Positions 1-64,000 of a stretch of DNA of 64,000 nt are shown piece by piece. Positions within the stretch are counted from its first letter, which is position 1. The number at the start of each line of letters is the position of its first letter. Where the stretch lies: positions 5,510-69,509 of the forward strand of contig JAZSIK010000024.1 of NCBI GenBank assembly GCA_045533775.1. Reading direction: 5' to 3'. The DNA comes from Eubacteriales bacterium (GTDB taxonomy: Bacteria; Bacillota; Clostridia; Oscillospirales; CAG-272). The notes below the pieces were generated by a model. The model was given only the letters and a program-made list of their open reading frames with translations. It was not told the DNA's origin and made no database searches. The position numbers and the translations under genes are program-made.

Positions 1-491
1 CTCGGATCAATCTCGGTGTGATCGCAGTCACACTCACCCTCGTTCAGATTCTTTCCGCACTTGGGACAAAGTCCCTTGCAGTCCTCATGACACAAGAAGC
101 GCATGGGGAACTCAATTTCCAGCTGCTCAAGCAGCTGTTCATCCATATCAAGGAATCCATCCTCAATAATGGCAAATTCATCAAGCTTGTCTTCGTCAAG
201 ATCACCGAGCAGATTCCTCGGCGCAACGGTTTTCTCAGGGTCAAGGGTAAACTCACCGGTAACAGGGGAAAGGCAACGCGCACACTGCGCAACATAACCT
301 ACTGACATGGTAAGGGTCATCCTCATATAACCGGCTGTGTTGGTAATTTCACCGCTAACCTTCATGGGAGAAGGAAAACCGACGCCCGAAAGATAACTTC
401 CGGTGTCCTCGGAGGATACATCAAGCACAAGCTCATAATCAAACTCAAGCAGACGGTCGCCTGCAAGCAGGGGCCTAAGGTCAAGTTTCAC
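1..491 (-). CDS. YceD/DUF177 family protein (3-prime end runs off the window)
   Basis: Absent from the ORF track because it is open at the window edge. Minus-strand GTG at 491-489 lies 9 nt downstream of AGGAGG (rc of 501-506). Translation VKLDLRPLLAGDRLLEFDYEL...FLCHEDCKGLCPKCGKNLNEGECDCDH shows the C-terminal Cys cluster typical of DUF177. Confidence 0.8.
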   Translation of the reverse strand, partial: MKLDLRPLLAGDRLLEFDYELVLDVSSEDTGSYLSGVGFPSPMKVSGEITNTAGYMRMTLTMSVGYVAQCARCLSPVTGEFTLDPEKTVAPRNLLGDLDEDKLDEFAIIEDGFLDMDEQLLEQLEIEFPMRFLCHEDCKGLCPKCGKNLNEGECDCDHTEIDP

Positions 492-732
492 TCAGAAAAT
501 CCTCCTTTTTGCGTCATTTGGGCGCAGTTTAGGCTACGATCCCAAAATCGTACAATCTATTATAAATCAAGGCAACTCAAAAGTCAATAGTTTTTTCAAC
601 TTTCACAAAAATATTTTTTCACTTTGTGTACATTTAATAAAAATAAAATAAAAAAGACTTGATTTTGTCGTTTTTTTATGATAAAATAATACGGTTATGA
701 AAATAACCCCCCAAAAATCAGGAGGTATTGAG

Positions 733-2106
733 ATGAAATACGATGTAATTATTGTTGGCGCAGGCCCCGGCGGTATTTTCTCGGCATATGAGCTTATTAC
801 CAGAGCTCCTCAGCTTAAGGTTGCGGTTATTGAGGCAGGCAACGAGCTGAAAAAACGCCATTGCCCCATTGACGGCGACAAGATAAAAAGCTGCATCAAG
901 TGCAAGAGCTGTGCTATTATGTCCGGCTTTGGCGGTGCGGGTGCTTTCTCTGACGGAAAGTATAATATTACCAATGATTTTGGTGGCTCTCTCTATGAGT
1001 ATATTGGTAGAAAATCTGCCATTGAGCTGATGAAATATGTTGATGAGATCAACCTTGCTTACGGCGGCGAGGGTACAAAAATGTATTCTACCGCAGGCAG
1101 CGCCTTCAAGACCCTCTGCGTACAGAACAAGCTTCAGCTTCTTGATGCCTCTGTTCGTCATCTGGGTACCGATATTAATTATATCGTGCTTGAAAATCTG
1201 TATAAAAAGCTTAGCAAGAGCGTTGATTTCTTCTTCAACACCCCCGCGCAGAAGATTGAAAAAACTGCCGATGGTTACCGTGTAATCACCAAGAAGGGTG
1301 AGTTTGAGGGTACCGACTGTATCGTATCGGTAGGTCGTAGCGGTAGCAAGTGGATGGAGACTGTGTGTCGTGATCTTGATATTACCACACACTCCAACCG
1401 CGTGGACATCGGTGTTCGCGTTGAGATCCCCGCTGTTATTTTCCAGCACATTACAAGTGAGCTTTACGAGGGTAAGATCGTATATCGCACCGAGAAGTTT
1501 GAGGACCGTGTCCGCACCTTCTGTATGAATCCCAACGGCATTGTCGTTACCGAAAATACAAACGGCATTGTTACAGTAAACGGTCATAGCTTTGAGGACC
1601 CCGAGAAAAAGACCGAGAACACCAACTTTGCTCTCCTTGTTGCAAAGCATTTCTCCGAGCCCTTCAAGGACAGTAACGGTTACGGTGAGAATGTTGCAAA
1701 GCTCTCCAATATGCTTGGTGGCGGTGTAATCGTACAGAGATTCGGCGACCTTGAGAGAGGACGTCGCTCTACGCATAGCAGAATTGAGGAAAATACCGTA
1801 AGACCTACCCTTTCTGCAACCCCGGGAGATCTCAGCCTGGTGCTTCCCAAGAGAATCCTTGACGGCATTATTGAGATGATATATGCGCTTGACAAGATTG
1901 CTCCCGGTATGGCAAATGACGATACTCTCCTTTACGGTGTAGAGGTTAAGTTCTACAATATGGAGGTTGAGCTTGATGAGAACCTTGAAACAAAGCACAA
2001 GGGACTCTATGTTATCGGCGACGGCAGCGGTGTGACCCACTCGCTCTCTCACGCATCTGCGAGCGGCGTTTATGTAGCGCGCAGAATTGCGGATGCTATT
2101 AAATAA
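733..2106 (+). CDS. FAD-dependent oxidoreductase (uncharacterised FAD dehydrogenase family, COG2509-like)
   Basis: ORF track 697..2106. Start moved to ATG 733, which follows GGAGG at 721-725. Rossmann motif DVIIVGAGPGG at the N-terminus and GDGSG near the C-terminus. Confidence 0.8.
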   Translation: MKYDVIIVGAGPGGIFSAYELITRAPQLKVAVIEAGNELKKRHCPIDGDKIKSCIKCKSCAIMSGFGGAGAFSDGKYNITNDFGGSLYEYIGRKSAIELMKYVDEINLAYGGEGTKMYSTAGSAFKTLCVQNKLQLLDASVRHLGTDINYIVLENLYKKLSKSVDFFFNTPAQKIEKTADGYRVITKKGEFEGTDCIVSVGRSGSKWMETVCRDLDITTHSNRVDIGVRVEIPAVIFQHITSELYEGKIVYRTEKFEDRVRTFCMNPNGIVVTENTNGIVTVNGHSFEDPEKKTENTNFALLVAKHFSEPFKDSNGYGENVAKLSNMLGGGVIVQRFGDLERGRRSTHSRIEENTVRPTLSATPGDLSLVLPKRILDGIIEMIYALDKIAPGMANDDTLLYGVEVKFYNMEVELDENLETKHKGLYVIGDGSGVTHSLSHASASGVYVARRIADAIK

Positions 2107-2114
2107 TTACTTAC

Positions 2115-2143
2115 AGTCGCCCTCACAGCAGGGCGACTTTTTA
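2115..2143 (+). terminator. Rho-independent terminator
   Basis: GTCGCCC-loop-GGGCGAC hairpin followed by TTTTT. Confidence 0.75.
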
Positions 2144-2155
2144 TTCTAAATCACC

Positions 2156-2184
2156 TTGACATCTCCGTTGTAATATAGTATAAT
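2156..2184 (+). promoter_or_regulatory. Sigma-A type promoter for rdgB
   Basis: TTGACA (2156-2161), 17-nt spacer, TATAAT (2179-2184). Confidence 0.6.
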
Positions 2185-2256
2185 TTAGCCGATATTATAT
2201 TTACATAATTCGTGCTATTTTTCACTATATATTAATAAAGGTAGGAAATCCCTTTT

Positions 2257-2871
2257 ATGAAATTGATTATAGCTTCAAACAACGCACATAAAATACAGGA
2301 AATAAAAGAGATTCTTTCCTCTGACTTTGACAGTATTCTCTCTCTCAGAGAGGCGGGCATTACCCACGAAACAGTAGAGGACGGAGAGACTTTTGCGGAA
2401 AACGCTCTTAAGAAGGCAAGAGAGATTGCGGACATATCGGGATGCGCCAGCCTTGCCGACGATAGCGGGCTATGTGTAAACGCTCTTGACGGTGCGCCCG
2501 GTATATACAGCGCCCGTTTTGCAGGAGAGCACACAGGTGCAGAAAGCGATACAAAAAACAACCGACTTCTTCTTGAAAAGCTTGCTGGCAAGGAGGATAG
2601 GGGTGCGTATTTTGCCTGTTTTATGGCGCTCGTTTATCCCGATGGCAGAGAGATAGTTGCAGACGGATATATGAGGGGCAGTATTACCGATTCTCCCAGG
2701 GGAGAGCGGGGCTTTGGCTATGATCCGCTCTTCATTCCAAACGGAGAGAGTCGTACCGTGGCAGAGATGAGCGAGGAGGAGAAAAACTCTATTAGTCACC
2801 GTGGCGCAGCTTTGAAAAATCTACTTACAAAAATCCAGCTTACAGAGGCAAAAAATGGAACTTGTTCTTGA
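2257..2871 (+). CDS. rdgB: RdgB/HAM1 non-canonical purine NTP pyrophosphatase
   Basis: MKLIIASNNAHKIQEI N-terminus, FGYDPLF and SHRG motifs, about 200 aa. Confidence 0.9.
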   Translation: MKLIIASNNAHKIQEIKEILSSDFDSILSLREAGITHETVEDGETFAENALKKAREIADISGCASLADDSGLCVNALDGAPGIYSARFAGEHTGAESDTKNNRLLLEKLAGKEDRGAYFACFMALVYPDGREIVADGYMRGSITDSPRGERGFGYDPLFIPNGESRTVAEMSEEEKNSISHRGAALKNLLTKIQLTEAKNGTCS

Positions 2872-3556
2872 TATTATCAACATTATAGGCATCATATCCT
2901 TTGCTGCGGCAGGCGCTATGATAGCTATTGACAAGGAAACCGACCTTTTTGGCGTGCTTTTCCTGTCTGTTATGACCTGCTTCGGGGGAGGAATACTCCG
3001 AGATATGCTGGCGGGCAATGCTATAGGCAGAGATATACCCGTATTCTTCACAGAGCTCAAAATGGAAATAATTGTTTGCGTTTTAACGGCTTTTGTGGTA
3101 TTTTTGATAGCTTTTGCTCTGAAGGATAAGTATATCAGGGAGGAAGCAACGGTTGAAAAAATCAACAATATCCTTGATGCTCTTGGTCTCGGAGTCTTTG
3201 CGGCGGTGGGTACGGGCGCATATCTTCAGCTCGGCGCCTTTGTAGCAATCATTATGGGCTGCATTTCCGCTGTCGGAGGCAGTCTTATCCGAGATGTTAT
3301 GCTCCGCGATATCCCGTTTATACTGCGTAAGAGGGTATATGCCGTAGCGGCTATTCTCGGCTCGCTTGCTTACTACCTTATTGCAGGCGTTTTTATGAAG
3401 GGTATGGCGTCTGCCGATGTGGTTGGAACCCTCTCCTGCATCGCCGTGATTTTTGTGATCAGAATGTGTGCTACCGTATTCCGTTGGAATATTCCGAAGG
3501 CAATAGATTTTTCAAAAATCAACAAAGCAGAGCAGGGTGAAAATAAGGACAACTAA
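2855..3556 (+). CDS. Trimeric intracellular cation channel / UPF0126 (YadS) family membrane protein
   Basis: Two internal repeats with glycine motifs GGGILRD and GGSLIRD; multi-pass hydrophobic. Overlaps the rdgB stop. Confidence 0.85.
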   Translation: MELVLDIINIIGIISFAAAGAMIAIDKETDLFGVLFLSVMTCFGGGILRDMLAGNAIGRDIPVFFTELKMEIIVCVLTAFVVFLIAFALKDKYIREEATVEKINNILDALGLGVFAAVGTGAYLQLGAFVAIIMGCISAVGGSLIRDVMLRDIPFILRKRVYAVAAILGSLAYYLIAGVFMKGMASADVVGTLSCIAVIFVIRMCATVFRWNIPKAIDFSKINKAEQGENKDN

Positions 3557-3598
3557 ATAGATTCAAGACGGCTCGCGATGACGGGCCGTTTTTTGTTG

Positions 3599-3627
3599 TT
3601 GACAAAATATTTTAATTGTTGTATAAT
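3599..3627 (+). promoter_or_regulatory. Sigma-A type promoter
   Basis: TTGACA (3599-3604), 17-nt spacer, TATAAT (3622-3627), just after a hairpin plus T-tract at about 3568-3596. Confidence 0.6.
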
Positions 3628-3661
3628 AAGATGAAATACTATCCTCAGAAAGGAGTCGGCC

Positions 3662-5899
3662 ATGAACAACAAGCATATCATTTTAAGATCCCAGCTCAGC
3701 CTTTTCAAGCCTATTGTAGACAAGTGCTCAATCAGGGTTGTAAGACGGGCTCAGGACGGTATCGGTAAGCTTATGTCTGCCTCCTATAAGGATCAGGTCA
3801 GCTGTAAAAATGTCAAGGTTGGACATCTCAACTGCGCTATGCTTACTCCCAGGGAGGAGCTTAACGGTGGAGTCATTCTGTATCTTCACGGCGGCGGCTA
3901 TGTGGCGGGTAATCTTGATTACGCAAAGGGCTTTGGCAGCGTTCTTGCGGCAAAGTGTGGCATCAAGGTATTTGTGGTTGAGTACAGGCTTGCTCCCGAG
4001 TATCCCTATCCCGCTGCTCTTGATGACGCTATGGATGCGTACGGTTATCTTCTTTCTGACGGATATGAGCCGTCAAGAATTGCCATTTGCGGTGAGAGCG
4101 CCGGAGGCGGACTTTGCTATTCTCTCTGCCAGAAGCTGCGCGATAAGGGAAGGACTATGCCTGCGGGAATTATTGCTATCTCGCCATGGACCGATCTTAC
4201 ACTGAGTAGTGAATCTTACGTTGTAAATAAAGACGAAGATCCTTCTATGTCCCCCGAGCTGCTCAAATACTTTGCGGATTGCTATGTTTATGGTGGACAA
4301 GCCGACTCAAAGGGCAGACTTCATCCGAATATCAATACCGATGCTGAGGACGACCGTGAGCTTAAGAGTGATCGTCATCTTTCTCCCCTTTTTGACAATC
4401 AGGATAAAATGCCTCCGTCGCTTATTTTTGTAGGAGATGACGAGGTGATGTATGACGATTCGGTGCTCCTGCACGAAAAGCTGCTTGATGCCGGTTGCAG
4501 GAGCGAGCTTGTAGTTGCGCCTGATCTTTGGCACGGTTACCTTCTTTATGATCTTCCGGAGAGGGCAGGTGACTTTGATAAAATATCAAAGTTTATTAAG
4601 AGGATCATTCCCGCTCACAGAATGCTTAGCTGGATGTCGCTTGATAACGCCGCCAAGATATTCCCCGCATCAAGGAGCAGAACTTGGAGCAATATGTTCC
4701 GTGTTTCAGCGACTTTTGACGAGGATATTGACAGAGATGTATTGCGTGTAGCTCTTGATGTCACGCTGAGACGCTTTCCTTCTATTGCCGTATCAATTAA
4801 AGAAGGACTTTTCTGGTACTACCTTGAGGAGATTTCCTCCGCGCCCGAGATCCTTGACGAGAAGCCATATCCTCTTGCAAGAATGACTATGCGAGATCTG
4901 AGAAAATGCGCCTTCCGCGTTCTCGTTTATAAAAATCGTTTGGCGGTGGAGTTCTTCCATTCGCTGACCGACGGCAACGGAGGACTTGTTTTTGTAAAAA
5001 CGCTGGCAGCAGAATATCTTTACCAAAAATACGGCCTTAAGGTTCCTGCAGAAAACGGAATATTTGACAGGCTTGAGGAGCCCTCTGCAGCAGAGCTTGA
5101 GGATTCGTTTGTTAAATATGCAGGCAAATACGCCGCCTCGCGTAAAGAGTCCGACTCGTTTTCAATACAAGGGAAACGCGAGGTTGACGGTTTTCGTACC
5201 AATACCACCTTTATTCTTGATCCGGATTTTGTCAGGTCAGAGGCAAGGAAGCGCGGAGTTACCGTGAATATATATCTGACCGCTATTCTTATAGAAGCAT
5301 CAAAGAGCATACAGAATAAGCGTGTGCCCGATCCTGCTCGCCAGAAGGATATCAAGGTTTATATTCCGATAAATCTGCGTAAAATATTTCCCTCGCAGAC
5401 TATGCGTAATTTTATTCTCGGTGTAACCGTAGGAATCAATCCAAAGCAGGGAGATTATTCCTTTGACGATCTTTGCACTATTCTGTCAGCACAAATGAAA
5501 CAGCAGATGACAGAGAAAAATCTCGCCGCTATGATCAAAACTAATGTTCAAAGCGAGCAGAGTATGTTTATACGCGTAGTACCTCTGTTTTTGAAAAATA
5601 TAATTATGAAAGCCATTTTTAATGCTGTGGGTGAGAGAAAAAGCTTGTTCAGCTTCTCTAATCTTGGTATTGTAAATGCACCACCTGAGTTTTTGTCCCA
5701 TGTTAAGCGTATGGACTTTGTTCTCGGTTCGCAGTCAAGCGCGCCCTACAACGTCAGTGCTCTGACGTATAACGGTAATTTGTATCTGAATATTACCCGT
5801 AACTGTAAAGAACCCACCCTTGAGGGCGAAGTATACCGTGTTCTCAGAGAGAGAGGCGTTCCTCACTCCGTGGAGAGCAACACCAGAGGAAAGGAGTAA
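3662..5899 (+). CDS. Fusion protein: alpha/beta-hydrolase (HSL-type esterase/lipase) plus HxxxD acyltransferase (alcohol acetyltransferase / condensation-like) domain
   Basis: N-terminal part has the HGGG oxyanion motif (LHGGGYVAGN) and nucleophile elbow GESAGG. C-terminal part of about 420 aa has HSLTDGNGG (HxxxDG catalytic motif). Confidence 0.75.
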   Translation: MNNKHIILRSQLSLFKPIVDKCSIRVVRRAQDGIGKLMSASYKDQVSCKNVKVGHLNCAMLTPREELNGGVILYLHGGGYVAGNLDYAKGFGSVLAAKCGIKVFVVEYRLAPEYPYPAALDDAMDAYGYLLSDGYEPSRIAICGESAGGGLCYSLCQKLRDKGRTMPAGIIAISPWTDLTLSSESYVVNKDEDPSMSPELLKYFADCYVYGGQADSKGRLHPNINTDAEDDRELKSDRHLSPLFDNQDKMPPSLIFVGDDEVMYDDSVLLHEKLLDAGCRSELVVAPDLWHGYLLYDLPERAGDFDKISKFIKRIIPAHRMLSWMSLDNAAKIFPASRSRTWSNMFRVSATFDEDIDRDVLRVALDVTLRRFPSIAVSIKEGLFWYYLEEISSAPEILDEKPYPLARMTMRDLRKCAFRVLVYKNRLAVEFFHSLTDGNGGLVFVKTLAAEYLYQKYGLKVPAENGIFDRLEEPSAAELEDSFVKYAGKYAASRKESDSFSIQGKREVDGFRTNTTFILDPDFVRSEARKRGVTVNIYLTAILIEASKSIQNKRVPDPARQKDIKVYIPINLRKIFPSQTMRNFILGVTVGINPKQGDYSFDDLCTILSAQMKQQMTEKNLAAMIKTNVQSEQSMFIRVVPLFLKNIIMKAIFNAVGERKSLFSFSNLGIVNAPPEFLSHVKRMDFVLGSQSSAPYNVSALTYNGNLYLNITRNCKEPTLEGEVYRVLRERGVPHSVESNTRGKE

Positions 5900-5903
5900 G
5901 AAT

Positions 5904-6611
5904 ATGTATTGTATCAAATGTGGCGCAAAGCTGTCTGAGGGTCAGACTGTCTGTCCGATTTGCGAAACCAGGGTGTATCACCCCGACTTTGTAATATCAG
6001 AGAAAAACACCTATCCCAAGGTGCCTTTTGAGTCTGAGGAGTTCAATCGCAAGGGCCTTATGTTTATCCTCACGATGATATTCCTTATTCCTCTTATCCT
6101 TCCTGTACTTCTTGAGCTGGGCTGGCGATCTGATGTCAGCTGGTCGGGATATGCATCGGGCGGAACACTGATTTTTTATGTGGCATTCATTATGCCGTAT
6201 TGGTTCAAGAAGCCTAATCCTGTGATTTTTACCCCTGTGACATTCGCACTTATAGTCGGTCTTTTGCTGTTTATTTGTTATGAGACGGGTGGCAATTGGT
6301 TTATGTCCTTTGCCTTCCCGGTGGCGGGGTCGCTTGCCATTATTGTTACTGCAGCCACCGCTTTGCTGCATTATGTAAAGAAAGGTTGTCTTTATACCAT
6401 AGGCGGATTGCTTATTGCTTTGGGACTCTGGACTGTGCTTCTGGAGATTGACATCAGAACAAGCTTTGATGTCCACACCCCATTTTTCTGGTCGCTTGCA
6501 CCTCTTACCGTTTTATCGGTGATCGGCATTATGCTGATCGTAATAGCTATCGTAAAGCCCTTGAAGGAATCGCTCAGACGGATATTCTTCATTGGAAGCT
6601 CAAAAAAATAG
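5904..6611 (+). CDS. Zinc-ribbon domain membrane protein (function unknown)
   Basis: ORF track 5820..6611. ATG 5904 follows GGAAAGGAG. N-terminal CIKCG...CPIC zinc ribbon followed by about 6 hydrophobic segments. Confidence 0.7.
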   Translation: MYCIKCGAKLSEGQTVCPICETRVYHPDFVISEKNTYPKVPFESEEFNRKGLMFILTMIFLIPLILPVLLELGWRSDVSWSGYASGGTLIFYVAFIMPYWFKKPNPVIFTPVTFALIVGLLLFICYETGGNWFMSFAFPVAGSLAIIVTAATALLHYVKKGCLYTIGGLLIALGLWTVLLEIDIRTSFDVHTPFFWSLAPLTVLSVIGIMLIVIAIVKPLKESLRRIFFIGSSKK

Positions 6612-6642
6612 CAAATTGTACAAAGATTTTTTCAAAAACCTA

Positions 6643-6671
6643 TTTACAAACCCATTTTTTTGTGTTATAAT
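6643..6671 (+). promoter_or_regulatory. Promoter of rpsO
   Basis: TTTACA (6643-6648), 17-nt spacer, extended -10 TGtTATAAT (6663-6671). Confidence 0.6.
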
Positions 6672-6801
6672 AACCAACGGCCTTTAACTGAGTGCTGTGT
6701 ATGGCCTCGCTCCGTTCGGAAGCTTTTCCTTGCGTAGCCTGTGCTTTTCACCCACACTTTACTCGGTTTTTGGAAATAAATTATAAGAAAGGTGAAGACA
6801 A
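6672..6801 (+). promoter_or_regulatory. rpsO 5-prime leader (possible S15 autoregulatory leader)
   Basis: About 130-nt GC-richer untranslated leader between the promoter and rpsO. S15 is known to autoregulate through leader structures; I did not fold this one. Confidence 0.3.
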
Positions 6802-7068
6802 ATGATTTCTAAGGAAAAAAAGAATGCTCTTATTGAGCAGTACAAGATCAACGAGCAGGACACAGGTTCTCCCGAGGTTCAGGTTGCTATCCTTACAACC
6901 AGAATCAATGAGCTCACCGAGCACATGAAGAAGAATCCCAAGGACTTCCACTCTCAGAGAGGTCTTTCCAAGATGGTTGGTCACAGAAAGCAGCTTCTTG
7001 CATATCTTGCAAAGAAGGACATTGAAAGATACAGAGCTCTTATCAAGAGTCTCGGTCTCAGAAAGTAA
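6802..7068 (+). CDS. rpsO: 30S ribosomal protein S15
   Basis: 88 aa; [34 protein letters not shown] is canonical S15. Confidence 0.97.
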
Positions 7069-7107
7069 TATATCAATTATATTCACTTCCCGGGATTATA
7101 TAATAAG

Positions 7108-7137
7108 CGGGGACGGATTTTTTCGTTCCCGTTTGTT
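7108..7137 (+). terminator. Hairpin plus T-rich tract between rpsO and pnp (terminator/attenuator)
   Basis: CGGGGACG / CGTTCCCG stem (one G-U pair), 8-nt loop, followed by TTTGTT. Confidence 0.5.
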
Positions 7138-7267
7138 ATACTAAAAAGATTTTGAAAACAAAATTATTCGGACGCGAAAGTAGCAGTTAAATATGTGCCA
7201 AGCTTGTGCCTCGGCGGATATTTAAGTGCTATGTTCGCTCCCGAAAAAATGAAAAAGGAGATTTAAC

Positions 7268-9385
7268 ATGGTAGAAAGAATCAAAACATTTGACAACTAC
7301 AAAGAATACCGCTACGAGCTTGCGGGCAGACCCCTTGTAGTTAAGACCGGCAAGGTAGCCGGACTGGCAAACGGTGCAGCTATGGTTCAGTACGGCGAGA
7401 CTACCGTTCTTGCGACCGCAACCGCTTCTGCTGCTCCCAGAGAGGGAATTGATTTCCTTCCTCTTTCGGTTGATTATGATGAGAAGATGTACGCTGTCGG
7501 CAAGATCCCCGGTGGCTTCCTTAAGCGTGAGGGTAAGCCCTCCGAGAAGGCGGTTCTCGCAGGCAGAGTTATTGACCGTCCCGTACGTCCCCTCTTCCCC
7601 AAGGATCTGAGAAATGATATTTCTCTCCTCCTCACCATTATGTCCGTTGACCCCGATTGCTCCCCCGAGATCACCGCTATGATCGGTGCGTCTATCGCTC
7701 TCTCCATTTCCGACATTCCATGGAACGGTCCTATTGCAGGCGTATTTATGGGTCTTGTTGACGGTGAGATCGTTGTTAACCCCACCGCTGCTCAGAGAAA
7801 GGTTTCTGACCTTGAGCTTACCGTTGCTGCTTCCGAGGGCAAGGTAGTTATGATTGAGGCAGGCGCAAAGGAAGTTTCCGATGAGGTTATGTTTGACGCT
7901 ATTATGAAGGCGCACGAGGAGTGCAAGGGTGTTGTTAAGTTCATCAACGAGATCGTAGCAGAGATCGGTAAGCCTAAGTTTACTTATGCATCCGGTGAGC
8001 TTGATCACGATATGTTTGATGAGATCTTCGCTTACTGTGAGGCAGGCGTTATGGAGGCACTTGACACCGATGACAAGAATGTCAGAGATGCTAAGATGCA
8101 GCCCATTATGGACGATATCGTTGCAAACTTTGAAGAAAAGTATCCCGACATTAAGGTAGTTCTCCCTGAGCTTATCTACAAGATTCAGAAGAAGATCGTT
8201 CGTCGCTGGCTTCTTGTTGACAAGAAGAGAGTTGATGGCAGACGTATGGACGAGATCCGTCCTCTTGCATCTGAGGTAGGTCTTATTCCCAGGGTACACG
8301 GCTCGGGTCTTTTCACCAGAGGTCAGACTCAGGTACTTACTATTGCTACTCTTGGTACTCTCTCTGAGGGTCAGAAGCTTGAGGGTCTTGATGACGAGAC
8401 CGGCAAGAGATATATGCACCACTACAACATGCCCGGTTACTCTACCGGTGAGGCAAAGGCTCTTCGTTCTCCCGGCCGTCGCGAGATCGGTCACGGTGCT
8501 CTTGCAGAGCGTTCTCTTGTTCCCGTTCTTCCTTCGGAAGAAGAGTTCCCCTATGCTATCCGTCTTGTATCTGAGGTCGTAAGCTCTAACGGTTCCACAT
8601 CTCAGGGCTCCGTTTGCGGCTCCACCCTTGCACTTATGGATGCAGGTGTTCCGATCAAGGCTCCTGTTGCAGGTATTTCCTGCGGTCTTATCACCGCTGA
8701 GGACGGCTCCTGGGATACTATGATTGATATTCAGGGTCTTGAGGACTTCTACGGCGATATGGACTTCAAGGTAGCAGGTACCAAGAAGGGTATTACCTCC
8801 ATTCAGATGGACCTTAAGGTAGACGGTCTTACTCCCGAGATTATCAAGCAGGCTCTTGAGACTACTCACCAGGGTAGAAACGAGATCATTGACAAGGTTA
8901 TTCTTCCCGCTATTGCCGAGCCCAGAGCAGAGGTATCTGCATATGCTCCCAAGATGATCTCCATGACCATCAATCCCGATAAGATCCGTGAGGTTATCGG
9001 TAAGGGCGGCTCTGTAATTCAGAAGATCGTTGCCGACACCGGCGCAAAGGTTGATATCAACGATGACGGCACCGTATTTATCGCAGCGGTTAACCGCGAG
9101 AGCGCAGATATGGCAAAGGCTATCATTGACGCTATCGTGTTTGAGCCCGAGGTAGGCGAGACCTATGAGGGTACCGTTACCAGAATCATTCCTATTGGCG
9201 CGTTTGTAGAGTTCGCTCCCGGCAAGGAGGGTATGGTTCATATCTCCAAGCTCCAGCAGCAGAGAACCGAGAAGGTTGAGGATGTTGTTGCAGTTGGCGA
9301 TACCGTTCGCGTTAAGTATCTCGGCACCGACGAGAAGGGCAGACAGAACCTTTCTATGCGCGACGCTGCTCCCAAGGCGGAGTAA
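7268..9385 (+). CDS. pnp: Polyribonucleotide nucleotidyltransferase (PNPase)
   Basis: 705 aa; two RNase PH domains, then KH (GKGGSVIQKI) and S1 C-terminal domains. Classic rpsO-pnp synteny. Confidence 0.97.
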   Translation: MVERIKTFDNYKEYRYELAGRPLVVKTGKVAGLANGAAMVQYGETTVLATATASAAPREGIDFLPLSVDYDEKMYAVGKIPGGFLKREGKPSEKAVLAGRVIDRPVRPLFPKDLRNDISLLLTIMSVDPDCSPEITAMIGASIALSISDIPWNGPIAGVFMGLVDGEIVVNPTAAQRKVSDLELTVAASEGKVVMIEAGAKEVSDEVMFDAIMKAHEECKGVVKFINEIVAEIGKPKFTYASGELDHDMFDEIFAYCEAGVMEALDTDDKNVRDAKMQPIMDDIVANFEEKYPDIKVVLPELIYKIQKKIVRRWLLVDKKRVDGRRMDEIRPLASEVGLIPRVHGSGLFTRGQTQVLTIATLGTLSEGQKLEGLDDETGKRYMHHYNMPGYSTGEAKALRSPGRREIGHGALAERSLVPVLPSEEEFPYAIRLVSEVVSSNGSTSQGSVCGSTLALMDAGVPIKAPVAGISCGLITAEDGSWDTMIDIQGLEDFYGDMDFKVAGTKKGITSIQMDLKVDGLTPEIIKQALETTHQGRNEIIDKVILPAIAEPRAEVSAYAPKMISMTINPDKIREVIGKGGSVIQKIVADTGAKVDINDDGTVFIAAVNRESADMAKAIIDAIVFEPEVGETYEGTVTRIIPIGAFVEFAPGKEGMVHISKLQQQRTEKVEDVVAVGDTVRVKYLGTDEKGRQNLSMRDAAPKAE

Positions 9386-9407
9386 TTTTCAGCAAAAATA
9401 AACAGTA

Positions 9408-9440
9408 AAAACGGCAATCGTTAATTCGGTTGCCTTTTTT
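9408..9440 (+). terminator. pnp terminator
   Basis: GGCAATCG-TTAATT-CGGTTGCC hairpin followed by TTTTTT. Confidence 0.6.
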
Positions 9441-9600
9441 ACCGAATTAATCGCGCACGCGCGCGACGAATTTTTGTTACTTTTTGACCAAATTATTAAC
9501 GACTTTTTGTTAAAAAGCACAAAAAAGCTTCTCGCGCATATAATATTAGTATAAAAATATATTAAAAAACATTAAAAAAAACTTTTTTTCTAAAAAAGTA

Positions 9601-9629
9601 TTGACTTATTTGACAAGAAGTAGTATAAT
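9601..9629 (+). promoter_or_regulatory. Promoter of the collagen-like lipoprotein gene
   Basis: TTGACT (9601-9606), 17-nt spacer, TATAAT (9624-9629). Leaves a 5-prime UTR of about 150 nt. Confidence 0.6.
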
Positions 9630-9778
9630 CATTACAAGAAAGTGCATTAGTTTGCTCTTTTGCCAAAAAGCGGTATAAAATCATTCGCCCTACGATTTAA
9701 TACGCTCGTTTGACAGATGGGCAGGCATGTGTTTTCCAAAAAGAAAATGATAATAAATTAATTAAAGGAGAAATTACT

Positions 9779-11293
9779 ATGAACAAGAACATTATTAAAT
9801 TCATTGCAATTTTAGTGATGTGCTTCATGATCTGTGGCGTTCTTGTTGCTTGTGCGGGCGAGACTGGCCCCAAGGGCGATAAGGGCGAGCAGGGCATCCA
9901 GGGCGTTCAGGGCGAGAAGGGTGAAACCGGCGCTCAGGGCGACAAGGGTGACAAGGGTGATAAGGGCGATAAGGGTGATACTGGTGCTGCTGGTGCTGAC
10001 GGCCTTGGTATCGCTACCGCTGTTATCAACGAGAACGGCGAGCTCGTTCTTACATACACCGATGGTACTGTTGTGGTTCTCGGCAGAGTTGAGGGCGTTG
10101 TTTGTGACAACCATGTTTGGAACACAATCAAGGTTGAAGATGTAGATACCAATGGTTGGTATACTCTCAAGGCTTGCACCAAGTGCGGTTGGGCAGAGAT
10201 TGCTTGCGCACACAGAGATTCCTACATCGTATCCACTCCCGCTAACTGCACCACTCCTGCACTTGACTTCACATACTGCAAGAGCTGCGACGAGCTTCTC
10301 GGCAATCCTGTAGAGACCGCTCCCGCTACTGGTCATGCATTCCCTGATTTTGATGCAACCAACGTTTCTGATAAGTGGACTCTTTCCATCAACGACTCCG
10401 ACCTTTGCGATTGCGAGTGGGAGCGTGAGTACACCGCTACTTGTGAGAACGGCTGTGGTGAGATTGACCACAAGGTAGGTCTTGCTACCGGTCACAGCTA
10501 CGAGCACGCTGATTCTGAGTACGGTTGGGAGGACACTATTCCTACTCCCGGTTACAATCCTTGTACTTGGATGCCTGTTCAGGTTCGTGAGTGCGAGTGG
10601 TGTAACCACGATCAGTGCTTCCAGTCTCGTGAGACCGGTGCTGCACTTGGTCACAATTGGGGTCTCTGGTCTGTTGTTACCGCTCCTACTGCTGAGGCAG
10701 AGGGTGAGCTCGTTCGCGTATGTAACAGATGCGGTCTTGAGCACGCTGAGGGTACTGAGTCCATTAAGATTCCTGCTCTTAACACTACTGATTATACTTA
10801 CATTGAGCTTATTGGTGCTACATGTACCACCGAGGGTAAGGCTATTTACACTCACAACGAGACCGGCGTTAAGACCGAGGTAGTTCTTCCCGCATTCGGT
10901 CACTCCGTTGACGATACTTGCGTATACTCCGTAACCAAGCTTCCTACCGCTGAGGCAGAGGGTGCTGTTACTGTTAAGTGCGCAGAGTGTGGCGTAACTC
11001 TTGAGATGGCTCTTCCCGCTCTTGATCCTATGTACATCGGCAAGGTTTACATCATCACCTACGGTAACTGTGTAGATCCTTACGATCACTATGTAATCAC
11101 TCTTACCGATAAGAACGAGCAGATCAACGGTGCAATCGTTGTTGAGTTTGACATCAACGGTGGTTACACTCACGATGAGAAGCCCGCTAAGGATGATTGC
11201 CATAAGGCAGAGGGTCTTGACAAGTACTACTACGTATACAAGTGCGAGAAGTGCGGTAACTGGATCGTTGCTTACTACGAGCCCAAAAACTAA
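9779..11293 (+). CDS. Collagen-like-repeat lipoprotein with repeated Cys-rich modules
   Basis: ORF track 9710..11293. ATG 9779 follows AAAGGAG. Signal peptide with lipobox LVAC (Cys25), then 16-17 uninterrupted G-X-Y triplets (GETGPKGDKGEQ...GDKGDKGDKGDKGDTGAAGADG, about nt 9857-10012). After that come CxxC pairs, several followed by (T/L/F)GH (PATGH, LATGH, AALGH, PAFGH). Confidence 0.8.
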   Translation: MNKNIIKFIAILVMCFMICGVLVACAGETGPKGDKGEQGIQGVQGEKGETGAQGDKGDKGDKGDKGDTGAAGADGLGIATAVINENGELVLTYTDGTVVVLGRVEGVVCDNHVWNTIKVEDVDTNGWYTLKACTKCGWAEIACAHRDSYIVSTPANCTTPALDFTYCKSCDELLGNPVETAPATGHAFPDFDATNVSDKWTLSINDSDLCDCEWEREYTATCENGCGEIDHKVGLATGHSYEHADSEYGWEDTIPTPGYNPCTWMPVQVRECEWCNHDQCFQSRETGAALGHNWGLWSVVTAPTAEAEGELVRVCNRCGLEHAEGTESIKIPALNTTDYTYIELIGATCTTEGKAIYTHNETGVKTEVVLPAFGHSVDDTCVYSVTKLPTAEAEGAVTVKCAECGVTLEMALPALDPMYIGKVYIITYGNCVDPYDHYVITLTDKNEQINGAIVVEFDINGGYTHDEKPAKDDCHKAEGLDKYYYVYKCEKCGNWIVAYYEPKN

Positions 11294-11435
11294 TTAAAAA
11301 AACAAAAACAAACAAGTAATCTTTCTCCATTGATTACTAAATAAAGGCTGGGCGGCTGCCTCGGCAGTCGCCCTTGCCAAAAAAATATGGAGAGCGTTTC
11401 AGGCCTTAGTAATAAGGTAAATTAGAAAGGGGATT

Positions 11436-12500
11436 ATGATGAGAACCGCTAAATATCACGATTATACAGTGTTGAGAATAGTTCTGTTTATCGTTCTGGT
11501 AATTCTCGGACTATTTATTTATCTTAATTTTATTAAGGCGCCTCTTGAACACACTGCGCCCGACAATGCTTGGGTGGTAATTACAGAGCCTACCTGCGAC
11601 AGCGATGGCTCAAAGTGCAGAGTATGTACAGAATGCGGCGAGAAGTTTGATTATAAGACTATACCCGCTACCGGACACACAGCTCTTGCACCCGAAAAGG
11701 AAAACGAAAAAGCTCACACAACTACCAAGGGCGGCTCTTATGAAAGTGTTACATACTGCAGAGACTGCGGTGTGGAGATGAACAGAGAGCAGGTATTCAT
11801 AAACGGTGAGCATACTGTAGAGACTTATACCTACAGAGACAAAGAACTTAAACCCGATTGCACAGAGCACGGTACATACGAGCTTGTTACCGTATGTCTT
11901 GGCTGTGATGAGGAGATCTCACGCGAGGTTAAGGTTATAGATCCCTATGGCCACAACTTTGTTTGGGAGCTTATGTATAATGAATCTGACGGTTCTTATA
12001 CGATGATCGGTGATTGTGATGTATGTGATAAAGACGGCAGTACCGTTACATATACCCAGGCAAACGGCCTTAAGGTAGTTCGTGATACTTCCGTTTCGTC
12101 CTGCTGTCTTATCAGATATACCTGCACAGCGTATGACGATAAGGGCAACCGCGTAAGCCCCAGCTTAAACTATGACTTTAAGGCTGATAAGAACCACACT
12201 ATTACTTATCATCCTGATATGGACTCTCATTTTCCCGATGATCCGATAGTAGCTCTTCTTCCCGATGCTCAGATTGACTGGAGAACCGGCAAGCCTTACT
12301 ATGATATAACTAAGGTTGAAGGCATTGAGGAGCTTACTGACAATGTATACGATGCATACGGCTTCGGCTACGGCGTAATCAAGTGTACAGCTTGTGAGAA
12401 CGCAGAGTGCAGCGAATGTATTGATCAGAATCATCGCTTTGTAGTTAACATCTACAACCCCGAATACAATACATATTTATACCCCGACGTACAGGACTGA
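11436..12500 (+). CDS. Membrane-anchored Cys-rich repeat protein (paralogous modules to the preceding gene)
   Basis: N-terminal TM anchor (VLRIVLFIVLVILGLFIYL), then modules such as EPTCDSDGSKCRVCTECGEKFDYKTIPATGH and KPDCTEHGTYELVTVCLGCDEE...DPYGH. Confidence 0.75.
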   Translation: MMRTAKYHDYTVLRIVLFIVLVILGLFIYLNFIKAPLEHTAPDNAWVVITEPTCDSDGSKCRVCTECGEKFDYKTIPATGHTALAPEKENEKAHTTTKGGSYESVTYCRDCGVEMNREQVFINGEHTVETYTYRDKELKPDCTEHGTYELVTVCLGCDEEISREVKVIDPYGHNFVWELMYNESDGSYTMIGDCDVCDKDGSTVTYTQANGLKVVRDTSVSSCCLIRYTCTAYDDKGNRVSPSLNYDFKADKNHTITYHPDMDSHFPDDPIVALLPDAQIDWRTGKPYYDITKVEGIEELTDNVYDAYGFGYGVIKCTACENAECSECIDQNHRFVVNIYNPEYNTYLYPDVQD

Positions 12501-12564
12501 TAATTCAGTTTCAAACGTCCAACAAATCGCGTTCGCTATGCGAACAAATTGAATTGTCAGCAGA

Positions 12565-12600
12565 AAAACCGCCTGTTAAATAACAGGCGGTTTTCTCTTT
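12565..12600 (+). terminator. Rho-independent terminator
   Basis: AAAACCGCCTGTTA / TAACAGGCGGTTTT perfect stem followed by a T-rich tail. Confidence 0.85.
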
Positions 12601-12661
12601 TAAAAAACTGTGTCTACCTTATATATTTGTAAAGAAAATCAGCGAAAATGCCTTAAATCAC

Positions 12662-12690
12662 TTGCATTTTTGAACAAATAATGCTATAAT
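12662..12690 (+). promoter_or_regulatory. Promoter of aspS
   Basis: TTGCAT (12662-12667), 17-nt spacer, extended -10 TGcTATAAT (12682-12690). Confidence 0.6.
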
Positions 12691-12738
12691 ACTATTGTGG
12701 AAAATTATAAAAATAAATATATATAAAGGAAAAGAAAA

Positions 12739-14031
12739 ATGGAAAGAACCTATATCAAAGACGTTGTTCCCGGCTATCATAGAGTCAGTGGCTTCGTTGA
12801 AAACTTCCGTAATAAAAGAACGATGGCCTTTATCGTTGTAAAGGACATCACCGGCAAGCTCCAGATCACTATTGAGAAGGAAAAGCACCCTGAATTCAGC
12901 GAGATGCTTGATCAGCTTACTATTCACTCGGTAGTAACCTTTGAGGGTGAGGTAGTTGCCAGCGAATACGTAAAGATGGGCGGCAAGGAGATGTATCCTA
13001 CCACTATGAAGATAGAGTCTGTTGCAGATGCTCTTCCTATTAAGGATGACTCTGACATAGATGTTCGTATGGATTACAGATGGATTGACCTCCGCCGTGA
13101 CAAAAATCATCTTATGTATGAGATGCAGACTACTCTTACCAATGCAATGCGCAAGTTCCTTGTTGAACGCAATTTTGTGGAGATTCATACTCCCAAGCTT
13201 ATTGCCGCAGCCAGCGAGTCGGGCTCTGATGTATTTGAGGTTAAGTATTTTGACGGCCTTGCATATCTTGCACAGTCCCCTCAGTTCTACAAGCAGATGG
13301 CTATGGCATCCGGTCTTGAGCGTATTTTTGAGACAGGCCCTGTTTTCAGAGCAGAGAAGTCATATACAAACAAGCACGCTACCGAGTTTACAGGCTTTGA
13401 CCTTGAGTTCTCCTATATTGACTCCTTTGAGGATGTTATGAAGATGGAGGAGGAGCTTCTTGCCTACGCTCTCGCAGAGGTAAAGGAGAAGCACGGCGAT
13501 AAGATCGTTGAGCTCTACGGCCCCGAGTACGAGGTTATTGTTCCCACTCTTCCTTTCTCCAGAATGAAGCTTGCTGATGTTTATGCCGAGCTTGAGAAGA
13601 GATATGGCTATACCGTTCCCGCTGAGCTTCACGGTGACCTTACCACCGAGGCAGAGCGTATGACAAAGCAGCTTTGCCGTGATATGTTCGGTCACGAGTT
13701 GGTCTTTATCTGGGAATATGATGCTAAGGAGAGAGCCTTCTATCATATGAGAGACGAGCAGGGCGTGCCCCAGGGCTATGACCTTATCTGGCGCGGTGTT
13801 GAGATCACCACCGGCGCACAGCGCGAGCATAGATACGATGTTCTTAAGGCGCAGGCGGAGGAGAAGGGACTTGCTGAGGATGTAAAGTTCTATCTTGAGT
13901 TCTTCAAGTACGGTTGTCCCCCCCATGGTGGCTTTGGTCTTGGTATTGACCGTCTGACCATGCTCTTCCTTGGCCTTTCAATTAAAGAGGCTGAGTTCCT
14001 GTTCCGCGGTCCCAACCGTCTTACTCCCTAA
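12739..14031 (+). CDS. aspS: Aspartate--tRNA ligase, archaeal/type-2 (possibly non-discriminating)
   Basis: 430 aa class IIb aaRS with an OB-fold N-terminus; FRAEKSYTNKHATEF (motif 2), FYLEFFKYGCPPHGGFGLGIDRL (motif 3). Confidence 0.88.
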   Translation: MERTYIKDVVPGYHRVSGFVENFRNKRTMAFIVVKDITGKLQITIEKEKHPEFSEMLDQLTIHSVVTFEGEVVASEYVKMGGKEMYPTTMKIESVADALPIKDDSDIDVRMDYRWIDLRRDKNHLMYEMQTTLTNAMRKFLVERNFVEIHTPKLIAAASESGSDVFEVKYFDGLAYLAQSPQFYKQMAMASGLERIFETGPVFRAEKSYTNKHATEFTGFDLEFSYIDSFEDVMKMEEELLAYALAEVKEKHGDKIVELYGPEYEVIVPTLPFSRMKLADVYAELEKRYGYTVPAELHGDLTTEAERMTKQLCRDMFGHELVFIWEYDAKERAFYHMRDEQGVPQGYDLIWRGVEITTGAQREHRYDVLKAQAEEKGLAEDVKFYLEFFKYGCPPHGGFGLGIDRLTMLFLGLSIKEAEFLFRGPNRLTP

Positions 14032-14131
14032 TTTTATGCGATTATTTGCTTTGAATAACCAAAGCTTTTAATAAAAAAGTGTATTGTCTGTCTGATGTAC
14101 AGACAAAAATACAAATAAAAAGGATAAAACT

Positions 14132-14773
14132 ATGAAAATAGCTCTTATAAATGAGAATAGCCAGGCGGCTAAAAACGCCTTGATTGAGAGTACTCTCCGC
14201 TCTGTTGTAGAGCCCCTCGGTCACGAGGTTTACAACTACGGTATGTATTCTGCCGAGGATAGCGAGCAGCTTACCTATGTTCAGATTGGTATTCTCTCGG
14301 CTGTGCTTCTTAACTCCGGTGCTTGCGATCTTGTTATCACGGGTTGTGGAACAGGTGAGGGCACTATGCTCGCCTGCAACTCCTTCCCGGGAGTTCTCTG
14401 TGGCCACGTTGTAGATCCCACAGACGCTTATCAGTTTACTCAGGTAAATAACGGCAATGCAATCTCTATGCCTTTTGCAAAGGGCTGGGGTTGGGGCTGC
14501 GAGCTTAATCTCCAGTATGTGTTTGAGAAGCTCTTTGTCTCCGAGTGGGGGCTTGGTTATCCCCGCGAGAGAGCAGTTCCCGAGCAGAGAAACAAACGCA
14601 TTCTTGATGAGGTAAAGAAGGTTACGCACACCGATATGATTTACATTCTTGAGAACCTTGACAGAGAACTTGTTTTAGGCGCTCTTGGAGGCAAAAGATT
14701 TAAGGAATACTTCTTTGCTAACTGCAAGAATGAAAGAATTGCCGAGTGTGTAACTAAGCTTCTTGCACTTTGA
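14132..14773 (+). CDS. RpiB/LacA/LacB family sugar-phosphate isomerase (long form)
   Basis: MKIALINENSQ..., LVITGCGTGEGTMLACN motif; 213 aa. Confidence 0.8.
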   Translation: MKIALINENSQAAKNALIESTLRSVVEPLGHEVYNYGMYSAEDSEQLTYVQIGILSAVLLNSGACDLVITGCGTGEGTMLACNSFPGVLCGHVVDPTDAYQFTQVNNGNAISMPFAKGWGWGCELNLQYVFEKLFVSEWGLGYPRERAVPEQRNKRILDEVKKVTHTDMIYILENLDRELVLGALGGKRFKEYFFANCKNERIAECVTKLLAL

Positions 14774-14813
14774 TTTATACTTTTCAGACGAATAAATTAA
14801 GACATTTTTACAC

Positions 14814-14864
14814 AAAATCGGCGCATCTCTTATGATTGTTATTTAGGAGAAATGCGCCGATTTT
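14814..14864 (+). terminator. Terminator hairpin
   Basis: 13-bp perfect arms AAAATCGGCGCAT / ATGCGCCGATTTT with a long loop; the T-tract is part of the 3-prime arm. Confidence 0.65.
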
Positions 14865-14915
14865 GACTAAATAAGTAAACCTCTATTGGCATTTTGTGTG
14901 TCAAAATATAGAAAA

Positions 14916-15719
14916 ATGACGAAAAAAGAGATAAAAGCAAAACTAAAAACAGAAAAGAAATTTGCAAGAGCAGAGTATAAGCATATGCTTGAGAGTGCAG
15001 AGGATAATTACAAGTCCCGTCTTGCCAAGGCCGAAAGAGAATATGAAGAGGCTCTTGCAGAGTTTTATAGTTTTATTGGCAAAAAGCAGCCGATAAATCC
15101 CCCAAAAAGATCTGTACTTGAGGAGATAGGCAATTCTATTACCCACGGTGTCGGAGCAATATTCGCTATTGTGGCATTCATCCTTATGCTCTCTGCGGCA
15201 GACAGGCCTGTGGAATATGTCTCGGCAACTATATACTTTGTCGGGATGTTTATTATGTTTCTGTCAAGCTGTCTATATCACGCCTTTGCTCACGGCAGCG
15301 CGGTGAAACGTTTATTCCACCGTTTTGATTATTCCTCTATTTACTTGCTTATTGGAGCGACCTTTGCCCCTGTTTTGCTTTGCTTCTTCGGCGACCTTTT
15401 CGGATTTATCTTTTTCTGCATTCAGTGGGCGGTAATTGCCGCAGGCATCAGCCTTGTAGGAGTTTTCGGTCCCTCAAAGCTCAGCTTCCTGCATATTCCG
15501 GTATATGTGCTTCTCGGATGGAGCGCCTTGATGCTTCTGCCTCAGATGTTCATGGCTAATTTCCCACTTGCTATGTGGATTCTGGCGGGCGGAATCGTAT
15601 ATACCCTTGGAATAATTCCGTTTCTGCTTCGTACTCGCGTCAGTCATTTTATCTGGCATTTCTTTGTTCTTGCCGGTGCAGTTGTTCACTGGATTGGCAT
15701 ATATCTCTATCTTTTCTAA
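14916..15719 (+). CDS. Hemolysin III / PAQR family channel protein with a charged N-terminal extension
   Basis: ORF track 14886..15719 (TTG start); ATG 14916 is an alternative and the true start is uncertain. 7 TM segments; motifs ITHGVGA, CLYHAFAH, HFIWHFFVLAG. Confidence 0.85.
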   Translation: MTKKEIKAKLKTEKKFARAEYKHMLESAEDNYKSRLAKAEREYEEALAEFYSFIGKKQPINPPKRSVLEEIGNSITHGVGAIFAIVAFILMLSAADRPVEYVSATIYFVGMFIMFLSSCLYHAFAHGSAVKRLFHRFDYSSIYLLIGATFAPVLLCFFGDLFGFIFFCIQWAVIAAGISLVGVFGPSKLSFLHIPVYVLLGWSALMLLPQMFMANFPLAMWILAGGIVYTLGIIPFLLRTRVSHFIWHFFVLAGAVVHWIGIYLYLF

Positions 15720-15743
15720 AAATAATACGGATTGGAGTAAATT

Positions 15744-16742
15744 ATGGAAAATCTTGCAAAAGCCTGTATGCCTTTTCTTTACTTTTTACAGAGCATAAGA
15801 AATCCCATTTTAGACGGTTTCTTTGCTCTTATCACCCATCTTGGGGAGGAGACCTTCTTCCTTGTTTTAGCGATTTTCTTCTTTTGGTGCGTGAACAAGA
15901 GGGAGGGCTACTACATACTTATTACCGGTCTTGTGGGTACTATTGTCAACCAGGTTGCAAAGCTCTTTTTCAGAGTACCTCGTCCTTGGGTTCTTGACCC
16001 CAATTTCAAGATAGTTGAATCAGCGAGAGAGGCTGCTACCGGATATTCATTCCCCTCGGGACATACTCAGAATATTGCGGGTACATACGGTGCGATCTGT
16101 GCATACAAGCCGAAAAAATGGAAGTCTGTGCTCTGCATATCCATTATTGTTCTCGTAGCGCTTTCCAGAATGTATCTTGGCGTTCATACACCCCTTGATG
16201 TAGTTGTTTCTCTGGCTGTTGGCGCAGGCCTTGTACTTTTGCTCCGTCCTGTTTTTGTCTCTGATGAGAGGATGAAAAGGTTTATGCCCTGGGTCATCGT
16301 CTGCTCGGTAGCTCTGTCTGTCGGCTTCCTCGTTTATGTTCTCTGTCTGTCGGGTGATACAACTCTTGATCCCCACAACTATGAAAGCGGAATGAAAAAC
16401 GCCTTCACTCTCCTTGGCTGCACCGCGGCTCTCATTCCGGTTTACATTCTTGACAGCAGGGTGATAAGGTTTGAGACCGAGGCTCGCTGGTATGCGCAGA
16501 TAATCAAGCTTGTGCTTGGACTTCTCGGAGTTCTGGCTATAAAGTCCGGTCTGAGCGCGCCTCTTACCGCCCTCTTTGGTAACGAGTTTATTGCTCGCGC
16601 CGTAAGATATTTCCTTATCGTTATGTTCGCGGGTACGGTATGGCCGCTGACATTCAAGTGGTTTGCCAAGCTGCGTATAGGATTTATGGAGAGATTTTCC
16701 GATTGGGCAGGGGGGAAGCTTGCTTCCTTGAAGAAAAAGTAA
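15744..16742 (+). CDS. PAP2 family phosphatase (membrane) with extra C-terminal TM region
   Basis: Acid-phosphatase signature KLFFRVPRP ... PSGHTQ ... SRMYLGVHTPLD. Confidence 0.85.
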   Translation: MENLAKACMPFLYFLQSIRNPILDGFFALITHLGEETFFLVLAIFFFWCVNKREGYYILITGLVGTIVNQVAKLFFRVPRPWVLDPNFKIVESAREAATGYSFPSGHTQNIAGTYGAICAYKPKKWKSVLCISIIVLVALSRMYLGVHTPLDVVVSLAVGAGLVLLLRPVFVSDERMKRFMPWVIVCSVALSVGFLVYVLCLSGDTTLDPHNYESGMKNAFTLLGCTAALIPVYILDSRVIRFETEARWYAQIIKLVLGLLGVLAIKSGLSAPLTALFGNEFIARAVRYFLIVMFAGTVWPLTFKWFAKLRIGFMERFSDWAGGKLASLKKK

Positions 16743-16750
16743 ATATTCCA

Positions 16751-16781
16751 AAAGGCTCGGTCTCTGGCTGAGCCTTTTTTT
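16751..16781 (+). terminator. Terminator
   Basis: AGGCTC ... GAGCCT hairpin followed by TTTTTTT. Confidence 0.6.
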
Positions 16782-16791
16782 ATTAAAATAC

Positions 16792-16820
16792 TTTACAATT
16801 ATAATTATTTATGTTATAAT
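16792..16820 (+). promoter_or_regulatory. Promoter of the nrdR operon
   Basis: TTTACA (16792-16797), 17-nt spacer, TGtTATAAT (16812-16820). Confidence 0.55.
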
Positions 16821-16861
16821 ATAATGATTAAATATGTTTTCAGCGAAGAAAGGCTTAAGAT

Positions 16862-17341
16862 ATGAGATGTCCATTGTGTAGCTTCCCCGATTCCAGAGTG
16901 CTTGACTCCCGTCCCATTGACGAGGGCTCCAGCATAAAGCGCAGACGAGAGTGCATATCCTGCGGCAAGAGATTTACCACCTATGAGGTAGTTGATACTG
17001 TGCCGATCGCAGTTATCAAGCGTGACGGTCACCGCGAGTTCTTTGATAAGCACAAGCTGGTGCGCGGTATCAGAATAGCCTGTCAGAAGCGCGCCGTTGA
17101 CGCCGAGGCGATCGCCCTGTCCATTGAGCAGGAGCTGATGAATGCTATCATCACCGAGATTTCCTCCAAGGATATCGGAGAGATGGTTCTGGCACGACTT
17201 AAGGAGCGGGACATCGTTGCTTATATTCGTTTTGCCTCAATATACAGAGACTTCCAGGATATAGACTCCTTTACCGAGGAGCTTAAGAGTCTGTCCAAAC
17301 GCCCGAGAAAAAAGCTGGCAGTTAAGGAGGATAAGCAATGA
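16862..17341 (+). CDS. nrdR: Transcriptional repressor NrdR
   Basis: MRCPLCSFPDSRVLDSRP...RRRECISCGKRFTTYE zinc ribbon plus ATP-cone. Confidence 0.95.
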   Translation: MRCPLCSFPDSRVLDSRPIDEGSSIKRRRECISCGKRFTTYEVVDTVPIAVIKRDGHREFFDKHKLVRGIRIACQKRAVDAEAIALSIEQELMNAIITEISSKDIGEMVLARLKERDIVAYIRFASIYRDFQDIDSFTEELKSLSKRPRKKLAVKEDKQ

Positions 17342-18225
17342 TCAAGAGTATGACCGCCTTCGGCAGAGCAAAGCTCCAGGGCGAGATTAAGGATATTACC
17401 ATTGAGATAAAGAGCGTCAACTCCCGTTTCTTTGACTGTACGGTAAAGCTGCCTCGCGCATACATCTTCCTTGAGGAGCGTATAAAGGACTATATCCGCA
17501 AGAATGCCGTGGCAAGAGCAAAGGTTGACGTGTTTATCAACATTGATAACCATACTAACACCATTGGCAATGTGGGTCTTGATACCGCCTACCTTACCAG
17601 CTATCTTTCGGCTCTGCGCCGCCTTGTAGACGAGTTTGGTCTTCAGGATGACATCAGTGCGATGACGGTTGCCCGCAACCAGGATATATTCACCTATGAT
17701 AAGCCCGAGGAGGACCTTGAGGCAGAGTGGGAGCTTTTCCGCGGTGTGCTTGACGAGGCGATCGCAGGCTATAGCGAGATGCGTCAGCGCGAGGGAGATA
17801 AGATAGAGAAGGATATCAAGGCAAAGGTTGAGCTCGTCCGTGAGTATACCGATCAGGTTGAGAACATCTCAACCAGCGATATCGTAGGCTACCGCGACAA
17901 GCTGGAGGCAAAGATCAGAAGCTTCCTTGAGGATGCGAAGATCACTCCTGATGAGAACCGCCTGCTTACCGAGTGCGCTATATGGGCAGACAAGATCGCA
18001 ATTGATGAGGAGCTTGTAAGGCTGCGCTCACATTTCAGCGCCTTCTACGATATTTGCTCGGCTCCCGATCCCTCGGGAAGAAAGCTTGATTTCCTTATGC
18101 AGGAGATGAACCGTGAGACTAACACCATCGGTTCAAAGGCAAATAATGCCAAGATCGCAAAAATCGTTGTTAATATGAAGGGCGAGCTGGAGAAGATCCG
18201 CGAGCAGATTCAGAATATTGAATAA
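17338..18225 (+). CDS. YicC/YloC family stress-induced protein
   Basis: MIKSMTAFGRA N-terminus and C-terminal DFLMQEMNRETNTIGSKA motif. Overlaps the nrdR stop. Confidence 0.9.
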   Translation: MIKSMTAFGRAKLQGEIKDITIEIKSVNSRFFDCTVKLPRAYIFLEERIKDYIRKNAVARAKVDVFINIDNHTNTIGNVGLDTAYLTSYLSALRRLVDEFGLQDDISAMTVARNQDIFTYDKPEEDLEAEWELFRGVLDEAIAGYSEMRQREGDKIEKDIKAKVELVREYTDQVENISTSDIVGYRDKLEAKIRSFLEDAKITPDENRLLTECAIWADKIAIDEELVRLRSHFSAFYDICSAPDPSGRKLDFLMQEMNRETNTIGSKANNAKIAKIVVNMKGELEKIREQIQNIE

Positions 18226-18237
18226 AAGAGGTTTGCT

Positions 18238-18504
18238 ATGAAGTTTATTAATATAGGCTTTGGCAATATGGTATCCGCTAGCCGTATTGTTGCCATAGCA
18301 TCTCCCGACTCCGAGCCTGTAAAGAGGCTTGTGCGCGATGCAAAGGAGGACGGCAAGGTTGTTGATGTTTCCTGCGGAAGAAAGACGAGATCTGTTATTA
18401 TTACAGATTCCGAGCACGTTATTTTGTCTGCATTACCTTGCGAGACCGTGACCAACCGTATCTCAGGCGAGACCGCCGAGGACGATGTTGAGTCCGAGGA
18501 ATAA
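18238..18504 (+). CDS. remA: RemA/YlzA (DUF370) family regulator
   Basis: 88 aa; [20 protein letters not shown]...[11 protein letters not shown] typical of DUF370. Confidence 0.88.
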
Positions 18505-18547
18505 TTTAGTTAATTTTTGGTGCCAATAGGCAGAATGGAGAATAAAA

Positions 18548-18811
18548 ATGATTTACCCTACCGTAAAACAGCTTACAAATGATGAGTTTAACCGCTATGA
18601 GCTTGTTATCGGCGTTGCAAAGTGCGCTCGTATCGTTACCGACGAGTATATTGAGATGAGAGCAAAGGCTCAGAAGATGATTGACAATCACGAGACTGAG
18701 AAGCCCCTTGCAGCACTCATTGACCCCGAGTACAAGGATAAGAAGGCCGTTAAGATTGCTATTGCAAAGCTTGAGTCCGGTCGCTTCAAGATGAAGCACC
18801 CCGAGAATTAA
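18548..18811 (+). CDS. rpoZ: DNA-directed RNA polymerase subunit omega
   Basis: 87 aa; NRYELVIGVAKCARIV motif, in the conserved position after remA. Confidence 0.88.
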   Translation: MIYPTVKQLTNDEFNRYELVIGVAKCARIVTDEYIEMRAKAQKMIDNHETEKPLAALIDPEYKDKKAVKIAIAKLESGRFKMKHPEN

Positions 18812-18891
18812 TGAGAGTATATTTGGCTTTTTGCTAAGCAGAGGCTACAAGGCTTTCATTATCAATAAATCATAAGACTAAAGGAAAAGAG

Positions 18892-21141
18892 GTGGACTGT
18901 ATGTATTGTGAAGTATATCTTTTTGATGCTCCATACCATATAGACCGCCCCTTTGACTATTTATGCGCAGATGACATTCGCCCGGGCGATATAGTTCGCG
19001 TTCCCTTCGGCAGATCAAACAATCTGCGCTATGCCGTTGTCACTAAGGTGAAGGACAGCTGTGACGCTGAGGGAATAAAGGAGGTGCGCTCCTGCATTGA
19101 CACCCGCTTCTCGCTTAGCGAGGAGATGCTCGGGCTCTGTCTGTTTATGAAGGGACACACGCTCTGCAGCTTCGGTGAGGCGGCGCATTGCCTTATTCCG
19201 CCATCGGTTTTGTCCGAGGCTCCGAATGTAAAGGTGAAAAAGACCTGTGTGCTCGCTCTTTCTCCCGAGGAGGCAGACGGTCTGCTCGTTGCAAAGGGCA
19301 GAGCGGGCATTCGCAGCGAGGGACAGCGCATTATAATTAAGTATCTCAGGGATATCGGCAGTGCTGACATTGAGCTTATCAGAGCAATGCCCGGTGTGTC
19401 CTATTCAAATATTTCCGCCTTGGCGGACAAGGGCATAATCAAGATCGTTCAATCCGAGGCTTTGCGTAACCCCTACGCTGAATATGCCAGGATAAGAGAT
19501 AACTCGGCAATAGAGCTCAGCGAAGCACAGCAGGTAGCCTATAACAGCATTGAGGTAGATCTTCTTGCGGACGAAGCCCGCGCGGCGCTTCTCTTTGGCG
19601 TTACCGGCAGCGGTAAGACCAAGGTTATTATGAAGGCCATTGATAAGACGCTGGCTGAGGGCAGACGGGTCATAATGCTGGTGCCCGAGATCGCCCTTAC
19701 TCCTCAGACAGTAAACATTTTTTGCCGTCGTTACGGCGAGAGGGTCGCGGTTATTCATTCCTCGCTTTCCCAGGGCGAGCGATTTGACGCTTGGCGCAGA
19801 ATCAAGCGCGGCGAGGTTGACCTTGTTATCGGTACTCGCTCGGCAATCTTTGCTCCGCTTGACAACATCGGTATGATAGTCATTGATGAGGAGCACGAGC
19901 ATACCTATAAGTCTGAGTCCGATCCCAAGTATCACGCCCGAGATATAGCCGCCTACCGTTGCGGCAAGAACAGGGCACTTATGCTGTTGGCGTCTGCAAC
20001 TCCTTCGCTGGAGAGCTTCTATAAGGCAAAGAGCGGTGTATATACATTAGTTCCTCTGCGCGAGAGATACGGCGGTGTAAAGCTGCCCGATGCCATAATT
20101 GTAGATATGCGCGAGGAGCTGCGGCTGGGAAATACCTCACCCATAAGTGACAGACTGCACAAGTCACTGTGCTCGGTGTATGAAAATGATAAGCAGGCAA
20201 TCCTGTTCTTGAACCGTCGCGGATATTCCACGCAGATAAGCTGTAAGGAGTGCGGCGAGGTGCTCAGTTGTCCTCGCTGCTCGGTTTCATTGACCTATCA
20301 CAACGGTCCTGAGGGAGGCAAGCTCCTGTGTCATATGTGCGGATATACCGACCGAGTGCCGAAGAAATGTCCTGCCTGCTCGGCAGACAAGCTTTCCTTC
20401 CTCGGTTACGGTACGCAGAAGCTGGAGGCTGAGCTTAATAAATATCTGCCCGATATGTCGGTGCTTCGTATGGATGCCGACACCACAGGCGGCAAAATGT
20501 CCTATGACAGAATGCTTGATGATTTCCGAGAGGGAAGAGGTGATATACTTCTCGGCACCCAGATGGTTGCAAAGGGACACGATTTTCCAAGGGTAACTCT
20601 TGTGGGTGTTGCCTTGGCAGATACATCTCTTTATGTCAGCGATTTTCGCGCGGCAGAGAAGACATTTTCGCTGCTCACCCAAGTAATTGGCAGAGCAGGC
20701 AGAGCGGCTGACGGAGGTATTGCCATAATCCAGACCTTCGCACCGAAAAACGAGGTTATCAGGTTAGCCTGTCTTCAGGATTATGAAAGATTTTATGAGG
20801 GCGAGATCGCGCTGAGACGCGAGCTGTTGTATCCGCCCTTCTGTGATATAGTAAATCTCACACTGACCTCATCCGATGAGGCAGAGCTTATCCGTGAGTC
20901 AAAGAGGCTCTCTGACTCCATTCTCAAGAAGCTTGAGGGTGAGCTGGGTAAATTGCCCTTTGTCGTATTCGGACCCTTTGAGGCGCAGGTGTACAAAATA
21001 AATGATAAATATAGAATGAGAATGGTCATAAAGTGCCGACTGAACAAGCAGTCGCGCTCTCTGTTCCACCAGCTGCTCTGCGAGTTTTCGGACTCGCGCA
21101 AGGTGACTCTGGCGGTGGATATGAACCCTATGACCCTTTGA
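18892..21141 (+). CDS. priA: Primosomal protein N-prime (replication restart helicase PriA)
   Basis: Walker [13 protein letters not shown] box, Cys-rich zinc module CKECGEVLSCPRCSVSLTYH...CHMCGY...CPAC. GTG start at 18892; ATG 18901 is an alternative. Confidence 0.95.
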   Translation: MDCMYCEVYLFDAPYHIDRPFDYLCADDIRPGDIVRVPFGRSNNLRYAVVTKVKDSCDAEGIKEVRSCIDTRFSLSEEMLGLCLFMKGHTLCSFGEAAHCLIPPSVLSEAPNVKVKKTCVLALSPEEADGLLVAKGRAGIRSEGQRIIIKYLRDIGSADIELIRAMPGVSYSNISALADKGIIKIVQSEALRNPYAEYARIRDNSAIELSEAQQVAYNSIEVDLLADEARAALLFGVTGSGKTKVIMKAIDKTLAEGRRVIMLVPEIALTPQTVNIFCRRYGERVAVIHSSLSQGERFDAWRRIKRGEVDLVIGTRSAIFAPLDNIGMIVIDEEHEHTYKSESDPKYHARDIAAYRCGKNRALMLLASATPSLESFYKAKSGVYTLVPLRERYGGVKLPDAIIVDMREELRLGNTSPISDRLHKSLCSVYENDKQAILFLNRRGYSTQISCKECGEVLSCPRCSVSLTYHNGPEGGKLLCHMCGYTDRVPKKCPACSADKLSFLGYGTQKLEAELNKYLPDMSVLRMDADTTGGKMSYDRMLDDFREGRGDILLGTQMVAKGHDFPRVTLVGVALADTSLYVSDFRAAEKTFSLLTQVIGRAGRAADGGIAIIQTFAPKNEVIRLACLQDYERFYEGEIALRRELLYPPFCDIVNLTLTSSDEAELIRESKRLSDSILKKLEGELGKLPFVVFGPFEAQVYKINDKYRMRMVIKCRLNKQSRSLFHQLLCEFSDSRKVTLAVDMNPMTL

Positions 21142-21157
21142 TTTGGGAGGAATAAAA

Positions 21158-21625
21158 ATGGCAAAATTAAAGATAGTTAAGTTCGGTGATCCTATGCTCC
21201 GTAAGGTATCCAGACCTGTTGATCAGATCACCCCCAGAATACTGACTCTCCTTGACGATATGGTAGATACTATGCGTGAGGCAGGCGGCTGTGGCCTTGC
21301 GGCAGTACAGGTTGGCGTGCTTCGCCGTATAGCTGTTATTGAGGTTGAGGAGGGCAATGTAATTGAGCTTATCAACCCCAAGATCATCGCCTTTGCAGGT
21401 GAGCAGAACGAGCAGGAGGGCTGTCTCTCCAACCCCGGTGAATACGGCATTACCAAGCGTCCCAAGGCGGTTACCGTAAGAGCTATGAACCGCCACGGTG
21501 AGGAGTTTGAGGTAAGTGGCAGCGATCTTCTTGCTCGCGCAATTTGCCACGAGTGCGATCACCTGGACGGCAAGCTTTATACAGATGTACAGATCAGAGC
21601 ATTGACTGATAAGGATTTTAACTGA
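21158..21625 (+). CDS. def: Peptide deformylase
   Basis: ORF track 21143..21625; ATG 21158 follows GGGAGG. Motifs GCGLAAVQVG, EGCLS, HECDHL. Confidence 0.95.
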   Translation: MAKLKIVKFGDPMLRKVSRPVDQITPRILTLLDDMVDTMREAGGCGLAAVQVGVLRRIAVIEVEEGNVIELINPKIIAFAGEQNEQEGCLSNPGEYGITKRPKAVTVRAMNRHGEEFEVSGSDLLARAICHECDHLDGKLYTDVQIRALTDKDFN

Positions 21626-22560
21626 TGAATAATATTATGTTTATGGGTACGCCCGAAATATCGGCTACCTGTCTTCGCCGTCTTATTGAGGACGGTCACG
21701 GTATCACCGCGGTAATTACGAGAGAGGATAAGCCTCGCGGTAGGGGAAATGTTATGACTCCCACGCCTGTAAAGCTGCTTGCGGAGGAGCACGGCATTCC
21801 CGTATATACTCCTGCTACTCTGCGCGATGAGGCGTTTGCAGATCTTTTGAAGCAGTACAATCCCGAGATTATTGTGGTCGTTGCCTATGGCAAGATTTTG
21901 CCGCTGAATGTAATTGAATATCCGAAGTACGGATGTGTCAATCTCCACGTATCTCTTTTGCCCAAGTATCGCGGTGCCGCTCCTATGCAGCGCGCTATTA
22001 TGGAGGGAGAGAGCGAGACCGGTGTGACCGTTATGTATATGGCAGAGGGGCTTGATACGGGTGATATTATTTCGGTTGAGCGTTTTCCTATTTTGCCTGA
22101 GGATGATTTTGAGGCTATTCACGACCGCTCCGCAGAGGTGGGCGGCAGACTTTTGTCCGAAACCATTGAAAAAATATACAATGGCACCGCAGACAGAATA
22201 AAGCAGGATGATTCGCTTGCCTGCTATGCTAAAAAGGTGGAGAAGGAGGATTGTAAGATTGATTTCTCCCTCCCCGCAGACAGACTTGACTGTATCATTC
22301 GCGGTGTAACTCCTATTCCCGGCGCATTCGCTTATCTTAACGGCAAGATGCTGAAGATAAATAAGGCTACTCCTGAAACGGGTAGCGGCAGAGCGGGTGA
22401 GGTAATAGACCTTAGCGATAAGGGAGACGGCTATATCACCGTTGCCTGTGGCGAGGGCGCGCTGAAGATCACTACTCTCATACCCGAGGGTAAGGGAAAA
22501 ATGAGCGCCGGTGCCTTTGTACGAGGCAGAAAGATCTCTCTTGGCGATATTCTTGAGTAA
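21625..22560 (+). CDS. fmt: Methionyl-tRNA formyltransferase
   Basis: 311 aa; NLHVSLLPKYRGAAP motif; def-fmt synteny. Confidence 0.95.
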   Translation: MNNIMFMGTPEISATCLRRLIEDGHGITAVITREDKPRGRGNVMTPTPVKLLAEEHGIPVYTPATLRDEAFADLLKQYNPEIIVVVAYGKILPLNVIEYPKYGCVNLHVSLLPKYRGAAPMQRAIMEGESETGVTVMYMAEGLDTGDIISVERFPILPEDDFEAIHDRSAEVGGRLLSETIEKIYNGTADRIKQDDSLACYAKKVEKEDCKIDFSLPADRLDCIIRGVTPIPGAFAYLNGKMLKINKATPETGSGRAGEVIDLSDKGDGYITVACGEGALKITTLIPEGKGKMSAGAFVRGRKISLGDILE

Positions 22561-22599
22561 TTAATAAGCTTTATCTGAACAACGGAGGGCAGAAATAAT

Positions 22600-23910
22600 A
22601 TGAATGTAAGACAAATTGCGCTTCGTCTGCTTGAAGAATACGAGGCAGGCGGCAAGTTTATCAATCTCGCGATTTCATCTCATATTACCGACGGCTTGTC
22701 AAAGGATGACAGGGCGGCTTTAACCGCGCTTTTATATACCACAGTAGAGCGCAAGCTTACCTATGATTATTATATCTGCGCTATCTCAGGAAGAGCCGAG
22801 AGCAGAATTGATCCTCATACCAAAAACATCCTTCGCCTCGGTCTCTGCCAGCTGATAGATATGCGCTCCATACCCGACTTTGCCGCGGTAAATGAGACTG
22901 TCAGCCTGGCAAAGAATCCCGGCGAACGCTCCTTTGTAAACGGTGTTCTCCGCGCCGCAGCAAGATGTAAGGACGAGCTTCCTATGCCCTCTGAGGAGAA
23001 GAATTACCGTCGCTATCTGTCGGTAAAGTATTCCTTCCCTCAGCCGACCGTAAAGCATTTTGATACCCTTTATGGCAGAGAGGCTACCGAGCGGATGCTC
23101 TCCTTCTTTAATAATGAAAAATATACAGACCTTACGGTTAATACTACGAAAATATCGGTTAGCGATTATGAGAGGCTTCTTCTGAATAGCGGATATGAGG
23201 TAGAGAAAAACACTCTTGCGCCTCTTTCTCTGCGCATCAGAGCATCTGTAAACCCCGAGAGACTTCCCGGCTTTGCTGACGGTTATTTCTTCGTGCAGGA
23301 TAGGGCATCGGCCATTTGCTCTGCTGTGCTTTCACCCCGCGAGGGAGATGTGATAATTGATACCTGTGCCGCCCCGGGTGGCAAGAGCTTTGGCGCGGCG
23401 ATCCTTTGCTCGGATAAATGTGAGATACACGCCTTTGATCTTCACGAGAGCAAGCTTTCTCTTATCACCTCGGGTGCCGAGCGCCTCGGACTTTCTTCAA
23501 TCAGGGCGCTGGGCAGGAATGCCATTGACCCGGACAGAAAGCTTGTGGGGTGTGCAGACAGAGTAATTTGTGATGCTCCTTGCTCGGGACTTGGTGTCCT
23601 TGGCAAAAAGGCGGATCTGAGGTATAAGGATTTTACACAGACAGATTCTCTTCCCGCCGTTCAGCTTGATATTCTTGTAGCTTCGGCAAAATATCTTAAG
23701 GAGGACGGAGAGCTTGTGTATTCCACCTGTACTCTGAATCCTCGGGAAAACGAGGATGTAGTACGCACATTCCTTAAGGAATATCCCGATTATGAGGCTG
23801 TGTCCTTTACTGTTGGAGATGTTGAGTGTGCTGACGGAATGCTTACATTGCTCCCGCACATACATAACACAGACGGCTTCTTTATGGCAAAAATAAGAAG
23901 GAAAATATAA
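22600..23910 (+). CDS. rsmB: 16S rRNA (cytosine967-C5)-methyltransferase
   Basis: NusB-like N-terminal domain, SAM motif DTCAAPGGK, catalytic DAPCSG and STCT. Confidence 0.9.
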   Translation: MNVRQIALRLLEEYEAGGKFINLAISSHITDGLSKDDRAALTALLYTTVERKLTYDYYICAISGRAESRIDPHTKNILRLGLCQLIDMRSIPDFAAVNETVSLAKNPGERSFVNGVLRAAARCKDELPMPSEEKNYRRYLSVKYSFPQPTVKHFDTLYGREATERMLSFFNNEKYTDLTVNTTKISVSDYERLLLNSGYEVEKNTLAPLSLRIRASVNPERLPGFADGYFFVQDRASAICSAVLSPREGDVIIDTCAAPGGKSFGAAILCSDKCEIHAFDLHESKLSLITSGAERLGLSSIRALGRNAIDPDRKLVGCADRVICDAPCSGLGVLGKKADLRYKDFTQTDSLPAVQLDILVASAKYLKEDGELVYSTCTLNPRENEDVVRTFLKEYPDYEAVSFTVGDVECADGMLTLLPHIHNTDGFFMAKIRRKI

Positions 23911-23912
23911 AA

Positions 23913-24977
23913 ATGACAACAAAAGTTGACTTATTATCGCTTTTGCCAAGCGAACTTGAGGATTTTTTTATTTCTATCGGTGAGCCAAAGTTCCGCGCAA
24001 AGCAGACCTTTACCAGACTTCACCGCGGTGAGCGGATCGGCGAGATAACCAATCTGTCAAAGGCCCTTAGAGAGCGGCTGACAGAGGAAACGCTTGACAC
24101 TCTGCCCACCGTAGAGGAAAAGCTGGTCTCCAAAATAGACGGTACTGTAAAATATCTCTTCCGTCTTTATGACGGCGCTTGTATTGAGAGCGTTTTTATG
24201 AAATATAAGCACGGCAATACTCTTTGTATTTCCAGCCAGGTCGGTTGCCGTATGGGCTGCAGATTCTGTGCCTCCACTATTGGAGGTAGGGTGCGCGACC
24301 TTTTGCCCTCCGAGCTTGTCGGTCAGGTCATAGCCGCCGAGCGAGATAGCGGAGAGCGTATATCAAATATTGTTATGATGGGCATCGGCGAGCCTCTTGA
24401 TAACTATGACAACGTCATTAAGTTCTTAAAGCTTGTTAATCACCCTGACGGACTGAATATCGGTTACCGCCACATTTCGCTTTCAACCTGCGGAGTTGTC
24501 AGCGGAATTGAAAGGCTGGCGGAGGAGAATCTGCCTATAACTCTCTCAATATCACTTCACGCGGCAAACGATACCCGCCGATCAGAGATAATGCCTATAA
24601 ACAATAAGTGGGGAGTAGATGCGCTCCTTTCCGCCTGCCTTTCCTACTATAACAAAACAGGCAGACGTATTTCCTTTGAATATACGCTTATTTCCGGCAA
24701 AAACGATAGCGAGGCAGACGCCACCGAGCTTGCTGACGTGCTGAATAGGGTATTTCGCCCCGCGGGTGTCCCCGTTCACGTCAACCTTATCAGAGTAAAC
24801 GAGGTTAAGGAAACGGGCTTCAAGAAGGGCACGCCCGAATCGGTTAACGCTTTTGCTAAAACTCTGGAAAAACGCGGAATTGTTGCTACCGTAAGGCGAA
24901 AGCTTGGTAGTGATGTAAATGCTGCCTGCGGTCAGCTTCGCCGTTCTAATCTTAATAAAAAGGAAGAAGAAACATAA
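23913..24977 (+). CDS. rlmN: 23S rRNA (adenine2503-C2)-methyltransferase, radical SAM
   Basis: CRMGCRFCAS radical-SAM cluster, GMGEPL-like motif (MMGIGEPLDN), C-terminal CGQL. Confidence 0.95.
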   Translation: MTTKVDLLSLLPSELEDFFISIGEPKFRAKQTFTRLHRGERIGEITNLSKALRERLTEETLDTLPTVEEKLVSKIDGTVKYLFRLYDGACIESVFMKYKHGNTLCISSQVGCRMGCRFCASTIGGRVRDLLPSELVGQVIAAERDSGERISNIVMMGIGEPLDNYDNVIKFLKLVNHPDGLNIGYRHISLSTCGVVSGIERLAEENLPITLSISLHAANDTRRSEIMPINNKWGVDALLSACLSYYNKTGRRISFEYTLISGKNDSEADATELADVLNRVFRPAGVPVHVNLIRVNEVKETGFKKGTPESVNAFAKTLEKRGIVATVRRKLGSDVNAACGQLRRSNLNKKEEET

Positions 24978-24978
24978 C

Positions 24979-25917
24979 TTGATTACAGAAAAATACGGTA
25001 AGGTTGTAAAGGGCCTTGGTGGACTTTATGAGGTGAGAATTGATGAGGGCGACTCGGTCAGTCGCCTTGCCTGTCGCGCCAAGGGCGTGTTAAAGAGAGA
25101 TGAAACAAAGGTGCTCATCGGCGATAATGTAACCGTCAGCATTGATGATTCTACCCCCGACGGCATCGTTATCTCCTCTATCGCACCGAGAAAAAACTCG
25201 CTTATCCGTCCCCCTCTTGCAAACCTTGATTATCTTTTTATTGTTTTTGCCGCGGCAAAGCCCTCACCGGTTATTGAAACGGTGGATAAGCTTATTGCCA
25301 TAGCGATACATAATTCAATCAATCCTGTTGTGGTGATCACAAAGTCAGATCTTCAGTCGGAGGCAGCCGAGGAATACGCGGCAATATATCGCCTTGTTGG
25401 TATCCCCACCTTTATCACCTCATCCGAGGCGGGTGAAGGAATAGATGCTCTTGCGGACTACATTAAGCAGAATGTAACAGAGGGCAGGACCTCTGCCTTT
25501 GCAGGTGCATCGGGAGTAGGCAAATCCACACTGATGAACGCCCTTTTCCCCGGTCTGACTCTTGCTACCGCTGAGATCTCCCGCAAGATTGAGCGCGGCA
25601 GACATACCACGCGTCATGTGGAGATCTTTGACATTGAAGGTAAGGCTGACACAGGATTTCTTGCTGACACACCCGGCTTTTCGCTGATAGATTTTGCTCG
25701 CTTTGACTTCTTTGGTCTTGACGAGCTGCTTCCTACCTTCCCGGAGCTTCTCCCGTATATCGGCCTCTGCCGTTATGCAGATTGTGCTCATGTTGGCGAG
25801 GGAGAGGATGAGTGCGCGGTGGCAAAGGCCTGTGCAAATGGTGAAATTGCTCCCACGCGCCTTGAGTCCTATCGCGCGATATACAGGGTTCTGAAGGAGA
25901 AAAACTCCTATAAGTAA
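24979..25917 (+). CDS. rsgA: Ribosome small-subunit-dependent GTPase A
   Basis: ORF track 24919..25917 overlaps rlmN. TTG 24979, right after the rlmN stop, gives MITEKYGKVVKGLGGLYEV. Circularly permuted GTPase (TKSD, GASGVGKST) and zinc knuckle CRYADCAH. Confidence 0.9.
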   Translation: MITEKYGKVVKGLGGLYEVRIDEGDSVSRLACRAKGVLKRDETKVLIGDNVTVSIDDSTPDGIVISSIAPRKNSLIRPPLANLDYLFIVFAAAKPSPVIETVDKLIAIAIHNSINPVVVITKSDLQSEAAEEYAAIYRLVGIPTFITSSEAGEGIDALADYIKQNVTEGRTSAFAGASGVGKSTLMNALFPGLTLATAEISRKIERGRHTTRHVEIFDIEGKADTGFLADTPGFSLIDFARFDFFGLDELLPTFPELLPYIGLCRYADCAHVGEGEDECAVAKACANGEIAPTRLESYRAIYRVLKEKNSYK

Positions 25918-25944
25918 AACGCATCTTGTCCATAGATGCGTTTT
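25917..25944 (+). terminator. Rho-independent terminator
   Basis: AAACGCATCT / AGATGCGTTT perfect stem followed by a T-tract. Confidence 0.8.
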
Positions 25945-25976
25945 ACAAAAAAACTTAAAAACTTTTATAAAACCTA

Positions 25977-26005
25977 TTGACAAACAGATAAATATATAGT
26001 ATAAT
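25977..26005 (+). promoter_or_regulatory. Promoter of rplJL
   Basis: TTGACA (25977-25982), 17-nt spacer, TATAAT (26000-26005). Confidence 0.65.
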
Positions 26006-26009
26006 AACT

Positions 26010-26150
26010 AAGTCCGAAGACAGCAGGTTCCGGTAAAAGCAAAAGCTTTCCTGCCGAGGTAAGTAAACTTTAATATCTTGTATTAAGTTGTCCTTTTCTC
26101 GGGGGTGGTCTGCGCCTTATCGGAAAAGGATATTTTTTATTGATTTTTTA
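26010..26150 (+). promoter_or_regulatory. Ribosomal protein L10 leader (autoregulatory 5-prime UTR)
   Basis: About 150-nt structured-looking UTR ending in a hairpin (CTTTTCTCGGGGGTGG...CGGAAAAGG) plus TTTTTT immediately upstream of rplJ. Position matches the known Firmicute L10 leader; not verified by covariance search. Confidence 0.5.
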
Positions 26151-26163
26151 TGGAGGTGAAACA

Positions 26164-26712
26164 ATGCCAAGTAATAAGATTCTTGAAGAGAAGAAGCAAG
26201 TTGTTGAAGCACTTGCCGCTAAGCTCCAGTCCGCTGCAGCAGGCGTTCTCGTGAAGTATGAAGGCATTACAGTGGCTGATGATACCGCTCTTCGTGCGGC
26301 TCTTCGTAAGGCTGGTGTAGAATACACCGTTATGAAGAACACTCTCACCGGTCGTGCTTGCGACATCGCAGGTTACGGTGAAATGAAGCAGCACCTTAAC
26401 GGTATGACCGCTATCGCAATCAGCCAGGACGACCCCATCGCTCCCGCTAAGATCATGAAGCAGTATGCTGATAAGATCAGCACCTTTGAGATCAAGGCTG
26501 GTTTCGTTGACGGTGGCATTCTTGATCAGGCAGGCGTTATTGAGCTCGCTGAGACTCCCTCTAAGGAAGTTCTCATTGGCCGTATGATGGGCAGCCTTCA
26601 GTCGTCCCTTTACAGCTTTGCATACGTACTTCAGGCAATTATTGACAAAGATGGCGAGGCAGCTCCCGCTGAGGATGCAGCTCCCGCTGAAGAGGCTCCC
26701 GCAGAGGCTTAA
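26164..26712 (+). CDS. rplJ: 50S ribosomal protein L10
   Basis: ORF track 26140..26712; ATG 26164 follows GGAGGTG. Typical L10 sequence with an extra Ala/Pro/Glu C-terminal tail. Confidence 0.95.
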   Translation: MPSNKILEEKKQVVEALAAKLQSAAAGVLVKYEGITVADDTALRAALRKAGVEYTVMKNTLTGRACDIAGYGEMKQHLNGMTAIAISQDDPIAPAKIMKQYADKISTFEIKAGFVDGGILDQAGVIELAETPSKEVLIGRMMGSLQSSLYSFAYVLQAIIDKDGEAAPAEDAAPAEEAPAEA

Positions 26713-26766
26713 TTCCTGCGGAAATTAACACAGTTAAACATTTCTTAAATAACGGAGGATTTTAAA

Positions 26767-27138
26767 ATGAACGAAAAGTCTACTCAGATCCTTGAAATCG
26801 TAAAGGGTCTTACCATTCTTGAACTCGCTGACCTTGTAAAGGCACTTGAGGAGGAGTTCGGCGTATCCGCAGCTCCCGTAGCAGTAGCAGCAGCTCCCGG
26901 CGCAGCAGCAGCTCCCGTTGAGGAGAAGACCGAGTTTGACGTTGTACTTAAGGCAGCAGGCGCTTCCAAGCTCAACGTTATCAAGGTTGTTCGTGAGCTT
27001 ACCGGTCTTGGCCTTAAGGACGCTAAGGATCTCGTTGAGGCAGCTCCTAAGACCATTAAGGAAGGCATCGCTAAGGACGAGGCAGAGAAGATCGCTGAGC
27101 AGCTTAAGGCAGCAGGCGCAGAGGTTGAGGTTAAGTAA
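26767..27138 (+). CDS. rplL: 50S ribosomal protein L7/L12
   Basis: 123 aa; Ala-rich hinge and [20 protein letters not shown]-terminal domain. Confidence 0.97.
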
Positions 27139-27157
27139 TTTCATCTTCATAGAAAAA

Positions 27158-27190
27158 ATAGGTGACCACCTGCTGGTCGCCTATTTTTTT
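27158..27190 (+). terminator. rplL terminator
   Basis: ATAGGTGACCA-CCTGC-TGGTCGCCTAT hairpin followed by TTTTTTT. Confidence 0.85.
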
Positions 27191-28737
27191 ATTTTACTTT
27201 GTTTGGGTGTATTATTTGTATAATGAAACAGTAAAAAAACACTTGATATTTGATAGTAAAAACTACCATTTTTAAGGCAAAAAACGTACCGTGATGTTTA
27301 TTTTATTATATTTTTCAAGGATTTTTGACCGTTTATGACATATTTTGATAAAAATGATATATTAGTAAATTATGCTTGTTAAGGGATAGACACTTCGTAT
27401 CAGAACAAACAATGAAAGTCGGTTGATGAATCTTTTTTAACAAAGCATCAGACGTTTGCTTAAAAAAACTTTTATCCTTTAATTAAAATAACAACTTAAT
27501 AATATAACAATAATAAAGTTTTCTTATATTATTTTTGTATTATTAATATAGAGAAGTTTATGACGGAGCTAATAAGTATAATTGAATAGACTCGCGGTGA
27601 GTAAATGCTTATACTAATAAATCTTGTACCTGATCTGGTTAAGTCTATCCTGAACTTGTTTTTTTCTCGGGGTGAAAAAAAGTCTTTCTTTTGTCATCGC
27701 CGATTCTTTATACAAGATAAAAGAATATTACTTCTTAATAGAATTAAAAAATGATAGTAGATTATACTCGTTTAATTTGTGCCATCTCATGTGTCATCTC
27801 ATTAATGAAAATTGATCATAATAGCAAGAGAATTATTCTAATAAAAAAACATTTTTATATCATCAAAGTGTTGCGCTTTTATGCACTAAAATATAGGGCA
27901 AATTATTGTAATTTTATATTGGAAAAATATAAGTTAGATATTCAGAAAAATCTGTATAAAAAACATCCGAAAATAATTTACTCTCTTAATTAGTAGTTTG
28001 TAAAAACAAGTAAAAAACTACATCAAAAAAGTTGTATTTATATATCAAAAAAACAGTCCTGTTTTCAAATCTTTCTGTCTGGAAATATTCCCTTACGAAG
28101 ATAATGAGAGCCTGACTGTGTTATTCCTTTTCGGCTTCTTTATTTGATTTGCCATCAATAAGGGTAAAAAAGAGGGGAAATAGCCAAAAACCTAAACAAT
28201 TGTTTACGATAAAAAGTTTTGAAAAGTTCATAATAATCTGCAAAAACTTTGAAATTAATAGAAAAATACTAAAAAAAACGAAAAAAGTTTGAAAAAATCC
28301 GAAAAGTTCGGTCAAAAATCAGAATCAAAGCTCTCTTTTTGAAAATGAACGGATTATTTATTCTTGTTTTTATCTCTTTTTGATCAAAATGTTCTTTTTT
28401 TGGTTTTTTTCTGTTTTTCACCCTTTAACGCTACCATTTTGAGCCCTAAAACACCTTGAATCATCTAAAAAATCAAGTCTTTTTGCCTGTATTTGTTCTG
28501 CAAATCACTCCATTATTTTTTGTTGCTAAGTATAATTATCTCGGTTGTAGTATCTGTTGCTACTTTGTTTTTAATCTTAATTTTTTTGATCTGTTTTTTC
28601 CTTCACTTTGGTGCATTTTCAGATGTTTTCCTCGGTGCTTTTTTCGTTATTCTACAGACTTTTTTTCCTTCTTTGTATGCTATTTTGGTATGCTTTTTTA
28701 TTCATTTTTTTGAGTTATTGTTTTCTTATCTTTCAAT
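27191..28737. other. 1.55-kb AT-rich region with no credible ORF, between convergent terminators
   Basis: Only four short low-complexity ORFs (60-123 aa, Phe/Leu/Ile/Lys-rich, no RBS). Composition contrasts sharply with the flanking genes. The plus strand is A-rich up to about 28330 and T-rich from 28330 to 28737. Confidence 0.6.
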
Positions 28738-28770
28738 AAAAAAATCGGGTGATTTTACACCCGATTTTTT
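28738..28770. terminator. Bidirectional terminator (serves glyA)
   Basis: AAAAAAATCGGGTG-loop-CACCCGATTTTTT, with A- and T-tracts on both sides. Confidence 0.85.
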
Positions 28771-28778
28771 ATGCTTTT

Positions 28779-30023
28779 TTACTCGTAAAGAGGGTACTTT
28801 CTGCAGAGGGCATTTACCCTTGCTTTTGCCTCCTCGGCATTTCCTTCAAAGTCGGAAAGTGTGAGAGAAATAATCCTTGCCACCTCTCTCATATCATCCT
28901 CGCCAAAGCCTCTGGTCGTTACAGCCGCCGTACCAAGACGAAGTCCGCTTGTAACGAAGGGCTTCTGTGTGTCAAAGGGAATGGCATTCTTGTTACAGGT
29001 AATTCCAACCTCGTCAAGCATATGCTCAGCCTCTTTACCTGTATCAACCTTCATTCCTGTAAGGTCAAGGAGCAGTAAATGGTTATCCGTTCCGCCCGAA
29101 ACCAGCTTAAAGCCCTCTTTTTCAAGCTCCGAGGCAAGCACGCTGCAGTTTTTTACTACATTTTTGGCATATTCCTTGAAGCTTGGCTTAAGTGCCTCAC
29201 CAAAGCATACCGCCTTTGCCGCGATAGTATGCATCAGAGGACCTCCCTGCGTGCCGGGGAATATGGATTTATCAATTTTCTTTGCAATTTCCTCGTCATT
29301 TGAGAGAATAAGACCGCCTCTCGGACCGCGCAGAGTTTTATGAGTGGTTGTTGTGGTTACGTGAGCGTAGGGAACAGGCGAGGGATGAGCTCCCGCGGCT
29401 ACAAGCCCCGCAATATGAGCCATATCAACCATCAGATATGCGCCAACCTCGTCTGCGATCTCGCGGAATCGCTTGAAATCAATGATTCTGGGGTATGCGG
29501 AGGCTCCTGCCAGGATCAACTTAGGCTTGGACTCAAGGGCAAGCCGTCTAACCTCGTCATAATCTATCACTCCGCCCTCGCGTGTTACACCGTAGGGCAC
29601 AATATTCCAGTATTTTCCCGAAATATTTACAGGCGAACCGTGGCTCAGATGTCCGCCGTGGGCAAGATTCATAGACAAAACGGTATCTCCCGTCTCAAGC
29701 AGAGCGAAAAATACAGCCATATTTGCCTGTGCGCCCGAGTGAGGCTGCACATTGGCATATCCTGCGCCAAAAAGCTCCTTGGCGCGCTCAATAGCTATGC
29801 TTTCAACCGTATCAACGTGCTCGCATCCACCGTAATATCTCCTGCCGGGATAGCCCTCAGCGTATTTGTTTGTCAGCGTTGTTCCGTTAGCCTCCATCAC
29901 AACCTCGGATACAAAGTTCTCGGAGGCAATCAGCTCTATTTTATTCCTCTGTCTGTTTGTTTCGCTTGTAATTGCTTCATAGAGACGAGGATCGTTTTCC
30001 TTAATAAGATTGTACTCTCTCAT
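28779..30023 (-). CDS. glyA: Serine hydroxymethyltransferase
   Basis: 414 aa; PLP-lysine motif [14 protein letters not shown]. Confidence 0.97.
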
Positions 30024-30081
30024 TTTTGCATTTCTCCTGTTTTTTACGCTAAAATTCGCGTTTTATCATTGTTTTGTTATA

Positions 30082-30624
30082 TTATTTGCCTGACATTTCC
30101 CGCCTTTGAGCAAGATAGGTCCGTCTCACCTCGGTGATAAATCTTTGTACCCGCTCGGACTGATAATCACGGTATGTCCAGGGCAGCTTCTGCCATCCAC
30201 CCCTCGCCCAGAACAGAGTCAGCTCTGTGTATATTCCGTCAGAGAGCGGGATCCTGAAGCCGGTTTCCTTTGTGGTAGCCAGAAGGAGTCTGCCGTGATT
30301 GATAAAGCCGGGATCAAGGTTGATCCTCCGCTTGCCGTCTATACTGAACTTGGCTTCAATGGCGTTAGTTCTGGTCTTTATCTCTGCCTGCCTTGTGGGG
30401 TCAATCAGCTGCTTGAAGCTGTATATTCTCCTCAGCCCCTCGCCGCCAAGCTCGTCATCATAATAGGTTGAAAACTCCTCGGAGAAGGAAAACTCCTCAC
30501 TCATAGCCTCAATCTCGCCGAACTCCTCTGTGAGAATACGAAGCGCACTCTCAAGCACCTGCGGCTCGTGATAAATTATTCCTATAATAAGCTTTTCTTT
30601 TTCAAAGTCGTATATTGCGCCCAT
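30082..30624 (-). CDS. DUF4416 family protein
   Basis: ORF track 30082..30666; the internal Met at 30624 is the likelier start. Motifs RINLDPGFI, LLLATTK, WTYRDY resemble DUF4416. Family assignment is from memory. Confidence 0.65.
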   Translation of the reverse strand: MGAIYDFEKEKLIIGIIYHEPQVLESALRILTEEFGEIEAMSEEFSFSEEFSTYYDDELGGEGLRRIYSFKQLIDPTRQAEIKTRTNAIEAKFSIDGKRRINLDPGFINHGRLLLATTKETGFRIPLSDGIYTELTLFWARGGWQKLPWTYRDYQSERVQRFITEVRRTYLAQRREMSGK

Positions 30625-30726
30625 TTTCTCACCGCCTTTGTCATACATTATAATATATTTTGACACTTAAGTCAAGCAAAAAGCATGATGACAAATAATT
30701 ATTTTCTATGAGGGCAAAATATAACT

Positions 30727-31365
30727 ATGAAATATATCGGTAATTCATTAAAAAAACTGTATAACCTTGTTGATTCTCCTACCGCCAGAGTTTTAGCCCT
30801 GCTTTTCGGTGGCTCGCTGATGAACCTTATTTATATCACTACAAACGCCGCCTCTGCGATCCTATATCACAGCCTTTGGTCTGCGACCCTTACGGTTTAT
30901 CATCTGACGCTGATCATTATTAGAGTTTCGCTCCTTTTCTTTGGTAGATCCTACTCCGAGGGCAAAGGCGGGCGGCACATATGCTTTCGCGTAGGAATCC
31001 TGCTTTTGTTTCTTGATCTGGTGTCAGCGATAATTATGATATACTCCATCCGTCGTGGCAGCTATGTCAGTTATTCCGGTTTGTTTCTGCTCGGATTTCT
31101 CGCCTTTACCGTATACTCGCTGATTCGCTCTGCTATGGAAATACGGCGCAATCGCGACGGAGCAGATCATCTTTACTTTACGGCAAAAAACATCTCGCTC
31201 TCCACCTCGCTTATGTCTGTTTTTAATCTCCAGTACTCTCTGCTTTCATTTCTCGGCGCAGATTCCACACTGACGGGCAGAGCAATACTTCTGTGTGGTT
31301 TTTCTGTGTTTTCAATCATCCTTATCCTGTCTCTGAGATTGATGAAAAGGGGGCTTTCACAGTAG
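30727..31365 (+). CDS. Hypothetical multi-pass membrane protein
   Basis: 212 aa with about 6 hydrophobic helices; no recognised family. Confidence 0.6.
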   Translation: MKYIGNSLKKLYNLVDSPTARVLALLFGGSLMNLIYITTNAASAILYHSLWSATLTVYHLTLIIIRVSLLFFGRSYSEGKGGRHICFRVGILLLFLDLVSAIIMIYSIRRGSYVSYSGLFLLGFLAFTVYSLIRSAMEIRRNRDGADHLYFTAKNISLSTSLMSVFNLQYSLLSFLGADSTLTGRAILLCGFSVFSIILILSLRLMKRGLSQ

Positions 31366-31443
31366 CAGATTTTGACGAAAAAGCGTATACTGTTTATAGC
31401 GGATAAATATAATATCCGTAAAAACAACAAGGAAATATTAAAA

Positions 31444-31707
31444 ATGGACAAAAATGAGAACGGTTATCCCCTTTGCTGCACCGATAAGCTTGGTGGAATG
31501 ACCGCAGCCTGTCAGAACGGTGTAACAGACGATACAAACGGACAGGGCTGCGGCGGTGAGGGCGGATGCCTTGACGGAATGCCCCTCGCCTATGTTTATG
31601 CGCCCGATCAGAGATTTCGTATGCTCTATACGGCAAACGACGCTCTGACCCACGGCACACTCTTTGAGGAGTTATATAAGCCTATGGAGGTGTATGGCCG
31701 TGAATAA
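31444..31707 (+). CDS. cotJA: Spore coat-associated protein CotJA
   Basis: ORF track 31372..31707; ATG 31444 follows AAGGAAA. LAYVYAPDQRF...GTLFEELYKP motif; sits directly upstream of cotJB/cotJC. Confidence 0.8.
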   Translation: MDKNENGYPLCCTDKLGGMTAACQNGVTDDTNGQGCGGEGGCLDGMPLAYVYAPDQRFRMLYTANDALTHGTLFEELYKPMEVYGRE

Positions 31708-32044
31708 AGCGAGAAATAATACAACTACACCCCGTACCGAAAACAGGGCGGGGCACAACCCCGGCGGAACACCCCTTACGGGCAGCCTTGCCGAACAGAT
31801 AAGAGCCCTCTGCTTTGTAAAAACAGAGCTTGAGCTCTACCTTGACACTCATCCCAGATGCCGCACCGCTCTTGACTATTATTTCCAGACGGTTGAGGAG
31901 CTGAAACGGCTGACCGAGCTTTATGAAAATACCGTCGGTCCCCTGACTGCGATGGGAAATGTCAGCACAGAGGGCTGGAAATGGGTAGACGGCCCCTGGC
32001 CCTGGCAGCAGGCAGGCGACTTTATGAGAGAGGGGGAGAGATAA
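31694..32044 (+). CDS. cotJB: Spore coat protein CotJB
   Basis: ELELYLDTHPRCRTALDYY...GPWPW typical CotJB. Start is ATG 31694 or GTG 31700, after GGAGG. Confidence 0.8.
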   Translation: MAVNKARNNTTTPRTENRAGHNPGGTPLTGSLAEQIRALCFVKTELELYLDTHPRCRTALDYYFQTVEELKRLTELYENTVGPLTAMGNVSTEGWKWVDGPWPWQQAGDFMREGER

Positions 32045-32047
32045 TCT

Positions 32048-32599
32048 ATGTGGATATATCAGAAACAGCTTCAGCACCCGGTAAAGATTGAGAGACCCAA
32101 TCCTCGCCTTGCAAGTGTAATAATCACCGCACTTGGCGGCCCCGACGGAGAGACCGGCGCGGCAATGCGCTATCTTAACCAGCGCTACACTATGCCCGAC
32201 GGCAGAGTAGTCGGCATCCTGACCGACGTGGGTACCGAGGAAATGGGTCACCAGGAGATGGTAGCCAGCATTGTTTATCAGCTCACCCGCAACCTCACTC
32301 CCGACGAGATTATAGCAGGCGGCTTTGATAAATATTACGTTGACCACGGCGCAGGCATATTCCCCGCTTCCGCATCGGGAATGCCCTTTAACGCGGCATC
32401 TATCGCATCCAAGGAGGATGCCCTCGCCTCCATTCACGAGGACCTGGCGGCAGAGCAGAAGGCAAGAGCAATGTATGACAACATTCTCCGCCTCTCCGAT
32501 GACCCCGACGTCAACGACGTCATCCGTTTCCTCCGCCAGCGCGAGATCGTCCACTTCCAGCGCTTCGGCGAAGCTATGGAGATTTTGAAAAACAAGTAG
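32048..32599 (+). CDS. cotJC: Spore coat protein CotJC (manganese-catalase-like ferritin fold)
   Basis: GETGAAMRYLNQRY, EEMGHQEMV, LAAEQKARA, RFLRQREIVHFQRF di-metal motifs. Confidence 0.9.
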   Translation: MWIYQKQLQHPVKIERPNPRLASVIITALGGPDGETGAAMRYLNQRYTMPDGRVVGILTDVGTEEMGHQEMVASIVYQLTRNLTPDEIIAGGFDKYYVDHGAGIFPASASGMPFNAASIASKEDALASIHEDLAAEQKARAMYDNILRLSDDPDVNDVIRFLRQREIVHFQRFGEAMEILKNK

Positions 32600-32613
32600 T
32601 TTTTCAAAATCAA

Positions 32614-32690
32614 TGCCGCAGGCAATTCATGACGGCTCTGCCGTCAATTCATGCACTTCGTGCAATTCATGAGCCAACGGCTCAATTCAT
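32614..32690 (+). repeat. Four tandem units of a variable short hairpin plus conserved CAATTCAT
   Basis: TGCC-gca-GGCA, GACGG-ctctg-CCGTC, GCAC-ttc-GTGC and GAGCC-aac-GGCTC, each followed by (C)AATTCAT. CAATTCAT occurs at 32623, 32645, 32663 and 32683. Confidence 0.75.
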
Positions 32691-32700
32691 CATAAAAACA

Positions 32701-32755
32701 GGGCGGTTTGAGAAATCAAATCGCTCTTTACTTTTTTGTGTGGGTGTGGTATAAT
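32701..32755 (+). promoter_or_regulatory. Cassette junction module 1 (type-1 terminator hairpin plus promoter)
   Basis: GCGGTTTGA-gaaa-TCAAATCGC hairpin, then TTTACT (32727-32732), a 17-nt spacer containing GGGTGTGG, and TGgTATAAT (32747-32755). Confidence 0.7.
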
Positions 32756-32784
32756 ATAGTTACAAAAAGAATGGAGGATGGCTT

Positions 32785-33516
32785 ATGAATGCTGAAAATG
32801 AAATCAGAGAGTTTCTTTTAGGTAATACAGATATAGTTGCTTTCCGCGAAAAGTATGATAGCAATAATGAAATCAATGATTTTTTGCAGAACATTGTAGA
32901 TACTTGCATTTCATCCGATAGAGGATTTATTCCTACTCCTAGATTTTTTAGAAATGAAACAGTTTTCCACCATCATTATTTATACTGTTTTGCTCAACCA
33001 GACCTCTATCCCGGATTTGTATATGGTGATGATTCTTTTGTGTCCGTGCGGAACTTTCTCACGAAGGAATGGCGTATGCTCACGCATAATGTGAGAACTG
33101 CCAGTGGTGCGTGGGCATTCTATGATGGAGTATTTGATATTTTCTATCAGTATGATCAATCTATTGAATATCGTGGACAGAAATACGAACAAGCATATTG
33201 TTATGCATTGGATGTAATTCCGCAGTATTTAAGTGGTGGACAAGCAGAAATGTATATTCAGGAACATATTATTCCTCTTTTTCTTGATACAATGCCAAAA
33301 ACTCGTAGAATAAAAGAAACCAAGGCTCGTATTCGCCAAGAGTTTAAGAGCGAAAAGGGATATCCTTGCTGGGTACAATCTTCCGATTGGCCTTTAGGCA
33401 AAGACGGTAAGCCTATGACTTATGTTAAAAAAGGGAAACGCGATGGTGATAGGCACAGTTGGATATTCCGCGACGAAAACACAGGAGAACATACCATCGT
33501 AGAGCAATTTGAATGA
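32785..33516 (+). CDS. Hypothetical protein (cassette cargo A)
   Basis: 243 aa; GGAGG RBS at 32774-32778. AT-rich codon usage (GAA/AAA/TTA) unlike the neighbouring genes; no family recognised. Confidence 0.65.
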   Translation: MNAENEIREFLLGNTDIVAFREKYDSNNEINDFLQNIVDTCISSDRGFIPTPRFFRNETVFHHHYLYCFAQPDLYPGFVYGDDSFVSVRNFLTKEWRMLTHNVRTASGAWAFYDGVFDIFYQYDQSIEYRGQKYEQAYCYALDVIPQYLSGGQAEMYIQEHIIPLFLDTMPKTRRIKETKARIRQEFKSEKGYPCWVQSSDWPLGKDGKPMTYVKKGKRDGDRHSWIFRDENTGEHTIVEQFE

Positions 33517-33519
33517 TTG

Positions 33520-33584
33520 ATAAAACACTTCATGTTGACTGTATTGGCGAAGCTATGGAGATCTTGAAAGGCAAGAAATTCTAA
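33520..33584 (+). pseudogene. Relic of the 3-prime end of a cotJC-like gene
   Basis: 33546-33569 GGCGAAGCTATGGAGATCTTGAAA matches cotJC 32567-32590 with 1 mismatch. In frame it reads ...GEAMEILKGKKF-stop, against cotJC ...FGEAMEILKNK-stop. Confidence 0.55.
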
Positions 33585-33585
33585 A

Positions 33586-33650
33586 TAAGCCTTCCCCTTG
33601 GGGAAGGTGGCATACGCCCATTGCGAGTATGACGGATGAGGTAAAAAACA
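33586..33650 (+). repeat. Multi-hairpin intergenic repeat R1, copy a
   Basis: 65 nt with 3 mismatches to 35091-35155. Contains hairpins CCTTCCC...GGGAAGG and CATACGC...GCGAGTATG. With the following hairpin, the repeat extends to about 92 nt. Confidence 0.8.
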
Positions 33651-33707
33651 GGGCGGTTTGATTAGTCAAATCGTCCTATTTACTTTTTGAAATGGGTGTG
33701 GTATAAT
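33651..33707 (+). promoter_or_regulatory. Cassette junction module 2 (type-1 hairpin plus promoter)
   Basis: GGCGGTTTGA-ttag-TCAAATCGTC hairpin (10 bp, two of them G-U pairs), TTTACT (33679-33684), 17-nt spacer with GGGTGTGG, TATAAT (33702-33707). Confidence 0.7.
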
Positions 33708-33737
33708 GTAAAAAAAGTCCAAAAGGGAGCAATTAAT

Positions 33738-34319
33738 ATGAACACCATGCGTGAAAAGATAATTAACTCAACATTTGATTATTCACAACCTTGGTTTTAC
33801 AGAAATAAATTAGCTTTAAGATGCGAGCTGGGAATAGGCAAAGGCAAAAATTATATGGATAATGCCATAGATAGAGCAATGAAAATTGCTAATTTTTTAT
33901 TTGAAAATAAGAAAATAGATGCAGCGTTTTACGATGAATATTTTATTGATGGCAAAGCATGCGAGGTTGGCAATTTTGAAATAAAAATTGATGAAATAAT
34001 CAATCTTGACATGGACGTGTTACATAGTATAGATCTAATAGACGAAGATATTGAAATAGTAAAAAGATATATTTCATATGATATTGATTTCGCAGTCTTT
34101 GAAGGTATTATAAAGAATCAAATAGATAATCAGTATTCACCTTTGGTTAGTTTCGTTTCATTTGACAATCAATTTATATTTTCCGTTTATGATGACAGGG
34201 GATGTGATATTGTTTTCTTTTCCGAGGATAAGTACAAGGAGTTTTATGATAAATTAGAGCCGTATTTTTTGGATTACGATAGAACTACGATGAAAAATAC
34301 ATACAATTCTCTGAATTAG
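33738..34319 (+). CDS. Hypothetical protein, possibly DUF3885-like (cassette cargo B)
   Basis: ORF track 33687..34319 would include the promoter; ATG 33738 follows AAGGGAG. C-terminal SVYDDRGCDIVFFS...FLDYDR resembles DUF3885 (from memory, unverified). Very AT-rich. Confidence 0.65.
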   Translation: MNTMREKIINSTFDYSQPWFYRNKLALRCELGIGKGKNYMDNAIDRAMKIANFLFENKKIDAAFYDEYFIDGKACEVGNFEIKIDEIINLDMDVLHSIDLIDEDIEIVKRYISYDIDFAVFEGIIKNQIDNQYSPLVSFVSFDNQFIFSVYDDRGCDIVFFSEDKYKEFYDKLEPYFLDYDRTTMKNTYNSLN

Positions 34320-34346
34320 ACGCGAAAATACTTCATCCTGATAACA

Positions 34347-34402
34347 GGGCGGATCCAAAAACGAGCCGCCCTATTTACTTTTTTGCGTGGGTGTGGTATA
34401 AT
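34347..34402 (+). promoter_or_regulatory. Cassette junction module 3 (type-2 hairpin plus promoter)
   Basis: GGGCGGATC-caaaaac-GAGCCGCCC hairpin, TTTACT (34374-34379), 17-nt spacer with GGGTGTGG, TATAAT (34397-34402). Confidence 0.7.
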
Positions 34403-34436
34403 TAATATAATCTATCAGTTCAGGGGGATTCATTTT

Positions 34437-35090
34437 GTGAGTAAAGAGACATATGATTTTTTAAACAACCACTTTAATTCTTTTGAAAAGATTTATAATG
34501 AAAGTAAAGATTGCATTGAGATAGTAAAGCCACAGAATGAGTGTAAGATTATAGTTGACTACATTCCCGAAGATGATTTTAGTCCTTACTTAGTATCATG
34601 GTCATATCAACATAGACATTTAGTTGATGAGGACGATGTTATTGAATATGTAAATGAAATAATAAATTGTAAAGTTTATGCAATTGAATGTTTTAAAGGG
34701 GATACAGCTGTATTTGGAGGCGAAATCAGGATAGATGATTTTGAAGATTTCTCATACGAAACACTGGAAAAGTGGTCAGGAGATTTCGGTCTTACTAAAC
34801 TGTTAGATTGTGTTGATACAGTTAAGGTTAGATTTTGGAACGGTGGATTTGATGCAACAATCGCATACGATAAAGATGGAAAACCAACTGTTGTTTTACA
34901 ATGTGATGAATGTGGAAGTAAGTTTATTAAAGCTAAATCAAAAATGATGTCGCTTTGTCCCGAGTGTGCACATATTCTCTTTGGTTATGAAAATTGCAAT
35001 CATCAATTCAAGGACGGCAAATGCGAATTGTGTCATTGGGACGGAAGTAGAAGCGATTACATAAAAAAGTTGGTGGAAAACAATAAATAA
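34437..35090 (+). CDS. Hypothetical protein with C-terminal Cys/His zinc-ribbon (cassette cargo C)
   Basis: ORF track 34383..35090 would include the promoter; GTG 34437 follows AGGGGGA. C-terminus CDECGSKF...CPECAH...CNH...CELCH. Confidence 0.6.
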   Translation: MSKETYDFLNNHFNSFEKIYNESKDCIEIVKPQNECKIIVDYIPEDDFSPYLVSWSYQHRHLVDEDDVIEYVNEIINCKVYAIECFKGDTAVFGGEIRIDDFEDFSYETLEKWSGDFGLTKLLDCVDTVKVRFWNGGFDATIAYDKDGKPTVVLQCDECGSKFIKAKSKMMSLCPECAHILFGYENCNHQFKDGKCELCHWDGSRSDYIKKLVENNK

Positions 35091-35155
35091 TAAGCCTTCC
35101 CTTTGGGGAAGGTGGCATACGAGCATTGCGAGTATGACGGATGAGGTAAAAAACA
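35091..35155 (+). repeat. Multi-hairpin intergenic repeat R1, copy b
   Basis: Near-identical to 33586-33650 (3 mismatches in 65 nt); starts right at the stop codon of the preceding gene. Confidence 0.8.
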
Positions 35156-35210
35156 GGGCGGTTTGATTAGTCAAATCGTCCTTTACTTTCCCACTTTTTT
35201 GTGCTACAAT
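35156..35210 (+). promoter_or_regulatory. Cassette junction module 4 (type-1 hairpin plus promoter variant)
   Basis: Same hairpin as 33651-33676, then TTTACT (35182-35187), 17-nt spacer, TGcTACAAT (35202-35210). Confidence 0.65.
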
Positions 35211-35305
35211 AGAATTGCTACCCGAAATCCGACAGTTTTTATAGAAAAAAGTCGGGAAAAAGTCTTTTGTTTATGCTACGATAGATGCAAACAGAGGTGA
35301 TAATA

Positions 35306-36160
35306 ATGAATGTTTTAGAGAGTATGAATGCTACAATTGAATACATTGAGGAGCATCTTCTGGACGAGCTTCATATATCTGACATTGCTGCAGCAAAAGG
35401 CAATCTTGAGAGCGATATTCAAAGGACCTTTTACGCTCTCACAGGCATATCCATTGTAGAATATATGCGTAGGCGAAGGCTTTCCCTTGCCGGTTATGAG
35501 CTTCAAAAGGGTGGTCAAACCGTGCTTGATGTGGCATTAAAGTATGGCTACAACTCGCCCGACTCATTTGCTCGCGCATTCAGACAGATGCACGGCATTA
35601 CGCCATCAGCGGTGAAACGCGGCGGCGCTCTTTTGAAATCCTATGGAAAAATCACCTTTGTATTAACAATCAAAGGAGTAAATGCAATGAATTACAGAAT
35701 TGTAAAAAAGGACGAAATGCACATCATAGGCTTCAAAAAATGGTTCTCAACCGAAAACGACAGTCAGATGACCGAGATACCAAAGATGTGGGACTCCGTT
35801 ACAGATGAGATGAGAGAGCAGATCACATCTCTTAGTAACAACGATGGCGTTGTGGGATTATGCGCGGATATGTATAACGGCGGATTTGATTATTGGATTG
35901 GCTGTATGTCCGATAAAGTCTGCCCCGACAATCTTGAAGAAATCACGATCCCCGCATCCGACTGGGCGGTATTTGAGATCATAGGGTCAATGCGTCCTCT
36001 CCCAAATCCTATGCAGGATATCTGGAAGCGTATTTACTCCGAGTGGCTGCCCAATTCGGGCTATAAGCACGCAATGATCCCGGAGATTGAATATTATTCC
36101 GCAGGAGATATGCTGGCAGATAATTACAGAAGCGAGATCTGGATTCCTATAAAGAAATAA
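35306..36160 (+). CDS. AraC family transcriptional regulator with GyrI-like effector-binding domain
   Basis: ORF track 35285..36160; ATG 35306 follows AGAGGTGA. HTH region YNSPDSFARAFRQMHGITPS, then a GyrI-like (SOUL/Rob-type) C-terminal half. Confidence 0.88.
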   Translation: MNVLESMNATIEYIEEHLLDELHISDIAAAKGNLESDIQRTFYALTGISIVEYMRRRRLSLAGYELQKGGQTVLDVALKYGYNSPDSFARAFRQMHGITPSAVKRGGALLKSYGKITFVLTIKGVNAMNYRIVKKDEMHIIGFKKWFSTENDSQMTEIPKMWDSVTDEMREQITSLSNNDGVVGLCADMYNGGFDYWIGCMSDKVCPDNLEEITIPASDWAVFEIIGSMRPLPNPMQDIWKRIYSEWLPNSGYKHAMIPEIEYYSAGDMLADNYRSEIWIPIKK

Positions 36161-36167
36161 ACAACAA

Positions 36168-36190
36168 GGCGGCTCCAAAAACGAGCCGCC
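36168..36190 (+). repeat. Type-2 hairpin, second copy (no T-tract, no promoter module)
   Basis: GGCGGCTC-caaaaac-GAGCCGCC. 36163-36193 matches 34343-34373 apart from 3 substitutions (one of them the GGATC vs GGCTC difference within the hairpin arm). Confidence 0.7.
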
Positions 36191-36251
36191 CTATGGAGCT
36201 ATCCGGTTGCAAATGGGCGGCGCACGATGGCCAGCAGCCCGATTGAGAATA

Positions 36252-36282
36252 GGACCGCGAGAAATTCGCGGTCTTATTTTTT
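36252..36282 (+). terminator. Rho-independent terminator
   Basis: GACCGCGA-gaaat-TCGCGGTC hairpin followed by TTATTTTTT. Confidence 0.8.
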
Positions 36283-36302
36283 AATAAAAAGCGCTTTTGG
36301 TG

Positions 36303-36331
36303 TTGAAAAAAAGCTTGCTTTATAGTATAAT
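36303..36331 (+). promoter_or_regulatory. Promoter of nfnAB-like operon
   Basis: TTGAAA (36303-36308), 17-nt spacer, TATAAT (36326-36331). Confidence 0.6.
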
Positions 36332-36410
36332 ATAAAAGATATTATTTTTTCACACAAGGTTGATTGACAAAGACATATGTTTTGTAAATCAATCGGTAGA
36401 AAGAGGCAAA

Positions 36411-37271
36411 ATGTACAGAATAGTTAATAATAAAATACTTAATCCAACCGTCGTAATGATGGATATTGAGGCGCCCCTCGTTGCAAAGAAAGCAGAGGCT
36501 GGTCAGTTCATTATTCTCCGCGTAGACGAGGCGGGCGAGCGTATTCCCCTCACCGTTGCGGGCTATGACAGAGAGGCTGGAACCGTAAAAATCATTTTCC
36601 AGATCGTTGGCTCCACCACAAAGAAGCTCGGCCAAAAGCGGGAGGGCGAATATATACAGGATTTTGCAGGCCCCCTCGGTCTGCCCACACACCTTGACGG
36701 ACTTGGTGATGTATGTATCGTAGGCGGCGGCGTTGGTTGTGCCATTGCGCTCCCCGTTGCCCAGGCACTGAAGGCGAGAGGCGCTAAGGTGACCTCCATT
36801 ATCGGATTCAGAAGCTCGGATCTCGTTATCCTTGAGGATGAATTCGCGGCTTGCTCGGATGAGCTTGTTGTTATGACTGACGACGGCAGCTACGGTAGAC
36901 AGGGAAATGTAACCCTGCCTCTCAAGGAGATGCTCGCCGAGCGTAAGTTTGATAAGGTTATTACCATAGGACCTTTGATTATGATGAAGTTTGTTGTTGA
37001 GACTGTTCGCCCCACAGGCATCCCCTGTGATGTATCTATGAATCCTATTATGATAGACGGCACGGGTATGTGTGGTGGCTGCCGACTCACTCTCAATGTA
37101 GACGGCAAGCGCGTTACCAAGTTTGCCTGTGTTGACGGTCCTGACTTTGACGGATATCAGGTTGATTTTGATGAGGCTATGATGCGCGGCGGTGCGTATC
37201 GCGGCTTTGAGCGCCACGCATATGAGGAGACCTGCAATCTCTTTAAGAAGGGAGAGGACAACAATGGCTAA
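36411..37271 (+). CDS. nfnA: Sulfide/dihydroorotate dehydrogenase-like FAD/NAD-binding protein (NfnA-like, ferredoxin:NADP oxidoreductase small subunit)
   Basis: ORF track 36360..37271; ATG 36411 follows AAGAGG. Ferredoxin-reductase-type fold (RIPLTVAGYD) and C-terminal 2Fe-2S cysteines (MCGGCRLT...FACVDGP). Confidence 0.82.
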   Translation: MYRIVNNKILNPTVVMMDIEAPLVAKKAEAGQFIILRVDEAGERIPLTVAGYDREAGTVKIIFQIVGSTTKKLGQKREGEYIQDFAGPLGLPTHLDGLGDVCIVGGGVGCAIALPVAQALKARGAKVTSIIGFRSSDLVILEDEFAACSDELVVMTDDGSYGRQGNVTLPLKEMLAERKFDKVITIGPLIMMKFVVETVRPTGIPCDVSMNPIMIDGTGMCGGCRLTLNVDGKRVTKFACVDGPDFDGYQVDFDEAMMRGGAYRGFERHAYEETCNLFKKGEDNNG

Positions 37272-38679
37272 GGCAAATATGTCACTTAAGAAAAACGAGA
37301 TGCCCACGCAGGACGCTCTCGTTCGCGCACACAATTTCTCCGAGGTTGCTCTCGGATACGATGAGGCAACCGCAATAGATGAGGCACTCCGCTGCCTGAA
37401 CTGTAAGAATATGCCCTGTGTTAACGGCTGCCCCGTTAACATTCACATTCCCGAGTTTATCTCCAAGATCAAGGAGGGCGACTTTGAGGCAGCCTATCAG
37501 GTGATTGCAAAAAGCTCCACTCTCCCCGCAGTATGCGGCAGAGTTTGTCCCCAGGAGACCCAGTGCGAAAAGCTCTGTGTAAGAGGCATCAAGGGTGAGC
37601 CCGTCGGCATTGGCAGACTTGAGAGATTCGTTGCCGATTGGCACAACGCACATAGTGATGCGACCCCCGAGTGCCTTGCTCCAAATGGACATAAGGTTGC
37701 TGTAGTTGGCTCGGGTCCCTCCGGACTTACCTGCGCCGGCGATCTGGCAAAGGCAGGCTATTCCGTAACCGTATACGAGGCTCTTCATACCGCGGGCGGT
37801 GTGCTTGTTTACGGTATCCCCGAGTTCCGTCTGCCTAAGGCGATAGTTCAGAAGGAGGTTGACAATCTGAAGGCTATGGGCGTTCAGCTTGTGACCAATG
37901 TTATCATAGGCAAAACACTTACAGTAGACGAGCTGTTTGATATGGGCTATGAGGCAGTATTCATCGGCTCGGGCGCTGGTCTTCCCAACTTTATGGGTAT
38001 TCCCGGCGAGGAGCTGAAGGGCGTCTACTCGGCAAACGAGTACCTCACCCGCTCCAATCTTATGAAGGCATATCTTGACAACCCCGAGACCCCTATTATG
38101 AAGGGCGGCAAGGTTGCCGTTGTGGGCGGCGGAAATGTGGCTATGGACGCCGCGCGTACCGCACTCCGCCTCGGCGCAGAGAAGGTATATATCGTTTACC
38201 GCCGTTCTATGACCGAGCTCCCCGCAAGGCGTGAGGAGGTTGAACACGCAGAGGAGGAGGGCATTGAGTTCCGTCTGCTCTGTAACCCCACCGAGATCAT
38301 AGGCTATAACAACCCCGACAACCCTCGCGATGAGCGGAACGGCAGCGTTCAGGCTATCAGGTGTATCCGTATGGAGCTTGGTGAGCCCGACGAGCGCGGC
38401 AGACGCCGTCCTGTTGAGGTTCCCGGTAGCGAGTTTACCCTTGATGTTGATGCTGTGGTAATGTCAATAGGCACCTCTCCCAATCCACTTATCAAGTCCA
38501 CCACCGATGGACTTGAGGTCAACCGCTGGGGCGGTATTATCGTCACCGAGGACGGAGCCACCACCAAGGCAGGCGTATACGCAGGCGGAGATGCCGTAAC
38601 AGGCGCCGCAACCGTAATCTCCGCTATGGGTGCCGGCAAGGTAGCCGCAAAGGCGATTGATGAGTATCTTACGAAGTAA
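37264..38679 (+). CDS. nfnB: NADPH-dependent glutamate synthase homotetrameric-type / NfnB-like subunit
   Basis: ORF track 37192..38679; ATG 37264 follows GGAGAGG and overlaps the nfnA stop. Fe-S clusters CLNCKNMPCVNGCP and CGRVCPQETQCEKLC; two Rossmann motifs VVGSGPSG and VVGGGNVAMD. Confidence 0.9.
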   Translation: MAKANMSLKKNEMPTQDALVRAHNFSEVALGYDEATAIDEALRCLNCKNMPCVNGCPVNIHIPEFISKIKEGDFEAAYQVIAKSSTLPAVCGRVCPQETQCEKLCVRGIKGEPVGIGRLERFVADWHNAHSDATPECLAPNGHKVAVVGSGPSGLTCAGDLAKAGYSVTVYEALHTAGGVLVYGIPEFRLPKAIVQKEVDNLKAMGVQLVTNVIIGKTLTVDELFDMGYEAVFIGSGAGLPNFMGIPGEELKGVYSANEYLTRSNLMKAYLDNPETPIMKGGKVAVVGGGNVAMDAARTALRLGAEKVYIVYRRSMTELPARREEVEHAEEEGIEFRLLCNPTEIIGYNNPDNPRDERNGSVQAIRCIRMELGEPDERGRRRPVEVPGSEFTLDVDAVVMSIGTSPNPLIKSTTDGLEVNRWGGIIVTEDGATTKAGVYAGGDAVTGAATVISAMGAGKVAAKAIDEYLTK

Positions 38680-38715
38680 TGCGCCACAGAGCAATTACTA
38701 AAGTTTATAGAATAG

Positions 38716-38780
38716 ATATGACGGTTTGGTTAGTAAAATCAAACCGTCATATTTACATTCGGGGGATTTTGTGATATAAT
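38716..38780 (+). promoter_or_regulatory. Terminator plus promoter module related to the type-1 cassette junction
   Basis: 13-bp perfect hairpin ATATGACGGTTTG / CAAACCGTCATAT whose core CGGTTTGgTTAGTaAAATC resembles the type-1 CGGTTTGaTTAGTcAAATC. Then TTTACA (38752-38757), 17-nt spacer, TGaTATAAT (38772-38780). Confidence 0.65.
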
Positions 38781-38839
38781 AAAGCCGATTAGAAACTAAC
38801 CTATGAGCTTGAAATTGACATAATTTTAGGGAGGGAAAT

Positions 38840-39343
38840 ATGAATATCACAGTTAGACTAACAAAAGAAAACGAAGCACCGGAGTTATGCGAGATACAAA
38901 AAGCGGCGTTCCTCCCCTTATACGAGAAATATCATGACGAAGGGAATCCTTGCCTGAGGGGTGTGGAAGATATCACCAATAGATTAAACTCGGATTTCTT
39001 TCTTAATTTTACTATTTTGGTAGACGGAGAAATTGCGGGTGGCATTCTTTACAGGCGCAAAGGTGGTACACCGTTTTTAGAGTGTTTGGCAGAGGGGCAA
39101 TACTATTTACAAAGAGTCTATATTAAACCTCACATGCAGTGCAGAGGCATTGCACAGACAGCTATTCTCCTTTGTGAGAAAGAACTCCCGGGTGCAAAGC
39201 AAATCTTTGTGGATTTTCCGGAAGATTTGATAAAAAACAGACGATGTTATGAAAAAGTGGGATTTGTTGATACAGGAGATAGATCGTCAGCACATCCGAG
39301 CTTAGTTTTAGCGTCTTATGAAAAAATCTTACATTTTGAATGA
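38840..39343 (+). CDS. GNAT family N-acetyltransferase
   Basis: 167 aa; acetyl-CoA-binding region RVYIKPHMQCRGIAQTAI; AT-rich codon usage; GGGAGGG RBS. Confidence 0.85.
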   Translation: MNITVRLTKENEAPELCEIQKAAFLPLYEKYHDEGNPCLRGVEDITNRLNSDFFLNFTILVDGEIAGGILYRRKGGTPFLECLAEGQYYLQRVYIKPHMQCRGIAQTAILLCEKELPGAKQIFVDFPEDLIKNRRCYEKVGFVDTGDRSSAHPSLVLASYEKILHFE

Positions 39344-39384
39344 CATATTCCAATTTGTTGAGCATAATAATACAGTAAACAGAT

Positions 39385-39415
39385 AGCCACGGCTTCACAC
39401 GAGCCGTGGCTTTTC
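39385..39415 (+). terminator. Rho-independent terminator
   Basis: AGCCACGGCT-tcacacg-AGCCGTGGCT perfect 10-bp stem followed by TTTT. Confidence 0.8.
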
Positions 39416-39465
39416 CGCATCTGCACCTCTAAAAAACTGATTGACAAAGGATTTCATTTTTCTCC

Positions 39466-39494
39466 TTGACACCGGTAATAATAAGTGATAAAAT
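39466..39494 (+). promoter_or_regulatory. Promoter of sdaA
   Basis: TTGACA (39466-39471), 17-nt spacer, TGaTAAAAT (39486-39494). Confidence 0.55.
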
Positions 39495-39536
39495 ATACTT
39501 GTAAAAATATGCAATAATTCTTTTAGGAGAAAACAT

Positions 39537-40748
39537 ATGAAATCCATAAGAGATATATACAAGATAGGCAAGGGCCCTTCCTCATCTCATACCATGGGAC
39601 CTGCAAAGGCTATGAGCATTTATGTTTCCGAGCATCCCGAGGCTGAGAGCTATAAGGTCGTTCTGTTCGGCAGCCTTGCTGACACAGGTGAGGGACACGG
39701 AACCGACAAGGCGCTTTCCTCTGCAACCGACAAGGCGGTTGAGATCATCTTCAATACCACCGACCGCGACCTTCCTCACGAGAACACTATGGATATTTAT
39801 TCGGTGGTTGATGGGGTAGAGCAGAATAAGATGCGCGTTATGAGCATCGGTGGCGGCGATATCAGGATAGAGGGCAGAGCAGAGCTTGATGCTGCGGATG
39901 ATGTTTATCCTCAGTCCAGCTTTACTGCCATTGCTGAATACTGTAAGGCAAATCAGCTTCGCCTGTCAGAGTATGTTTTTCTGAGAGAGGGAGAGAAAAT
40001 ACGCGAGTTTCTTCTTGAGGTCTGGGGCGTTATGAAAAACGCTATTCACGCGGGACTGACTACCTCGGGTATTCTCCCCGGCGGTCTTGAGGTGGAGAGA
40101 AAGGCGCAGTATCTCTACAACCAGCGTCATATTGACGAGAGCCCCGTTACCCGGGAGAACCGTATAGTTTGCTCCTATGCTTATGCGGTCAGCGAGCAGA
40201 ACGCAGACAACGGTACTATTGTTACTGCGCCTACCTGCGGTGCATGTGCCGTTCTTCCCTCGGTGCTTAAATATATGCAGGAGAAGCACAGCTTCTCCGA
40301 TGAGGATATTCTTCGCGCTCTTGCCGTCGCAGGTCTTATCGGTGCTCTTACCAAGACCAACGCGTCTGTCAGCGGAGCGGAGTGTGGATGTCAGGCGGAG
40401 GTTGGTACAGCCTGTTCAATGGCTTCTGCTGCTCTCGGTGAGCTCTTTGAGATGGGTATTGACCAGATAGAATACGCGGCGGAGATCGCCTTTGAGCATC
40501 ATCTCGGACTTACCTGTGATCCAATTTGCGGTCTTGTGCAGATCCCCTGTATTGAGCGTAATGCGGTTGCTGCTATGCGAGCTATAAATGCAGTAAACCT
40601 GGCAAACTTCCTTTCCGGCTCCAGAAAGATCTCGCTTGATATGGTTATCAAGACTATGTATGAGACGGGCAAGGACCTTTCTCACCACTACCGCGAGACC
40701 TCTACGGGAGGCCTTGCAAAGCTCTACGGAGGCAAAAAGAATGGATAA
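39537..40748 (+). CDS. sdaA: L-serine ammonia-lyase, iron-sulfur-dependent (single-chain form)
   Basis: N-terminal IGKGPSSSHTMGP motif; the C-terminal half has conserved Cys (CGACA, ECGCQAEVG, GLTCDP). Confidence 0.87.
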   Translation: MKSIRDIYKIGKGPSSSHTMGPAKAMSIYVSEHPEAESYKVVLFGSLADTGEGHGTDKALSSATDKAVEIIFNTTDRDLPHENTMDIYSVVDGVEQNKMRVMSIGGGDIRIEGRAELDAADDVYPQSSFTAIAEYCKANQLRLSEYVFLREGEKIREFLLEVWGVMKNAIHAGLTTSGILPGGLEVERKAQYLYNQRHIDESPVTRENRIVCSYAYAVSEQNADNGTIVTAPTCGACAVLPSVLKYMQEKHSFSDEDILRALAVAGLIGALTKTNASVSGAECGCQAEVGTACSMASAALGELFEMGIDQIEYAAEIAFEHHLGLTCDPICGLVQIPCIERNAVAAMRAINAVNLANFLSGSRKISLDMVIKTMYETGKDLSHHYRETSTGGLAKLYGGKKNG

Positions 40749-40902
40749 GGCAAAGATAGACAGAATCAACGAGCTCGGCAGAATCGCTAAAGAGCGAGAG
40801 CTTACCTTTGAGGAGCAGCGGGAGAGAGCTGCTTTGCGCAACGAGTATCTTGCATATTTCAGAGCCGAGATTCGCAAGGAAAAAGAGGAGGATAAAAAGT
40901 AA
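40741..40902 (+). CDS. DUF896 (YnzC/UPF0291) family protein
   Basis: 53 aa: MDKAKIDRINELGRIAKERELTFEEQRERAALRNEYLAYFR. Overlaps the sdaA stop. The ORF-track extension back to 40636 is rejected. Confidence 0.75.
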   Translation: MDKAKIDRINELGRIAKERELTFEEQRERAALRNEYLAYFRAEIRKEKEEDKK

Positions 40903-41390
40903 TGGTAAGATGCTGTATATGTGGCAACAATAATCTGCCCGAGGATGCTCCCGTTCTCACTATGGGCGCTACGGGTCACGCCCGTCTGCTCTGTGATGAT
41001 TGCTCCGAGCTTCTTGAGACGGCAACACACGGCAGAGATTTTGATAAAATAAAGTCCGCTATGAATACTCTCGGAACTACTATGGCAAACGGCAATCCCG
41101 ATAGTGCCACCTATTCTATAGTCAGTCAGATTATGGTTGAGGCATCCGATAGAGCAAAGGCGATCAAGGACGGCAGCTATGATTTTGCTCTTGATGAGGA
41201 AGAAAATGAGGAAGGATTTGACGAGATTCCCGATGATCTTCGGGAGAGCGAGGAGGATATTGAGCGCGACAGACGCGACGCGGAGAAAAACAAGCTCTTT
41301 GATAAGATATACAATTGGATCCTTATCGGTGCCTGCATCGGAGTGGGAATATTTGTTATCTGGAAGATCGTTGAGAGATTTTTCCTTTAA
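40902..41390 (+). CDS. Hypothetical tail-anchored protein with N-terminal Cys motif and acidic linker
   Basis: CCICG...CDDC N-terminus, acidic stretch DEEENEEGFDEIPDDLRESEEDIERD, single C-terminal TM (WILIGACIGVGIFVIW). TAATG overlap with the preceding gene. Confidence 0.6.
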   Translation: MVRCCICGNNNLPEDAPVLTMGATGHARLLCDDCSELLETATHGRDFDKIKSAMNTLGTTMANGNPDSATYSIVSQIMVEASDRAKAIKDGSYDFALDEEENEEGFDEIPDDLRESEEDIERDRRDAEKNKLFDKIYNWILIGACIGVGIFVIWKIVERFFL

Positions 41391-41439
41391 TCCATAAGAA
41401 CATATAAAACGCCGACTAATGTGGCGTGATAAATCAGAA

Positions 41440-41475
41440 CTCCCCTGCATAGATTTGTGCAGGGGAGTGTTTTTT
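41440..41475 (+). terminator. Terminator hairpin whose 3-prime arm contains the alsT Shine-Dalgarno
   Basis: CTCCCCTGCA-tagatt-TGCAGGGGAG perfect 10-bp stem, then GTGTTTTTT immediately before ATG 41476. Confidence 0.75.
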
Positions 41476-42732
41476 ATGGATTTCAGATTGATTTTACCTG
41501 TTATTGTAACGCTTTCGGGTATATATTTACTCGTAAAGCTGGGGGCGTTTTTCATTATTCACCCCATAAAAACGGCAAAGGAAATGCTCGGTGCGGTAGG
41601 CGACAGAGCGTCAAGGCGCGCCTTTTTCCTCGCCCTTGCAGGCACGCTTGGCGTGGGAAATATATTCGGAGTATCGGCTGGGATAATTATAGGTGGAGCA
41701 GGCAGCCTTTTCTGGTTGCTTTTTGCCTCGCTTTTCTCTATGGTAATAAAGTATGCCGAGACACTGTTGGTCTTTGACGAAAAAACCGAAGGGGGAGGTA
41801 TGTCCTGCGTTTTACGATCGGTTTTTTGCCGACACGGAGGGGCGCTTTCTGTTGTATATGCGGTGTTGACTCTGTTTCTTTCTCTGTCTATGGGGGCTGC
41901 TATGCAGAGCGTTGCATTTACCGATATGTGCTATGAATCCTACGGCATATCTCCACGTTTTTCTTCTCTTTTCCTGTTTTTGTTGCTACTTCCCGCGTTG
42001 CTTGGAAATGCACGAAAAATAGAGAGTATAACCGAAATTGTCATACCTTTGACAACTATAATTTACATATTAGCCTGTTTTGGCGTCATTTTTACTCATA
42101 TTTCCAGGCTTCCCAATGTGATAAATGATATTTTTTCTTCTGCGTTTAATTTTCGCTCTGCCATCGGAGGTGGGCTGTCCTTCATAGCTTTAAGAGAGGG
42201 ATTTGCCAGAGGTATACTGTCAAATGAGGCCGGGGTGGGTAGCTCGGCTATGGCTCACTCCCGCGCCGAAAATCGCTCGCCTCATATTGCAGGGCTCTTT
42301 GCAATGGGCGAGGTAGTCTTTGACAGCTGCCTTTTATGTATGCTGACAGGAGTTGCAATTCTTCTTGCAGTACCCGATTATAGCTCATTTACCGCCCCGA
42401 TGACGCTTGTCAGTGAAACGTTTTCTTTCTTGCTCGGTGGCGTTGGCAGCCTTGTTTTGCCTGTCGTAATACTTGCCTTTGCTTACTCTACTATAATATG
42501 CTGGTATTATTATGGCAAACAGACCTGCATTTCTCACTTTGGCTTTCTCTCGGAGGTGTTTCCTGTTGCCTTTTCGCTTTTCGTTATCCTTGGCGATGCT
42601 ATTCCCGAGACATTTCTTATCTATTTAATTGACATTTTTCTTCTTTTGATGTCACTTATGACCCTGTCGGCTATTATTGTCCGTACCCCGAGAATAGCAA
42701 GGCTTTGTAAAAACAAAAAATCTCCCGATTAG
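41476..42732 (+). CDS. Alanine/glycine:cation symporter (AGCS) family transporter
   Basis: ORF track 41419..42732 would include the terminator; ATG 41476 chosen. LGVGNIFGVSAGI and NEAGVGSSAMAHS motifs typical of AGCS/AlsT. Confidence 0.83.
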   Translation: MDFRLILPVIVTLSGIYLLVKLGAFFIIHPIKTAKEMLGAVGDRASRRAFFLALAGTLGVGNIFGVSAGIIIGGAGSLFWLLFASLFSMVIKYAETLLVFDEKTEGGGMSCVLRSVFCRHGGALSVVYAVLTLFLSLSMGAAMQSVAFTDMCYESYGISPRFSSLFLFLLLLPALLGNARKIESITEIVIPLTTIIYILACFGVIFTHISRLPNVINDIFSSAFNFRSAIGGGLSFIALREGFARGILSNEAGVGSSAMAHSRAENRSPHIAGLFAMGEVVFDSCLLCMLTGVAILLAVPDYSSFTAPMTLVSETFSFLLGGVGSLVLPVVILAFAYSTIICWYYYGKQTCISHFGFLSEVFPVAFSLFVILGDAIPETFLIYLIDIFLLLMSLMTLSAIIVRTPRIARLCKNKKSPD

Positions 42733-42748
42733 CTCGGGAGATTTTTTT
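42715..42748. terminator. Bidirectional terminator between alsT and hom
   Basis: AAAAAA-TCTCCCGA-ttagc-TCGGGAGA-TTTTTTT. Confidence 0.85.
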
Positions 42749-43955
42749 ATATGATCCTGATTCTTGATTCAATTTTTGCGCCGCCCACACAGAGCGTATC
42801 CAGCGCGCGTGTTATTTCCTGCTCGGTCATTGGCGGGGTGGCAAACGCCAGCTCCTTGCCCTCCGAGATAATCTGAACATCTCCTATGGCTTCTTTGAGT
42901 GACTCAGGGCTTACACCCGAGAGAGCAATATAATGTCTTGACTCAAAATCGGCAAAATCAAGGAGAGATCTGCTCGTCTTTTCCCATACGGGCTCGGCAT
43001 AATTTCTGCCCGAACGCATGATCTGCATAAGATCTCCTACCACCGCCGATGCTGTCGCACCTGCGCCGGCGCCCTGACCGTAAAACATTACATTACCGAT
43101 AGGATCACCCAGGACCTCAACAGCATTGTATACGCCGTTTACACCCGAGAGGGGAGAGTCGGCTCCAAGCATAAAGGGCGCTACCATAACCTGCATACCC
43201 TCATCCTTGATAACGCATCTGCCAAGAAGCTTTATTACACGTCCCAGTCTTTCTGCAGCCAGCACATCCTCCTTGCGGATATTTGTAATACCCTCGGTGT
43301 GAATATTCTCTGTCGGCAGCAGCTCTCCGCTTACAAGAGCGGTGAGAATCGCAATTTTACGGCAGGCATCAATGCCAAGCACGTCGGCGTCCGGATTTCT
43401 CTCGGCATAGCCTCTGTTCTGTGCATCGCCAAGCGACTCCTCAAAGGAGGCACCAAAGGAAAACATCTTTGTGAGAATATAGTTTGTCGTGCCGTTGAGA
43501 ATGCCTCGCACCTCGCGTATTCTGTTCTGACCGATACAGTTTATCATAGGAGAGATGACGGGAATACCGCCGCCCACCGCCGCCTCAAAGCGATAGCACA
43601 CGCCTTTCTCTCGTGCCAGACGGAGAAACTCGTCGCCGTATCTTGACACTACCTCCTTGTTTGAGGTAATGACGCTTTTGCCGGCTTCAAGAGATGCCAC
43701 CGTGTATTCATATGCGGGGTGAGAGCCACCCATAGCCTCAATCACACAGTCTACGTCGGGGTCGGATAGTATAATATTAAAATCGTGCACTACTCTGTTG
43801 GCAAATGGGGAGGAGGGGAAGTCCCTGAGATCAAGTATGTACTTGATATTTACATCCTCGCCGCCAAGACGGGTTATGCAATCGTAGTTGTTGGTAATCA
43901 GGTCGGCAACACCGCCGCCAACGACGCCGAAGCCGAGAATTGCAATATTCCTCAT
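42747..43955 (-). CDS. hom: Homoserine dehydrogenase
   Basis: 402 aa; NAD motif ILGFGVVGGG, catalytic region, C-terminal ACT domain. Confidence 0.92.
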   Translation of the reverse strand: MRNIAILGFGVVGGGVADLITNNYDCITRLGGEDVNIKYILDLRDFPSSPFANRVVHDFNIILSDPDVDCVIEAMGGSHPAYEYTVASLEAGKSVITSNKEVVSRYGDEFLRLAREKGVCYRFEAAVGGGIPVISPMINCIGQNRIREVRGILNGTTNYILTKMFSFGASFEESLGDAQNRGYAERNPDADVLGIDACRKIAILTALVSGELLPTENIHTEGITNIRKEDVLAAERLGRVIKLLGRCVIKDEGMQVMVAPFMLGADSPLSGVNGVYNAVEVLGDPIGNVMFYGQGAGAGATASAVVGDLMQIMRSGRNYAEPVWEKTSRSLLDFADFESRHYIALSGVSPESLKEAIGDVQIISEGKELAFATPPMTEQEITRALDTLCVGGAKIESRIRII

Positions 43956-43969
43956 TTTTACGTTTCCTT

Positions 43970-44004
43970 AAAAAATAATAGGGGGCTTCGTGGAAGAAAC
44001 CCCC
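43970..44004 (-). terminator. Intrinsic-terminator-like hairpin inside the hom leader (also downstream of the M23 gene)
   Basis: Minus strand: GGGGGTTTC-ttccac-GAAGCCCCC (9 bp, one G-U) followed by TATTATTTTTT. It lies between the hom promoter and the hom RBS. Confidence 0.65.
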
Positions 44005-44016
44005 GATGACAAGAAA

Positions 44017-44045
44017 ATTATAACATAAATGTCAAATCTTGTCAA
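44017..44045 (-). promoter_or_regulatory. Promoter of hom
   Basis: Minus strand: TTGACA (44045-44040), 17-nt spacer, TATAAT (44022-44017). Confidence 0.6.
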
Positions 44046-44056
44046 GCAATTTTAGT

Positions 44057-44764
44057 CTAAACCTCGGTAATCCCCAGAGAAGCCTTTTTTGACTCATCAG
44101 AGATATAATCAAGAGGGTTGACGCTGACCCCCTCTACCTTAACGCCGAAGTGAAGATGAGCCTCCTCTGCCAGCTCGGAGAGAGAGGTGTCACCAACCGT
44201 ACCGATAAGAGCGCCCGACTTTACGGTATCGCCCTCCTTTACTGCAATATTTGTGGCAGCCAGGTTGGAATACACGCTGACAATACCGCTGTCGTGGGTG
44301 ATCTCCACCGTCTTGCCGTATCTTGCATCGCTGTAAATCTTGGTGACCTTTCCGTCTGCCGCAGCATAGACCTCTGCACCCTCGTCGGTGGCAATATCAA
44401 TTCCGGTGTGTACTCTCCATTCGTTAAGTGTGGTGGAAAATACGGGAGTATCAATGCTGTGGTGCTTGGTTACATCGCCTACAACGGGAGAAACCATAGT
44501 GAGCTTGTCGGGCTTTTTGTTTTCATCCTCGCCCTCATCCTTGCCCTCGTCCTCGTTCTTGTCGCCCTCACCATCATCGGGAGTTTGATTGTCGTCGTTG
44601 GGGGGCAGACTGCCTACGGGACCGCTGTCAGGCGGAACAGTGTCGTTTCTGGTTGCAGATACAATACCGATAACGAGCGCCGTTACACACAGAACACTGA
44701 TAACGGCAGCGTAAATGATTTTGACCTTTTTGGGCTGGTCGCTGAATCTTAGTTTTTTATTCAT
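44057..44764 (-). CDS. M23 family metallopeptidase (peptidoglycan endopeptidase)
   Basis: N-terminal TM, low-complexity acidic linker, then HTGIDI ... HLHFGV LytM-type motifs. Confidence 0.9.
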   Translation of the reverse strand: MNKKLRFSDQPKKVKIIYAAVISVLCVTALVIGIVSATRNDTVPPDSGPVGSLPPNDDNQTPDDGEGDKNEDEGKDEGEDENKKPDKLTMVSPVVGDVTKHHSIDTPVFSTTLNEWRVHTGIDIATDEGAEVYAAADGKVTKIYSDARYGKTVEITHDSGIVSVYSNLAATNIAVKEGDTVKSGALIGTVGDTSLSELAEEAHLHFGVKVEGVSVNPLDYISDESKKASLGITEV

Positions 44765-44893
44765 TCTTATTTCCTTTCCTTTTGAATGCTACAACTATTC
44801 TTGCCACACAAAGGGAAAATATACGCCACAAAACAAAAAAGTAAAAAGATGGGTAGAAATAAAGCGGACTTGAGAGTAATTTATTTTTTGCTA

Positions 44894-44922
44894 TTGACAA
44901 TTTGCACAAAATATATTATAAT
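44894..44922 (+). promoter_or_regulatory. Promoter
   Basis: TTGACA (44894-44899), 17-nt spacer, TATAAT (44917-44922). Confidence 0.6.
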
Positions 44923-44965
44923 TATTTAGTTAAACTATATCTTTATTATTTCGGGAGGATAGTAT

Positions 44966-45784
44966 ATGCAGGATAAAATATCACTTGCAGGCGATCTTGG
45001 CAGCGGTAAGAGCACCGTTGCTGATATTCTTATCAAACGCCTTGGAGCAGAGTATTATTGCACCGGTGCTATCGTAAGAGCCATTGCCGCCGAGCGCGGT
45101 ATGACCGTTGGCGAGCTGAATAAGTATATGGAGACCCATCCCGAAATTGATCGCGAGATTGATGACGGTATCGCTGCTCTCTCTGATGACGAGAGATTTC
45201 TCATCATTGACTCCCGCATGGCGTGGCATTTTACCAAGGGCACCTTCAAGGTGTATCTTTCCGCGGATATTGAGACCAGCGCGCTCCGTATTATGAACGC
45301 AAACAGAAAGGGTGAGCACAACGCCACCCTTGAGGAGACTATTGACTGCACCCGCTCCCGTCGCGAGAGCGAAAAAAAGCGTTATACCGAGCAGTACGGA
45401 GTTGACATCAAGGATCTGTCCAACTACTCTCTGATAGTTGATACTACCGTTGCCACCCCCGATGAGATCGCCGACCGTATAGCGACCTCCTTTGCCCTTT
45501 GGCAGAAGGACAAGTCCTATGAGCGTGTTTTTGTCTCTCCCGAGAGACTTCATTTCCCTGAGCGTGAGCTTGACGGAGACGCTCTTTCTCCCCTCCACGC
45601 AAGACTTGATGCCGGCGAGGAGCTTACCGACATAACCGTATGCGAGAGAGACGGCGAGTTCTATCTTGTAGACGGCTTTGAGTCTGCTATGGCATATGTT
45701 TTCAGATTCTCCACCTTTATTCCCGCGACCCTTGTTGACGCTCAGCCTGACGGTGAATATGTCAGGATGAGAAACTCTCTGTGA
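44966..45784 (+). CDS. Cytidylate-kinase-like P-loop protein with extra C-terminal ParB/Srx-like domain
   Basis: P-loop GDLGSGKST and cytidylate kinase-like core (about 190 aa), plus an 80-aa C-terminal extension VSPERLHFPE...ITVCERDGEFYLVDGFESAMAY...IPATLV. Confidence 0.7.
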   Translation: MQDKISLAGDLGSGKSTVADILIKRLGAEYYCTGAIVRAIAAERGMTVGELNKYMETHPEIDREIDDGIAALSDDERFLIIDSRMAWHFTKGTFKVYLSADIETSALRIMNANRKGEHNATLEETIDCTRSRRESEKKRYTEQYGVDIKDLSNYSLIVDTTVATPDEIADRIATSFALWQKDKSYERVFVSPERLHFPERELDGDALSPLHARLDAGEELTDITVCERDGEFYLVDGFESAMAYVFRFSTFIPATLVDAQPDGEYVRMRNSL

Positions 45785-45808
45785 TTATTGATTGAAAGGT
45801 AAATATAT

Positions 45809-47545
45809 ATGCTTACATTGAAGAAAAATACCGCATCGCTTATTGCCGATGTCGTAGCAGGCAGCTTTGGTGAGGGACTTCTCTCTGCCGAAGAGGTTTT
45901 TGCTATGCTTGAGTATCCGCCCGATAAGACTATGGGCGATATAGCTCTCCCTTGCTTCCGCCTTTCCCGCAGTCTGCGCCGTTCTCCCGTGCAGATCGCC
46001 GAGACTCTTGCCGCATCCATCAAGTGCGAGGAGTTCTCGTCTATAACTGCGGTAAATGGTTATCTTAATTTCAAAATTGACGGCACCGCCTTCTCTCGCA
46101 GAGTAGCGGGCGAGGTGCTTTCTCTCGCTGACAAATACGGCTCGCCTATGAACGGTGAGGGCAAGACGGTCGTTCTTGACTACTCCTCTCCCAATGTGGC
46201 AAAGCCTTTCCATATCGGCCACCTTGGCACTACCGTTATCGGCCACTCGCTGAAGCTTCTTCACGAGTTTGCAGGATATAAGTGCGTTGGTATAAACTAT
46301 CTCGGTGACTGGGGCACCCAGTTCGGTAAGCTTATTGTTGCTTATAAGAAATGGGGAGATAAGGCTACCATAGAGCAAGGCGGAGTTGATGAGCTGGTTA
46401 AGCTCTATGTCCGCATCAACAATGAGATCAAGGCTGAGGAGGAGGCAAACGAGGATAAGAAATCTCCTCTTGCAGATGCTTCCCGCGCTGAGTTCAAGAA
46501 GCTTGAGGAGTTTGATGAGGAGAACATCGCTCTGTGGCGTTGGTTCGTTGACGTGAGCCTTGAGGAGTATCAGCGCACATATAAGCTTCTCGGCATTGAG
46601 TTTGACTCCTATAAGGGAGAGTCCTTCTATACCGACAAGATGCCCGCACAGGTGCAGAAGCTTCGTGATATGGGCCTGCTTCAGATTGATGACGGAGCCT
46701 CTATTGTAAATCTTGATGAGTGGAATATGCCTGTTTGTCTTATTCTTAAGAGAGACGGCTCTACCCTCTATCCTACCCGTGATATTGCCGCTGCCGTATA
46801 TCGCAAGGGCGAGTATGGCTTTGATAAGGCTATATATGTTACTGCAGCACAGCAGTCGCTCCACTTTGCGCAGTGGTTCAAGGTCGTAGAGCTTATGGGC
46901 TACGATTGGTACGATCAGCTTGTTCACGTTCCCTATGGAACGGTATCGGTAAACGGAGCTAAGCTCGCTACCAGAACGGGTAATGTAATTCTTCTTAAGG
47001 ATCTCTTTGCCGAGGCGATCGCAAGAGTAAAGGAGATAGCCAAGGATAAGCATCCCGACGAGGCAGAGTGTCAGGCTATTGCTGAGAAGGTTGGCGTAGG
47101 CGCGGTAGTATTCCATTACCTCTCCAACAACCGTATGCGTGATATCAACTTTATTATGGAGGATGCACTCTCCTTTGACGGTAACACAGGTCCCTATGCT
47201 CAGTACACCTACGCCCGTACCTGTTCCATTCTTGAGAAGGCAGGCGAGGCAGGCAAGGTGATGACAGATGCACCTCTCTCTGACCTTGAGGTTGAGCTTG
47301 CCAAGACTCTCTCGGTATTCCCCGAGCGTGTCAATGCTGCTATTGCGGACTATGAACCCTCTGTAATTACAAGATACATTCTTGATCTCTGTGCGGCATT
47401 TAACCGCTTCTACCACGAGTGCAGCATAGTGAACTGTGATGACTGCGGACTTCGTGAGAGCCGTATCGCTCTTACCAGAGCCACCAATCAGATCCTTAGA
47501 ACTGCATTGCATCTTATTTGCATGCAGTCGCCCGAAAAGATTTAA
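45809..47545 (+). CDS. argS: Arginine--tRNA ligase
   Basis: 578 aa class I aaRS; SSPNVAKPFHIGHLG (HIGH) motif; DALR anticodon-binding C-terminus. Confidence 0.95.
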   Translation: MLTLKKNTASLIADVVAGSFGEGLLSAEEVFAMLEYPPDKTMGDIALPCFRLSRSLRRSPVQIAETLAASIKCEEFSSITAVNGYLNFKIDGTAFSRRVAGEVLSLADKYGSPMNGEGKTVVLDYSSPNVAKPFHIGHLGTTVIGHSLKLLHEFAGYKCVGINYLGDWGTQFGKLIVAYKKWGDKATIEQGGVDELVKLYVRINNEIKAEEEANEDKKSPLADASRAEFKKLEEFDEENIALWRWFVDVSLEEYQRTYKLLGIEFDSYKGESFYTDKMPAQVQKLRDMGLLQIDDGASIVNLDEWNMPVCLILKRDGSTLYPTRDIAAAVYRKGEYGFDKAIYVTAAQQSLHFAQWFKVVELMGYDWYDQLVHVPYGTVSVNGAKLATRTGNVILLKDLFAEAIARVKEIAKDKHPDEAECQAIAEKVGVGAVVFHYLSNNRMRDINFIMEDALSFDGNTGPYAQYTYARTCSILEKAGEAGKVMTDAPLSDLEVELAKTLSVFPERVNAAIADYEPSVITRYILDLCAAFNRFYHECSIVNCDDCGLRESRIALTRATNQILRTALHLICMQSPEKI

Positions 47546-47574
47546 AATTGTTATTAATTTTAGGAGAAATATAT

Positions 47575-48300
47575 ATGTCAGGACATTCTAAATGGAATAA
47601 TATCAAGCATAAGAAGGAAAAGGCTGATGCCGCTAAGGCGAAGATCTTTACCAAGATCGGTAAGGAGATGGCTGTTGCAATCAAGGCGGGCGGTCCCGAT
47701 CCTAACAACAACTCTAAGCTGAGAGACCTTATTGCAAAGGCAAAGGCAAACAACGTGCCCAACGATAATATTCAGCGTACCATCAAGAAGTTCACCGACA
47801 ACGGTGACATCAACTTTGAGGAGATCACCTACGAGGGCTACGGTCCCTCGGGCGTTGCTATCATTGTTGAGACTCAGACAGATAACCGCAACCGTACCGC
47901 GGGTAACGTTCGTGCAGCATTCTCCAAGTACGGCGGCAACCTGGGGCAGAACGGCTGCGTAGGCTATCTCTTTGAGGAGAAGGGCGTTATCACGATCGTT
48001 GATGAGGACGAGGAGATTGATGAGGATAAGATTATGGAGGATGCCCTTGAGTGCGGCGCAGAGGACATCAAGTCCGATGAGGGTGAGTATAGCATTTACA
48101 CCTCCCCCGAGGATCTCAACAGCGTTCGCGACGCTATAATCTCTCTCGGCTACCAGATCAACACCGCCGATCTTGCCAAGGTTCCCTCTACATATGTAGA
48201 GCTTACCAGCGAGGAGGATATCGCCAATATGGAGAAGATGTTGGATAAGTTCAATGAGGATGATGACGTAAACGCGGTTTACCATAACTGGGATAACTAA
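47575..48300 (+). CDS. YebC/PmpR family DNA-binding transcriptional regulator
   Basis: ORF track 47518..48300; ATG 47575 follows AGGAGA. MSGHSKWNNIKHKK canonical N-terminus. Confidence 0.95.
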   Translation: MSGHSKWNNIKHKKEKADAAKAKIFTKIGKEMAVAIKAGGPDPNNNSKLRDLIAKAKANNVPNDNIQRTIKKFTDNGDINFEEITYEGYGPSGVAIIVETQTDNRNRTAGNVRAAFSKYGGNLGQNGCVGYLFEEKGVITIVDEDEEIDEDKIMEDALECGAEDIKSDEGEYSIYTSPEDLNSVRDAIISLGYQINTADLAKVPSTYVELTSEEDIANMEKMLDKFNEDDDVNAVYHNWDN

Positions 48301-48303
48301 AAT

Positions 48304-48341
48304 AAAAAAAGACACAAGGCTTTGACCTTGTGTCTTTTTTT
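48304..48341. terminator. Bidirectional terminator
   Basis: AAAAAAA-GACACAAGG-ctttga-CCTTGTGTC-TTTTTTT. Confidence 0.85.
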
Positions 48342-48342
48342 C

Positions 48343-48765
48343 TTACGGCTCCTGTTGATGCTTAAGATTGCTTGAAATAACCTTTTTCAGATCTTCCTTG
48401 GGAATAAGAAATCTCCTTATTGCAAACAGTCCTGCGATACATACGACGCAGACAATGGTGCTGACAGGATCGCTGTGATTAATGATAACGTGCCTTGAAA
48501 TCGCGAGGACAAGAACCTCCAGGACGTTTGCGGGAGTAAAGTCTACAAGCATGCTTACAAACTCAAGACCTATTACTATACCGAGTATACTCTCAAGGAA
48601 GTGCTTGCTGTCGGCAAGATGCTCGTTTACAGCAAAATCGGGCACAAATATCTTTGCTACCTCGGTGAAAAGTAAATAAAGCATAGCGCAGAGGGTAATA
48701 ATTGCAATAATGATCTCAACAACTTCTACTATGTAGTGAAGGATCTTTTCTGTCTTTTTTAACAT
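48343..48765 (-). CDS. Small 4-TM membrane protein, PsiE-like
   Basis: 140 aa with four hydrophobic helices; resembles the phosphate-starvation-inducible PsiE family (from memory). Confidence 0.55.
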   Translation of the reverse strand: MLKKTEKILHYIVEVVEIIIAIITLCAMLYLLFTEVAKIFVPDFAVNEHLADSKHFLESILGIVIGLEFVSMLVDFTPANVLEVLVLAISRHVIINHSDPVSTIVCVVCIAGLFAIRRFLIPKEDLKKVISSNLKHQQEP

Positions 48766-48923
48766 ATTAATGCTCCTCGTTTTTTATACCGACACTATTC
48801 TACATCAAAAGTTACAATTTGTCAACCTTATTTTCTTTTTCTCTTTACATTAATAACATTTTGTGATAAAATATATAAGTAAAAATATTTTCAAAAGCAA
48901 AAGAGGGGAGGGAAAAATCCAAG

Positions 48924-50882
48924 ATGGATGGTGTATTTAAGCTTAAAAGCGACTTTTTGCCCACGGGCGATCAGCCTGAGGCTATCCGCGCTCTGACAGA
49001 GGGAGTTCTGGCTGGTGAGCGTTCACAGACCCTGCTTGGTGTAACCGGATCGGGCAAAACCTTTACAATGGCGAATGTTATTGCCAATCTTAACCGTCCC
49101 ACCCTTGTTCTCGCGCACAACAAGACACTTGCCGCTCAGCTTTGCACAGAGTTCCGCGCCTTTTTCCCCGATAATGCGGTTGAGTATTTCGTATCATACT
49201 ATGACTACTATCAGCCCGAAGCGTATATCCCCGGCAAGGATGTGTATATTGAGAAGGACGCTATGGTAAACGAGGAGATTGATATGCTCCGTCACAGTGC
49301 TACCAGCGCGCTGTTTGAGAGGCGTGATGTGATAATCGTTGCATCTGTGTCCTGTATTTACACCCTCGGTGACCCTATGGAATATCAGAATCTTCTTGTG
49401 TCCGTAAGGGTAGGGCAGCAGATGTCCCGAGACGATCTGATCCGCCGTCTCGTGTCTATAAGCTACGAGCGTAACGATGTCAATTTCGTTCGTAATAAGT
49501 TCCGCGTGCGTGGCGATGTGGTAGAGGTTTTCCCTGCGTCAAAGCGCGATGTGGCAATACGGATTGAGTTCTTCGGCGATGAGATTGACCGCATCTCCCG
49601 CGTAAACCCTCTGACAGGCGAGGTTACTGAGCATCTTACCTACGCCGCTATATTCCCCGCGACGCACTATGCGGTGTCTGATGACCGTCGCGAGGCAGCT
49701 CTCCTTGAGATTGAGGCTGAGATGCGCGAGAGAGTAGAGTATTTCAAATCTCAGAACAAGCTGATTGAGGCACAGCGAATTGAAGAGCGAACCAAATACG
49801 ATCTGGAGATGCTTCGTGAGGTGGGCTTCTGCTCGGGCGTTGAGAATTACTCCCGCGTTCTTTCGGGCAGACCTGCGGGCTCTACGCCTCATACATTGCT
49901 TGATTATTTCCCATCTGATTTTGTAACATTTATAGACGAGAGCCACGTAACTCTCCCTCAGGTGAGAGGTATGTCGGGTGGAGACTATGCCAGAAAGAAA
50001 AATCTGGTTGATTTTGGCTTCCGTTTGCCCTCAGCCTTTGATAACAGACCGCTTTTCTTTGAGGAGTTTGAGGATAAGATAGGACAGACGATTTTTGTCA
50101 GTGCAACCCCCGGACCCTATGAAAAGCAGGAGAGCTCCTCCGTGGCAGAGCAGCTTATTCGTCCCACGGGTCTTATTGATCCTAAGATTGATGTCCGCCC
50201 CATAGAGGGACAGGTAGATGATCTTATCGGTGAGATACGCACCACCACAGCAAGAGGTGAGAAGGTGCTTGTTACCACTATGACAAAAAATATGGCTGAG
50301 GATCTTACAGAATATCTGTCTACTCACGGCATAAAGGTAAAATACATTCACCATCAGGTAGAAACCCTTGAGCGTATGGAGATAATACGCGACTTGAGAC
50401 TTGGCGAGTTTGATGTGCTGGTGGGTATAAACCTTCTTCGTGAGGGTCTTGATATACCCGAGGTATCTCTTGTCGCTATTCTTGATGCCGACAAGGAGGG
50501 CTTCCTTCGTAGTGAGACCTCGCTGATACAGACCGTAGGCCGAGCCGCGAGAAATGTCAACGGACACGTTATTATGTATGCCGACCGCATCACGGGTTCT
50601 ATGAGGGCGGCTATTGACGAGACAGAGCGCCGTCGCAGCATACAGATGAAATATAATGAAAGGCACGGCATTACTCCCGAGAGTGTAAGGAAGGCCGTTG
50701 CTGATGTCATTGAAATCGGCAAGAAGGCTAAGCCTGAGGCTGATAAAAAGCTTACCAGACTTCAGAAGGAAAAGATGATAGAGCAGCTGACTGCCGAGAT
50801 GCGCGAGGCTGCCAGAACGCTTGAGTTTGAGAAGGCGGCATATATCCGTGACCGCATAAAAGAACTCAAAAACAAGAAATAA
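48924..50882 (+). CDS. uvrB: Excinuclease ABC subunit B
   Basis: 652 aa; [12 protein letters not shown] Walker A, helicase motifs, C-terminal UVR domain ([14 protein letters not shown]). Confidence 0.97.
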
Positions 50883-50900
50883 AAGGAAAAATAACGCAAA

Positions 50901-53768
50901 ATGTCAAGAAATATTGTCATTAAAGGGGCAAAAGTAAATAATTTGAAGGATGTTTCGGTCACTATTCCGAGAGATAAGCTTGTTGTTCTGACAGGCCTTT
51001 CAGGTAGTGGCAAGTCCTCTCTCGCCTTTGATACCCTCTATGCCGAGGGACACAGGAGGTTCGTGGAGAGCCTTTCGTCCTATGCCAGAATGTTTATCGG
51101 TCAGATGGATAAGCCCGAGGTTGATCTCATTGAGGGGCTTTCTCCCGCTATATCCATAGACCAGAAGACTACATCCAAGAATCCCCGATCCACCGTTGGT
51201 ACGGTTACCGAGATATATGACTATCTACGTCTGCTTTACGCCAGGGTTGGCGTGCCTCACTGTCCCGTATGCGGCAAGGAGATAAAGCAGCAGAGCCTTG
51301 ATCAGATAGTAGACCGTATTATGATGCTTGATGAGGGATGTCGTTTTATGGTTCTTTCTCCTGTTGTCAGGGCACAAAAGGGTATGCACGAGAAGGTTCT
51401 GTCCGATGCGCGCAAGGGTGGCTTTGCCAGAGTGCGTATTGACGGAATTATGTACGACCTCTCCGAGCAGATTGACCTGGATAAGAATCAGAAGCACACC
51501 ATAGACATCGTTCTGGACCGTCTTGTTCTTCGCCCCGATATTCGGACCCGCCTTTCGGATTCGGTGGAATCTGCTCTCAGAGTTGCGGATGGCAGAGTTT
51601 GTGTTCTCATTATTGACCGAGAGGGCAAGGAGGTGGAGGAGCTTGAGTTTTCTCAGAAATACGCCTGTGAGGAGCACGGCATTTCCTTCCCCGAGCTTGA
51701 GCCCCGTATGTTTTCATTCAACAATCCTATGGGCGCCTGTCCCGATTGCGCAGGCATTGGTAATACCCAGTGCGTTTCGGTAAAAAAGCTCATTCCGCAT
51801 AAGCACCTTTCTCTGCGTGACGGCGGCATTGCCGTTAACGGCTTTAAGACTATGACCGAGGATTCCTGGACCGGTCCTCTGCTCGCTAAGGTGGGTGAGG
51901 GTTACGGCTTTACCCTTGATACACCCCTGTCGGATTATTCCGATGAGGCGATGAAGGCGCTTATGTATGGCACAGGATCAAAGCGCTATTCCGTAACGCG
52001 CTATTTCGGTGGCTACGGCAAGGATCAGGTCACTACCTTTGACGGCATTGTCGGTATTATAGAAAAACGTATGAAGATGATGGGCGGTGACTATTACCAG
52101 GAGTTTGTTGAGGAGGTTGACTGTCCCACCTGTAAGGGTAGAAGACTTTCGGATATGATCCTCGGCGTTACCGTAGGTGGATTGAATATTGATGAGATTT
52201 GCCGTCTTTCCATAGACAAAATGTATACATTTGTTGACAATCTGACCTTTAGCGAGGAGCAAACCAAGATCGCTAAAGAGATTTTGAAGGAAATAAAGGC
52301 GCGACTTAACTTCCTTATCAGCGTGGGGCTTGATTATCTTAATCTTGCCCGTACGGCCGGTACACTCTCCGGAGGCGAGGCTCAGAGAATCCGCCTTGCT
52401 ACACAGATCGGCTCCTCTCTTACGGGTGTGCTTTACATCCTTGACGAGCCCAGCATTGGCCTGCACCAGAGGGATAACGGCAAGCTTATCGGTACGCTTA
52501 AAAAGCTGCGTGACCTCGGTAACAGCGTGATCGTTGTTGAGCACGACGAGGATACCATGCGTGAGGCTGATTTTATAGTGGATGTAGGCCCCGGTGCAGG
52601 TATCCACGGCGGTGAGATCGTTGCTACCGGTACACCCGAGGAGGTTGCTGCATGTGAGAAATCTATTACGGGAGATTATTTGTCGGGAAGACGCAGCATT
52701 CCTGTTCCAAAGACTCGCAGAGCGGGTAACGGAAAGCTTCTCAGAATTATAGGCGCCGAGGAAAATAACCTCAAAAAGATTAACGTTGATATTCCTCTTG
52801 GCACGTTTACGGCTGTCACGGGTGTGTCGGGAAGTGGAAAATCCTCGTTGATAAACTCCATACTCTATCGTACTCTTGCTCGCGATCTTAATCGCGCTAT
52901 TACCTATCCCGGCAAGGTAGAGAGAGTTGAGGGACTTGAGTATCTTGATAAGGTGATTGCCATAGATCAGAGTCCCATAGGCAGAACGCCCCGATCTAAC
53001 CCCGCCACCTATACAGGTCTTTTCTCCGATATACGCAACTTGTTTGCTCAGACCAGAGATGCAAAGGCAAAGGGCTACGGTCCCGGCAGATTTTCCTTTA
53101 ATGTTCGCGGCGGACGCTGTGAGGCCTGCGAGGGAGATGGCGTTAAATGTATAGAAATGAACTTCCTGCCCGACGTCTATGTAAAATGCGACGTTTGTAA
53201 GGGAAAGAGATATAACAGAGATACCCTTGATGTAAAGTACAAGGGCAAGAGCATCTACGATGTGCTGGAGATGTCGGTAGAGGAGGGCATTTCCTTCTTT
53301 GAGGGGCTGCCCGCGTTGCAGAGAAAGCTTACCACACTCTTTGATGTTGGCCTTGGATATATCAAGATCGGTCAGTCCTCCACCACTCTTTCGGGAGGCG
53401 AGGCGCAGAGAGTAAAGCTGGCCACCGAGCTTGCAAAGCGCTCTACCGGTAAGACCATCTATATTCTTGACGAGCCTACCACGGGTCTGCACACAGATGA
53501 CGTTTCCAAGCTTATCGGTATTCTCCAGAGGCTTGCCGACGGTGGCAATACCGTAGTGGTAATTGAGCACAATCTTGACCTTATCAAGACCGCGGATCAT
53601 ATTATTGATCTGGGTCCCGAGGGGGGCGAGGGCGGTGGAACTGTCGTTGCCTGCGGTACGCCTGAAGAGGTCGCGGCATGTGAGGCATCTCACACGGGTG
53701 CTTTCCTTAAGGATAAATTAGCCGTCACCGATGCAGAAGCAAAGCCACTTGGGGCAGATGAGGTGTAA
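50901..53768 (+). CDS. uvrA: Excinuclease ABC subunit A
   Basis: 955 aa; two ABC ATPase modules ([18 protein letters not shown]; LSGGEAQR twice) and zinc fingers (CPVCG, CPDC, CPTCKG, CEACEG...CDVCKG). Confidence 0.97.
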
Positions 53769-53769
53769 T

Positions 53770-54324
53770 ATGCACTACGGAGCAATAAAAAAATGCGACA
53801 TAGCAAACGGCGAGGGAATAAGAGTCAGCCTGTTTGTCAGCGGCTGTCGCAATAAATGTAAGGGCTGCTTCCAGCCTGAAACCTGGGATTTCACCTACGG
53901 TAAGCTCTTTGATAGCTCTGCGAGAGAGGAGATATTCTCCGCATTGAACAATCCTTCGGTGAGAGGCATTACGGTTTTGGGCGGCGAACCCCTTGAGCCT
54001 GAAAATCAGGGGGAGATTCTCTCTCTGCTTCGTGAAATAAAGAACAGACTCCCCGAGAAAACCGTATGGTTATTTACGGGAGCTACATATGAGCAGCTTG
54101 GCAACGCAAAAGAACGCTATAACACCGAGTATATTTCCGACCTCCTTGCCCTTGTTGACATTCTTGTTGACGGGCCTTATGTAGAGGAGCAAAAAAGCCT
54201 CGGACTCAGATTCCGCGGCTCAAAAAATCAGCGCGTCATAGATATGAACGCCACCCGTCGCGAGGGCAGGGTAGTGATCTGGGCGGGCTGTAAGGAGGAT
54301 AAACATTATGAGAGTAAAAATTAA
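53770..54324 (+). CDS. nrdG: Anaerobic ribonucleoside-triphosphate reductase activating protein (radical SAM)
   Basis: ORF track 53731..54324; ATG 53770 follows GAGGTG. CDIANGEGIRVSLFVSGCRNKCKGC (CxxxCxxC). Confidence 0.88.
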   Translation: MHYGAIKKCDIANGEGIRVSLFVSGCRNKCKGCFQPETWDFTYGKLFDSSAREEIFSALNNPSVRGITVLGGEPLEPENQGEILSLLREIKNRLPEKTVWLFTGATYEQLGNAKERYNTEYISDLLALVDILVDGPYVEEQKSLGLRFRGSKNQRVIDMNATRREGRVVIWAGCKEDKHYESKN

Positions 54325-54742
54325 AAAGCTTCACGAAAATGCTGTGATACCTACTTACGGCACAGAGTTTTCCGCAGGCGCAGATCTGTATGCTCTGCTT
54401 GATGCTCCTACCGAGATCGCGCCTCACGAAACCCAATTTATTCATACAGGTATATCGGTAGAGATACCGGAAGGCTATTGCGGCCTTGTATTTGCCCGCT
54501 CAAGTATGGGCGCAAAGCGCGGACTTGCTCCCGCAAATAAGGTTGGTGTTATTGACGCCGACTACCGCGGTGAAATAATGGTAACTCTCCACAATCACAG
54601 CGAGATAGTCGCCACCGTTGAGCCGGGAGAGCGCATTGCTCAGCTTGCCATCGTACCCTTTTTGAAGGCAGAGTTTGAGGAAACTGATGAGCTTTCCGAT
54701 ACCAAAAGAGGCGTCGGTGGCTTCGGTAGCACCGGAAAATAA
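54308..54742 (+). CDS. dut: dUTP diphosphatase
   Basis: 144 aa; AGADL, GVIDADYRGE and RGVGGFGSTG motifs. Confidence 0.92.
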   Translation: MRVKIKKLHENAVIPTYGTEFSAGADLYALLDAPTEIAPHETQFIHTGISVEIPEGYCGLVFARSSMGAKRGLAPANKVGVIDADYRGEIMVTLHNHSEIVATVEPGERIAQLAIVPFLKAEFEETDELSDTKRGVGGFGSTGK

Positions 54743-54810
54743 AAGTGTGCTAACACCGCAGTTTCTGGTATTTTTCAAACATTAATCTGCAATTTTTACG
54801 CAGAAAATAT

Positions 54811-54838
54811 AAAAAAGGCACTCGTTTGAGTGCCTTTT
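54811..54838. terminator. Bidirectional terminator between dut and the rluA-family gene
   Basis: AAAAAA-GGCACTC-gttt-GAGTGCC-TTTT. Confidence 0.75.
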
Positions 54839-54841
54839 GCT

Positions 54842-55801
54842 TTAGAAATAATCCTTAGTGAAATAAATATCCTTTTTGGGAATCTTGAACTCCTTGCCAT
54901 TAAGATAATCAAGGCAGCCGGGCTCTGATGTATCAAAGGAAAAACGCAATTTGTATGAGTAGAGCGCCTGATACTTGTAGCCTCTCGCTCTGTCACTCTT
55001 GTTGATGCCGTACTTTCCGTCACCGATTAGCGGATGACCGATATGAGCCATATGGGCGCGTATCTGGTGGGTTCGTCCTGTCAGCAGCTCCACCTCTATA
55101 AGAGAGGAGTCCTTGCTCTTTGCAACTACCTTATATTTTGTGATGATCTCCTTCGCCGCGCGAGGGGGATTTTTGTCATAAACTCTGACTATGTTCTTTT
55201 TATCGTCCTTCAGCAGCCAGCCCTTTATGGTCGCCGACTCGGGCTTTGGGATACCGTGTACGGCAGCGAGATAAAACTTGTCAATCTCTCGCCTCTTGAT
55301 CTTCTCATTCATCACTCTCAGTGCCTCGGCGTTCTTTGCCGCTATGACAATTCCGCCGGTGTTGCGATCAATTCTGTTGCACAGGGCGGGGGCAAAGGAC
55401 TGCTCGTCCTCCGGGCGATACTCACCCTTCTGATACAGATACGCCTGGATATGAGTGATCAGAGTATTTGTAGATCCGTCCTCGTCCTCGTGGACAGACA
55501 CACCGGGACGCTTATTAAGAAGAATGATATTTTCATCCTCATATACTATATCCAGCTTTACGTTAATACTCTCAAAGGAGTGACTGTCAGCCTTTTTCTC
55601 AAAAAACTCCTCTGCCAGAAAGCACTGAACGGTATCACCCTCGCAGAGAATAGTGTTATTCTCGGCTCTTTTGCGATTGACTTTAATTTTTTTAAGTCTT
55701 ATAGACTTATACAGCAGACTTGTAGGCAGATCAAGCGTCTTGGTAATAAACTTATCCAGTCGCTGTCCCGCATCATTTTTGCCGATAATCAGCTCGCGCA
55801 C
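54842..55801 (-). CDS. RluA family pseudouridine synthase (RluD-like, with S4 domain)
   Basis: N-terminal S4 RNA-binding domain (QRLDKFI), catalytic NRIDRNTGG, HQIRAHMAHIGHPLIGD. Confidence 0.9.
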   Translation of the reverse strand: MRELIIGKNDAGQRLDKFITKTLDLPTSLLYKSIRLKKIKVNRKRAENNTILCEGDTVQCFLAEEFFEKKADSHSFESINVKLDIVYEDENIILLNKRPGVSVHEDEDGSTNTLITHIQAYLYQKGEYRPEDEQSFAPALCNRIDRNTGGIVIAAKNAEALRVMNEKIKRREIDKFYLAAVHGIPKPESATIKGWLLKDDKKNIVRVYDKNPPRAAKEIITKYKVVAKSKDSSLIEVELLTGRTHQIRAHMAHIGHPLIGDGKYGINKSDRARGYKYQALYSYKLRFSFDTSEPGCLDYLNGKEFKIPKKDIYFTKDYF

Positions 55802-55836
55802 GGCAATACCTCCTTTCGCACAGACTTGTTTTCAGA

Positions 55837-56466
55837 TTATTTCGTACCGAATATTCTGTCACCCGCATCACCAAGACCGGGAACGATATAGGCGTGGTCA
55901 TTAAGATACTCGTCAAGAGCCGCGGCGTAAATATCAACGTCGGGATGGCTCTCCTGAACCTTCTTGACACCCTCGGGCGCAGCAACAAGGCACATCAGCA
56001 TAATATGCTTTGCACCCTTATTCTTAACCATTGTAATAGCGTCACTTGCAGAGCCGCCTGTTGCGAGCATGGGGTCAACGATAATTACCGTTCTCTCCTC
56101 AAGCTCGGGGGGCATCTTGCAGTAATATTCAACAGGGAGATGGGTTTCGGGATCGCGGTACAGACCGATGTGACCCACTCTTGCAACCGGCACGAGGCGC
56201 AGCAAACCGTCAACCATGCCAAGACCTGCTCTGAGAATGGGAACGATAGCAAGCTTTTTGCCCGAGATCTTTCTCTGTACAGTCTTGCATATAGGTGTTT
56301 CAATCTCCACCTCCTCGGTAGGAAGATTTCTGGTAATCTCATAGCCCATAAGCATAGAGATCTCGTCAAGCAGCTGCTTGAACTCGCTTGTGGGTGTATC
56401 CTTTTCACGCATAATAGTCAGCTTGTGCTGAATAAGTGGATGCTCTATAACCTGAAACTTGCTCAT
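55837..56466 (-). CDS. upp: Uracil phosphoribosyltransferase
   Basis: 209 aa; PILRAGLGM and PRPP-binding [13 protein letters not shown] motifs. Confidence 0.95.
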
Positions 56467-56569
56467 AAATAAGATTCCTTTCGGTTTTTTCTTATATTAT
56501 ACCTCTTAATGCGCTTTTTTTCAAGTATTCTTGCATAAAATTATAGAAAACAGGTAAAAGGAGGCAGGT

Positions 56570-57475
56570 ATGAGAGATATATCTCTTGTGATAATGGCGG
56601 CGGGAATGGGTAGCCGCTTTGGAGGGCTTAAGCAGACGGCTCAGGTAGACGGCAGAGGGCACAGACTGATTGACTATTCGGTCTATGACGGAGTGCGGGC
56701 AGGATTCCGACGGTTGATATTTATTATCGGGCGAAGGATGGAGGCAGATTTTATTGAAATAGGTAGGACTTACAGCAAAAAATACGGCATTTCGGTTGAT
56801 CTTGTCTTTCAGGATGCAGACAGTCTGCCCGACGGCTTTGATCTCCCCCTCGGCAGAGAGCGTCCCTTTGGCACGGCTCACGCGGTAGCCTGCCTTGCGG
56901 GAAGTGTGACAGAGCCCTTTGCTATTATAAATGCAGATGACTTTTACGGCAGATCGGCTTTTTACAAGATTTTTGCCTTTCTATCCGACCCGGATATAAA
57001 GGAAAATACATATTCTATGGTGGGATACAGGCTGGAAAACACCCTGAGCAAGAACGGCAGCGTATCTCGCGGCGTGTGCAGGATAACAGACGGATATGTA
57101 AGCGAGATCTGTGAGATGCAGTCTGTTCACCGAGAGGGAAATGATATTGTTTCCGAGGGGATCGGCGGCAGAATCACCCTCTCGCCGGATGCTGTTGTTT
57201 CGGTAAATCTGTGGGGCTTTACACAGGACATAATTAATGAGTGCAGCTCGCGTTTTGTCCCGTTTCTAAAGGAAAATCTCCTGAAAAATCCGCAAAAATG
57301 CGAGTTTTATTTACCCGAGGTGGTTTCGGCTCTTATCCGCGAGGGTAGGGCAACGGTGCGCGCCTTTATGAGCGATGACGAATGGCTTGGCATGACCTAT
57401 AAGGCAGATGTATCAAGGCTGAAGAGAATGCTGTTTAAATATGTAAAAAGCGGTGTTTACCCGCCCGATTTATAG
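56570..57475 (+). CDS. Nucleotidyltransferase family protein (sugar-phosphate nucleotidyltransferase-like)
   Basis: N-terminal LVIMAAGMGSRFGG signature; 301 aa. Confidence 0.8.
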   Translation: MRDISLVIMAAGMGSRFGGLKQTAQVDGRGHRLIDYSVYDGVRAGFRRLIFIIGRRMEADFIEIGRTYSKKYGISVDLVFQDADSLPDGFDLPLGRERPFGTAHAVACLAGSVTEPFAIINADDFYGRSAFYKIFAFLSDPDIKENTYSMVGYRLENTLSKNGSVSRGVCRITDGYVSEICEMQSVHREGNDIVSEGIGGRITLSPDAVVSVNLWGFTQDIINECSSRFVPFLKENLLKNPQKCEFYLPEVVSALIREGRATVRAFMSDDEWLGMTYKADVSRLKRMLFKYVKSGVYPPDL

Positions 57476-57506
57476 AAAAAAAGCCCTCCGATTCGGAGGG
57501 CAATTT
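57476..57506. terminator. Bidirectional terminator
   Basis: AAAAAAA-GCCCTCCG-att-CGGAGGGC-AATTTT. Confidence 0.8.
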
Positions 57507-58367
57507 TCAATTAACAAAAATAAGCAGAATAACAGCGATAAATGTGGGAATCAGTGTAATGCAAAGAAGCTTTACAGAGTTGATGATTCCTCTCTTCATA
57601 TCATAATTCCGATATAGTGATATAATATTTTTAATTATCAATATAACCGCCGGAAGGAGAATTATGAACGAAAGAAACATAGTCCATATTCCGGGATCTC
57701 CCGCTGATGAGGAGGTAAGCATATTTATGAAGAATGTTATAGCGGTTACAAGAATGTCAACGCCCAAGAAAATGAAAGCAAAGGGAGAGGAGTCTCCGCG
57801 CTCGGTCTTGGAAGGAAGAATAACAAAATCAAACAGAGAGTGTAATATTTTGTTTACGGTTCCAATTCTCGGATCGTCGGGCAACGGTCTGTGAGATGTG
57901 TATATTTCGCTTATGAAAAGACCGGTAAAAGCAATAATGACGGCAATCAAACGAAGGGGAAAGGCAATTACTGAGGTGATAATTGCAAAAAATCCCCATC
58001 CGGTTAATGCATGGTTGTGTACAGGAGCAACATATGGACCTGATGTATAGGTGGATTCAGCAAGAACCTCTCCGTCGTATGTAAACTGTGTTGTCACTTC
58101 GTCATTAAATACTCCAAGAGAAACCCAGTTTTCATCCGTTTGGTTTCCCTTTATCCTTACAAGAAGCTTTGATAATCCTATAGCTATGGGGATCATTATT
58201 GCCGTTCCAATGAGACCGAATGGAATACCGGCGTAGTCTTCCGCTATAATTAGCGGAATTAAATATGCAAACGGAGCAATTACGCATACATTGATCAAAA
58301 GCGAAATTGGCAATAACAAGCACTGAACGATAAAGTTTTTTAGTTTGATTAAAAACATAAGAAGCAC
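57507..58367 (-). CDS. Hypothetical multi-pass membrane protein
   Basis: 286 aa with about 7 hydrophobic segments; AT-rich; no family recognised. Confidence 0.6.
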   Translation of the reverse strand: MLLMFLIKLKNFIVQCLLLPISLLINVCVIAPFAYLIPLIIAEDYAGIPFGLIGTAIMIPIAIGLSKLLVRIKGNQTDENWVSLGVFNDEVTTQFTYDGEVLAESTYTSGPYVAPVHNHALTGWGFFAIITSVIAFPLRLIAVIIAFTGLFISEIYTSHRPLPDDPRIGTVNKILHSLFDFVILPSKTERGDSSPFAFIFLGVDILVTAITFFINMLTSSSAGDPGIWTMFLSFIILLPAVILIIKNIISLYRNYDMKRGIINSVKLLCITLIPTFIAVILLIFVN

Positions 58368-58394
58368 CCCTTTTAAGTATTTATATTATAGTAA

Positions 58395-58871
58395 TTATTT
58401 GTGCATATCGTGCCGTGATATATATTTTTCTTTGTATTGGTCTTCTAAGGGACAGTTTGTGAATGCGCCTTCCTCAATTTTTACATCAGAGCTTATATCC
58501 ATCTTTTCAAGAGAATAACAGTCCATAAATGCTGCCCAGTGAATTTCTTTTAGCATTGGAGGAACATTTATTTCGCATAATTTGCGACAACCAGAGAATG
58601 CGAGTTCGTCAATGAACATTATACTCTGCGGAAGATCAACTGTTTTAATTTCAATGGAGCTTGAAAAAGCTGCCCTCCCTATTCCTATAACAGGACAATT
58701 ATTCACTACTAGTGCAATTGAAATATTAGTAATATCAAAATTGTAATCAAGAATAGAATCAACAACCGCGAATATGAGTCCGTTACTTTTATTTTTTATA
58801 AATCCATACCTTACGCTATCTAGATCCACTTGTTTCCACAATTTCTTAAACCAATCCTTACCGCACCACAT
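58395..58871 (-). CDS. Leucine-rich repeat (BspA/LRR_5-type) protein, no signal peptide
   Basis: Repeats of the form IGRAAFSSS..I..V.LP.S...I.ELAFSGCRKL..I..P..L..I...AF..C.SL. Confidence 0.72.
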   Translation of the reverse strand: MWCGKDWFKKLWKQVDLDSVRYGFIKNKSNGLIFAVVDSILDYNFDITNISIALVVNNCPVIGIGRAAFSSSIEIKTVDLPQSIMFIDELAFSGCRKLCEINVPPMLKEIHWAAFMDCYSLEKMDISSDVKIEEGAFTNCPLEDQYKEKYISRHDMHK

Positions 58872-58916
58872 TTTTTACTCTCCTTCATTATATACCAATT
58901 TGGGATAATAAAATTA

Positions 58917-58929
58917 TACCATTATGGTA
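58917..58929. promoter_or_regulatory. Palindrome in the divergent promoter region (candidate XRE operator)
   Basis: TACCAT-T-ATGGTA perfect 6+1+6 palindrome between the divergent LRR and XRE genes. Confidence 0.35.
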
Positions 58930-58988
58930 CAATAAAGTCAAGAAGTTTTTCATAAAATGTCGGAAAAAGTAAAAAAGAAGGTGAGTTT

Positions 58989-59240
58989 TTGGAGTTTAGA
59001 TTAAAGGAATTACGAAAAAAGAAAAAAATATCGCAGCTAAAGCTTGCTCTTGACCTTAATATGAATCAAAACAGTATAAGCCGATATGAGAATCTTGAGA
59101 GAGAAGCCGATTACAACACCCTTATAAAATTTGCTGATTATTTTAATGTTTCATTGGACTATCTCCTTGGCAGAACCGATAATCAGAAAATTAACAGATC
59201 CTCTGCAAAGAATAATAAGGAAACAAAAACAACCGTTTGA
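58989..59240 (+). CDS. XRE family helix-turn-helix transcriptional regulator
   Basis: TTG start after AAGGTGAG. LKELRKKKKISQLKLALDLNMNQNSISRYE...YNTLIKFADYFNVSLDYLLGRTD is a typical Cro/C1 HTH. Confidence 0.85.
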   Translation: MEFRLKELRKKKKISQLKLALDLNMNQNSISRYENLEREADYNTLIKFADYFNVSLDYLLGRTDNQKINRSSAKNNKETKTTV

Positions 59241-59272
59241 TGCTCCTCAAAGGAAGCCAAACGGTTGTTTTT
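59225..59272. terminator. Bidirectional terminator
   Basis: 15-bp arms AAAAACAACCGTTTG / CAAACGGTTGTTTTT. Confidence 0.75.
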
Positions 59273-59273
59273 G

Positions 59274-60422
59274 TTATGTAAATAAATAGCAGAACACAGT
59301 CAGAATAATCAGAAAGGCGAAGTTAAAGGCACTGAATTTAAGAATATACGACAGTGTGTGCTTTGGGTCCTGCTTTGTGTATTCCTTAAAGGTGATAAGA
59401 CTGGCAAGAGATGCGATCAGAGTACCCGCGCCACCAATATTTACGCCAAGCAGCAGCTCGCGATAATTGTCGGTGAACTGCGATAAAAGTATCGCCGAGG
59501 GAACATTGGAGATTATCTGACAGCTCATAGCAGAGAATACCAGTGTATTGATGCCAAGCAGGTAGGAGAAAAAGTCGCGCACGATCTCTATTCTTCCCAT
59601 ATTTCCTGCAAATATGAAGAAAAACACGAAGGTAAACAGCAGACCGTAGTCCACCTGGCGGAGAGCTTCTCTGTCAAGAAAAAGCAGAGCTACGGGAATC
59701 AGCACGAGGCCTATCTGATATGGCATAAATCTGAATACTATGGATATTGCCACGGCAAACAAAGCAAGGTAAATAATTACTCTGGCAATAGGAAGGCTTG
59801 CGGCTTTTTCCTTTATTTCAAGCGGCTCGCTCTTGACGAAAATAAGGCAGCAAACGGTGATAAGCACCACCGCTACAATAAAAGGCGGAAGCATTATAGA
59901 AACAAACTCACCGTCGGGAATGTTGAACTTGGAATAAAGGTATAGATTCTGCGGATTTCCGAATGGCGTAAGCATACCGCCGAGATTTGCCGCAATATTC
60001 TGCATTATAAATGCAAAAGACAGGTACTTTTCCTTTCCCGTAGTATGCAGGATAAAGTATCCGAGAGGGAGAAATGTTAGCAGAGCCATATCATTCGCTA
60101 TCAGCATAGAGCCTATAAAGGTTACATATACAAGAACGAGAATGGCTATTTTTGCATTTTTGAATTTTCTCACAATGGCTTTAGCTAAAGTATAGAAAAA
60201 TCTAATATTTCTAAGAGCACATACAACCGCCAAAACGCAGAAAAGACAGGCGAGAGTCTTGAAATCAAAATACCCGAGATATTCTCTGTCGGGCGGAACG
60301 ATAATAGAGGTTATTGCTGCGGCAAAAAATGCTACAATAAGCACCACGTTATCTTTTACCCAGCTCTTTATTTTTTCCGCCCTTGTATGCGGAATAATCA
60401 TTTTTTCATTTATTGTTTGCAT
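59274..60422 (-). CDS. ArsB/NhaD (citrate-transporter-like) superfamily permease
   Basis: 382 aa with about 10 TM segments; resembles the anion permease / CitMHS-like fold (from memory). Confidence 0.7.
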   Translation of the reverse strand: MQTINEKMIIPHTRAEKIKSWVKDNVVLIVAFFAAAITSIIVPPDREYLGYFDFKTLACLFCVLAVVCALRNIRFFYTLAKAIVRKFKNAKIAILVLVYVTFIGSMLIANDMALLTFLPLGYFILHTTGKEKYLSFAFIMQNIAANLGGMLTPFGNPQNLYLYSKFNIPDGEFVSIMLPPFIVAVVLITVCCLIFVKSEPLEIKEKAASLPIARVIIYLALFAVAISIVFRFMPYQIGLVLIPVALLFLDREALRQVDYGLLFTFVFFFIFAGNMGRIEIVRDFFSYLLGINTLVFSAMSCQIISNVPSAILLSQFTDNYRELLLGVNIGGAGTLIASLASLITFKEYTKQDPKHTLSYILKFSAFNFAFLIILTVFCYLFT

Positions 60423-60949
60423 ATTTCGTCGTAGGTTTTTTGCATATACTTTTTGTTTAGAACATAGTCTTCACCGTGGAGTCTTACGTCCTCAAAAACA
60501 GCCTCCATAAATGCCATTGTTTTAGGATTCCCCAAAACCTTATTCCCGTATTTTTTCCAGTGGAGCAGGGGAAGATCTGTGGAATACCCCCTTCCTGCAT
60601 ATACTCTTGTGGCGGCTAGCTTGTCGCATACGCATTCAACAGCATACTTGTAGGGCATCAGCGGCTGAAGAGAGCATTCGGGATCTGTCCAATACTCAAT
60701 ATGATGTTTATTTCTGCCCTTGTGATGAAGCCAGGCTCGGCTCATACCCGTCGCGCGACGACAGGCTCCTATGGGAGAGCGGTCGCCCTGATAATACTTT
60801 ACACTTTCAAAAAACTCCTCGGGGCTGAACTTTGACAGGTCATGAACAATGCCTCGCCATATCAATCCGCACCGTGAGCAAATAATAAACACACGCCATT
60901 TATGCCTTGTAACAAGGGCGAGATGACCGAATAAACTGCTTACTTTCAT
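60410..60949 (-). CDS. DUF5662-like protein (HDxSKF motif)
   Basis: 179 aa; GIVHDLSKFSPEEF ... WLHHKGRNKHHIEYW. Family name from memory. Confidence 0.5.
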   Translation of the reverse strand: MKVSSLFGHLALVTRHKWRVFIICSRCGLIWRGIVHDLSKFSPEEFFESVKYYQGDRSPIGACRRATGMSRAWLHHKGRNKHHIEYWTDPECSLQPLMPYKYAVECVCDKLAATRVYAGRGYSTDLPLLHWKKYGNKVLGNPKTMAFMEAVFEDVRLHGEDYVLNKKYMQKTYDEICKQ

Positions 60950-61133
60950 TTTGGGCTCCTTAAATATTACTCCTTATATTTTAATACACCGGGCAGAAGA
61001 TGTCAACATAAATGTTAATAAAAAATAATCAAAAAAATGCAAAAAATATGTTGACAATCGTTTAATAAAAAGATATAATAATTTTAGAGTCTATTTAATC
61101 TATGACTTAAATAATGAAAAGGAGATTTACACA

Positions 61134-61475
61134 ATGAAAAAGACAGTTTCTGCAATTCTTGTATGCGTACTTCTTGCATGCACTCTTCTTACCCTTGTTT
61201 CCTGTGGTAAGTCCATCACCGGTAGCTACACCGGCACGACTCTTAACGGCGATGTTACCTATAAGTTTGAGATTGGCGGCAAGGTTACAAAGACCACTAA
61301 TCCCATTCTTGGTAAGGGTGAGACTGTAGAAGGTGAGTACAAGTTCAACGATGACGGTAACAAGATCACTCTTACCTTCAACGAGGAATCCAACACCTAC
61401 GATTACAACGAGGGAGAAGAGGACGGCGTTAAGTACATCAAGCTTGACGGTTGGAAGTTCACCCAGGCTGACTAA
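61134..61475 (+). CDS. Small lipoprotein
   Basis: Signal peptide with lipobox LVSCGK; AAGGAG RBS; 113 aa. Confidence 0.75.
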   Translation: MKKTVSAILVCVLLACTLLTLVSCGKSITGSYTGTTLNGDVTYKFEIGGKVTKTTNPILGKGETVEGEYKFNDDGNKITLTFNEESNTYDYNEGEEDGVKYIKLDGWKFTQAD

Positions 61476-61486
61476 TCAGTTTACAT

Positions 61487-61513
61487 AAAGGAGGCTTCGG
61501 CCTCCTTTTTTTT
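61487..61513 (+). terminator. Rho-independent terminator
   Basis: AAAGGAGGC-ttcg-GCCTCCTTT followed by TTTTT. Confidence 0.9.
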
Positions 61514-61533
61514 ATTTATTTTAAGATTACCTA

Positions 61534-61562
61534 TTGATTTTATCACTTTATAGTGTTATAAT
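61534..61562 (+). promoter_or_regulatory. Promoter of the repeat-protein gene
   Basis: TTGATT (61534-61539), 17-nt spacer, TGtTATAAT (61554-61562). Confidence 0.55.
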
Positions 61563-61677
61563 TGTATTTGTATAGAAATATTCGCGCGCGTAGCGAAATA
61601 TTTTATGTAAAATATATAAATAATTGTCTTATTTGTCGCATTATGGGTTTTGCGATAGATAATGAAACGGAGAGAGT

Positions 61678-64000
61678 ATGAACAAGTTATTTAAGAAAGA
61701 AAAGCTTGCAATAGCCGTGATACTTGCGCTGACATTGATTATGTCTATGGCAGTGACAGTATTTGCAGAGGGAACAGGAGAGTCTGCTCCGAAGTCCTAT
61801 TGGGACGACCCCCTCTTCTTTGAGTTTATTTTACTCGTGGTATCCTTCCTGTCGGTTACCCTTTGCACATTCCTTATTTACCGTGCTGTTAAGAACAGAA
61901 ATAAGGAGATTGAATATGAAGAGCGCGAGGGAACAGTAAAGCTATATGAGGATCTTGATGATGCTAAGTGGGATGCCCCCGATAGCGTATTTGTAGATGC
62001 TCTGGAGCCTACCGCCGCTATTCTCAGCGAGCTTGAGCCTGTTAAGCCTATTCGCGGACTTGATAACTTTGTTATCACAGAGCAGCCTATTGAGCCGATA
62101 AAGTCTATGAATATGGGCGCAGACCCCTATGTATTCAGAAGGGCGGATGATATCAGCAACGCTGTTTATGAGGCAACTCCAACCACTCCTCTTACTTTAG
62201 GTGATCTTGATTCCCACGAGGAGATCGCTGATCCCACAATGGTGAGAGAGCCTGCTTACTTTGCTCAGCCCGGATACAGTCCCTTTGTTGAGCCTCAGAA
62301 GCAGCAGACACAGCATCCCTTTATGTATGAGAATGTTCAGACCACAGCTCTTAAAGATGAGCCTGTCATTCCCGATGCTCCCGCAGCCGTAGCAGACAAA
62401 CCCATAGACCCTGCTTACACACCTTACTCTTCTCCTTATACATATATCGCAAACTCCGACATTCCCGGTGCGGTACCGTTTGTTACTCCCGCCGCGGCAG
62501 TTTATGAGAATACACAAAAAACCGTTACTCTTGAGGATGAGATCATTCCTAAGGCAGCTCCCACGCCTGCTCCCATCAGCGAGGCAGTTACCCCCAAGGC
62601 CGATCCCATTTCCTCTCTTGCTGACATTCCGATCACCATTTATACATCAGGTGATGATGACGGCGTTGTGCATATCAATGCCACGATCCTTGAAAATACA
62701 GTTAAGGCAACCACTATTGAGGATGAGCCTGTAATTGCTCCTGTAGTCCAGCCTGATCCTGTGGCAGAGGCAACAGAACCTTCTCCCTCTACACCGATAG
62801 TTTATATGCAGGTTAGAGATGACTCTCCTGTTGAGATTCCTGCGACTGAGGCTAATATCTTTGAAAATGCGGTCAAGGCGACTACTCTTGAGGATGAGAT
62901 TATTCCCATTGTTCGTGAGCCTGTTGTTATTGCAGCAGTTGCTACACCCGCAAGCGAGCCCGCAGGCAACCTCTTTGCAAACGTAGAAGAGCCTATTGAG
63001 ATTCCTGTTACCGAGGCAAATATCTTTGAGAACGTAGTTCTTGCAACCGCGCTTGAAGATGAGCCCGAGATTCCTGTTGCGGCAGAGCCTGTTGTTATTG
63101 CAGCAGTTGCTACACCCGCAAGCGAGCCCGCAGGCGACCTCTTTGCAAACGTAGAAGAGCCTGTTGAGATTCCTGTTACCGAGGCTAACATCTTTGAGAA
63201 TGCAGTTCTTGCAACCGCGCTTGAGGATGAGCCTGAGATTCCTGTTGCAGCAGAGCCTGTTGTTATTGCAGCAGTTGCTACACCCGCAAGCGATCCCGCA
63301 GGCGATCTCTTCGCAAACGTAGAAGAGCCTGTTGAGATCCCTGTTACCGAGGCTGCAGTATTTGAATCTGCTCCTGTTACCATTCTTGAGGACGAAGCAG
63401 ATGAGTTTGCAACAATTGTACCCGTTATAATTCCTGTTTCCGAAGAAACAGAATCTATCAGCGAGGCGACAACTCCCGTATCTACACCTATTATTGGCGT
63501 ATTTGCAAGCGAGGAAGAGCCTGTTGAAATGCCTGTATCTCAGGTTGCAGTATACGAAAATACCGTATCTACAACTGTGCTTGAGGATGAGGCAGCAGAG
63601 CCTGTAGTTGTAGCACCTATTACATTCGTAGACGAGGCAACAACACCCGAGTCCGAGCCTGTTGCAGCTATGTATGCTGAGGTTGAGGAGCCTGTAGTTG
63701 TTCCCACCACTGAGGCAGCAGTATTTGAGCAGACAGTATCTACAACTGTACTTGAGGACGAGGCAGAAGAGCCCGTAGTTGTAGCACCTATTACATTCGT
63801 AGATGAGGCAACAACACCCGAGTCCGCGCCCGTTGCAGCTATGTATGCTGAGGTTGAGGAGCCTGTTGTAGTTCCTGTAACCGAGGCAACGGTATTTGAA
63901 TCTGCTCCTGTTACCATTCTTGAGGATGAGGCAGAAGAGCCTGTAGTTGTAGCACCTATTACATTCGTAGACGAGGCAACAACACCCGAGTCCGAGCCCG
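61678..64000 (+). CDS. Large acidic Pro/Glu/Val/Ala-rich tandem-repeat membrane protein (5-prime partial; continues beyond the window)
   Basis: Absent from the ORF track because there is no stop in the window. ATG 61678 follows GGAGAGAG. Signal peptide MNKLFKKEKLAIAVILALTLIMSMAVTVFAEG, one TM (FFEFILLVVSFLSVTLCTFLIY), then more than 650 aa of repeats. The long minus-strand ORFs here are shadows. Confidence 0.8.
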   Translation, partial: MNKLFKKEKLAIAVILALTLIMSMAVTVFAEGTGESAPKSYWDDPLFFEFILLVVSFLSVTLCTFLIYRAVKNRNKEIEYEEREGTVKLYEDLDDAKWDAPDSVFVDALEPTAAILSELEPVKPIRGLDNFVITEQPIEPIKSMNMGADPYVFRRADDISNAVYEATPTTPLTLGDLDSHEEIADPTMVREPAYFAQPGYSPFVEPQKQQTQHPFMYENVQTTALKDEPVIPDAPAAVADKPIDPAYTPYSSPYTYIANSDIPGAVPFVTPAAAVYENTQKTVTLEDEIIPKAAPTPAPISEAVTPKADPISSLADIPITIYTSGDDDGVVHINATILENTVKATTIEDEPVIAPVVQPDPVAEATEPSPSTPIVYMQVRDDSPVEIPATEANIFENAVKATTLEDEIIPIVREPVVIAAVATPASEPAGNLFANVEEPIEIPVTEANIFENVVLATALEDEPEIPVAAEPVVIAAVATPASEPAGDLFANVEEPVEIPVTEANIFENAVLATALEDEPEIPVAAEPVVIAAVATPASDPAGDLFANVEEPVEIPVTEAAVFESAPVTILEDEADEFATIVPVIIPVSEETESISEATTPVSTPIIGVFASEEEPVEMPVSQVAVYENTVSTTVLEDEAAEPVVVAPITFVDEATTPESEPVAAMYAEVEEPVVVPTTEAAVFEQTVSTTVLEDEAEEPVVVAPITFVDEATTPESAPVAAMYAEVEEPVVVPVTEATVFESAPVTILEDEAEEPVVVAPITFVDEATTPESEP
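62917..63420 (+). repeat. Three tandem 168-bp (56-aa) coding repeats
   Basis: Units start at 62917, 63085 and 63253 (EPVVIAAVATPASEPAGDLFANVEEPVEIPVTEANIFENAVLATALEDEPEIPVAA). Near-identical, with the third diverging in its last third. Confidence 0.85.
63598..64000 (+). repeat. Second family of tandem 168-171-bp coding repeats (continues off the window)
   Basis: Units start at 63598, 63769 and 63937 (EPVVVAPITFVDEATTPESEPVAAMYAEVEEPVVVP.TEA.VFE...LEDEAE). Confidence 0.85.

Follow-up and report, generated by a model that had tools for sequence, protein, structure and literature searches.

Predicted stalk-like surface proteins built from a widespread Cys/His repeat, encoded by a conserved gene pair of gut Clostridia

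The closest described relatives of the proteins reported here are two domains of the Thomasclavelia ramosa IgA protease, ZBD1 and ZBD2 (CTD2 and CTD4), which are the only described instance of the repeat and were published in 2025 (PMC12237041, PMC12415215). Each subdomain is a three-stranded sheet free of disulfides, and putative Cys/His zinc sites lie where subdomains meet. These sites come from models and are described as "pending experimental validation"; the domains are elongated, measuring about 110 A per three subdomains (PMC12237041). By SAXS, CTD2 is a fully extended rod, interpreted by its authors as a periscope or spacer (PMC12415215); the rods are dispensable for catalysis, so that the spacer role is itself putative.

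We analysed a window of 64,000 nucleotides, the whole stretch to which all positions refer, from an uncultured ruminant-gut Clostridia bacterium. All features described lie on the + strand. Gene 1 (9779..11293; ATG at 9779, stop at 11291-11293) encodes a collagen-like lipoprotein of 504 aa with predicted Cys/His rod modules, and gene 2 (11436..12500; alternative start at 11439) encodes a signal-anchored paralogue of 354 aa. A preliminary description of this DNA had placed two ORFs at 9779-12500; we find both, together with all the peptides it quoted from gene 1 and the modules it quoted from gene 2. It had also taken both products to be extracytoplasmic and anchored, which the lipobox of gene 1 and the signal-anchor helix of gene 2, with positive charges on its N-terminal side, bear out. 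It saw the likeness of the two proteins and left paralogy itself unstated; by comparison of the two families with hhalign (96.6% probability, E 5.6e-10, 201 columns) the products are paralogues. The pair is flanked by pnp and a class II aaRS gene, its neighbours are housekeeping genes, and the order rpsO-pnp-gene 1-gene 2-aaRS-rpiB is kept in at least 12 related gut lineages. About 39 orthologues of gene 2 were found. The NCBI name for a gene 1 orthologue is just "collagen-like protein".

Both proteins carry diverged copies of a module of about 39 residues with the consensus H-x12-C-x3-G-x5-C-x2-C-x12-(G)H. Neither Pfam nor NCBIfam holds a model for this 39-residue Cys3-His repeat, which occurs in up to 72,500 protein clusters, reaches 92 copies in a single protein and is among the commonest uncatalogued repeats of the protein library. 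An HMM built on 46 modules from unrelated proteins scored 54 bits on gene 1 and 40 bits on gene 2. A profile of 26 modules, one of them from gene 2 (profile A3), matched PDB 9qa6_A three times with E 5e-9, at chain residues 859-883, 939-978 and 1103-1137; the gene 2 family profile alone reached only E 0.028. Judged by these profile matches, the module is homologous to ZBD1 and ZBD2 of the T. ramosa IgA protease. The preliminary description had called the module architecture unusual and its function unassignable. That view no longer holds, as the repeat is very common and has a published relative in the IgA protease, whose rod domains allow a rigid spacer or stalk function to be proposed. What is uncommon here is the fusion of lipobox, collagen segment and rod, plus the conserved gene pair, and nothing else.

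The two proteins share with the IgA protease (IgAse/ThomasA, 9QA6 construct) the same repeat by profile, three-stranded sheets of ~35-40 residues, putative Cys/His tetrads between consecutive sheets, an extracellular location in a Gram-positive anaerobe and an elongated rod, which is inferred for the present pair. The IgA protease has 2-3 modules per domain, mostly His2Cys2, in the C-terminal part of an LPXTG-type (SPQTG) sortase-anchored enzyme, whereas the proteins of genes 1 and 2 have 4-8 modules, mostly Cys3His, an N-terminal lipid or TM anchor and no enzyme domain. A collagen stalk occurs in gene 1 alone, and zinc is putative in both systems.

Conservation across 5,344 module copies points to the residues that would hold a metal. 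C1 is conserved in 93%, the Gly in 98%, C2 in 100%, C3 in 96% and the boundary His in 80% of copies. C1 is Cys in 97-98% of modules that have a CxxC one period downstream, against 66-81% of those that do not; it is independent of the preceding module (OR 1.13, p 0.39), though the p-values overstate independence because the statistics are drawn from related repeats. A smaller independent module set gave an OR of 13.7 for C1 and the following CxxC. Where C1 is replaced, the substitutes are E/N/D/H if a module follows and A/T/V if none does. The ligand set appears to be Cys3-His, split over two consecutive modules, and we infer a zinc site to which module n contributes C1, module n+1 its CxxC and the n/n+1 boundary a His. 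Zinc cannot be the sole stabiliser, since some modules are without the full ligand set.

Disulfides are the usual stabiliser of small extracellular modules, and both proteins are extracytoplasmic and Cys-rich, so that the modules might be disulfide-knotted, EGF-like units holding no metal. We consider this quite unlikely. The canonical module has three Cys, an odd number, and one invariant His; the ligand positions vary among Cys, His, Glu, Asp and Asn, a pattern that fits metal ligands and does not fit disulfides; and the hosts are strict-anaerobe gut Clostridia. The IgA protease, moreover, showed no disulfides, and its monodispersity was better with reducing agents (PMC12237041). The ligand statistics agree with the earlier remark that the Cys modules resemble metal-binding modules, at sites that are putative, but they do not form a classical zinc ribbon, as the label "zinc-ribbon-like" might imply: every Pfam model for zinc ribbons scores below threshold. 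The classical zinc ribbon and the C2H2 finger were both rejected as candidates: Zn_ribbon_NUD reached 16.2 bits against 24.8, and C2H2 matches comprised the knuckle and linker only, the module profile cross-matching the TGEKPYKCxECGK linker-knuckle over just 15-19 residues. As in zinc ribbons and C2H2 fingers, a CxxC(G) knuckle sits on a beta-hairpin. Unlike C2H2 fingers, the repeat has a period of 39 rather than 28 residues, no helix, putative ligands split across neighbours and an extracellular location.

The gene 1 product begins MNKNIIKFIAILVMCFMICGVLVAC, followed by AG. Its signal peptide (residues 1-25; 9779..9853) was read from the sequence and joins the n-region MNKNIIK, the h-region FIAILVMCFMICGV and the lipobox L-V-A-C at residues 22-25, the pattern used being [LVI][ASTVI][GAS]C preceded by an n-region of positive charge and then a hydrophobic h-region. 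All 11 orthologues keep M1-K7 and V21-V23/C25 unchanged. The product would be exported and lipid-anchored at Cys25, which would be the first residue of the mature protein. The collagen-like segment comes next (residues 27-77; 9857..10009) and consists of 17 G-X-Y triplets, rich in K/D/E and without interruption, four of them GDK in succession; Pfam Collagen (PF01391) matches residues 27-75 with 35.5 bits against a gathering threshold of 27.2, in line with the 16-17 triplets and four GDK of the preliminary description. Among orthologues the longest unbroken run varies from 4 to 27 triplets (total up to 31), as expected of a spacer, and one RNA-derived contig carries a strain variant with a different length of collagen segment. 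Directly after this segment lies a three-stranded motif, GIATAVINENGELVLTYTDGTVVVLGRV (residues 78-104; 10010..10090), with strands at 78-83, 88-93 and 98-103 in the AlphaFold2 model. Motifs of this type alternate with collagen segments in P0024. The motif is a candidate registration or trimerisation element; a trimerisation domain as such was not identified in gene 1.

The G-X-Y stalk is charged, strain-variable and unbroken like those of other bacterial collagen-like proteins (Scl1/Scl2, Lcl, BclA, Pasteuria Pcl), from which gene 1 differs by having no V-domain, LPXTG or C1q-like head. To our knowledge, no protein has been described in which a lipid anchor immediately precedes a collagen segment that leads in turn into Cys/His rods. 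Identity with the named adhesins Scl1/SclA, Scl2/SclB or Lcl was rejected, the NCBIfam equivalog models scoring 35-38 bits against cut-offs of 325-500 and matching the G-X-Y run only. Collagen-like proteins of Bacillota are often found on the spore surface, and the preliminary description had suggested a spore or exosporium role. A spore-surface appendage resembling BclA or the collagen-tipped endospore appendages would accord with a weak match to BclA (1wck, E 0.0045) that is confined to the G-X-Y region, but the lipoprotein signal and the signal-anchor TM helix of gene 2 indicate Sec export over the cytoplasmic membrane, the promoter is of near-consensus sigma-70 type and the neighbours are housekeeping genes, all of which make such a role very unlikely. 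The C1q/TNF-like head of BclA was not found in gene 1. As an identity for gene 1, a BclA-type exosporium glycoprotein was rejected on the extent of the 1wck match and the presence of the lipoprotein signal.

Tail-fibre families in PHROG match gene 1 from residue 26 to about 111, covering the collagen segment and extending in some cases right through the beta motif GIATAVINENGELVLTYTDGTVVVLGRV. Descent from phage tail-fibre genes, with the pair as their remnant, is nevertheless extremely improbable: the PHROG matches end where the Cys-rich part starts, a tblastn search of 50,697 phage genomes found neither Cys-rich part, the pair keeps its place between pnp and the aaRS gene in at least 12 lineages, no phage genes were found among the neighbours and the lipobox is conserved. 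The earlier remark that no phage genes are visible is upheld, and by the phage tblastn search, the extent of the PHROG matches and the housekeeping synteny the locus is not a prophage.

Gene 1 contains 28 Cys (5.6%), six CxxC and GH pairs at 185/186, 238/239, 291/292 and 374/375. Beyond the lipobox, 20 Cys and 6 His are kept without exception in 11 orthologues whose identity is only 35-70%; this invariance among diverged sequences, together with the scores of an HMM made from unrelated modules, argues that the Cys/His pattern is non-random. About eight modules occupy residues 109-416 (10103..11026), as delimited by ligand conservation and by the module HMM, which matches at 147-186, 292-323, 346-375 and 383-415. 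The putative zinc tetrads are C109/H112/C133/C136, C143/H145/C167/C170, C157/H186/C222/C226, C210 or C212/H239/C272/C275, C262/H292/C315/C318 and C349/H375/C401/C404, and the module ligand residues are invariant or near-invariant in the 11 orthologues. The junction at residue 335 has lost an entire site, with C1, the boundary His and the following CxxC all missing. The AlphaFold2 model of gene 1 is weak (pLDDT 64) and displays the three-strand module pattern at lower confidence. The C-terminal region (residues 417-504; 11027..11290), in which C431, H465, C489 and C492 are invariant in the 11 orthologues, ends in a CxxC beta-hairpin, YKCEKCGNWIVAYYE. The same terminal motif closes some gene 2 orthologues (FKCARCGNWVAVLVYSPEYD in P0059).

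The gene 2 product starts with a predicted cytoplasmic tail, M(M)RTAKYHDY, and a TM helix (11436..11534; helix residues 10-33 in the AlphaFold2 model). In 37 sequences R3, Y7 and D9 of the tail are invariant and K6, H8 and Y10 nearly so. The starts of orthologues match the second ATG (11439), and the protein is therefore perhaps 353 aa long. It contains 18 Cys, and its AlphaFold2 model (mean pLDDT 87.1) has a three-stranded antiparallel up-and-down sheet per unit of ~35-45 residues. Three full modules (residues 39-173; 11550..11954) were located by the module HMM (40.3 bits, residues 45-81) and by predicted strands at 46-50/58-63/70-76, 87-92/101-108/114-121 and 130-138/146-154/160-168. A fourth module (residues 174-210) and the C-terminal domain, with CxxC-x4-CxxC at 317-328, complete the protein (residues 174-354; 11955..12497), the block-mean pLDDT being mostly 84-96 here, with two blocks at ~78-79 and the last few residues low. 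Zinc would be bound at H39/C64/C67 (three ligands named), C54/H81/C108/C111, H94/H126/C154/C157 and C142/H173/C194/C197; in orthologues C142 is His in many, and H94 gives way to a Cys two residues later. The gene 2 C-terminal domain has no Foldseek match in the PDB at E<=0.001, and the C-terminal domains of both proteins match no known fold. Orthologue lengths group at about 345, 385-395 and 425-431 aa, in steps of about one module.

The best explanation as a whole, which we regard as somewhat more probable than its negation, is that both proteins are rigid wall-spanning stalks displaying their C-terminal parts and that the two genes form one transcription unit. The 17 triplets of gene 1 would form a homotrimeric collagen-like helix of ~15 nm, from which each of the three chains would extend as a rod made up of some eight small modules, every one a three-stranded beta-sheet. 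The gene 2 product would be held in the membrane by its N-terminal signal-anchor helix and carry four modules and a C-terminal domain of ~140 residues. Structural Zn2+ ions probably staple neighbouring modules into a stiff rod of the same kind as ZBD1/ZBD2 (CTD2/CTD4). At ~3.7 nm per module the rods would measure ~30 nm in gene 1 and ~15 nm in gene 2, lengths that suffice to cross a Gram-positive wall, so that the C-terminal parts would reach the surface and there probably bind a partner, in adhesion or one another.

Such stalks would have counterparts in form. Periscope proteins and rigid stalks (SasG/Aap G5-E, Rib, SHIRT) likewise string small beta modules in tandem, with no large hydrophobic core, differ among homologues by whole repeats, as the gene 2 family does, and are presumed to project past the wall. 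Their fold is unrelated, and they have C-terminal sortase anchoring, whereas here the anchor is N-terminal in the membrane, no LPXTG was found and stiffness would come from putative inter-module metal sites. Zinc serves dimerisation in Aap, while the sites in genes 1 and 2 would be intramolecular. A collagen helix that gathers three chains and releases them as three separate distal arms, as proposed for gene 1, recalls the "bouquet" of collectins and C1q, an analogy of form in bacterial proteins that share no homology with them and would bear rods in place of globular lectin or gC1q heads.

The same sites could instead make up a surface zinc reservoir, buffer or sensor rather than a stiffened stalk, which we hold to be unlikely. 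Their predicted density is high (~6-7 sites in each chain of gene 1, 4-5 in each of gene 2), and the conserved leader RNA described below could be a metal-responsive element; but full Cys/His tetrads are typical of structural, non-exchanging metal sites, no zinc-uptake or Zur-type genes were found near the pair, and the leader has no recognisable expression platform. The module is also fused to enzymes and anchors (cohesin, SLH, CHAP, M23, PG-binding, subtilase), which a spacer fits better. For the IgA protease it has been speculated that zinc may regulate domain function (PMC12415215), a point in favour of the zinc store.

Conservation is unusually high in the promoter, the leader and the intergenic hairpin region, none of which matches an Rfam family. 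A promoter-like TTGACT-17 nt-TATAAT (9601..9629) agrees with the consensus at 11/12 positions and has an A/T-rich tract upstream; the block, including its spacer, is conserved in 14 orthologous loci and predicts a transcription start at ~9636. The resulting 5' leader (9636..9778) of ~143 nt, estimated earlier at about 150 nt, comprises a conserved stem, an A-rich linker and the RBS AAAGGAGAAA. The stem pairs 9638-9647 (GAAAGUGCAU) with 9727-9736 (AUGUGUUUUC) and extends inward around an invariant UCGCCC (9685-9690); RNAalifold gave 26 pairs, 7 with compensatory changes. A covariance model of the leader (R1) finds exactly one copy per locus and none elsewhere in the window, and detects a locus left out of model building (L014) at 102 bits. 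Searched against Rfam, the leader had no match at E<=1. The preliminary description did not mention how strongly the promoter, leader and intergenic RNA are conserved.

Three hairpins lie between the genes, where the fold z-score is -4.3. Hairpin A, GUAAUC-UUUCUCCAUU-GAUUAC (11316..11337), is kept in 13/15 loci examined, and its loop UCUCCA is complementary to UGGAGA at 11388-11393. It is divergent in L013, with the loop motif gone, and absent from L020; both loci are without the loop motif and without UGGAGA. Hairpin B (11350..11373), the GC hairpin lacking a T-tract of the preliminary description, has a stem of 10-11 bp followed by an A-tract, with no U-tract. All 10 of its pairs are kept in 13/13 sequences, with double compensatory changes at two positions. 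UGGAGA and the small variable hairpin C (11404-11417) together occupy 11388..11417, just 5' of the gene 2 RBS. An intrinsic terminator (12565..12604; 13-bp stem and T-tract) marks the end of the putative two-gene unit.

The leaders of S-layer genes provide stabilising 5' stem-loops for abundant surface-protein mRNAs. The gene 1 leader is like them in its strong promoter, its strong RBS, its length and a stem starting ~3 nt after the predicted 5' end; unlike them, it is conserved in both sequence and structure, with the invariant internal UCGCCC and no Rfam family, and this conservation suggests a specific ligand or partner. The sigma-70-type promoter, the position of the leader stem and the stable U-tract-free hairpin after gene 1 fit a stable, abundant mRNA from which the product of gene 1 would outnumber that of gene 2. 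Both genes are covered by contigs from metatranscriptomic libraries, which can contain DNA; these RNA-derived contigs span 9718-11303 and 11439-12099 with 95-99% identity. Word depth for gene 1 against gene 2 was 5.6 against 2.3 (X3) and 14.9 against 4.9 (X9), depth being a poor measure of RNA level.

A bolder reading, which we put forward as doubtful, is that the paralogues form one zinc-dependent wall-spanning envelope structure whose stoichiometry is set by two undescribed structured RNAs. The trimeric collagen-stalked lipoprotein, with its three rod arms, would dock via its C-terminal CxxC hairpin onto the TM-anchored rod. The 5' leader and the intercistronic hairpin module would set synthesis and a stoichiometry of roughly 3:1, and at least one of the RNA elements would sense a signal, e.g. 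metal availability. If this reading is true, the locus would encode a new kind of Gram-positive surface organelle and a new riboregulator.

Listing of open reading frames and translation located two neighbouring forward-strand genes, gene 1 (9779-11293, 504 amino acids) and gene 2 (11436-12500, 354 amino acids), with the lipobox and collagen run that the preliminary description had read from the sequence. Gene 1 starts with a lipoprotein-type signal, MNKNIIKFIAILVMCFMICGVLVAC, that carries the lipobox LVAC, and its residues 27-77 form 17 G-X-Y triplets without interruption, four of them GDK; the Pfam Collagen model scores 35.5 bits, against a cut-off of 27.2. The remainder of the protein holds 25 cysteines, six CxxC pairs and four GH dipeptides, the last where they had been quoted before. 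Gene 2 had been described as a protein with an N-terminal transmembrane segment and similar modules, and this was borne out: a short basic N-terminal tail leads into one transmembrane helix, followed by 18 cysteines in modules of the gene 1 type. Two membrane-anchored stalks are the best-supported reading of the pair; proteins of the spore surface are less consistent with the evidence.

Both genes belong to small conserved families and are paralogues. The non-collagen part of gene 1 retrieved approximately 11 full-length orthologues (35-70% identity), and gene 2 approximately 39. A profile-profile comparison matched the two families over 201 columns (96.6% probability, E 5.6e-10). In the gene 1 alignment 20 cysteines and six histidines 3' of the lipobox are invariant, and the number of cysteines after the lipobox is constant at 24-27; the longest unbroken G-X-Y run ranges from 4 to 27 triplets, with a total of up to 31. 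The gene 2 family retains an almost invariant cytoplasmic tail, MR(T/S)xKYHDY, and varies in length in steps of about 40 residues through the insertion of whole modules. The C-terminal motif of gene 1, (K)C-x-x-C-G-N-W, also closes some gene 2 orthologues. One gene 2 relative, P0057 (587 amino acids, 35 cysteines, 11 CxxC), matched only half of the query and may be a duplicated or fused form. Two consecutive ATG codons stand at 11436-11441; the start in orthologues corresponds to the latter of them (MRT...), so 11439 may be the true start of gene 2.

The collagen region varies between strains in both length and sequence: in the interval 9860-9998, 137 nt of the repeat that encodes it give way to another sequence of 128 nt in RNA-derived contigs of two metatranscriptomes. 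The motif GI(x)SA(x)IN(x)(x)GELVITYSDGT, for which Pfam has no model, directly follows the collagen run of gene 1. The same motif occurs in eight copies in P0024, a protein of 742 amino acids, where these copies alternate with collagen segments and LRR_5 repeats stand at the end; it seems to recur alongside collagen cassettes in both bacteria and phages.

The cysteine module is of more importance than the gene pair in which it was noticed. The weaker matches to gene 1 were large proteins whose tandem module copies are far more regular than its own, fused to cohesin, SLH, CHAP, M23, peptidoglycan-binding, choline-binding or LRR domains. A hidden Markov model of 46 units of 38-43 residues, taken from these matches, recognized gene 2 at residues 45-81 (40 bits) and gene 1 at 292-323 (30 bits), 147-186, 346-375 and 383-415, with degenerate traces elsewhere. 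Pfam-A and NCBIfam contain no model for the unit, and proteins with 19-26 copies matched nothing in either collection, or borderline zf-CHY only.

A 26-sequence module profile compared with 1.84 billion representative proteins matched 72,500 at E<=1e-3, 41,372 at E<=1e-10 and 13,063 at E<=1e-30, counts that are upper bounds because the profile also matches the TGEKPYKCxECGK of eukaryotic C2H2 fingers. Against the PDB this linker-knuckle match reached E values as low as 5e-16 on multi-finger proteins. The likeness is a convergent zinc-knuckle motif, which inflates counts for the module family and could cause mis-annotation. The best 150 module proteins are clearly a bacterial repeat: they contain 5,344 copies, which repeat every 37-42 residues, and in 118 of the proteins the N-terminus carries a signal-like segment. 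The consensus of the copies is H-x-[YW]-x4-V-x-T-A-[PA]-T-C(93%)-T-E-x-G(98%)-x5-C(100%)-x-x-C(96%)-G-x6-I-P-A-L-G-H, and the top proteins extend to 7,583 amino acids and 92 copies. A homologue search with a 41-residue module profile yielded no architectures, only reading frames of 43-76 amino acids with one or two modules (P0079-P0115), which are probably fragments of repeat proteins produced by assembly breaks or frameshifts rather than real small proteins. Tens of thousands of protein clusters, most of them giant surface proteins, contain the 39-residue Cys3-His repeat, which no curated family covers, and its bearers now carry labels such as "hypothetical" or, as for this pair, just "collagen-like".

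One described protein contains the module. The 26-sequence profile matched the Thomasclavelia ramosa IgA protease (PDB 9qa6_A; chain to UniProt offset 29) in three places with E 5e-9: the end of the preceding open beta-sandwich domain, subdomain III of the putative zinc-binding domain ZBD1 and subdomain III of ZBD2. These two domains are chains of three-stranded antiparallel sheets, without disulfides, in which three subdomains span about 110 A (PMC12237041). CTD2, the other name of ZBD1, is a fully extended rod by SAXS, and the C-terminal domains have been proposed to project the protease away from the cell (PMC12415215). The module and these domains have in common a sequence profile and a three-stranded unit, and the match gives the module a name and a proposed role, from a single protein and with a putative metal only. 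It is already known, since 2025 only, from one protein and without a curated family. A module held together by disulfides is less consistent with the evidence than one that binds zinc.

The predicted topology of the sheet suggests where zinc would be bound. If a module is an up-and-down three-stranded sheet, its first cysteine (C1), situated in the first turn, shares an end of the sheet with the last residue of the module, and the CxxC of the second turn is placed at the end from which the module starts. The expected site therefore combines C1 of module n, the histidine at the boundary and the CxxC of module n+1. Among 143 non-redundant modules from non-orthologous matches, C1 is a cysteine far more often if the boundary histidine and the next CxxC follow (odds ratio 13.7, p 6e-7, a p-value inflated, like the others here, because repeats within one protein are not independent). 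Among 5,325 modules from the 150 large proteins, C1 is a cysteine in 95.3% with a CxxC one period later vs 66.8% without (odds ratio 10.2). A control for direction gave 98.3% and 96.8% with a following module vs 65.8% and 80.9% without one, and no dependence of C1 on the preceding module was seen (odds ratio 1.13, p 0.39). Where C1 is replaced, the substitutes are mostly E, N, D and H if a module follows and mostly A, T and V if none does.

The ends and gaps of the arrays were inspected in the same terms. A C-x(1,2)-H or H-x-H cap lies upstream of the first CxxC in approximately one fifth of first-in-array modules; gene 1 has C109-x2-H112 and C143-x-H145 of the former type. At the gene 1 junction near residue 335 all three elements of a site are absent together, with PTAEAEG in place of ATC.., IPALNT in place of IPALGH and YTHNETG in place of CxxCG. 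Among gene 2 orthologues C142 exchanges with histidine and H94 with a cysteine two residues later. In modules that lack C1 an additional histidine just after the CxxC, which would complete a His2Cys2 site, was not significantly enriched (p 0.16), and such compensation was dropped as a general rule; H322 of gene 1 may still be an instance of it. The sharing of ligands by module n and module n+1 is a new rule, derived here from sequence; it is directly testable and would tell modellers where to position metals. Zinc storage, as a function for these cysteines, is less consistent with the data than a role in stalks.

The predicted structure of gene 2 (37 sequences, mean pLDDT 87.1) has a helix at residues 10-33, then four three-stranded units in succession; in the C-terminal domain block-mean pLDDT is mostly 84-96. 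The gene 1 model (11 sequences) has a pLDDT of 64; its collagen segment is unmodelled, which is to be expected when one chain is predicted alone. Searches of PDB sequences with the Cys-rich part found no neighbour, and Foldseek searches of the PDB with whole-chain models returned noise only (for example, beta-propellers at TM 0.05-0.12); extended multi-module models are poor queries, so the C-terminal domains obtained no fold match there. Against viral models the sole confident matches (probability 1.0) were one SLH and one LRR protein from uncultured-virus contigs, which probably have the predicted rod in common with the query; neither is part of a virion.

The locus is chromosomal and surrounded by housekeeping genes. 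At every locus recovered from ENA and NCBI assemblies and GTDB representative genomes the order is rpsO - pnp - gene 1 - gene 2 - class II aaRS - rpiB, with PAP2, nrdR, yicC, remA, priA, def and fmt beyond, and the window has the same neighbours. A prophage remnant, which the collagen cassette might suggest because PHROG tail-fibre families match gene 1, is less consistent with these observations: those matches stop by residue 111 and span only the cassette and a short beta motif, and tblastn of the Cys-rich parts against 50,697 phage genomes gave no match. Together with the housekeeping synteny, these results largely rule that reading out. The named records are metagenome-assembled genomes ("Clostridia bacterium", "Eubacteriales bacterium", "uncultured Ruminococcus sp.") from sheep and yak rectum and other gut samples, and the runs containing the sequence are gut, faecal and bovine-gut metagenomes. 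The 64-kb window holds no other module-bearing genes and no tRNA genes. A zinc-ribbon and DUF6320 membrane protein (5820-6611), adjoining an alpha/beta hydrolase, keeps its position upstream of rpsO-pnp across related loci. Throughout the window a single Rfam family exceeds its threshold, the ribosomal protein L10 leader (RF00557, 25996-26147, 59.9 bits), and G+C falls to 0.37-0.41 at 26000-30000, 34000-36000 and 58000-62000, vs approximately 0.47 elsewhere.

Predicted expression signals bracket a two-gene unit: a pnp terminator at 9413-9434, a forward-strand promoter TTGACT-17-TATAAT at 9601-9629 and a terminator after gene 2 at 12565-12594. The promoter predicts a leader of about 143 nt, close to the 150 nt estimated earlier. 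Contigs from four gut metatranscriptomic libraries (95-99% identity) span 9718-11303 and 11439-12099, and in the two runs holding both genes word depth was 5.6 vs 2.3 and 14.9 vs 4.9 for gene 1 and gene 2; this is weak evidence of expression, since contig depth measures it poorly and some DNA may have been carried over. A minus-strand promoter-like site, TAAACA-18-TATAAT (10/12), at 11461-11490 inside the first codons of gene 2 would drive RNA over the gene 2 ribosome-binding site and hairpin B (11350-11373); it may be a coincidence, because its -10 box overlaps the conserved H-D-Y codons. Two candidates for a Zur/Fur-type operator found by eye, at the -10 region (TAATCATTAC) and at hairpin A (GTAATC...GATTAC), were rejected for wrong spacing and lack of conservation in the orthologous loci L001 and L013.

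Non-coding DNA around the genes is about as conserved as the coding DNA, and more so in most loci. Among loci whose proteins are 28-76% identical, nucleotide identity is 60-84% for the promoter and leader, 53-79% for the intergenic region and 54-79% for coding DNA, and it is mainly in invariant blocks that the non-coding regions are conserved. Such blocks recur across 15 loci in the promoter with its spacer and in the 143-nt leader (9601-9778). RNAalifold pairs GAAAGUGCAU (9638-9647) with AUGUGUUUUC (9727-9736) in a stem that extends inward; its 26 pairs, with compensatory changes in seven, surround an invariant UCGCCCAA. A covariance model found exactly one copy per locus, including one locus outside model building, and no second copy in the 64-kb window. 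The leader may be a new cis-regulatory or mRNA-stabilizing RNA.

The intergenic region (11294-11435) is a composite of hairpin A, hairpin B, an A-tract, UGGAGA and a small variable hairpin before the gene 2 ribosome-binding site. Hairpin A (11316-11337) is GUAAUC-UUUCUCCAAU-GAUUAC with the loop UCUCC, to which the invariant UGGAGA is complementary; the two loci without the loop motif also lack UGGAGA. Hairpin B, noticed earlier as a GC hairpin without a T-tract, is real and is followed by the A-tract; all ten pairs are retained in 13 of 13 sequences, with double changes at two pairs. It was rejected as an intrinsic terminator because no U-tract follows it on the forward strand, and a leader peptide after UGGAGA was rejected because no start codon or frame is conserved across loci. 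The 3' arm of hairpin B, GUCGCCC, repeats a leader UCGCCC, and UUGCCAAAAA is present in both regions. The sole Rfam match at E<=1 in 9300-12800 was to a snoRNA, below threshold and on the opposite strand, and a metagenome scan for hairpin A found one new locus only. The 5' stem and hairpin B would shield the gene 1 message from decay at its 5' and 3' ends, and would also reduce read-through to, or translation of, gene 2. The invariance of the RNA sequence hints at a specific trans-acting partner or ligand.

Dimensions can be predicted for the pair as two membrane-anchored stalks. The gene 1 product would be a lipid-anchored trimer whose collagen helix, with the textbook rise of 0.286 nm per residue over 51 residues, would be about 15 nm long. 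Beyond the helix its three chains would part into rods of about eight modules, each rod roughly 30 nm long, a length based on the 3.7 nm per module reported for ZBD1. For gene 2 the product would be one rod, about 15 nm long and globular at its end. Such lengths fit proteins that carry their C-terminal parts across a thick wall and past it; adhesion, or docking of the two paralogues onto each other, are the obvious candidates for the role of those parts.

What is new here is the fusion of the module to a lipobox and collagen stalk, the conserved operon of paralogues and the RNA elements that accompany it, in the leader and intergenic regions, which have no Rfam family. With four to eight modules and a collagen trimerizer, the pair is a compact and experimentally tractable example. 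The larger point is the size of an uncatalogued repeat family and the sharing of ligands between neighbouring modules. If each junction is indeed stapled by zinc, anaerobes would make extracellular rods that depend on metal, an alternative to stalks stabilized by disulfides, isopeptide bonds or calcium, and the surface architecture of gut Clostridia would be linked to zinc supply.

Follow-up and report, generated by a model that had tools for sequence, protein, structure and literature searches.

A conserved core of helically phased A-tracts in the long non-coding spacer between the convergent rplL and glyA genes of a gut Clostridia genus

The convergent rplL-glyA junction

The DNA considered here, referred to throughout as the window, is a stretch of 64,000 nucleotides (64 kb) from a Eubacteriales bacterium, and all positions are given within it. 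The rplL gene, which is the last of the rplJL operon, faces glyA, which is read from the opposite strand. The two genes are separated by 1640 nt from stop codon to stop codon (27139-28778), by far the longest ORF-free gap within the window. Each transcription unit ends in an intrinsic terminator, and the 1.55 kb that lies between the two hairpins, here called the block, is made up of a left arm, a core and a right arm. The features of the locus are as follows, with the strand stated where one applies.

25996-26147: L10 leader upstream of rplL (Rfam)
26767-27138, forward strand: rplL (L7/L12), last gene of the rplJL operon and left boundary of the spacer (ORF; Pfam Ribosomal_L12 on the identical protein in relatives)
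27152-27190: intrinsic terminator of rplL, a 17-bp stem between an A-run and a T-run (terminator scan, both strands)
27191-28129: left arm, AT-rich (A 37%, T 37%) and fast-evolving, without ORF or Pfam signal
27259-27345: phased T/A tracts, predicted to form the first strong bend (curvature minimum of 0.59 near 27300)
27335-27363, forward strand: ATGACA-17-TATATT with TG, the block's best match to a sigma-70-like site (10/12 matches), of uncertain status
28130-28192: left flank of the core, G/C clusters alternating with A-runs every ~10 bp (column-averaged GC profile)
28193-28206: perfect 14-bp palindrome, TAAACAATTGTTTA, unique in the 64-kb window
28207-28370: phased A-tract array with ~10.2-bp spacing, a predicted, conserved intrinsic bend
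28371-28737: right arm, rich in T (53%), with T-tracts phased at ~11.5 bp
28739-28770: intrinsic terminator of glyA, a hairpin between an A-run and a T-run (terminator scan)
28779-30023, reverse strand: glyA (serine hydroxymethyltransferase), right boundary, convergent with rplL (ORF; Pfam SHMT on relatives)

The rplL terminator is 88-98% identical across all relatives, and the stem of the glyA terminator shows compensatory changes in L006. Since an A-run and a T-run flank each hairpin, both terminators look bidirectional. The block is a true non-coding spacer in which the convergent rplJL and glyA units terminate. The original prediction, made from the letters of the window, had described an ORF-free, AT-rich block between convergent terminators, and this description is borne out: the only open reading frames are Phe/Leu/Lys-rich frames of 30-123 aa, none of which is conserved in relatives. 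It had also called the AT-richness extreme. With 26.9% GC the spacer is indeed far from the 47% GC of coding DNA in the window, but many of the other true intergenic regions of the window have 23-30% GC, so that the composition of the block is ordinary for non-coding DNA here and its length alone is exceptional.

The rplL|glyA junction was compared in MAGs of related uncultured Clostridia and is variable. The gap is 260 nt in one relative, contains cargo genes in others, and is gene-free and AT-rich in the rest; a comparison of this kind had been proposed at the outset, and it shows that the block does vary in length, from 660 to 1753 nt among the gene-free AT-rich versions. The locus had further been interpreted as a rearrangement breakpoint. 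It is true that rpoB does not follow rplL, but the rplL|glyA adjacency is common to lineages down to 86% glyA identity, from which it follows that the breakpoint is old and that the block is not the scar of a recent rearrangement. A glyA scan of genome contigs returned only relatives of 82% identity or less, all without the rplL adjacency. In sister lineages with convergent rplL and glyA and a 260-nt gap the conserved core, or island, is absent, which indicates that the element is not required by the gene arrangement itself.

The two arms are fast-evolving. The left arm is ~1050 nt long here and in L002, L009 and L096, and ~265-630 nt in other lineages. Its first bend block (27259-27345) is conserved only with these other long-form lineages, and between 27290 and 27340 the identity to L002 and L009 is 86% over 51 nt despite saturated synonymous sites. 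In L002, conservation of the sigma-70-like site at 27335-27363 is limited to its -35 half. In the right arm the rate of change is close to neutral, with identities of 0.77 versus 0.71 and 0.48 versus 0.55 at 4-fold sites, and the stretch to the left of the core is somewhat more conserved (0.82 versus 0.71 at 4-fold sites). TRF detects many decayed tandem repeats in the arms, with periods of 10-13 and 20-25 bp. The flanking arms are unalignable among lineages in which the core aligns.

The conserved core and its predicted curvature

The block is not featureless. At ~28130-28370 it harbors a conserved and strongly periodic core of ~230 bp, which consists of a palindrome and ~20 helical turns of alternating A-tracts and GC with a period of ~10 bp. 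The nhmmer match to this island spans 28166-28367, and a single island per locus is found in every gene-free AT-rich version as well as in L100; across ~1 Mb of examined sequence the copy number remains one per locus. A scan for the core pattern returned 4 chance matches in metagenomes and 0 in a viral collection.

In the orthologues the palindrome takes the form CCCTAAC-N4-GTTTAC, within which AAC-N4-(G/A)TTTAC is invariant. Around the palindrome, between -66 and +151, the column-averaged GC profile has a maximum every ~10 bp, and both flanks are significantly periodic, at 9.7-10.2 bp. At 9.5-10 bp the left flank has a periodicity power of 11-12.5, where the 95th percentile of the null is 4.8 (GC profile, 8 orthologues), and the A-tract array has a power of 25.5 against a null of 4.7 (S/W). 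The right flank is the longer of the two, with ~15 turns that reach to about +150. Its array has ~15 tract positions across the orthologues, and in the window ~9 A-runs reach at least A4. When mirrored, the two flanks correlate with no more than r = 0.5, for a shift of 3 bp. The A-runs are without a specific flanking consensus, which suggests that selection acts on the tracts and their phase and not on an iteron sequence.

The core is kept in register over considerable evolutionary distance. For 7 lineages, alignments A1 and A3 contain 0-2 gaps in 157 columns; the mean pairwise identity is 0.59 in register versus 0.33 out of register, and the glyA 4-fold sites of the same 7 lineages are saturated at 0.42-0.57. 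For a closer pair, L001-L005, the island is 0.91 identical versus 0.71 at 4-fold sites.

Curvature was predicted with a wedge model, and its values depend on the parameters of that model; the periodicity statistics are independent of these parameters, and a parameter-free periodicity scan gives the same ranking as the curvature model. By the wedge model, the two most curved 120-bp segments in the window both fall in the block, as do the three strongest 10-11.5-bp periodicity windows, which are the top-ranked 200-bp windows of the 64 kb. Within the core the curvature minimum is 0.595, at 28290, and the wedge-model curvature of the core is reached by no more than 0.5% of dinucleotide shuffles (9 orthologues). 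The island is the most curved 120-bp segment in every intergenic region and every 20-kb locus tested, the bend is predicted at the same place in every lineage, and the AA/TT periodicity exceeds that of shuffles in 11/11 intergenic regions. A curved-DNA or nucleoid-protein binding region was among the options first listed for the block, and with the highest curvature and periodicity of the 64 kb and a bend in register it is the one that gains computational support. Membership of the class of intrinsically curved, phased-A-tract DNA is likewise supported computationally for the core, through modelled curvature, and is the sole class membership that the data support.

When a non-coding element is conserved in bacteria, it is almost always read as an RNA or a promoter. 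In this case the conserved property is the shape of the DNA, as set by the phase and position of the A-tracts, and not sequence, RNA structure or coding capacity.

Promoters, filler, mobile DNA and genes

The core could be the promoter region of an unannotated small RNA, with the phased A-tracts acting as a curved or UP-like activator and the palindrome as an operator. Phased A-tracts upstream of the -35 element are known activators in Firmicutes, such as those of C. perfringens plc and of phage SP82 promoters, and a palindrome beside a bend is a typical operator layout. The transcript would be either a U-rich RNA of ~400 nt that runs rightwards to the glyA terminator or a leftward one that ends at the rplL terminator, and the apparent bidirectionality of both terminators means that either would be bounded. 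The raised conservation of the stretch left of the core is also in keeping with this idea. Against it, neither strand has a -35/-10 pair of sigma-70 type whose position is conserved (window, L001, L006 and L099), promoter-like sites in the block are not more numerous than in shuffles, and the ~15 phased tracts far exceed the 3-5 of known curved promoters. The region of the candidate rightward transcript evolves near neutrality, at the rates given above for the right arm, and contains neither an RNA structure nor a conserved small ORF. A promoter in the core may be of a type other than sigma-70, but overall we consider this explanation unlikely. Sigma-B, ECF, sigma-E and sigma-K promoters and the LexA Cheo, Zur, CodY and Spo0A boxes were compared with the motif by eye, and none of them matches its invariant positions or spacing.

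A further explanation is that the whole block is neutral filler, which arises through slippage of ~10-12-bp units under AT-biased mutation. The periodicity would then be a by-product, and the island would be conserved only by shared ancestry or recombination. The decayed repeats of the arms, the wide range of lengths, the near-neutral rate of the right arm, the ordinary intergenic composition and the absence of the island from sister lineages all agree with such an origin. Neutral AT-rich repeats, however, are expected to gain indels fastest, whereas the island stays in register, almost without gaps, among 7 lineages with saturated synonymous sites, and the predicted bend occupies a constant place in every lineage. 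Neutral filler probably fits the arms, which form most of the 1.55 kb, but does not fit the core, and as an account of the entire block it is distinctly unlikely.

Mobile DNA had entered the original prediction in two forms, as a decayed insertion and as an attachment hotspot. More generally, the block could be a remnant of, or a landing pad for, mobile or accessory DNA, in which the core would be a former regulatory, origin or centromere-like iteron site. Relatives do carry differing cargo at exactly the rplL|glyA junction: an alpha/beta-hydrolase is found in L092-L094, an XRE-type HTH gene together with a 434-aa prepilin-like protein in L100, where the HTH gene is followed closely downstream by the core, and a protein of >1900 aa in L095. 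Low GC is typical of acquired DNA, the combination of palindrome, bend and AT-rich tract resembles plasmid and phage origins, and the tandem ~10-bp units resemble parC and tubC centromeres. The cargo is nevertheless small, at 1-2 genes, and according to the gene tables no integrase, transposase, rep or par gene adjoins the gap or its cargo in any locus. The hotspot proposal is half right, with variable cargo but no integrase beside it. Homology gives no support for the decayed insertion. A six-frame Pfam search of the block yielded 0 matches at E<=1, blastn of the block against phages and plasmids found no match, with no viral match either, and tblastn with the relatives' hydrolase, HTH, 434-aa and giant proteins left no trace of a decayed cargo gene. 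The block has no strong or terminal inverted repeats and no long repeats, only short degenerate tandem ones. Its GC content equals that of native intergenic DNA, its repeat units share no consensus beyond the A-run, and the core is constrained without partner genes nearby. Overall, we consider a mobile origin very unlikely.

Several specific elements were considered along the same lines and set aside. The block contains 0 DnaA boxes (TTATCCACA-like) with <=1 mismatch, and at <=2 mismatches such boxes are at or below the shuffle mean in 11/11 intergenic regions, which excludes an oriC. An iteron centromere or origin is dismissed on the lack of a unit consensus and of flanking par, tub or rep genes. 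A REP/BIME-like dispersed element or a MITE is ruled out by the single copy per locus and the lack of strong inverted repeats. On the reverse strand of the L001 group, TTATGTAAACA resembles the XerD arm of B. subtilis dif, but this stretch is not shared by the window, L006, L007 or L099, and there is no terminus-like skew switch. A tRNA/tmRNA search of the block was also negative. The earlier remarks that the block has no tRNA, no excess of DnaA boxes and no long repeats are thus all upheld.

The last explanation, a missed structured non-coding RNA or a small or frameshifted protein, draws on the length, terminator insulation and partial conservation of the gap and on the presence of hydrophobic frames of 64-85 aa, and is largely refuted and highly improbable given the null results for Rfam, Pfam, folding and RNAalifold, the broken frames in relatives, the frame-independent tblastx signal and the silence of the gene callers. 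At the gathering threshold the sole Rfam match in the window is the L10 leader, with none in the block; at E<=10 the matches in the block are weak (E>1), below threshold and mostly at the flanking terminators. The block folds no better than shuffles, with z = -1.05 on the forward strand and +1.49 on the reverse strand, and RNAalifold on 9 orthologues gives 0 consensus pairs. The RNA locus that had been put forward gains no support from these values, nor from promoter-like sites, which are neither enriched nor conserved. As to protein, the hydrophobic frame of 64 aa that covers the core on the minus strand is interrupted in L005, L006, L007 and L002, tblastx similarity occurs in all frames and on both strands at the same spots, and gene callers call nothing in the AT-rich gap of 12/12 gene-free loci. 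A gene detectable by homology or a known RNA family had been named as findings that would overturn the first interpretation; tblastx shows no frame-specific gene, and Rfam no known family.

A possible architectural or topological role

The core is probably a structural DNA site rather than a gene or an RNA, as judged from its sequence features. Our preferred reading, which we hold tentatively, is that it represents an architectural, protein-wrapping or topology site of a gyrase-like or nucleoid-protein type at a junction of convergent transcription, with the arms as filler. The arms would be decayed short tandem duplications, built of 10-13- and 20-25-bp units, that expand and contract between species, and the functional part would be the single-copy core of ~230 bp, the phased flanks of which would provide a strong static bend. 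The core would act as DNA, and not as RNA or protein. A dimeric protein may bind the palindrome, with the phased flanks either wrapped around the protein or presenting one face to it. The likeliest role would be topological or architectural, as a preferred wrapping site for gyrase or for a DNA-wrapping nucleoid protein, placed where convergent transcription would pile up positive supercoils. Positive supercoils are known to accumulate between convergent genes (PMC8360656). High expression of both rplJL and glyA is an assumption of the topological reading.

Gyrase provides the closest point of comparison. In E. coli it recognizes a 130-bp symmetric motif with phased GC variation of ~10.75 bp, and it is enriched downstream of highly transcribed operons (PMC6379681). 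This enrichment is not hard-wired in the E. coli sequence (PMC6379681), which counts against the preferred reading, as do the sister lineages in which a short gap without the island suffices at the same convergent junction. Strong gyrase sites, such as those of Mu (SGS) and pSC101 (PMC6379681), share with the core an approximately symmetric centre that contains 4 bp as its own core, flanks of helically phased AT/GC alternation that favour wrapping, and a position downstream of highly transcribed operons, which is presumed for the core. One arm is extended and flexible in strong gyrase binders (bioRxiv 10.1101/2025.10.21.683783), and in the core, too, one arm is more extended. In contrast to the gyrase motif, the core has a period of 9.7-10.2 bp instead of 10.75 bp, a phased tract of ~230 bp instead of 130 bp, and true A5-6 tracts, which predict a static bend, in place of a mild GC modulation. 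It is also conserved at a single locus in one genus.

The core shows likenesses to other systems as well. Like kinetoplast-type bends and the curved DNA of C. perfringens plc, it has A4-8 runs once per helical turn and a large planar bend, predicted in the case of the core. It differs from promoter-associated bends in its number of tracts (~15 versus 3-5), in its position between two gene ends with no detectable promoter, and in being centred on a conserved palindrome. REP and BIME elements are similarly non-coding and located at gene 3' ends, often between convergent genes, and some of those in enterobacteria bind gyrase or IHF. BIMEs, however, are GC-rich hairpin palindromes in hundreds of dispersed copies, whereas the core is AT-rich, forms no hairpin and is single-copy in the sequence examined. 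With the plasmid and phage centromeres and origins that are built from ~10-12-bp iterons, such as parC of R1, tubC and lambda ori, the core has in common tandem units of about one turn on one face of the DNA and a bend that adjoins an AT-rich tract, with a palindromic protein site. It departs from these iteron systems in having no adjacent par, tub or rep genes and no unit consensus beyond the A-run; it also occupies one fixed place in the chromosome and is conserved from species to species.

A more far-reaching version of the preferred reading, which we regard as doubtful, is that this genus of gut Clostridia possesses a dedicated architectural element under purifying selection, composed of the palindrome and ~20 turns of phased A-tracts that would form nearly a full DNA loop. 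Between convergent, heavily transcribed operons it would take up positive supercoils as a hard-wired sink, through the loading of gyrase or a wrapping protein, or act as a domain boundary, in a spacer that would grow and shrink by tandem duplications the size of the helical repeat. Should the core be an architectural or topological site that is hard-wired in the sequence, local DNA mechanics at convergent junctions would be selectable in bacteria, and a defined sequence of ~230 bp would be at hand for studies of wrapping by gyrase or nucleoid proteins. If it is not, the 1.55-kb block is still resolved as neither a decayed gene, nor a known RNA, an origin or a recent scar; filler that evolves fast makes up most of it, at a junction that is old and variable. 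At the same junction, the sister lineages L091-L093 carry a hairpin-type unit of 96 nt instead of the core.

The gene-free spacer between rplL and glyA

The convergent genes rplL and glyA are separated by a stop-to-stop gap of 1640 nt, by far the longest ORF-free gap in the window. It is delimited by the following features.

26767-27138, + strand: rplL, the left boundary of the gap
27152-27190: rplL terminator, with a 17-bp stem, directly after rplL
28739-28770: glyA terminator, at the end of glyA
28779-30023, - strand: glyA, the right boundary of the gap

Each terminator hairpin sits between an A-run and a T-run and could therefore stop transcription from either direction. The sequence agrees with the original description of a terminator-bounded, ORF-free, AT-rich block between converging genes, and likewise no tRNA, no excess of DnaA boxes and no long repeats are found in it. 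The GC content of the gap is 26.9%, against 47% in coding DNA. Many of the short, genuine intergenic regions in the window are also at 23-30% GC, and the composition is therefore ordinary for the non-coding DNA of this genome; the exceptional feature of the gap is its length. Next in length among the window's apparent gaps is the one at 61476-62196, 721 nt without an ORF of at least 80 aa, which has 40.5% GC and lies between a + and a - strand ORF.

The rplL-glyA junction in related Clostridia

Related loci were found through the exact RplL protein on many metagenomic contigs, labelled only as "Clostridia bacterium" MAGs from animal-gut assemblies, and further loci were added through glyA homologues at 86-94% identity. 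The convergent rplL-glyA adjacency is common to all of these loci except L095, in which another gene lies downstream; the L094 contig stops before rplL. The closest GTDB representatives, with glyA identities of at most 82%, lack the adjacency. Its wide presence among the relatives and its absence from the GTDB representatives indicate that the loss of rplL-rpoB synteny is old and of genus level. A synteny break at rplL had been proposed, and adjacency to rpoB has indeed been lost, but the junction is not a recent breakpoint, since adjacency with glyA is shared genus-wide. Upstream, in both the window (24919-27138) and close relatives, the genes in front of rplJ-rplL are priA-def-fmt-rsmB-rlmN-rsgA and not nusG-rplK-rplA; the rplJL operon and its L10 leader (25996-26147) have therefore shifted together, away from both rplKA and rpoBC. 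The content of the junction varies among lineages.

Content of the rplL-glyA junction in related loci
L091: 260 nt with two copies of a 96-nt hairpin unit; glyA identity 86%
L092-L094: alpha/beta-hydrolase gene; glyA identity 88%
L100: XRE-type HTH gene and a 434-aa prepilin-like gene; glyA identity 90%
L006: gene-free AT-rich gap, 660 nt
L001 group: gene-free AT-rich gap, 701-706 nt
L099: gene-free AT-rich gap, 937 nt
L007: gene-free AT-rich gap, 1224 nt
L002/L009/L096: gene-free AT-rich gap, about 1750 nt

The gene-free gaps of the relatives, like the 1640-nt gap of the window, are AT-rich, at 25-33% GC. In L100 (5727-7488) the HTH gene (100 aa) and the 434-aa protein, which has a prepilin-type N-terminal methylation motif, form a divergent pair around a 154-nt promoter region of 24% GC, and the conserved core described below follows the HTH gene at a distance of 218 nt. 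In sister lineages whose junction is without the AT-rich island (L091:5290-5449 and L092/L093:6395-6627), 2-3 copies of the 96-nt unit are present, in which long inverted ends (GAAATTTTGTTTATAGC...GCTCTAAAGCAAAATTTC) enclose the hairpin GGCGTATATAAATACGCC. This unit is 82% conserved between L091 and L092 and looks like a REP-like or 3'-UTR element.

A conserved, helically phased core between variable arms

In an all-against-all blastn comparison, the pieces shared among gaps are the two terminators, an island of about 190 nt and, in the long forms, a short rplL-proximal block. An HMM built from the island matches each gene-free gap exactly once, and L100 once as well, where the match falls between glyA and the HTH gene; it has no match in L091-L095 or elsewhere in the sequence searched. 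A pattern scan gave four chance matches in a metagenome collection and none in a viral one. The island starts with a palindrome (window TAAACAATTGTTTA, 28193-28206, unique in the 64 kb; CCCTAAC-N4-GTTTAC in orthologues), after which A-runs occupy fixed alignment columns. Seven lineages have diverged to saturation at glyA four-fold sites (identity 0.42-0.57), yet over 157 alignment columns their islands need only 0-2 gaps, at a mean identity of 0.59 versus 0.33 with shifted register. Between L001 and L005, identity is 0.91 in the island, 0.82 in the left block, 0.77 in the right arm and 0.71 at glyA four-fold sites. Judged by divergence, the core is under constraint and the right arm evolves roughly neutrally. 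As a DNA element, the core spans about 230 bp, occurs in single copy and has kept its register.

What is conserved in the core is a palindrome together with the A-tract/GC alternation on both sides of it, in phase with the helix. Column-averaged GC in eight palindrome-centred orthologues rises to a maximum once per ~10 bp between about -66 and +151. The right flank has a normalised power at 10 bp of 25.5 (permutation 95th percentile 4.7), and the 50-bp flanks on each side are each significantly periodic alone. Distances between A/T-tract centres in the window are multiples of about 10 bp; TG, TC or CG comes before the A-runs, and assorted dinucleotides come after them. All 11 gaps show more AA/TT periodicity at 10.25-11.75 bp than shuffles do, and the top three 200-bp windows for strong/weak base periodicity in the 64 kb all fall within the block (28360 at 10.2 bp; 28700 and 27860 at 11.5 bp). 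In the 20-kb relative loci, the island or the arms rank first in each.

Such phasing predicts a very strong static bend. Curvature was calculated as a wedge-model trajectory with Bolshoy dinucleotide angles, its absolute values being a rough guide only. In the window, the two most curved 120-bp segments lie at about 27300 and about 28290; in every orthologous gap and 20-kb locus, the most curved segment lies to the right of the palindrome, 60-150 bp away. The observed value is reached by at most 0.5% of dinucleotide shuffles. By its phased tracts and predicted curvature, the core falls in the physical class of phased-A-tract curved DNA. It stands outside any defined functional family, being set apart by its size, palindromic centre, position between gene ends and in-register conservation. 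Among the four natures originally suggested for the block, curved or nucleoid-protein-binding DNA thus gains computational support. The other strong predicted bend (27259-27345), about 100-200 nt past the rplL terminator, is conserved (86% over 51 nt) with the long-form lineages L002/L009/L096 only.

The left arm differs between lineages in length and strand bias, and the right arm is T-rich in all of them (53% T in the window). TRF detects decayed tandem repeats in the arms, many of them in L007, L002 and L099 and a few in the window, with units of 10-13 and 20-25 bp. This fits growth and shrinkage of the arms by slippage of helical-repeat-sized units, a process that would explain the varying arm length and the ~11.5-bp periodicity alike. 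The long form is collinear between the window and L002/L009/L096, although the sequence has diverged past recognition outside the conserved pieces (gap coordinates 1-62, about 120-200, about 990-1280 and about 1480-1632). Two phasings thus coexist in one spacer, about 10.2 bp in the core and about 11.5 bp in the arms (window 27191-28129 and 28371-28737; L007:10560-10930 and 11180-11590; L002:11000-12100), where normalised power climbs to as much as 27-29 in L007 and L002, the median of the window scan being 2.5.

Possible roles of the core

The pattern of the core is clear and unusual; its function we infer, in an uncultured host. The core would act as DNA, with a dimeric protein on the palindrome and the phased flanks either wrapping around that protein or presenting one face. 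Its location suggests a topological or architectural role, a reading that we hold tentatively, at a little under even chances. Positive supercoils build up downstream of transcription units, especially between convergent ones (PMC8360656). Escherichia coli gyrase recognizes a symmetric 130-bp motif with phased flanks and is itself concentrated downstream of highly transcribed operons (PMC6379681), and in strong gyrase binders one arm is extended and flexible (bioRxiv 10.1101/2025.10.21.683783). The core matches this picture imperfectly: its phased tract covers about 230 bp with a period of 9.7-10.2 bp, high expression of the rplJL and glyA operons is an assumption here, and sister lineages do without the core. 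Gyrase specifically is a rather unlikely candidate, at something between one chance in five and one in four.

A curved-DNA promoter driving an unannotated transcript is also unlikely, at about one chance in five: sigma-70-like sites do not outnumber those in shuffles, and not one is at a conserved position. The best in the window (27335-27363, + strand) comes just after the bend near 27300, and L002 shares only its -35 half. Neutral filler built by slippage is probably a true description of the arms but not of the core, for which it is a still poorer explanation. Somewhat less probable again is that accessory DNA lands here or has left a relic, an ori or centromere-like origin included. The A-runs have no iteron-like consensus beyond the A-tract itself, and the suggested decayed insertion or gene finds no support in Pfam searches of six-frame translations (0 matches at E<=1), blastn against phage and plasmid collections or tblastn with the relatives' cargo proteins, all of which were negative for the block.

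The block is non-coding, and a missed RNA or protein is very improbable: its Phe/Leu/Lys-rich frames are not conserved in relatives, the frame across the core is broken in L005, L006, L007 and L002, and tblastx between orthologous gaps matches the same four places in every frame and on both strands, which places conservation at the nucleotide level. Nor is the proposed non-coding RNA borne out, since Rfam has no credible match in the block (its sole match is the L10 leader upstream of rplJ), the core and right flank show no folding advantage over shuffles on the + strand (z = -1.05) or the - strand (z = +1.49), and the RNAalifold consensus of nine orthologues contains no base pair.

Two further variable sites were observed in the window. 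About 1 kb upstream of the gap, most relatives carry a 67-68-aa HTH_26 (Cro/C1-type) gene between rsgA and rplJ (L001:8911-9117, compared with window 25918-26139), sometimes with an extra gene of 135-154 aa on the opposite strand; the HTH_26 gene is missing in the window, L006 and L009. The stretch at 33500-35100, downstream of cotJABC-like genes, combines low GC (31-34%) with a strongly positive GC skew and holds ORFs at 33687-34319 and 34383-35090; relatives hold other small genes without Pfam matches there, which marks it as another variable region.

Follow-up and report, generated by a model that had tools for sequence, protein, structure and literature searches.

The interval between cotJC and nfnA in the window (the whole 64-kb stretch of DNA that was analysed) is probably a composite island that grew through successive site-specific integrations at the cotJC 3' end, with mini-cassettes moved by a large serine recombinase (LSR). 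We draw this reading from the copies of a cotJC-derived repeat, called P-left, from the linkage of P-left to an LSR and from a set of attachment (att) sites corresponding to integration. An earlier note on this DNA had described the interval as an array of cassettes separated by hairpin-plus-promoter junctions; since the repeat at which recombination would occur is P-left, that interpretation is only partly supported. All features are collected in Table 1.

Table 1. Features of the cotJC-nfnA interval (window positions) and the LSR gene of locus L065 (L065 positions)
Feature	Position	Strand	Description and basis
cotJC	32048..32599	+	Anchor gene, Mn-catalase family spore-coat gene; Pfam Mn_catalase 3.4e-51
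attB-like site	32546-32599	+	Last ~18 cotJC codons; attB/attL/attR alignment, native tails in 13 genomes
Spacer block	32613..32699	+	CAATTCATG four times; sequence read directly
Junction 1	32700..32755	+	Terminator-like hairpin 32700-32727, then sigma-A-type promoter
Cargo gene 1	32785..33516	+	243 aa; Clostridia-wide family without Pfam model
Intact att remnant	33524..33584	+	P-left ACTTCATGTTGACTGTATT, core GGCGAAGCTATGG, displaced cotJC tail EILKGKKF*; only intact one in the window
GGAAGG-hairpin repeat, copy 1	33584..33650	+	Small REP-like repeat between tail and hairpin; self-repeat comparison
Junction 2	33650..33707	+	Hairpin 33650-33677, promoter 33679-33707
Cargo gene 2	33738..34319	+	193 aa, DUF3885 family; Pfam PF13021 7.5e-17
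Truncated P-left	34328..34336	+	ATACTTCAT, just 3' of the gene 2 stop; rest of the site deleted
Junction 3	34346..34402	+	Type-2 hairpin 34346-34372, promoter 34374-34402
Cargo gene 3	34437..35090	+	217 aa, GTG start, C-terminal zinc ribbon; weak Zn-ribbon matches
GGAAGG-hairpin repeat, copy 2	35089..35155	+	Self-repeat comparison
Junction 4	35155..35210	+	Hairpin 35155-35182, weaker promoter TTTACT..TGCTACAAT 35182-35210
Cargo gene 4	35306..36160	+	AraC-type HTH and GyrI-like/Cass2 effector-binding domain; Pfam, NCBIfam
Type-2 hairpin	36163..36194	+	Closes the array, terminator-like; 94% identical to junction-3 hairpin
nfnA promoter and nfnA	36303..37271	+	Promoter 36303-36331, nfnA 36411-37271; conserved right border of the hotspot
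LSR gene (L065)	10001-11515		Upstream: 140-aa resolvase-domain and 60-aa proteins

P-left (aTACTTCATGTTGACTGTATTGGCGAAGCnATGg) was found in about 50 related loci as a block of ~33 nt lying 1-24 nt past nearly every cargo open reading frame (ORF), and it copies the cotJC codons VVHFQRF-GEAM in frame, with divergence. Measured from the ORF end, 43 of 48 copies lie 1-54 nt downstream, 42 of these 43 within 24 nt, and the sequences flanking the ~33-nt block are not conserved. In an alignment of 35 copies, every cargo-side copy begins ILHVDCI-GEAM, where native cotJC reads (V/I)VHFQRF-GEAM. Past the core, discrete tail types follow: EILK[GDN]K(KF)*, RSLTE*, RILQDGK* and NILRDKKF*. The array tail types equal native CotJC C-termini of other genomes, whose variable tail is 4-9 residues long. 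The diagnostic repeat of the arrays is this 33-nt copy of the cotJC 3' end, which directly adjoins each cargo stop codon.

In the window, the attB-like site of cotJC is composed, in order, of B-left (GTCCACTTCCAGCGCTTC), the core (GGCGAAGCTATGG, 32567-32579) and the tail EILKNK*. The 3' end of cotJC (32567-32601) is duplicated after gene 1, at 33546-33580, a duplication that had been missed before. The intact att remnant is the only exact match within the 64 kb, against 0 expected; it and the cotJC core delimit cassette 1, a unit of 979 bp (repeat spacing 979). The truncated P-left behind gene 2, also overlooked before, was identified from its sequence, against the full remnants of the aligned copies. 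The spacer block, with a different short palindrome between each of its CAATTCATG copies, is part of the sequence normally found 3' of the EILKNK* tail; it is 100% identical to L031 668-754 and also occurs downstream of the L065 attR. Likewise overlooked was a 94-nt repeat pair (33584-33677 and 35089-35182, 97% identical), and the junctions exceed the size first given to them. Copies of the GGAAGG-hairpin repeat are also present in unrelated intergenic DNA of L055.

As the earlier note had stated for recombinases, neither the recombinase nor any other protein of the element was matched in the 64-kb window (tblastn, E<=1). The note had left the assembly of the array unexplained; relatives encode an LSR of 504 aa, linked to the repeat, at the head of the array, between cotJC and the cassettes. 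In 11/11 LSR loci (L028, L059, L062-L070), P-left follows the end of the LSR gene within 2-6 nt. One LSR is only 69% identical, yet its P-left is 25/29 identical, and P-left is better conserved than the LSR coding sequence. The best named-family matches of the LSR are XisF and CcrB/CcrC/CcrA. Its assignment as a Ccr orthologue was rejected, with 119 bits against a cut-off of 900.

The attB of the window reads GTCCACTTCCAGCGCTTC / GGCGAAGCTAT / GGAGATTTTGAAAAACAAGTAG followed by the CAATTCATG block, the attL of L065 ends in CCAGAGATTT / GGCGAAGCAAT / ACAATCAGGGTGA, and the attR of L065 reads TACTTCATGTTGACTGTATT / GGCGAAGCTAT / GGAAATTTTGAAAAACAAGTAG, followed by the CAATTCATG block as in the window. 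Set side by side, these sites make up a textbook integration set. Their alignment shows that elements of ~7 kb and larger, with the 504-aa LSR at the right end, integrate at the cotJC codons ...FGEAM, the crossover falling inside GGCGAAGCnAT. Two cassettes that are identical elsewhere differ in the 5 nt lying between GACTGTA and CGAAGC, which leaves some latitude as to its exact position. Integration leaves, as attL, cotJC with a replacement tail and, as attR, P-left, the core and the displaced old cotJC tail. cotJC stays intact, only its last 4-9 codons being replaced. The LSR element directly adjoins cotJC where cotJC is in view (L065), and wherever an LSR locus contains cassettes, these come after the element. 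This order is as expected, because the P-right of the LSR element (IQSG*) rebuilds no attB.

The four junctions described previously were recovered: the motif TTTACT-N14-TGnTAYAAT, with a 17-nt spacer between hexamers, matches exactly at 32727, 33679, 34374 and 35182, all within 2.5 kb, and nowhere else in 64 kb (0.04 expected). In junction 1 the -35 lies at 32727-32732 and the extended -10, TGGTATAAT, at 32747-32755. GGGTGTGGTATAAT is indeed confined to the first three junctions, and the two hairpin types also stood, type 1 at 32697, 33647 and 35152 and type 2 at 34348 and 36168. Each hairpin has a perfect GC-rich stem of 12 bp, a loop of 4-7 nt and a T-run behind it; folding energies are -14 to -19 kcal/mol, with z-scores of -3 to -5, and a T-rich run overlapping the -35 hexamer follows the first four. 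They seem to behave as ordinary intrinsic terminators and not as a recombination element; the promoter motif is also found outside arrays. The hairpin and promoter module of the junctions also lies inside the LSR element (L065 6652-6715), a regulatory style common to both.

Searching species-representative genomes with the exact promoter motif gave 35 matches. The motif was rare, with 1-3 exact copies per genome; as a marker of arrays it failed at 16 of the 35 loci, which show no other array feature. These 16 loci are what one would expect if the modules were nothing more than the terminator and promoter consensus of the region, belonging to ordinary neighbouring genes. We give that reading practically no credit: it is already contradicted by the low copy number per genome and by the concentration of four copies in one short stretch of the window, and it would leave the cotJC-tail duplications, the swapped cargo and the linked recombinase unexplained. 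The same holds for an integron or a CALIN (attC cluster lacking integrase), in which the hairpins would be attC sites and a tyrosine integrase would be encoded elsewhere. Single-ORF cassettes in a one-directional array, cargo mostly without assigned function and one cargo protein with a Cass2 'integron-associated effector binding' domain would all agree with it. However, neither a tyrosine integrase nor attC was found: the hairpins lack both RYYYAAC/GTTRRRY cores and extrahelical bases, hairpin types swap in front of the same cargo, every cassette brings a promoter of its own, the element conserved between cassettes is a linear cotJC-derived sequence and the linked recombinase is a serine enzyme. 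The features tested already contradict this reading, which we hold to be scarcely credible.

The AT-richness and switched codon preference reported for the cargo were confirmed: genes 1-3 have a GC content of 0.29-0.38 vs 0.51-0.55 for cotJC and nfnAB, and GAA/GAG counts of 15/3, 8/5 and 14/5 vs 2/10, 2/16 and 2/38 in flanking genes. Gene 4 has an intermediate GC of 0.44 and an 88% identical copy inside the L010 array (tblastn). Gene 1 has 118 homologues, 0 of them with a Pfam domain, and a confidently predicted fold (AF2 pLDDT 93) for which no relative was found in PDB or BFVD; similarly, no relative of gene 2 was found in PDB. Gene 3 is 98.7% identical over 719 nt to L066 10171-10889. After its stop codon L066 carries P-left and the window the GGAAGG repeat, and in the window gene 3 has lost its P-left and tail. 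Across the arrays, the cargo pool consists of very diverse small proteins, mostly without a family, among them several predicted membrane proteins or lipoproteins, and includes LRR, DUF4240, DUF3885, SF0329 and an RHS-repeat lipoprotein.

Small, diverse and AT-rich cargo with such families would also suit an orphan immunity-gene array of a polymorphic-toxin system, where toxin-tip/immunity modules are displaced and the cargo genes encode immunity proteins; the topology is comparable, a main gene having its 3' end swapped and its old ends displaced downstream. We consider this very improbable, as the anchor is a spore-coat gene of the Mn-catalase family with a variable tail of just 4-9 residues and no toxin domain, and as displacement is explained by the LSR with matching att sites. 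No toxin gene was found in the window or in any array examined, and the cargo matched no Pfam immunity-named family and no PADLOC defence model, so that nothing identifies the interval as such an array.

The interval is a hypervariable hotspot: cotJABC and/or nfnAB are common to the window and to L005/L006, L010, L032, L035, L059, L062 and L066, which carry differing sets of 2-6 cassettes, and synteny at the nfnA border is kept in L005, L035, L059, L062 and L069. Relatives with ~92% identical NfnA have entirely different cargo in the cotJC-nfnA interval. The same cassettes recur in other arrays in altered order and as solitary copies elsewhere, in agreement with the idea of swappable single-gene cassettes of foreign composition. 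For instance, L059 and L066 share a 78-aa cassette with 100% identity up to the end of TTGACTGTA, and its neighbours differ on either side. The cassettes of gene 1 and gene 3 also exist singly at unrelated loci, where they carry a cotJC-tail remnant; the gene 3 copy in L050 is 95% identical, and ~800 nt are inserted in L050 compared with L055. The left end of the L050 cassette bears 9 nt resembling B-left, which does not fit simple circle insertion. Similarly, a pure core-crossover model predicts that the left ends of shared segments should fall in the upstream tail, whereas those of high-identity segments vary between the hairpin edge, the -35 and the -10. Homologous recombination therefore clearly also acts on the arrays, and might alone suffice for the shuffling.

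Taken further, P-left copies would be inert leftovers of past LSR integrations, no recombinase would act on mini-cassettes, and RecA-dependent recombination between repeated tail, terminator and promoter modules would gain, lose and reorder cassettes, incoming DNA pairing, for example, with the cotJC body through its left arm and with a tail remnant through its right. The left breakpoints varying within the conserved hairpin/promoter module, the mosaic modules with inserted REP-like and 8-9-mer blocks and the lack of an LSR in many arrays, window included, argue for this, and an ordinary double crossover with staggered arms could presumably insert a repeat-flanked unit. Yet we judge it unlikely. 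It leaves unexplained why dozens of unrelated ORFs end 1-24 nt before one 33-nt site, why this site is conserved above its flanks and above the LSR coding sequence, why right-hand breakpoints cluster at P-left/core and how solitary cassettes arrived at non-homologous loci; it also implies an implausible repeated, precise loss of the ~6-kb element interior up to P-left.

Under serial integration by the LSR, the single-gene cassettes of ~0.5-1 kb would be non-autonomous relatives or riders of LSR elements. A cassette circle would carry P-left, the core, a cotJC-like replacement tail, the terminator hairpin, a sigma-A promoter, a 5'UTR and one ORF, and would be integrated by the LSR in trans. As the tail supplied by the cassette is similar to that of cotJC, integration would rebuild a functional attB on cotJC, where the next cassette would enter, pushing older cassettes and displaced tails toward nfnA. 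That a regenerated attB is used again and again is an assumption; we know of no classical LSR that recombines hybrid sites without a directionality factor. The hairpin would stop read-through from cotJC or the preceding cassette, the promoter would express its own cargo independently, and homologous recombination between repeated terminator/promoter modules would further shuffle and mosaicise the arrays. The window lacks the recombinase element and retains an intact attB on cotJC and an intact P-left behind gene 1. With only this one intact P-left, only cassette 1 (979 bp) looks excisable, and it should still be so; the cassettes of genes 2 and 3, whose sites have been truncated or deleted, are fixed.

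The closest analogue is the SCC/psiSCC composite island and not an integron. SCC integrates at rlmH (bioRxiv 10.64898/2026.03.31.715619), and a composite island of psiSCC, a ccrC element and SCCmec has been described (bioRxiv 10.1101/336396). Staphylococcal and enterococcal SCC, including psiSCC and composite islands, lie at the rlmH 3' end and are moved by the large serine recombinases CcrAB/CcrC. In both systems integration occurs in the last codons of a conserved chromosomal gene whose reading frame is restored, direct repeats copied from the target 3' end flank every unit, units stand in tandem, and some carry the LSR while others do not. The target here is cotJC instead of rlmH, the units are ~0.5-1 kb, non-autonomous and single-ORF with built-in terminator and promoter, unlike the multi-kb SCC islands, arrays reach 5-6 units, and the hosts are uncultured gut Clostridia. 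Integrons, with the IntI tyrosine recombinase, attI and attC-bearing promoterless cassettes, are similar at the level of function: a fixed chromosomal docking site gathers single-ORF cassettes in one orientation from a huge pool, mostly without assigned function, and content differs between close strains. They differ in that the recombinase is here a serine enzyme, carried on a mobile element and often absent, the site is a conserved ~33-nt duplex from the target gene and not a folded attC, and cassettes bring their own promoter and terminator.

cotJC has already been noted as an LSR-element target, with gerE, yaaH and yhbH also listed (bioRxiv 10.1101/2021.11.22.469490). The present elements resemble the LSR prophage-like elements of sporulation genes, skin in sigK and SPbeta in spsM, in that a mother-cell sporulation gene is the site-specific target of an LSR element; no mini-cassette arrays were described for these in the literature searched. 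Elements of the skin/SPbeta type split their target, and excision is needed to reconstitute the gene, whereas here cotJC remains whole. Tandem accretion islands with recombinase-less riders include CIMEs beside ICEs in streptococci and tycheposon islands at tRNA genes in Prochlorococcus. There too, repeated integration at one gene 3' end yields cargo arrays between partial target copies, and integrase-less units rely on the integrase of a neighbour; unlike here, the enzymes are tyrosine recombinases and the units kb-scale, and we know of none in a standard terminator-promoter-ORF mini-cassette format. If our reading is true, the cotJC arrays would be an integron-like gene-collecting system built on another enzyme, a serine recombinase.

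Each of the four cargo genes on the plus strand between cotJC and nfnA (genes 1 to 4) is preceded by a junction, that is, a terminator-like hairpin followed by a promoter. As the earlier note had described, the promoter pattern TTTACT-N14-TGnTAYAAT (a -35 box and an extended -10 box) is exact at all four junctions, 4 occurrences in 64 kb against 0.04 expected. The sequence GGGTGTGGTATAAT is confined, within the same 64 kb, to the first three junctions, and the hairpins fall into the two types proposed. On folding, they reached -14 to -19 kcal/mol, far under shuffled controls. Using a consensus scan, a T-rich run overlapping the -35 hexamer was found behind the first four stems, and these four hairpins were scored as terminator-like for this reason. 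According to the consensus scans and folding, the module matches a predicted intrinsic terminator plus sigma-A promoter, with a GC-rich stem-loop, a U-tract, a 17-nt spacer and a TG extension. The sole match in an Rfam scan of positions 32400-36500 was IS128, below threshold (28.6 bits versus 80).

Between cotJC-type tails (the residues after the core GEAM codons) and hairpins, a fixed 8-9-mer (CAATTCATG, AACTTCAC or GATGAAATC) is found in 3 to 4 copies parted by differing palindromes of 9 to 17 nt. The window block is 100% identical to that of L031, a related locus in which it precedes a different cargo; such blocks could serve as binding arrays for proteins or as accessory sites in recombination. 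Before some promoters, a ~120-nt insert ending ...GGGAAACAGTTATCAACTGTTTCCCTCTGTTCAC stands in place of the hairpin 3' half as a further mosaic piece. A ~60-nt element (the CCTTCCCnTTGGGGAAGG hairpin, then GGCA..ACGGATGAGG) is present in some junctions and, in several copies and both orientations, at unrelated intergenic sites of related genomes; it appears to be a separate REP/MITE-like repeat that belongs to the clade and colonised the junctions.

The related loci L005 and L006 (NfnA 92% identical) share the flanks of the window, SHMT, DUF4416, cotJA, cotJB and cotJC on one side and nfnA and nfnB on the other, and hold four wholly different genes (179, 260, 116 and 166 aa, the second with DUF2310), each preceded by a hairpin-promoter junction of this kind. 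Cargo is thus swapped at this site, as had been suspected, and gene order is not invariant. Among 72 promoter-led ORFs, 46 were singletons and 12 recurring families were counted; the latter appear in differing arrays, with a changed order in at least one case (178/230/141 aa in L007, 141/230 aa in L011). The cleanest pattern was observed in L035 (JAZONX01), where the native cotJC is accompanied by five cassettes, each followed by a 58-nt repeat, 'ctaaataaaac' and a hairpin. An exact look-up of the window CotJC found none on record.

The 22-base promoter motif was scanned over 185,579 species-representative genomes and detected at 35 loci in ~32 MAGs, all from Clostridia, Eubacteriales or Oscillospiraceae; most were recovered from faecal samples, among them those of ruminants, pigs and rabbits. 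With 1 to 3 copies per locus, it is not the consensus promoter of whole genomes. A link to cotJC, nfnA or the tail repeat was nevertheless seen at no more than 19 of the 35 loci; the remaining 16 showed no further sign of an array, and the promoter is therefore not the hallmark. At these 16 loci the exact motif, TTTACTTT-N7-GGGTGTGGTATAAT, precedes genes or operons, and these bacteria may favour its -10 region, GGGTGTGGTATAAT, as a form of strong promoter.

We then considered the repeat derived from the cotJC 3' end, of which 35 copies were aligned. All copies following cargo genes open with aaaTACTTCATGTTGACTGTATTGGCGAAGCnATG directly behind the cargo stop. This left part, P-left, is a diverged in-frame copy of cotJC codons and reads ILHVDCI-GEAM, where the native counterpart, B-left, reads (V/I)VHFQRF-GEAM. 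Beyond the common GGCGAAGCnATG, the copies carry discrete tail types, each ending at a stop codon (EILK[GDN]K(KF), RSLTE, RILQDGK and NILRDKKF), which are the native CotJC C-termini of various genomes. The cotJC reading frame is kept open by such replacement tails in 13 genomes, with a variable tail of 4 to 9 aa. Among 56 distinct copies of P-left, conservation is confined to a block of ~33 nt (aTACTTCAtgTTGACTGTatTGGCGAAGCnATGg) and does not extend into the flanks. P-left lies 1 to 54 nt past an ORF end in 43 of 48 non-redundant copies, at 24 nt or less in 42 of the 43.

A recombinase was found beside this repeat in L059 (NfnA 92% identical), where, upstream of nfnA, a gene for a resolvase-domain protein of 142 aa and a 60-aa ORF are succeeded by the gene for a large serine recombinase (LSR) of 503 aa and then by five cassettes. 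The LSR (503-504 aa) combines Resolvase, Recombinase and Zn_ribbon_recom domains, and in L059 its stop directly abuts P-left, core and tail (MLYVDCFGEAMNILREKKF, then stop). Homologues were identified in L065-L068 (84% identity), L062-L064 (78%), L069/L070 (69%) and L028 (a GTDB MAG). P-left starts 2 to 6 nt from the LSR stop in 11 of 11 LSR loci; between L065 and L069 it is identical at 25 of 29 positions, the adjoining LSR coding sequence being visibly more diverged. L065 holds the whole element, in the order 379-, 142-, 192- and 311-aa genes after cotJC, 140-aa resolvase-domain protein, 60-aa ORF, 504-aa LSR, P-left and cassettes. Its attL and attR match the attB of the window (see the table), and at the sequence level this textbook set shows an LSR element integrating at the 3' end of cotJC, with a crossover inside GGCGAAGCnAT; this integration is rated very probable. 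None of the LSR-element proteins is encoded in the window, which agrees with the earlier remark that no recombinase is present there. Scanning metagenomes with P-left retrieved 8 short contigs only, and scans of viral contigs with P-left and the LSR protein gave no matches, so that a phage carrier is without evidence.

The resolvase-domain protein (140-142 aa, catalytic domain only) and the 60-aa ORF are always found ahead of the LSR gene and might act as a directionality factor or as another subunit of the recombinase. The hairpin-promoter style also occurs within the LSR element, which suggests a common ancestry of element and cassettes. In L069 and L070, a 69%-identical LSR element is inserted at the same position, with AraC and nfnAB downstream of it; its cargo is restriction-modification-like (N6_N4 methyltransferase, DUF1016/YhcG nuclease, ResIII helicase with a RE_endonuc domain) and mini-cassettes are absent behind it. 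In L062, a second mobile element with a tyrosine integrase, HTH regulators, a MobA/MobL relaxase and TnpV is nested in the LSR element. Two other serine recombinases, one next to a gene 1 homologue in the L004 prophage and one upstream of the L039 array, are 20-25% identical to the array LSR and for this reason were not counted as evidence.

Coordinates and sequences of the features in the window and in related loci (slashes separate the parts of att sites)
Feature	Locus	Position	Remarks
Genes 1, 2, 3 and 4	window	32785-33516, 33738-34319, 34437-35090, 35306-36160	plus strand
attB in cotJC	window	32546-32599	intact; GTCCACTTCCAGCGCTTC/GGCGAAGCTAT/GGAGATTTTGAAAAACAAGTAG + CAATTCATG block
Repeat of cotJC last ~35 nt	window	32567-32601, 33546-33580	86% identity, 979-nt spacing; second copy after gene 1
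Cassette 1	window	32580-33558 (approximately)	979 bp; between cotJC core and the only intact P-left of the window (33527-33553)
Four CAATTCATG copies	window	32613-32699	different small palindrome between each; between cotJC and junction 1
Promoter pattern	window	32727, 33679, 34374, 35182
Type 1 hairpin	window	32697, 33647, 35152
Type 2 hairpin	window	34348, 36168
94-nt repeat	window	33584-33677, 35089-35182	97% identical; includes CCTTCCCnTTGGGGAAGG hairpin element
CCTTCCCnTTGGGGAAGG element	window	33584-33650, 35089-35155
	L055	4670-4990
	L059	2760-2810
	L021	790-815
Remnant after gene 2	window	34328-34336	ATACTTCAT alone left
AT-rich stretches	window	28000-28800, 38600-39600	GC 0.26-0.41 amid ~50% GC
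167-aa ORF	window	38840-39343	behind promoter-like TTTACA..TGATATAAT (38752-38780), in one AT-rich stretch
8-9-mer blocks	L035 (minus)	~4020-3940, ~2150-2060
	L065	11582-11660
	L031	668-754
~120-nt insert	L035 (minus)	4720-4600, 3280-3160
	L066	~10140-10170
LSR gene	L065	10001-11515
Resolvase-domain protein + 60-aa ORF	L065	9374-9978	9374-9796, 9796-9978
	L059	555-1165
	L062	9368-9978
Hairpin-promoter style in LSR element	L065	6652-6715
69%-identical LSR element	L069	1-10545
	L070	1-11515
Nested mobile element	L062	1555-7557
Gene 1 homologue in prophage-like region	L004	5834-8732
attP, LSR element			TACTTCATGTTGACTGTATTGGCGAAGCAATACAATCAGGG...
attL	L065		...CCAGAGATTT/GGCGAAGCAAT/ACAATCAGGGTGA; cotJC end there GEAIQSG, then stop
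attR	L065		TACTTCATGTTGACTGTATT/GGCGAAGCTAT/GGAAATTTTGAAAAACAAGTAG + same CAATTCATG block as window attB
Native CotJC ends (then stop)	window		EILKNK
	L005		RILQDGK
	L035		EHLKGKKF
	L018		LRSLTE
	L019		NILRDKKF
Motif without nearby tail repeat, hairpin, cotJC or nfnA	L008, L012-L017, L020, L023-L026, L034, L036-L038

Behind its ORF, every cassette has the P-left that is also found behind the LSR gene; a cotJC-like tail, terminator hairpin and promoter stand ahead of the ORF. A cassette circle would hold P-left, core, tail, hairpin, promoter and ORF, and its recombination with attB would yield the order cotJC(B-left)-core-new tail-hairpin-promoter-ORF-P-left-core-old tail. The order observed is exactly the one that the circle model predicts. 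Because the cassette tail resembles that of cotJC, the cotJC-side product would again look like attB and would permit serial insertion. The right arm of the LSR element (IQSG, then stop) is unlike the cotJC tail, which fits the element adjoining cotJC in L065 and lying ahead of the cassettes in other loci. As the best explanation, the array was probably built by serial insertion at the 3' end of cotJC, mediated by the LSR and with non-autonomous mini-cassettes; that the LSR mobilises these cassettes in trans is slightly more likely than not. In the window itself, the recombination site is cut behind gene 2 and gone after gene 3, and only one P-left is intact. The window array accordingly reads as a stack that has partly fossilised, in which one unit is potentially mobile and no recombinase is resident.

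Cassettes recur as units in differing surroundings. A 78-aa cassette is 100% identical between L059 and L066 from the hairpin through '...TTGACTGTA', with differing neighbours on either side. The gene 3 cassettes of the window and L066 are 98.7% identical over 719 nt; after the gene 3 stop, L066 has P-left and the window a GGAAGG repeat, ~59 nt (P-left plus tail) having apparently been lost from the latter. Solitary copies of gene 3 (95% identical, L050, oxidase/IleRS) and gene 1 (82%, L001 and L053, MgtC/SulP; one solitary gene 1 copy lies within the same 90% cluster) were found at unrelated loci. They retain their hairpin and promoter and, upstream, a remnant of the cotJC tail, together with a partial P-left on the right side for gene 3 (L050) and none for gene 1. 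By empty-site comparison, the ~800-nt insertion carrying the solitary gene 3 cassette in L050 is missing from its relative L055, although the two genomes (90% aa) have diverged too far for the junction to be clean. Its left end contains 9 nt of a cotJC-type left arm that simple circle insertion does not predict. The left ends of the high-identity tracts also differ (hairpin edge, -35 or -10), so that homologous recombination between the repeated modules shapes the arrays as well. The crossover breakpoints fall inside a ~12-15-nt stretch, GACTGTA/TTGGCGAAGCnAT/, and do not agree well enough with one another to give a single position; as 5 nt between GACTGTA and CGAAGC differ in otherwise identical cassettes, the crossover is not placeable to one nucleotide.

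The composition of genes 1 to 3 fits their proposed foreign origin, with a GC content of 0.29-0.38 and a preference for GAA/AAA/TTA, against 0.51-0.55 and GAG/AAG/CTC for cotJC and nfnAB. Gene 1 (243 aa) belongs to no Pfam family and has 118 homologues in Clostridia and Oscillospiraceae MAGs; its AlphaFold model is confident (pLDDT 93) and has no fold match in PDB or BFVD. Gene 2 is a DUF3885 protein and gene 3 shows a weak C-terminal zinc-ribbon signal only, PDB sequence searches with both giving no useful match. Gene 4, an AraC-type regulator with a GyrI-like/Cass2 domain, has intermediate GC, an 88% identical copy inside the L010 array and only a type 2 hairpin on its 3' side in the window. 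NCBIfam recognised its AraC family and nothing else among the cargo, and PADLOC defence models matched none of the four window proteins. Of ~35 cargo proteins scanned in the window and its relatives, the majority have no family and the matches (DUF3885, DUF2310, DUF4240, SF0329, LRR, RHS-repeat, AraC/GyrI) include none immunity-named in Pfam. For the ~30 from outside the window, Pfam gave SF0329 (twice), DUF4240, LRR, an RHS-repeat lipoprotein and zinc ribbons, the rest mostly having no family; by eye, several cargo proteins look like membrane proteins or lipoproteins. A gene 1 homologue (77%) ends a prophage-like region of L004, behind an unrelated 547-aa serine recombinase and a NUDIX gene and with no junction module; the gene family thus rides other mobile elements too. 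The two further AT-rich stretches of the window are candidates for additional small islets of acquired DNA.

Among known systems, the SCC/psiSCC composite island at rlmH comes closest. SCC integrates at rlmH (bioRxiv 10.64898/2026.03.31.715619), and a composite island with psiSCC, a ccrC element and SCCmec has been described (bioRxiv 10.1101/336396). Both systems enter at the 3' end of a conserved gene whose ORF is restored, both show direct repeats of the target end around tandem recombinase-less units (here the cotJC-end pair), and in both the LSR is encoded by autonomous members beside the att site, none lying in the window itself. Here, however, the target is cotJC, the LSR belongs to another lineage and, above all, the cassettes are miniature, standardised, single-gene and self-expressed from predicted promoters. 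In NCBIfam, the LSR is a generic superfamily member whose best named matches (XisF, CcrB/C/A) are all far under cut-offs. With 119 bits for CcrB (cut-off 900), 90 for CcrC and 80 for CcrA, it is not a Ccr orthologue, and SCC proper was rejected; Clostridium phage integrases are ~33% identical to it.

The cassette array of the earlier note is upheld, whereas its analogies with integrons and orphan immunity-gene arrays are not. The likeness to integrons is one of function, and none of their defining features tested was found; the integron reading was rejected on hairpin anatomy and recombinase type. The stems are perfect, GC-rich and followed by a T-run, in contrast to the imperfect attC hairpins with R''/L''-L'/R' cores; the stem GTTTGAG does not fit GTTRRRY, and hairpin types interchange ahead of identical cargo. 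The array-linked enzyme is a serine recombinase and not of IntI type, no tyrosine recombinase adjoins the arrays examined (the sole one belongs to the separate nested element of L062), and a promoter-like site with an extended -10 box stands ahead of every cassette, unlike in arrays of promoterless cassettes behind a common Pc promoter. As for an orphan immunity array, the anchor is CotJC, a Mn catalase, in which only the 4-9-aa tail varies, and no toxin gene with a variable C-terminal domain is its neighbour in the window or the arrays examined. Since cotJC is already listed as a phage/transposon integration target (bioRxiv 10.1101/2021.11.22.469490), the LSR element alone fits a known kind and the novelty lies in the mini-cassette array, of which literature searches on DUF3885, cotJC cassettes and serine-recombinase integron-like arrays yielded no account.

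Read conservatively, these data record cotJC as a well-defined hotspot of LSR integration whose attB, attL and attR sequences are clean. More tentatively, and with doubt slightly prevailing, they might describe a 'serine integron', in which an LSR would capture, stack and release ~1-kb mini-cassettes at the 3' end of cotJC, each bringing the tail that regenerates the docking site. The format of such a cassette, on the same hesitant footing, might be an att half-site, a replacement gene tail, a terminator, a promoter and one ORF. To our knowledge, integrons are essentially unknown in Gram-positive anaerobes. If the mini-cassettes are true recombinase substrates, they would be a second answer to the integron problem in such bacteria, evolved independently of the tyrosine-recombinase integrons, with two traits that the latter lack: a terminator and promoter in each cassette, and a docking site rebuilt by a spare end of the host gene. 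The system would offer a tractable case of how single ORFs are packaged into mobile cassettes, a question shared with integrons, and would yield a compact LSR/att pair, possibly with reusable sites, for genome engineering. It would also mean that gut Clostridia share a big pool of self-expressed genes of mostly unknown function, and would open access to the uncharacterised small genes traded horizontally among the Clostridia of ruminant, pig and other animal guts.
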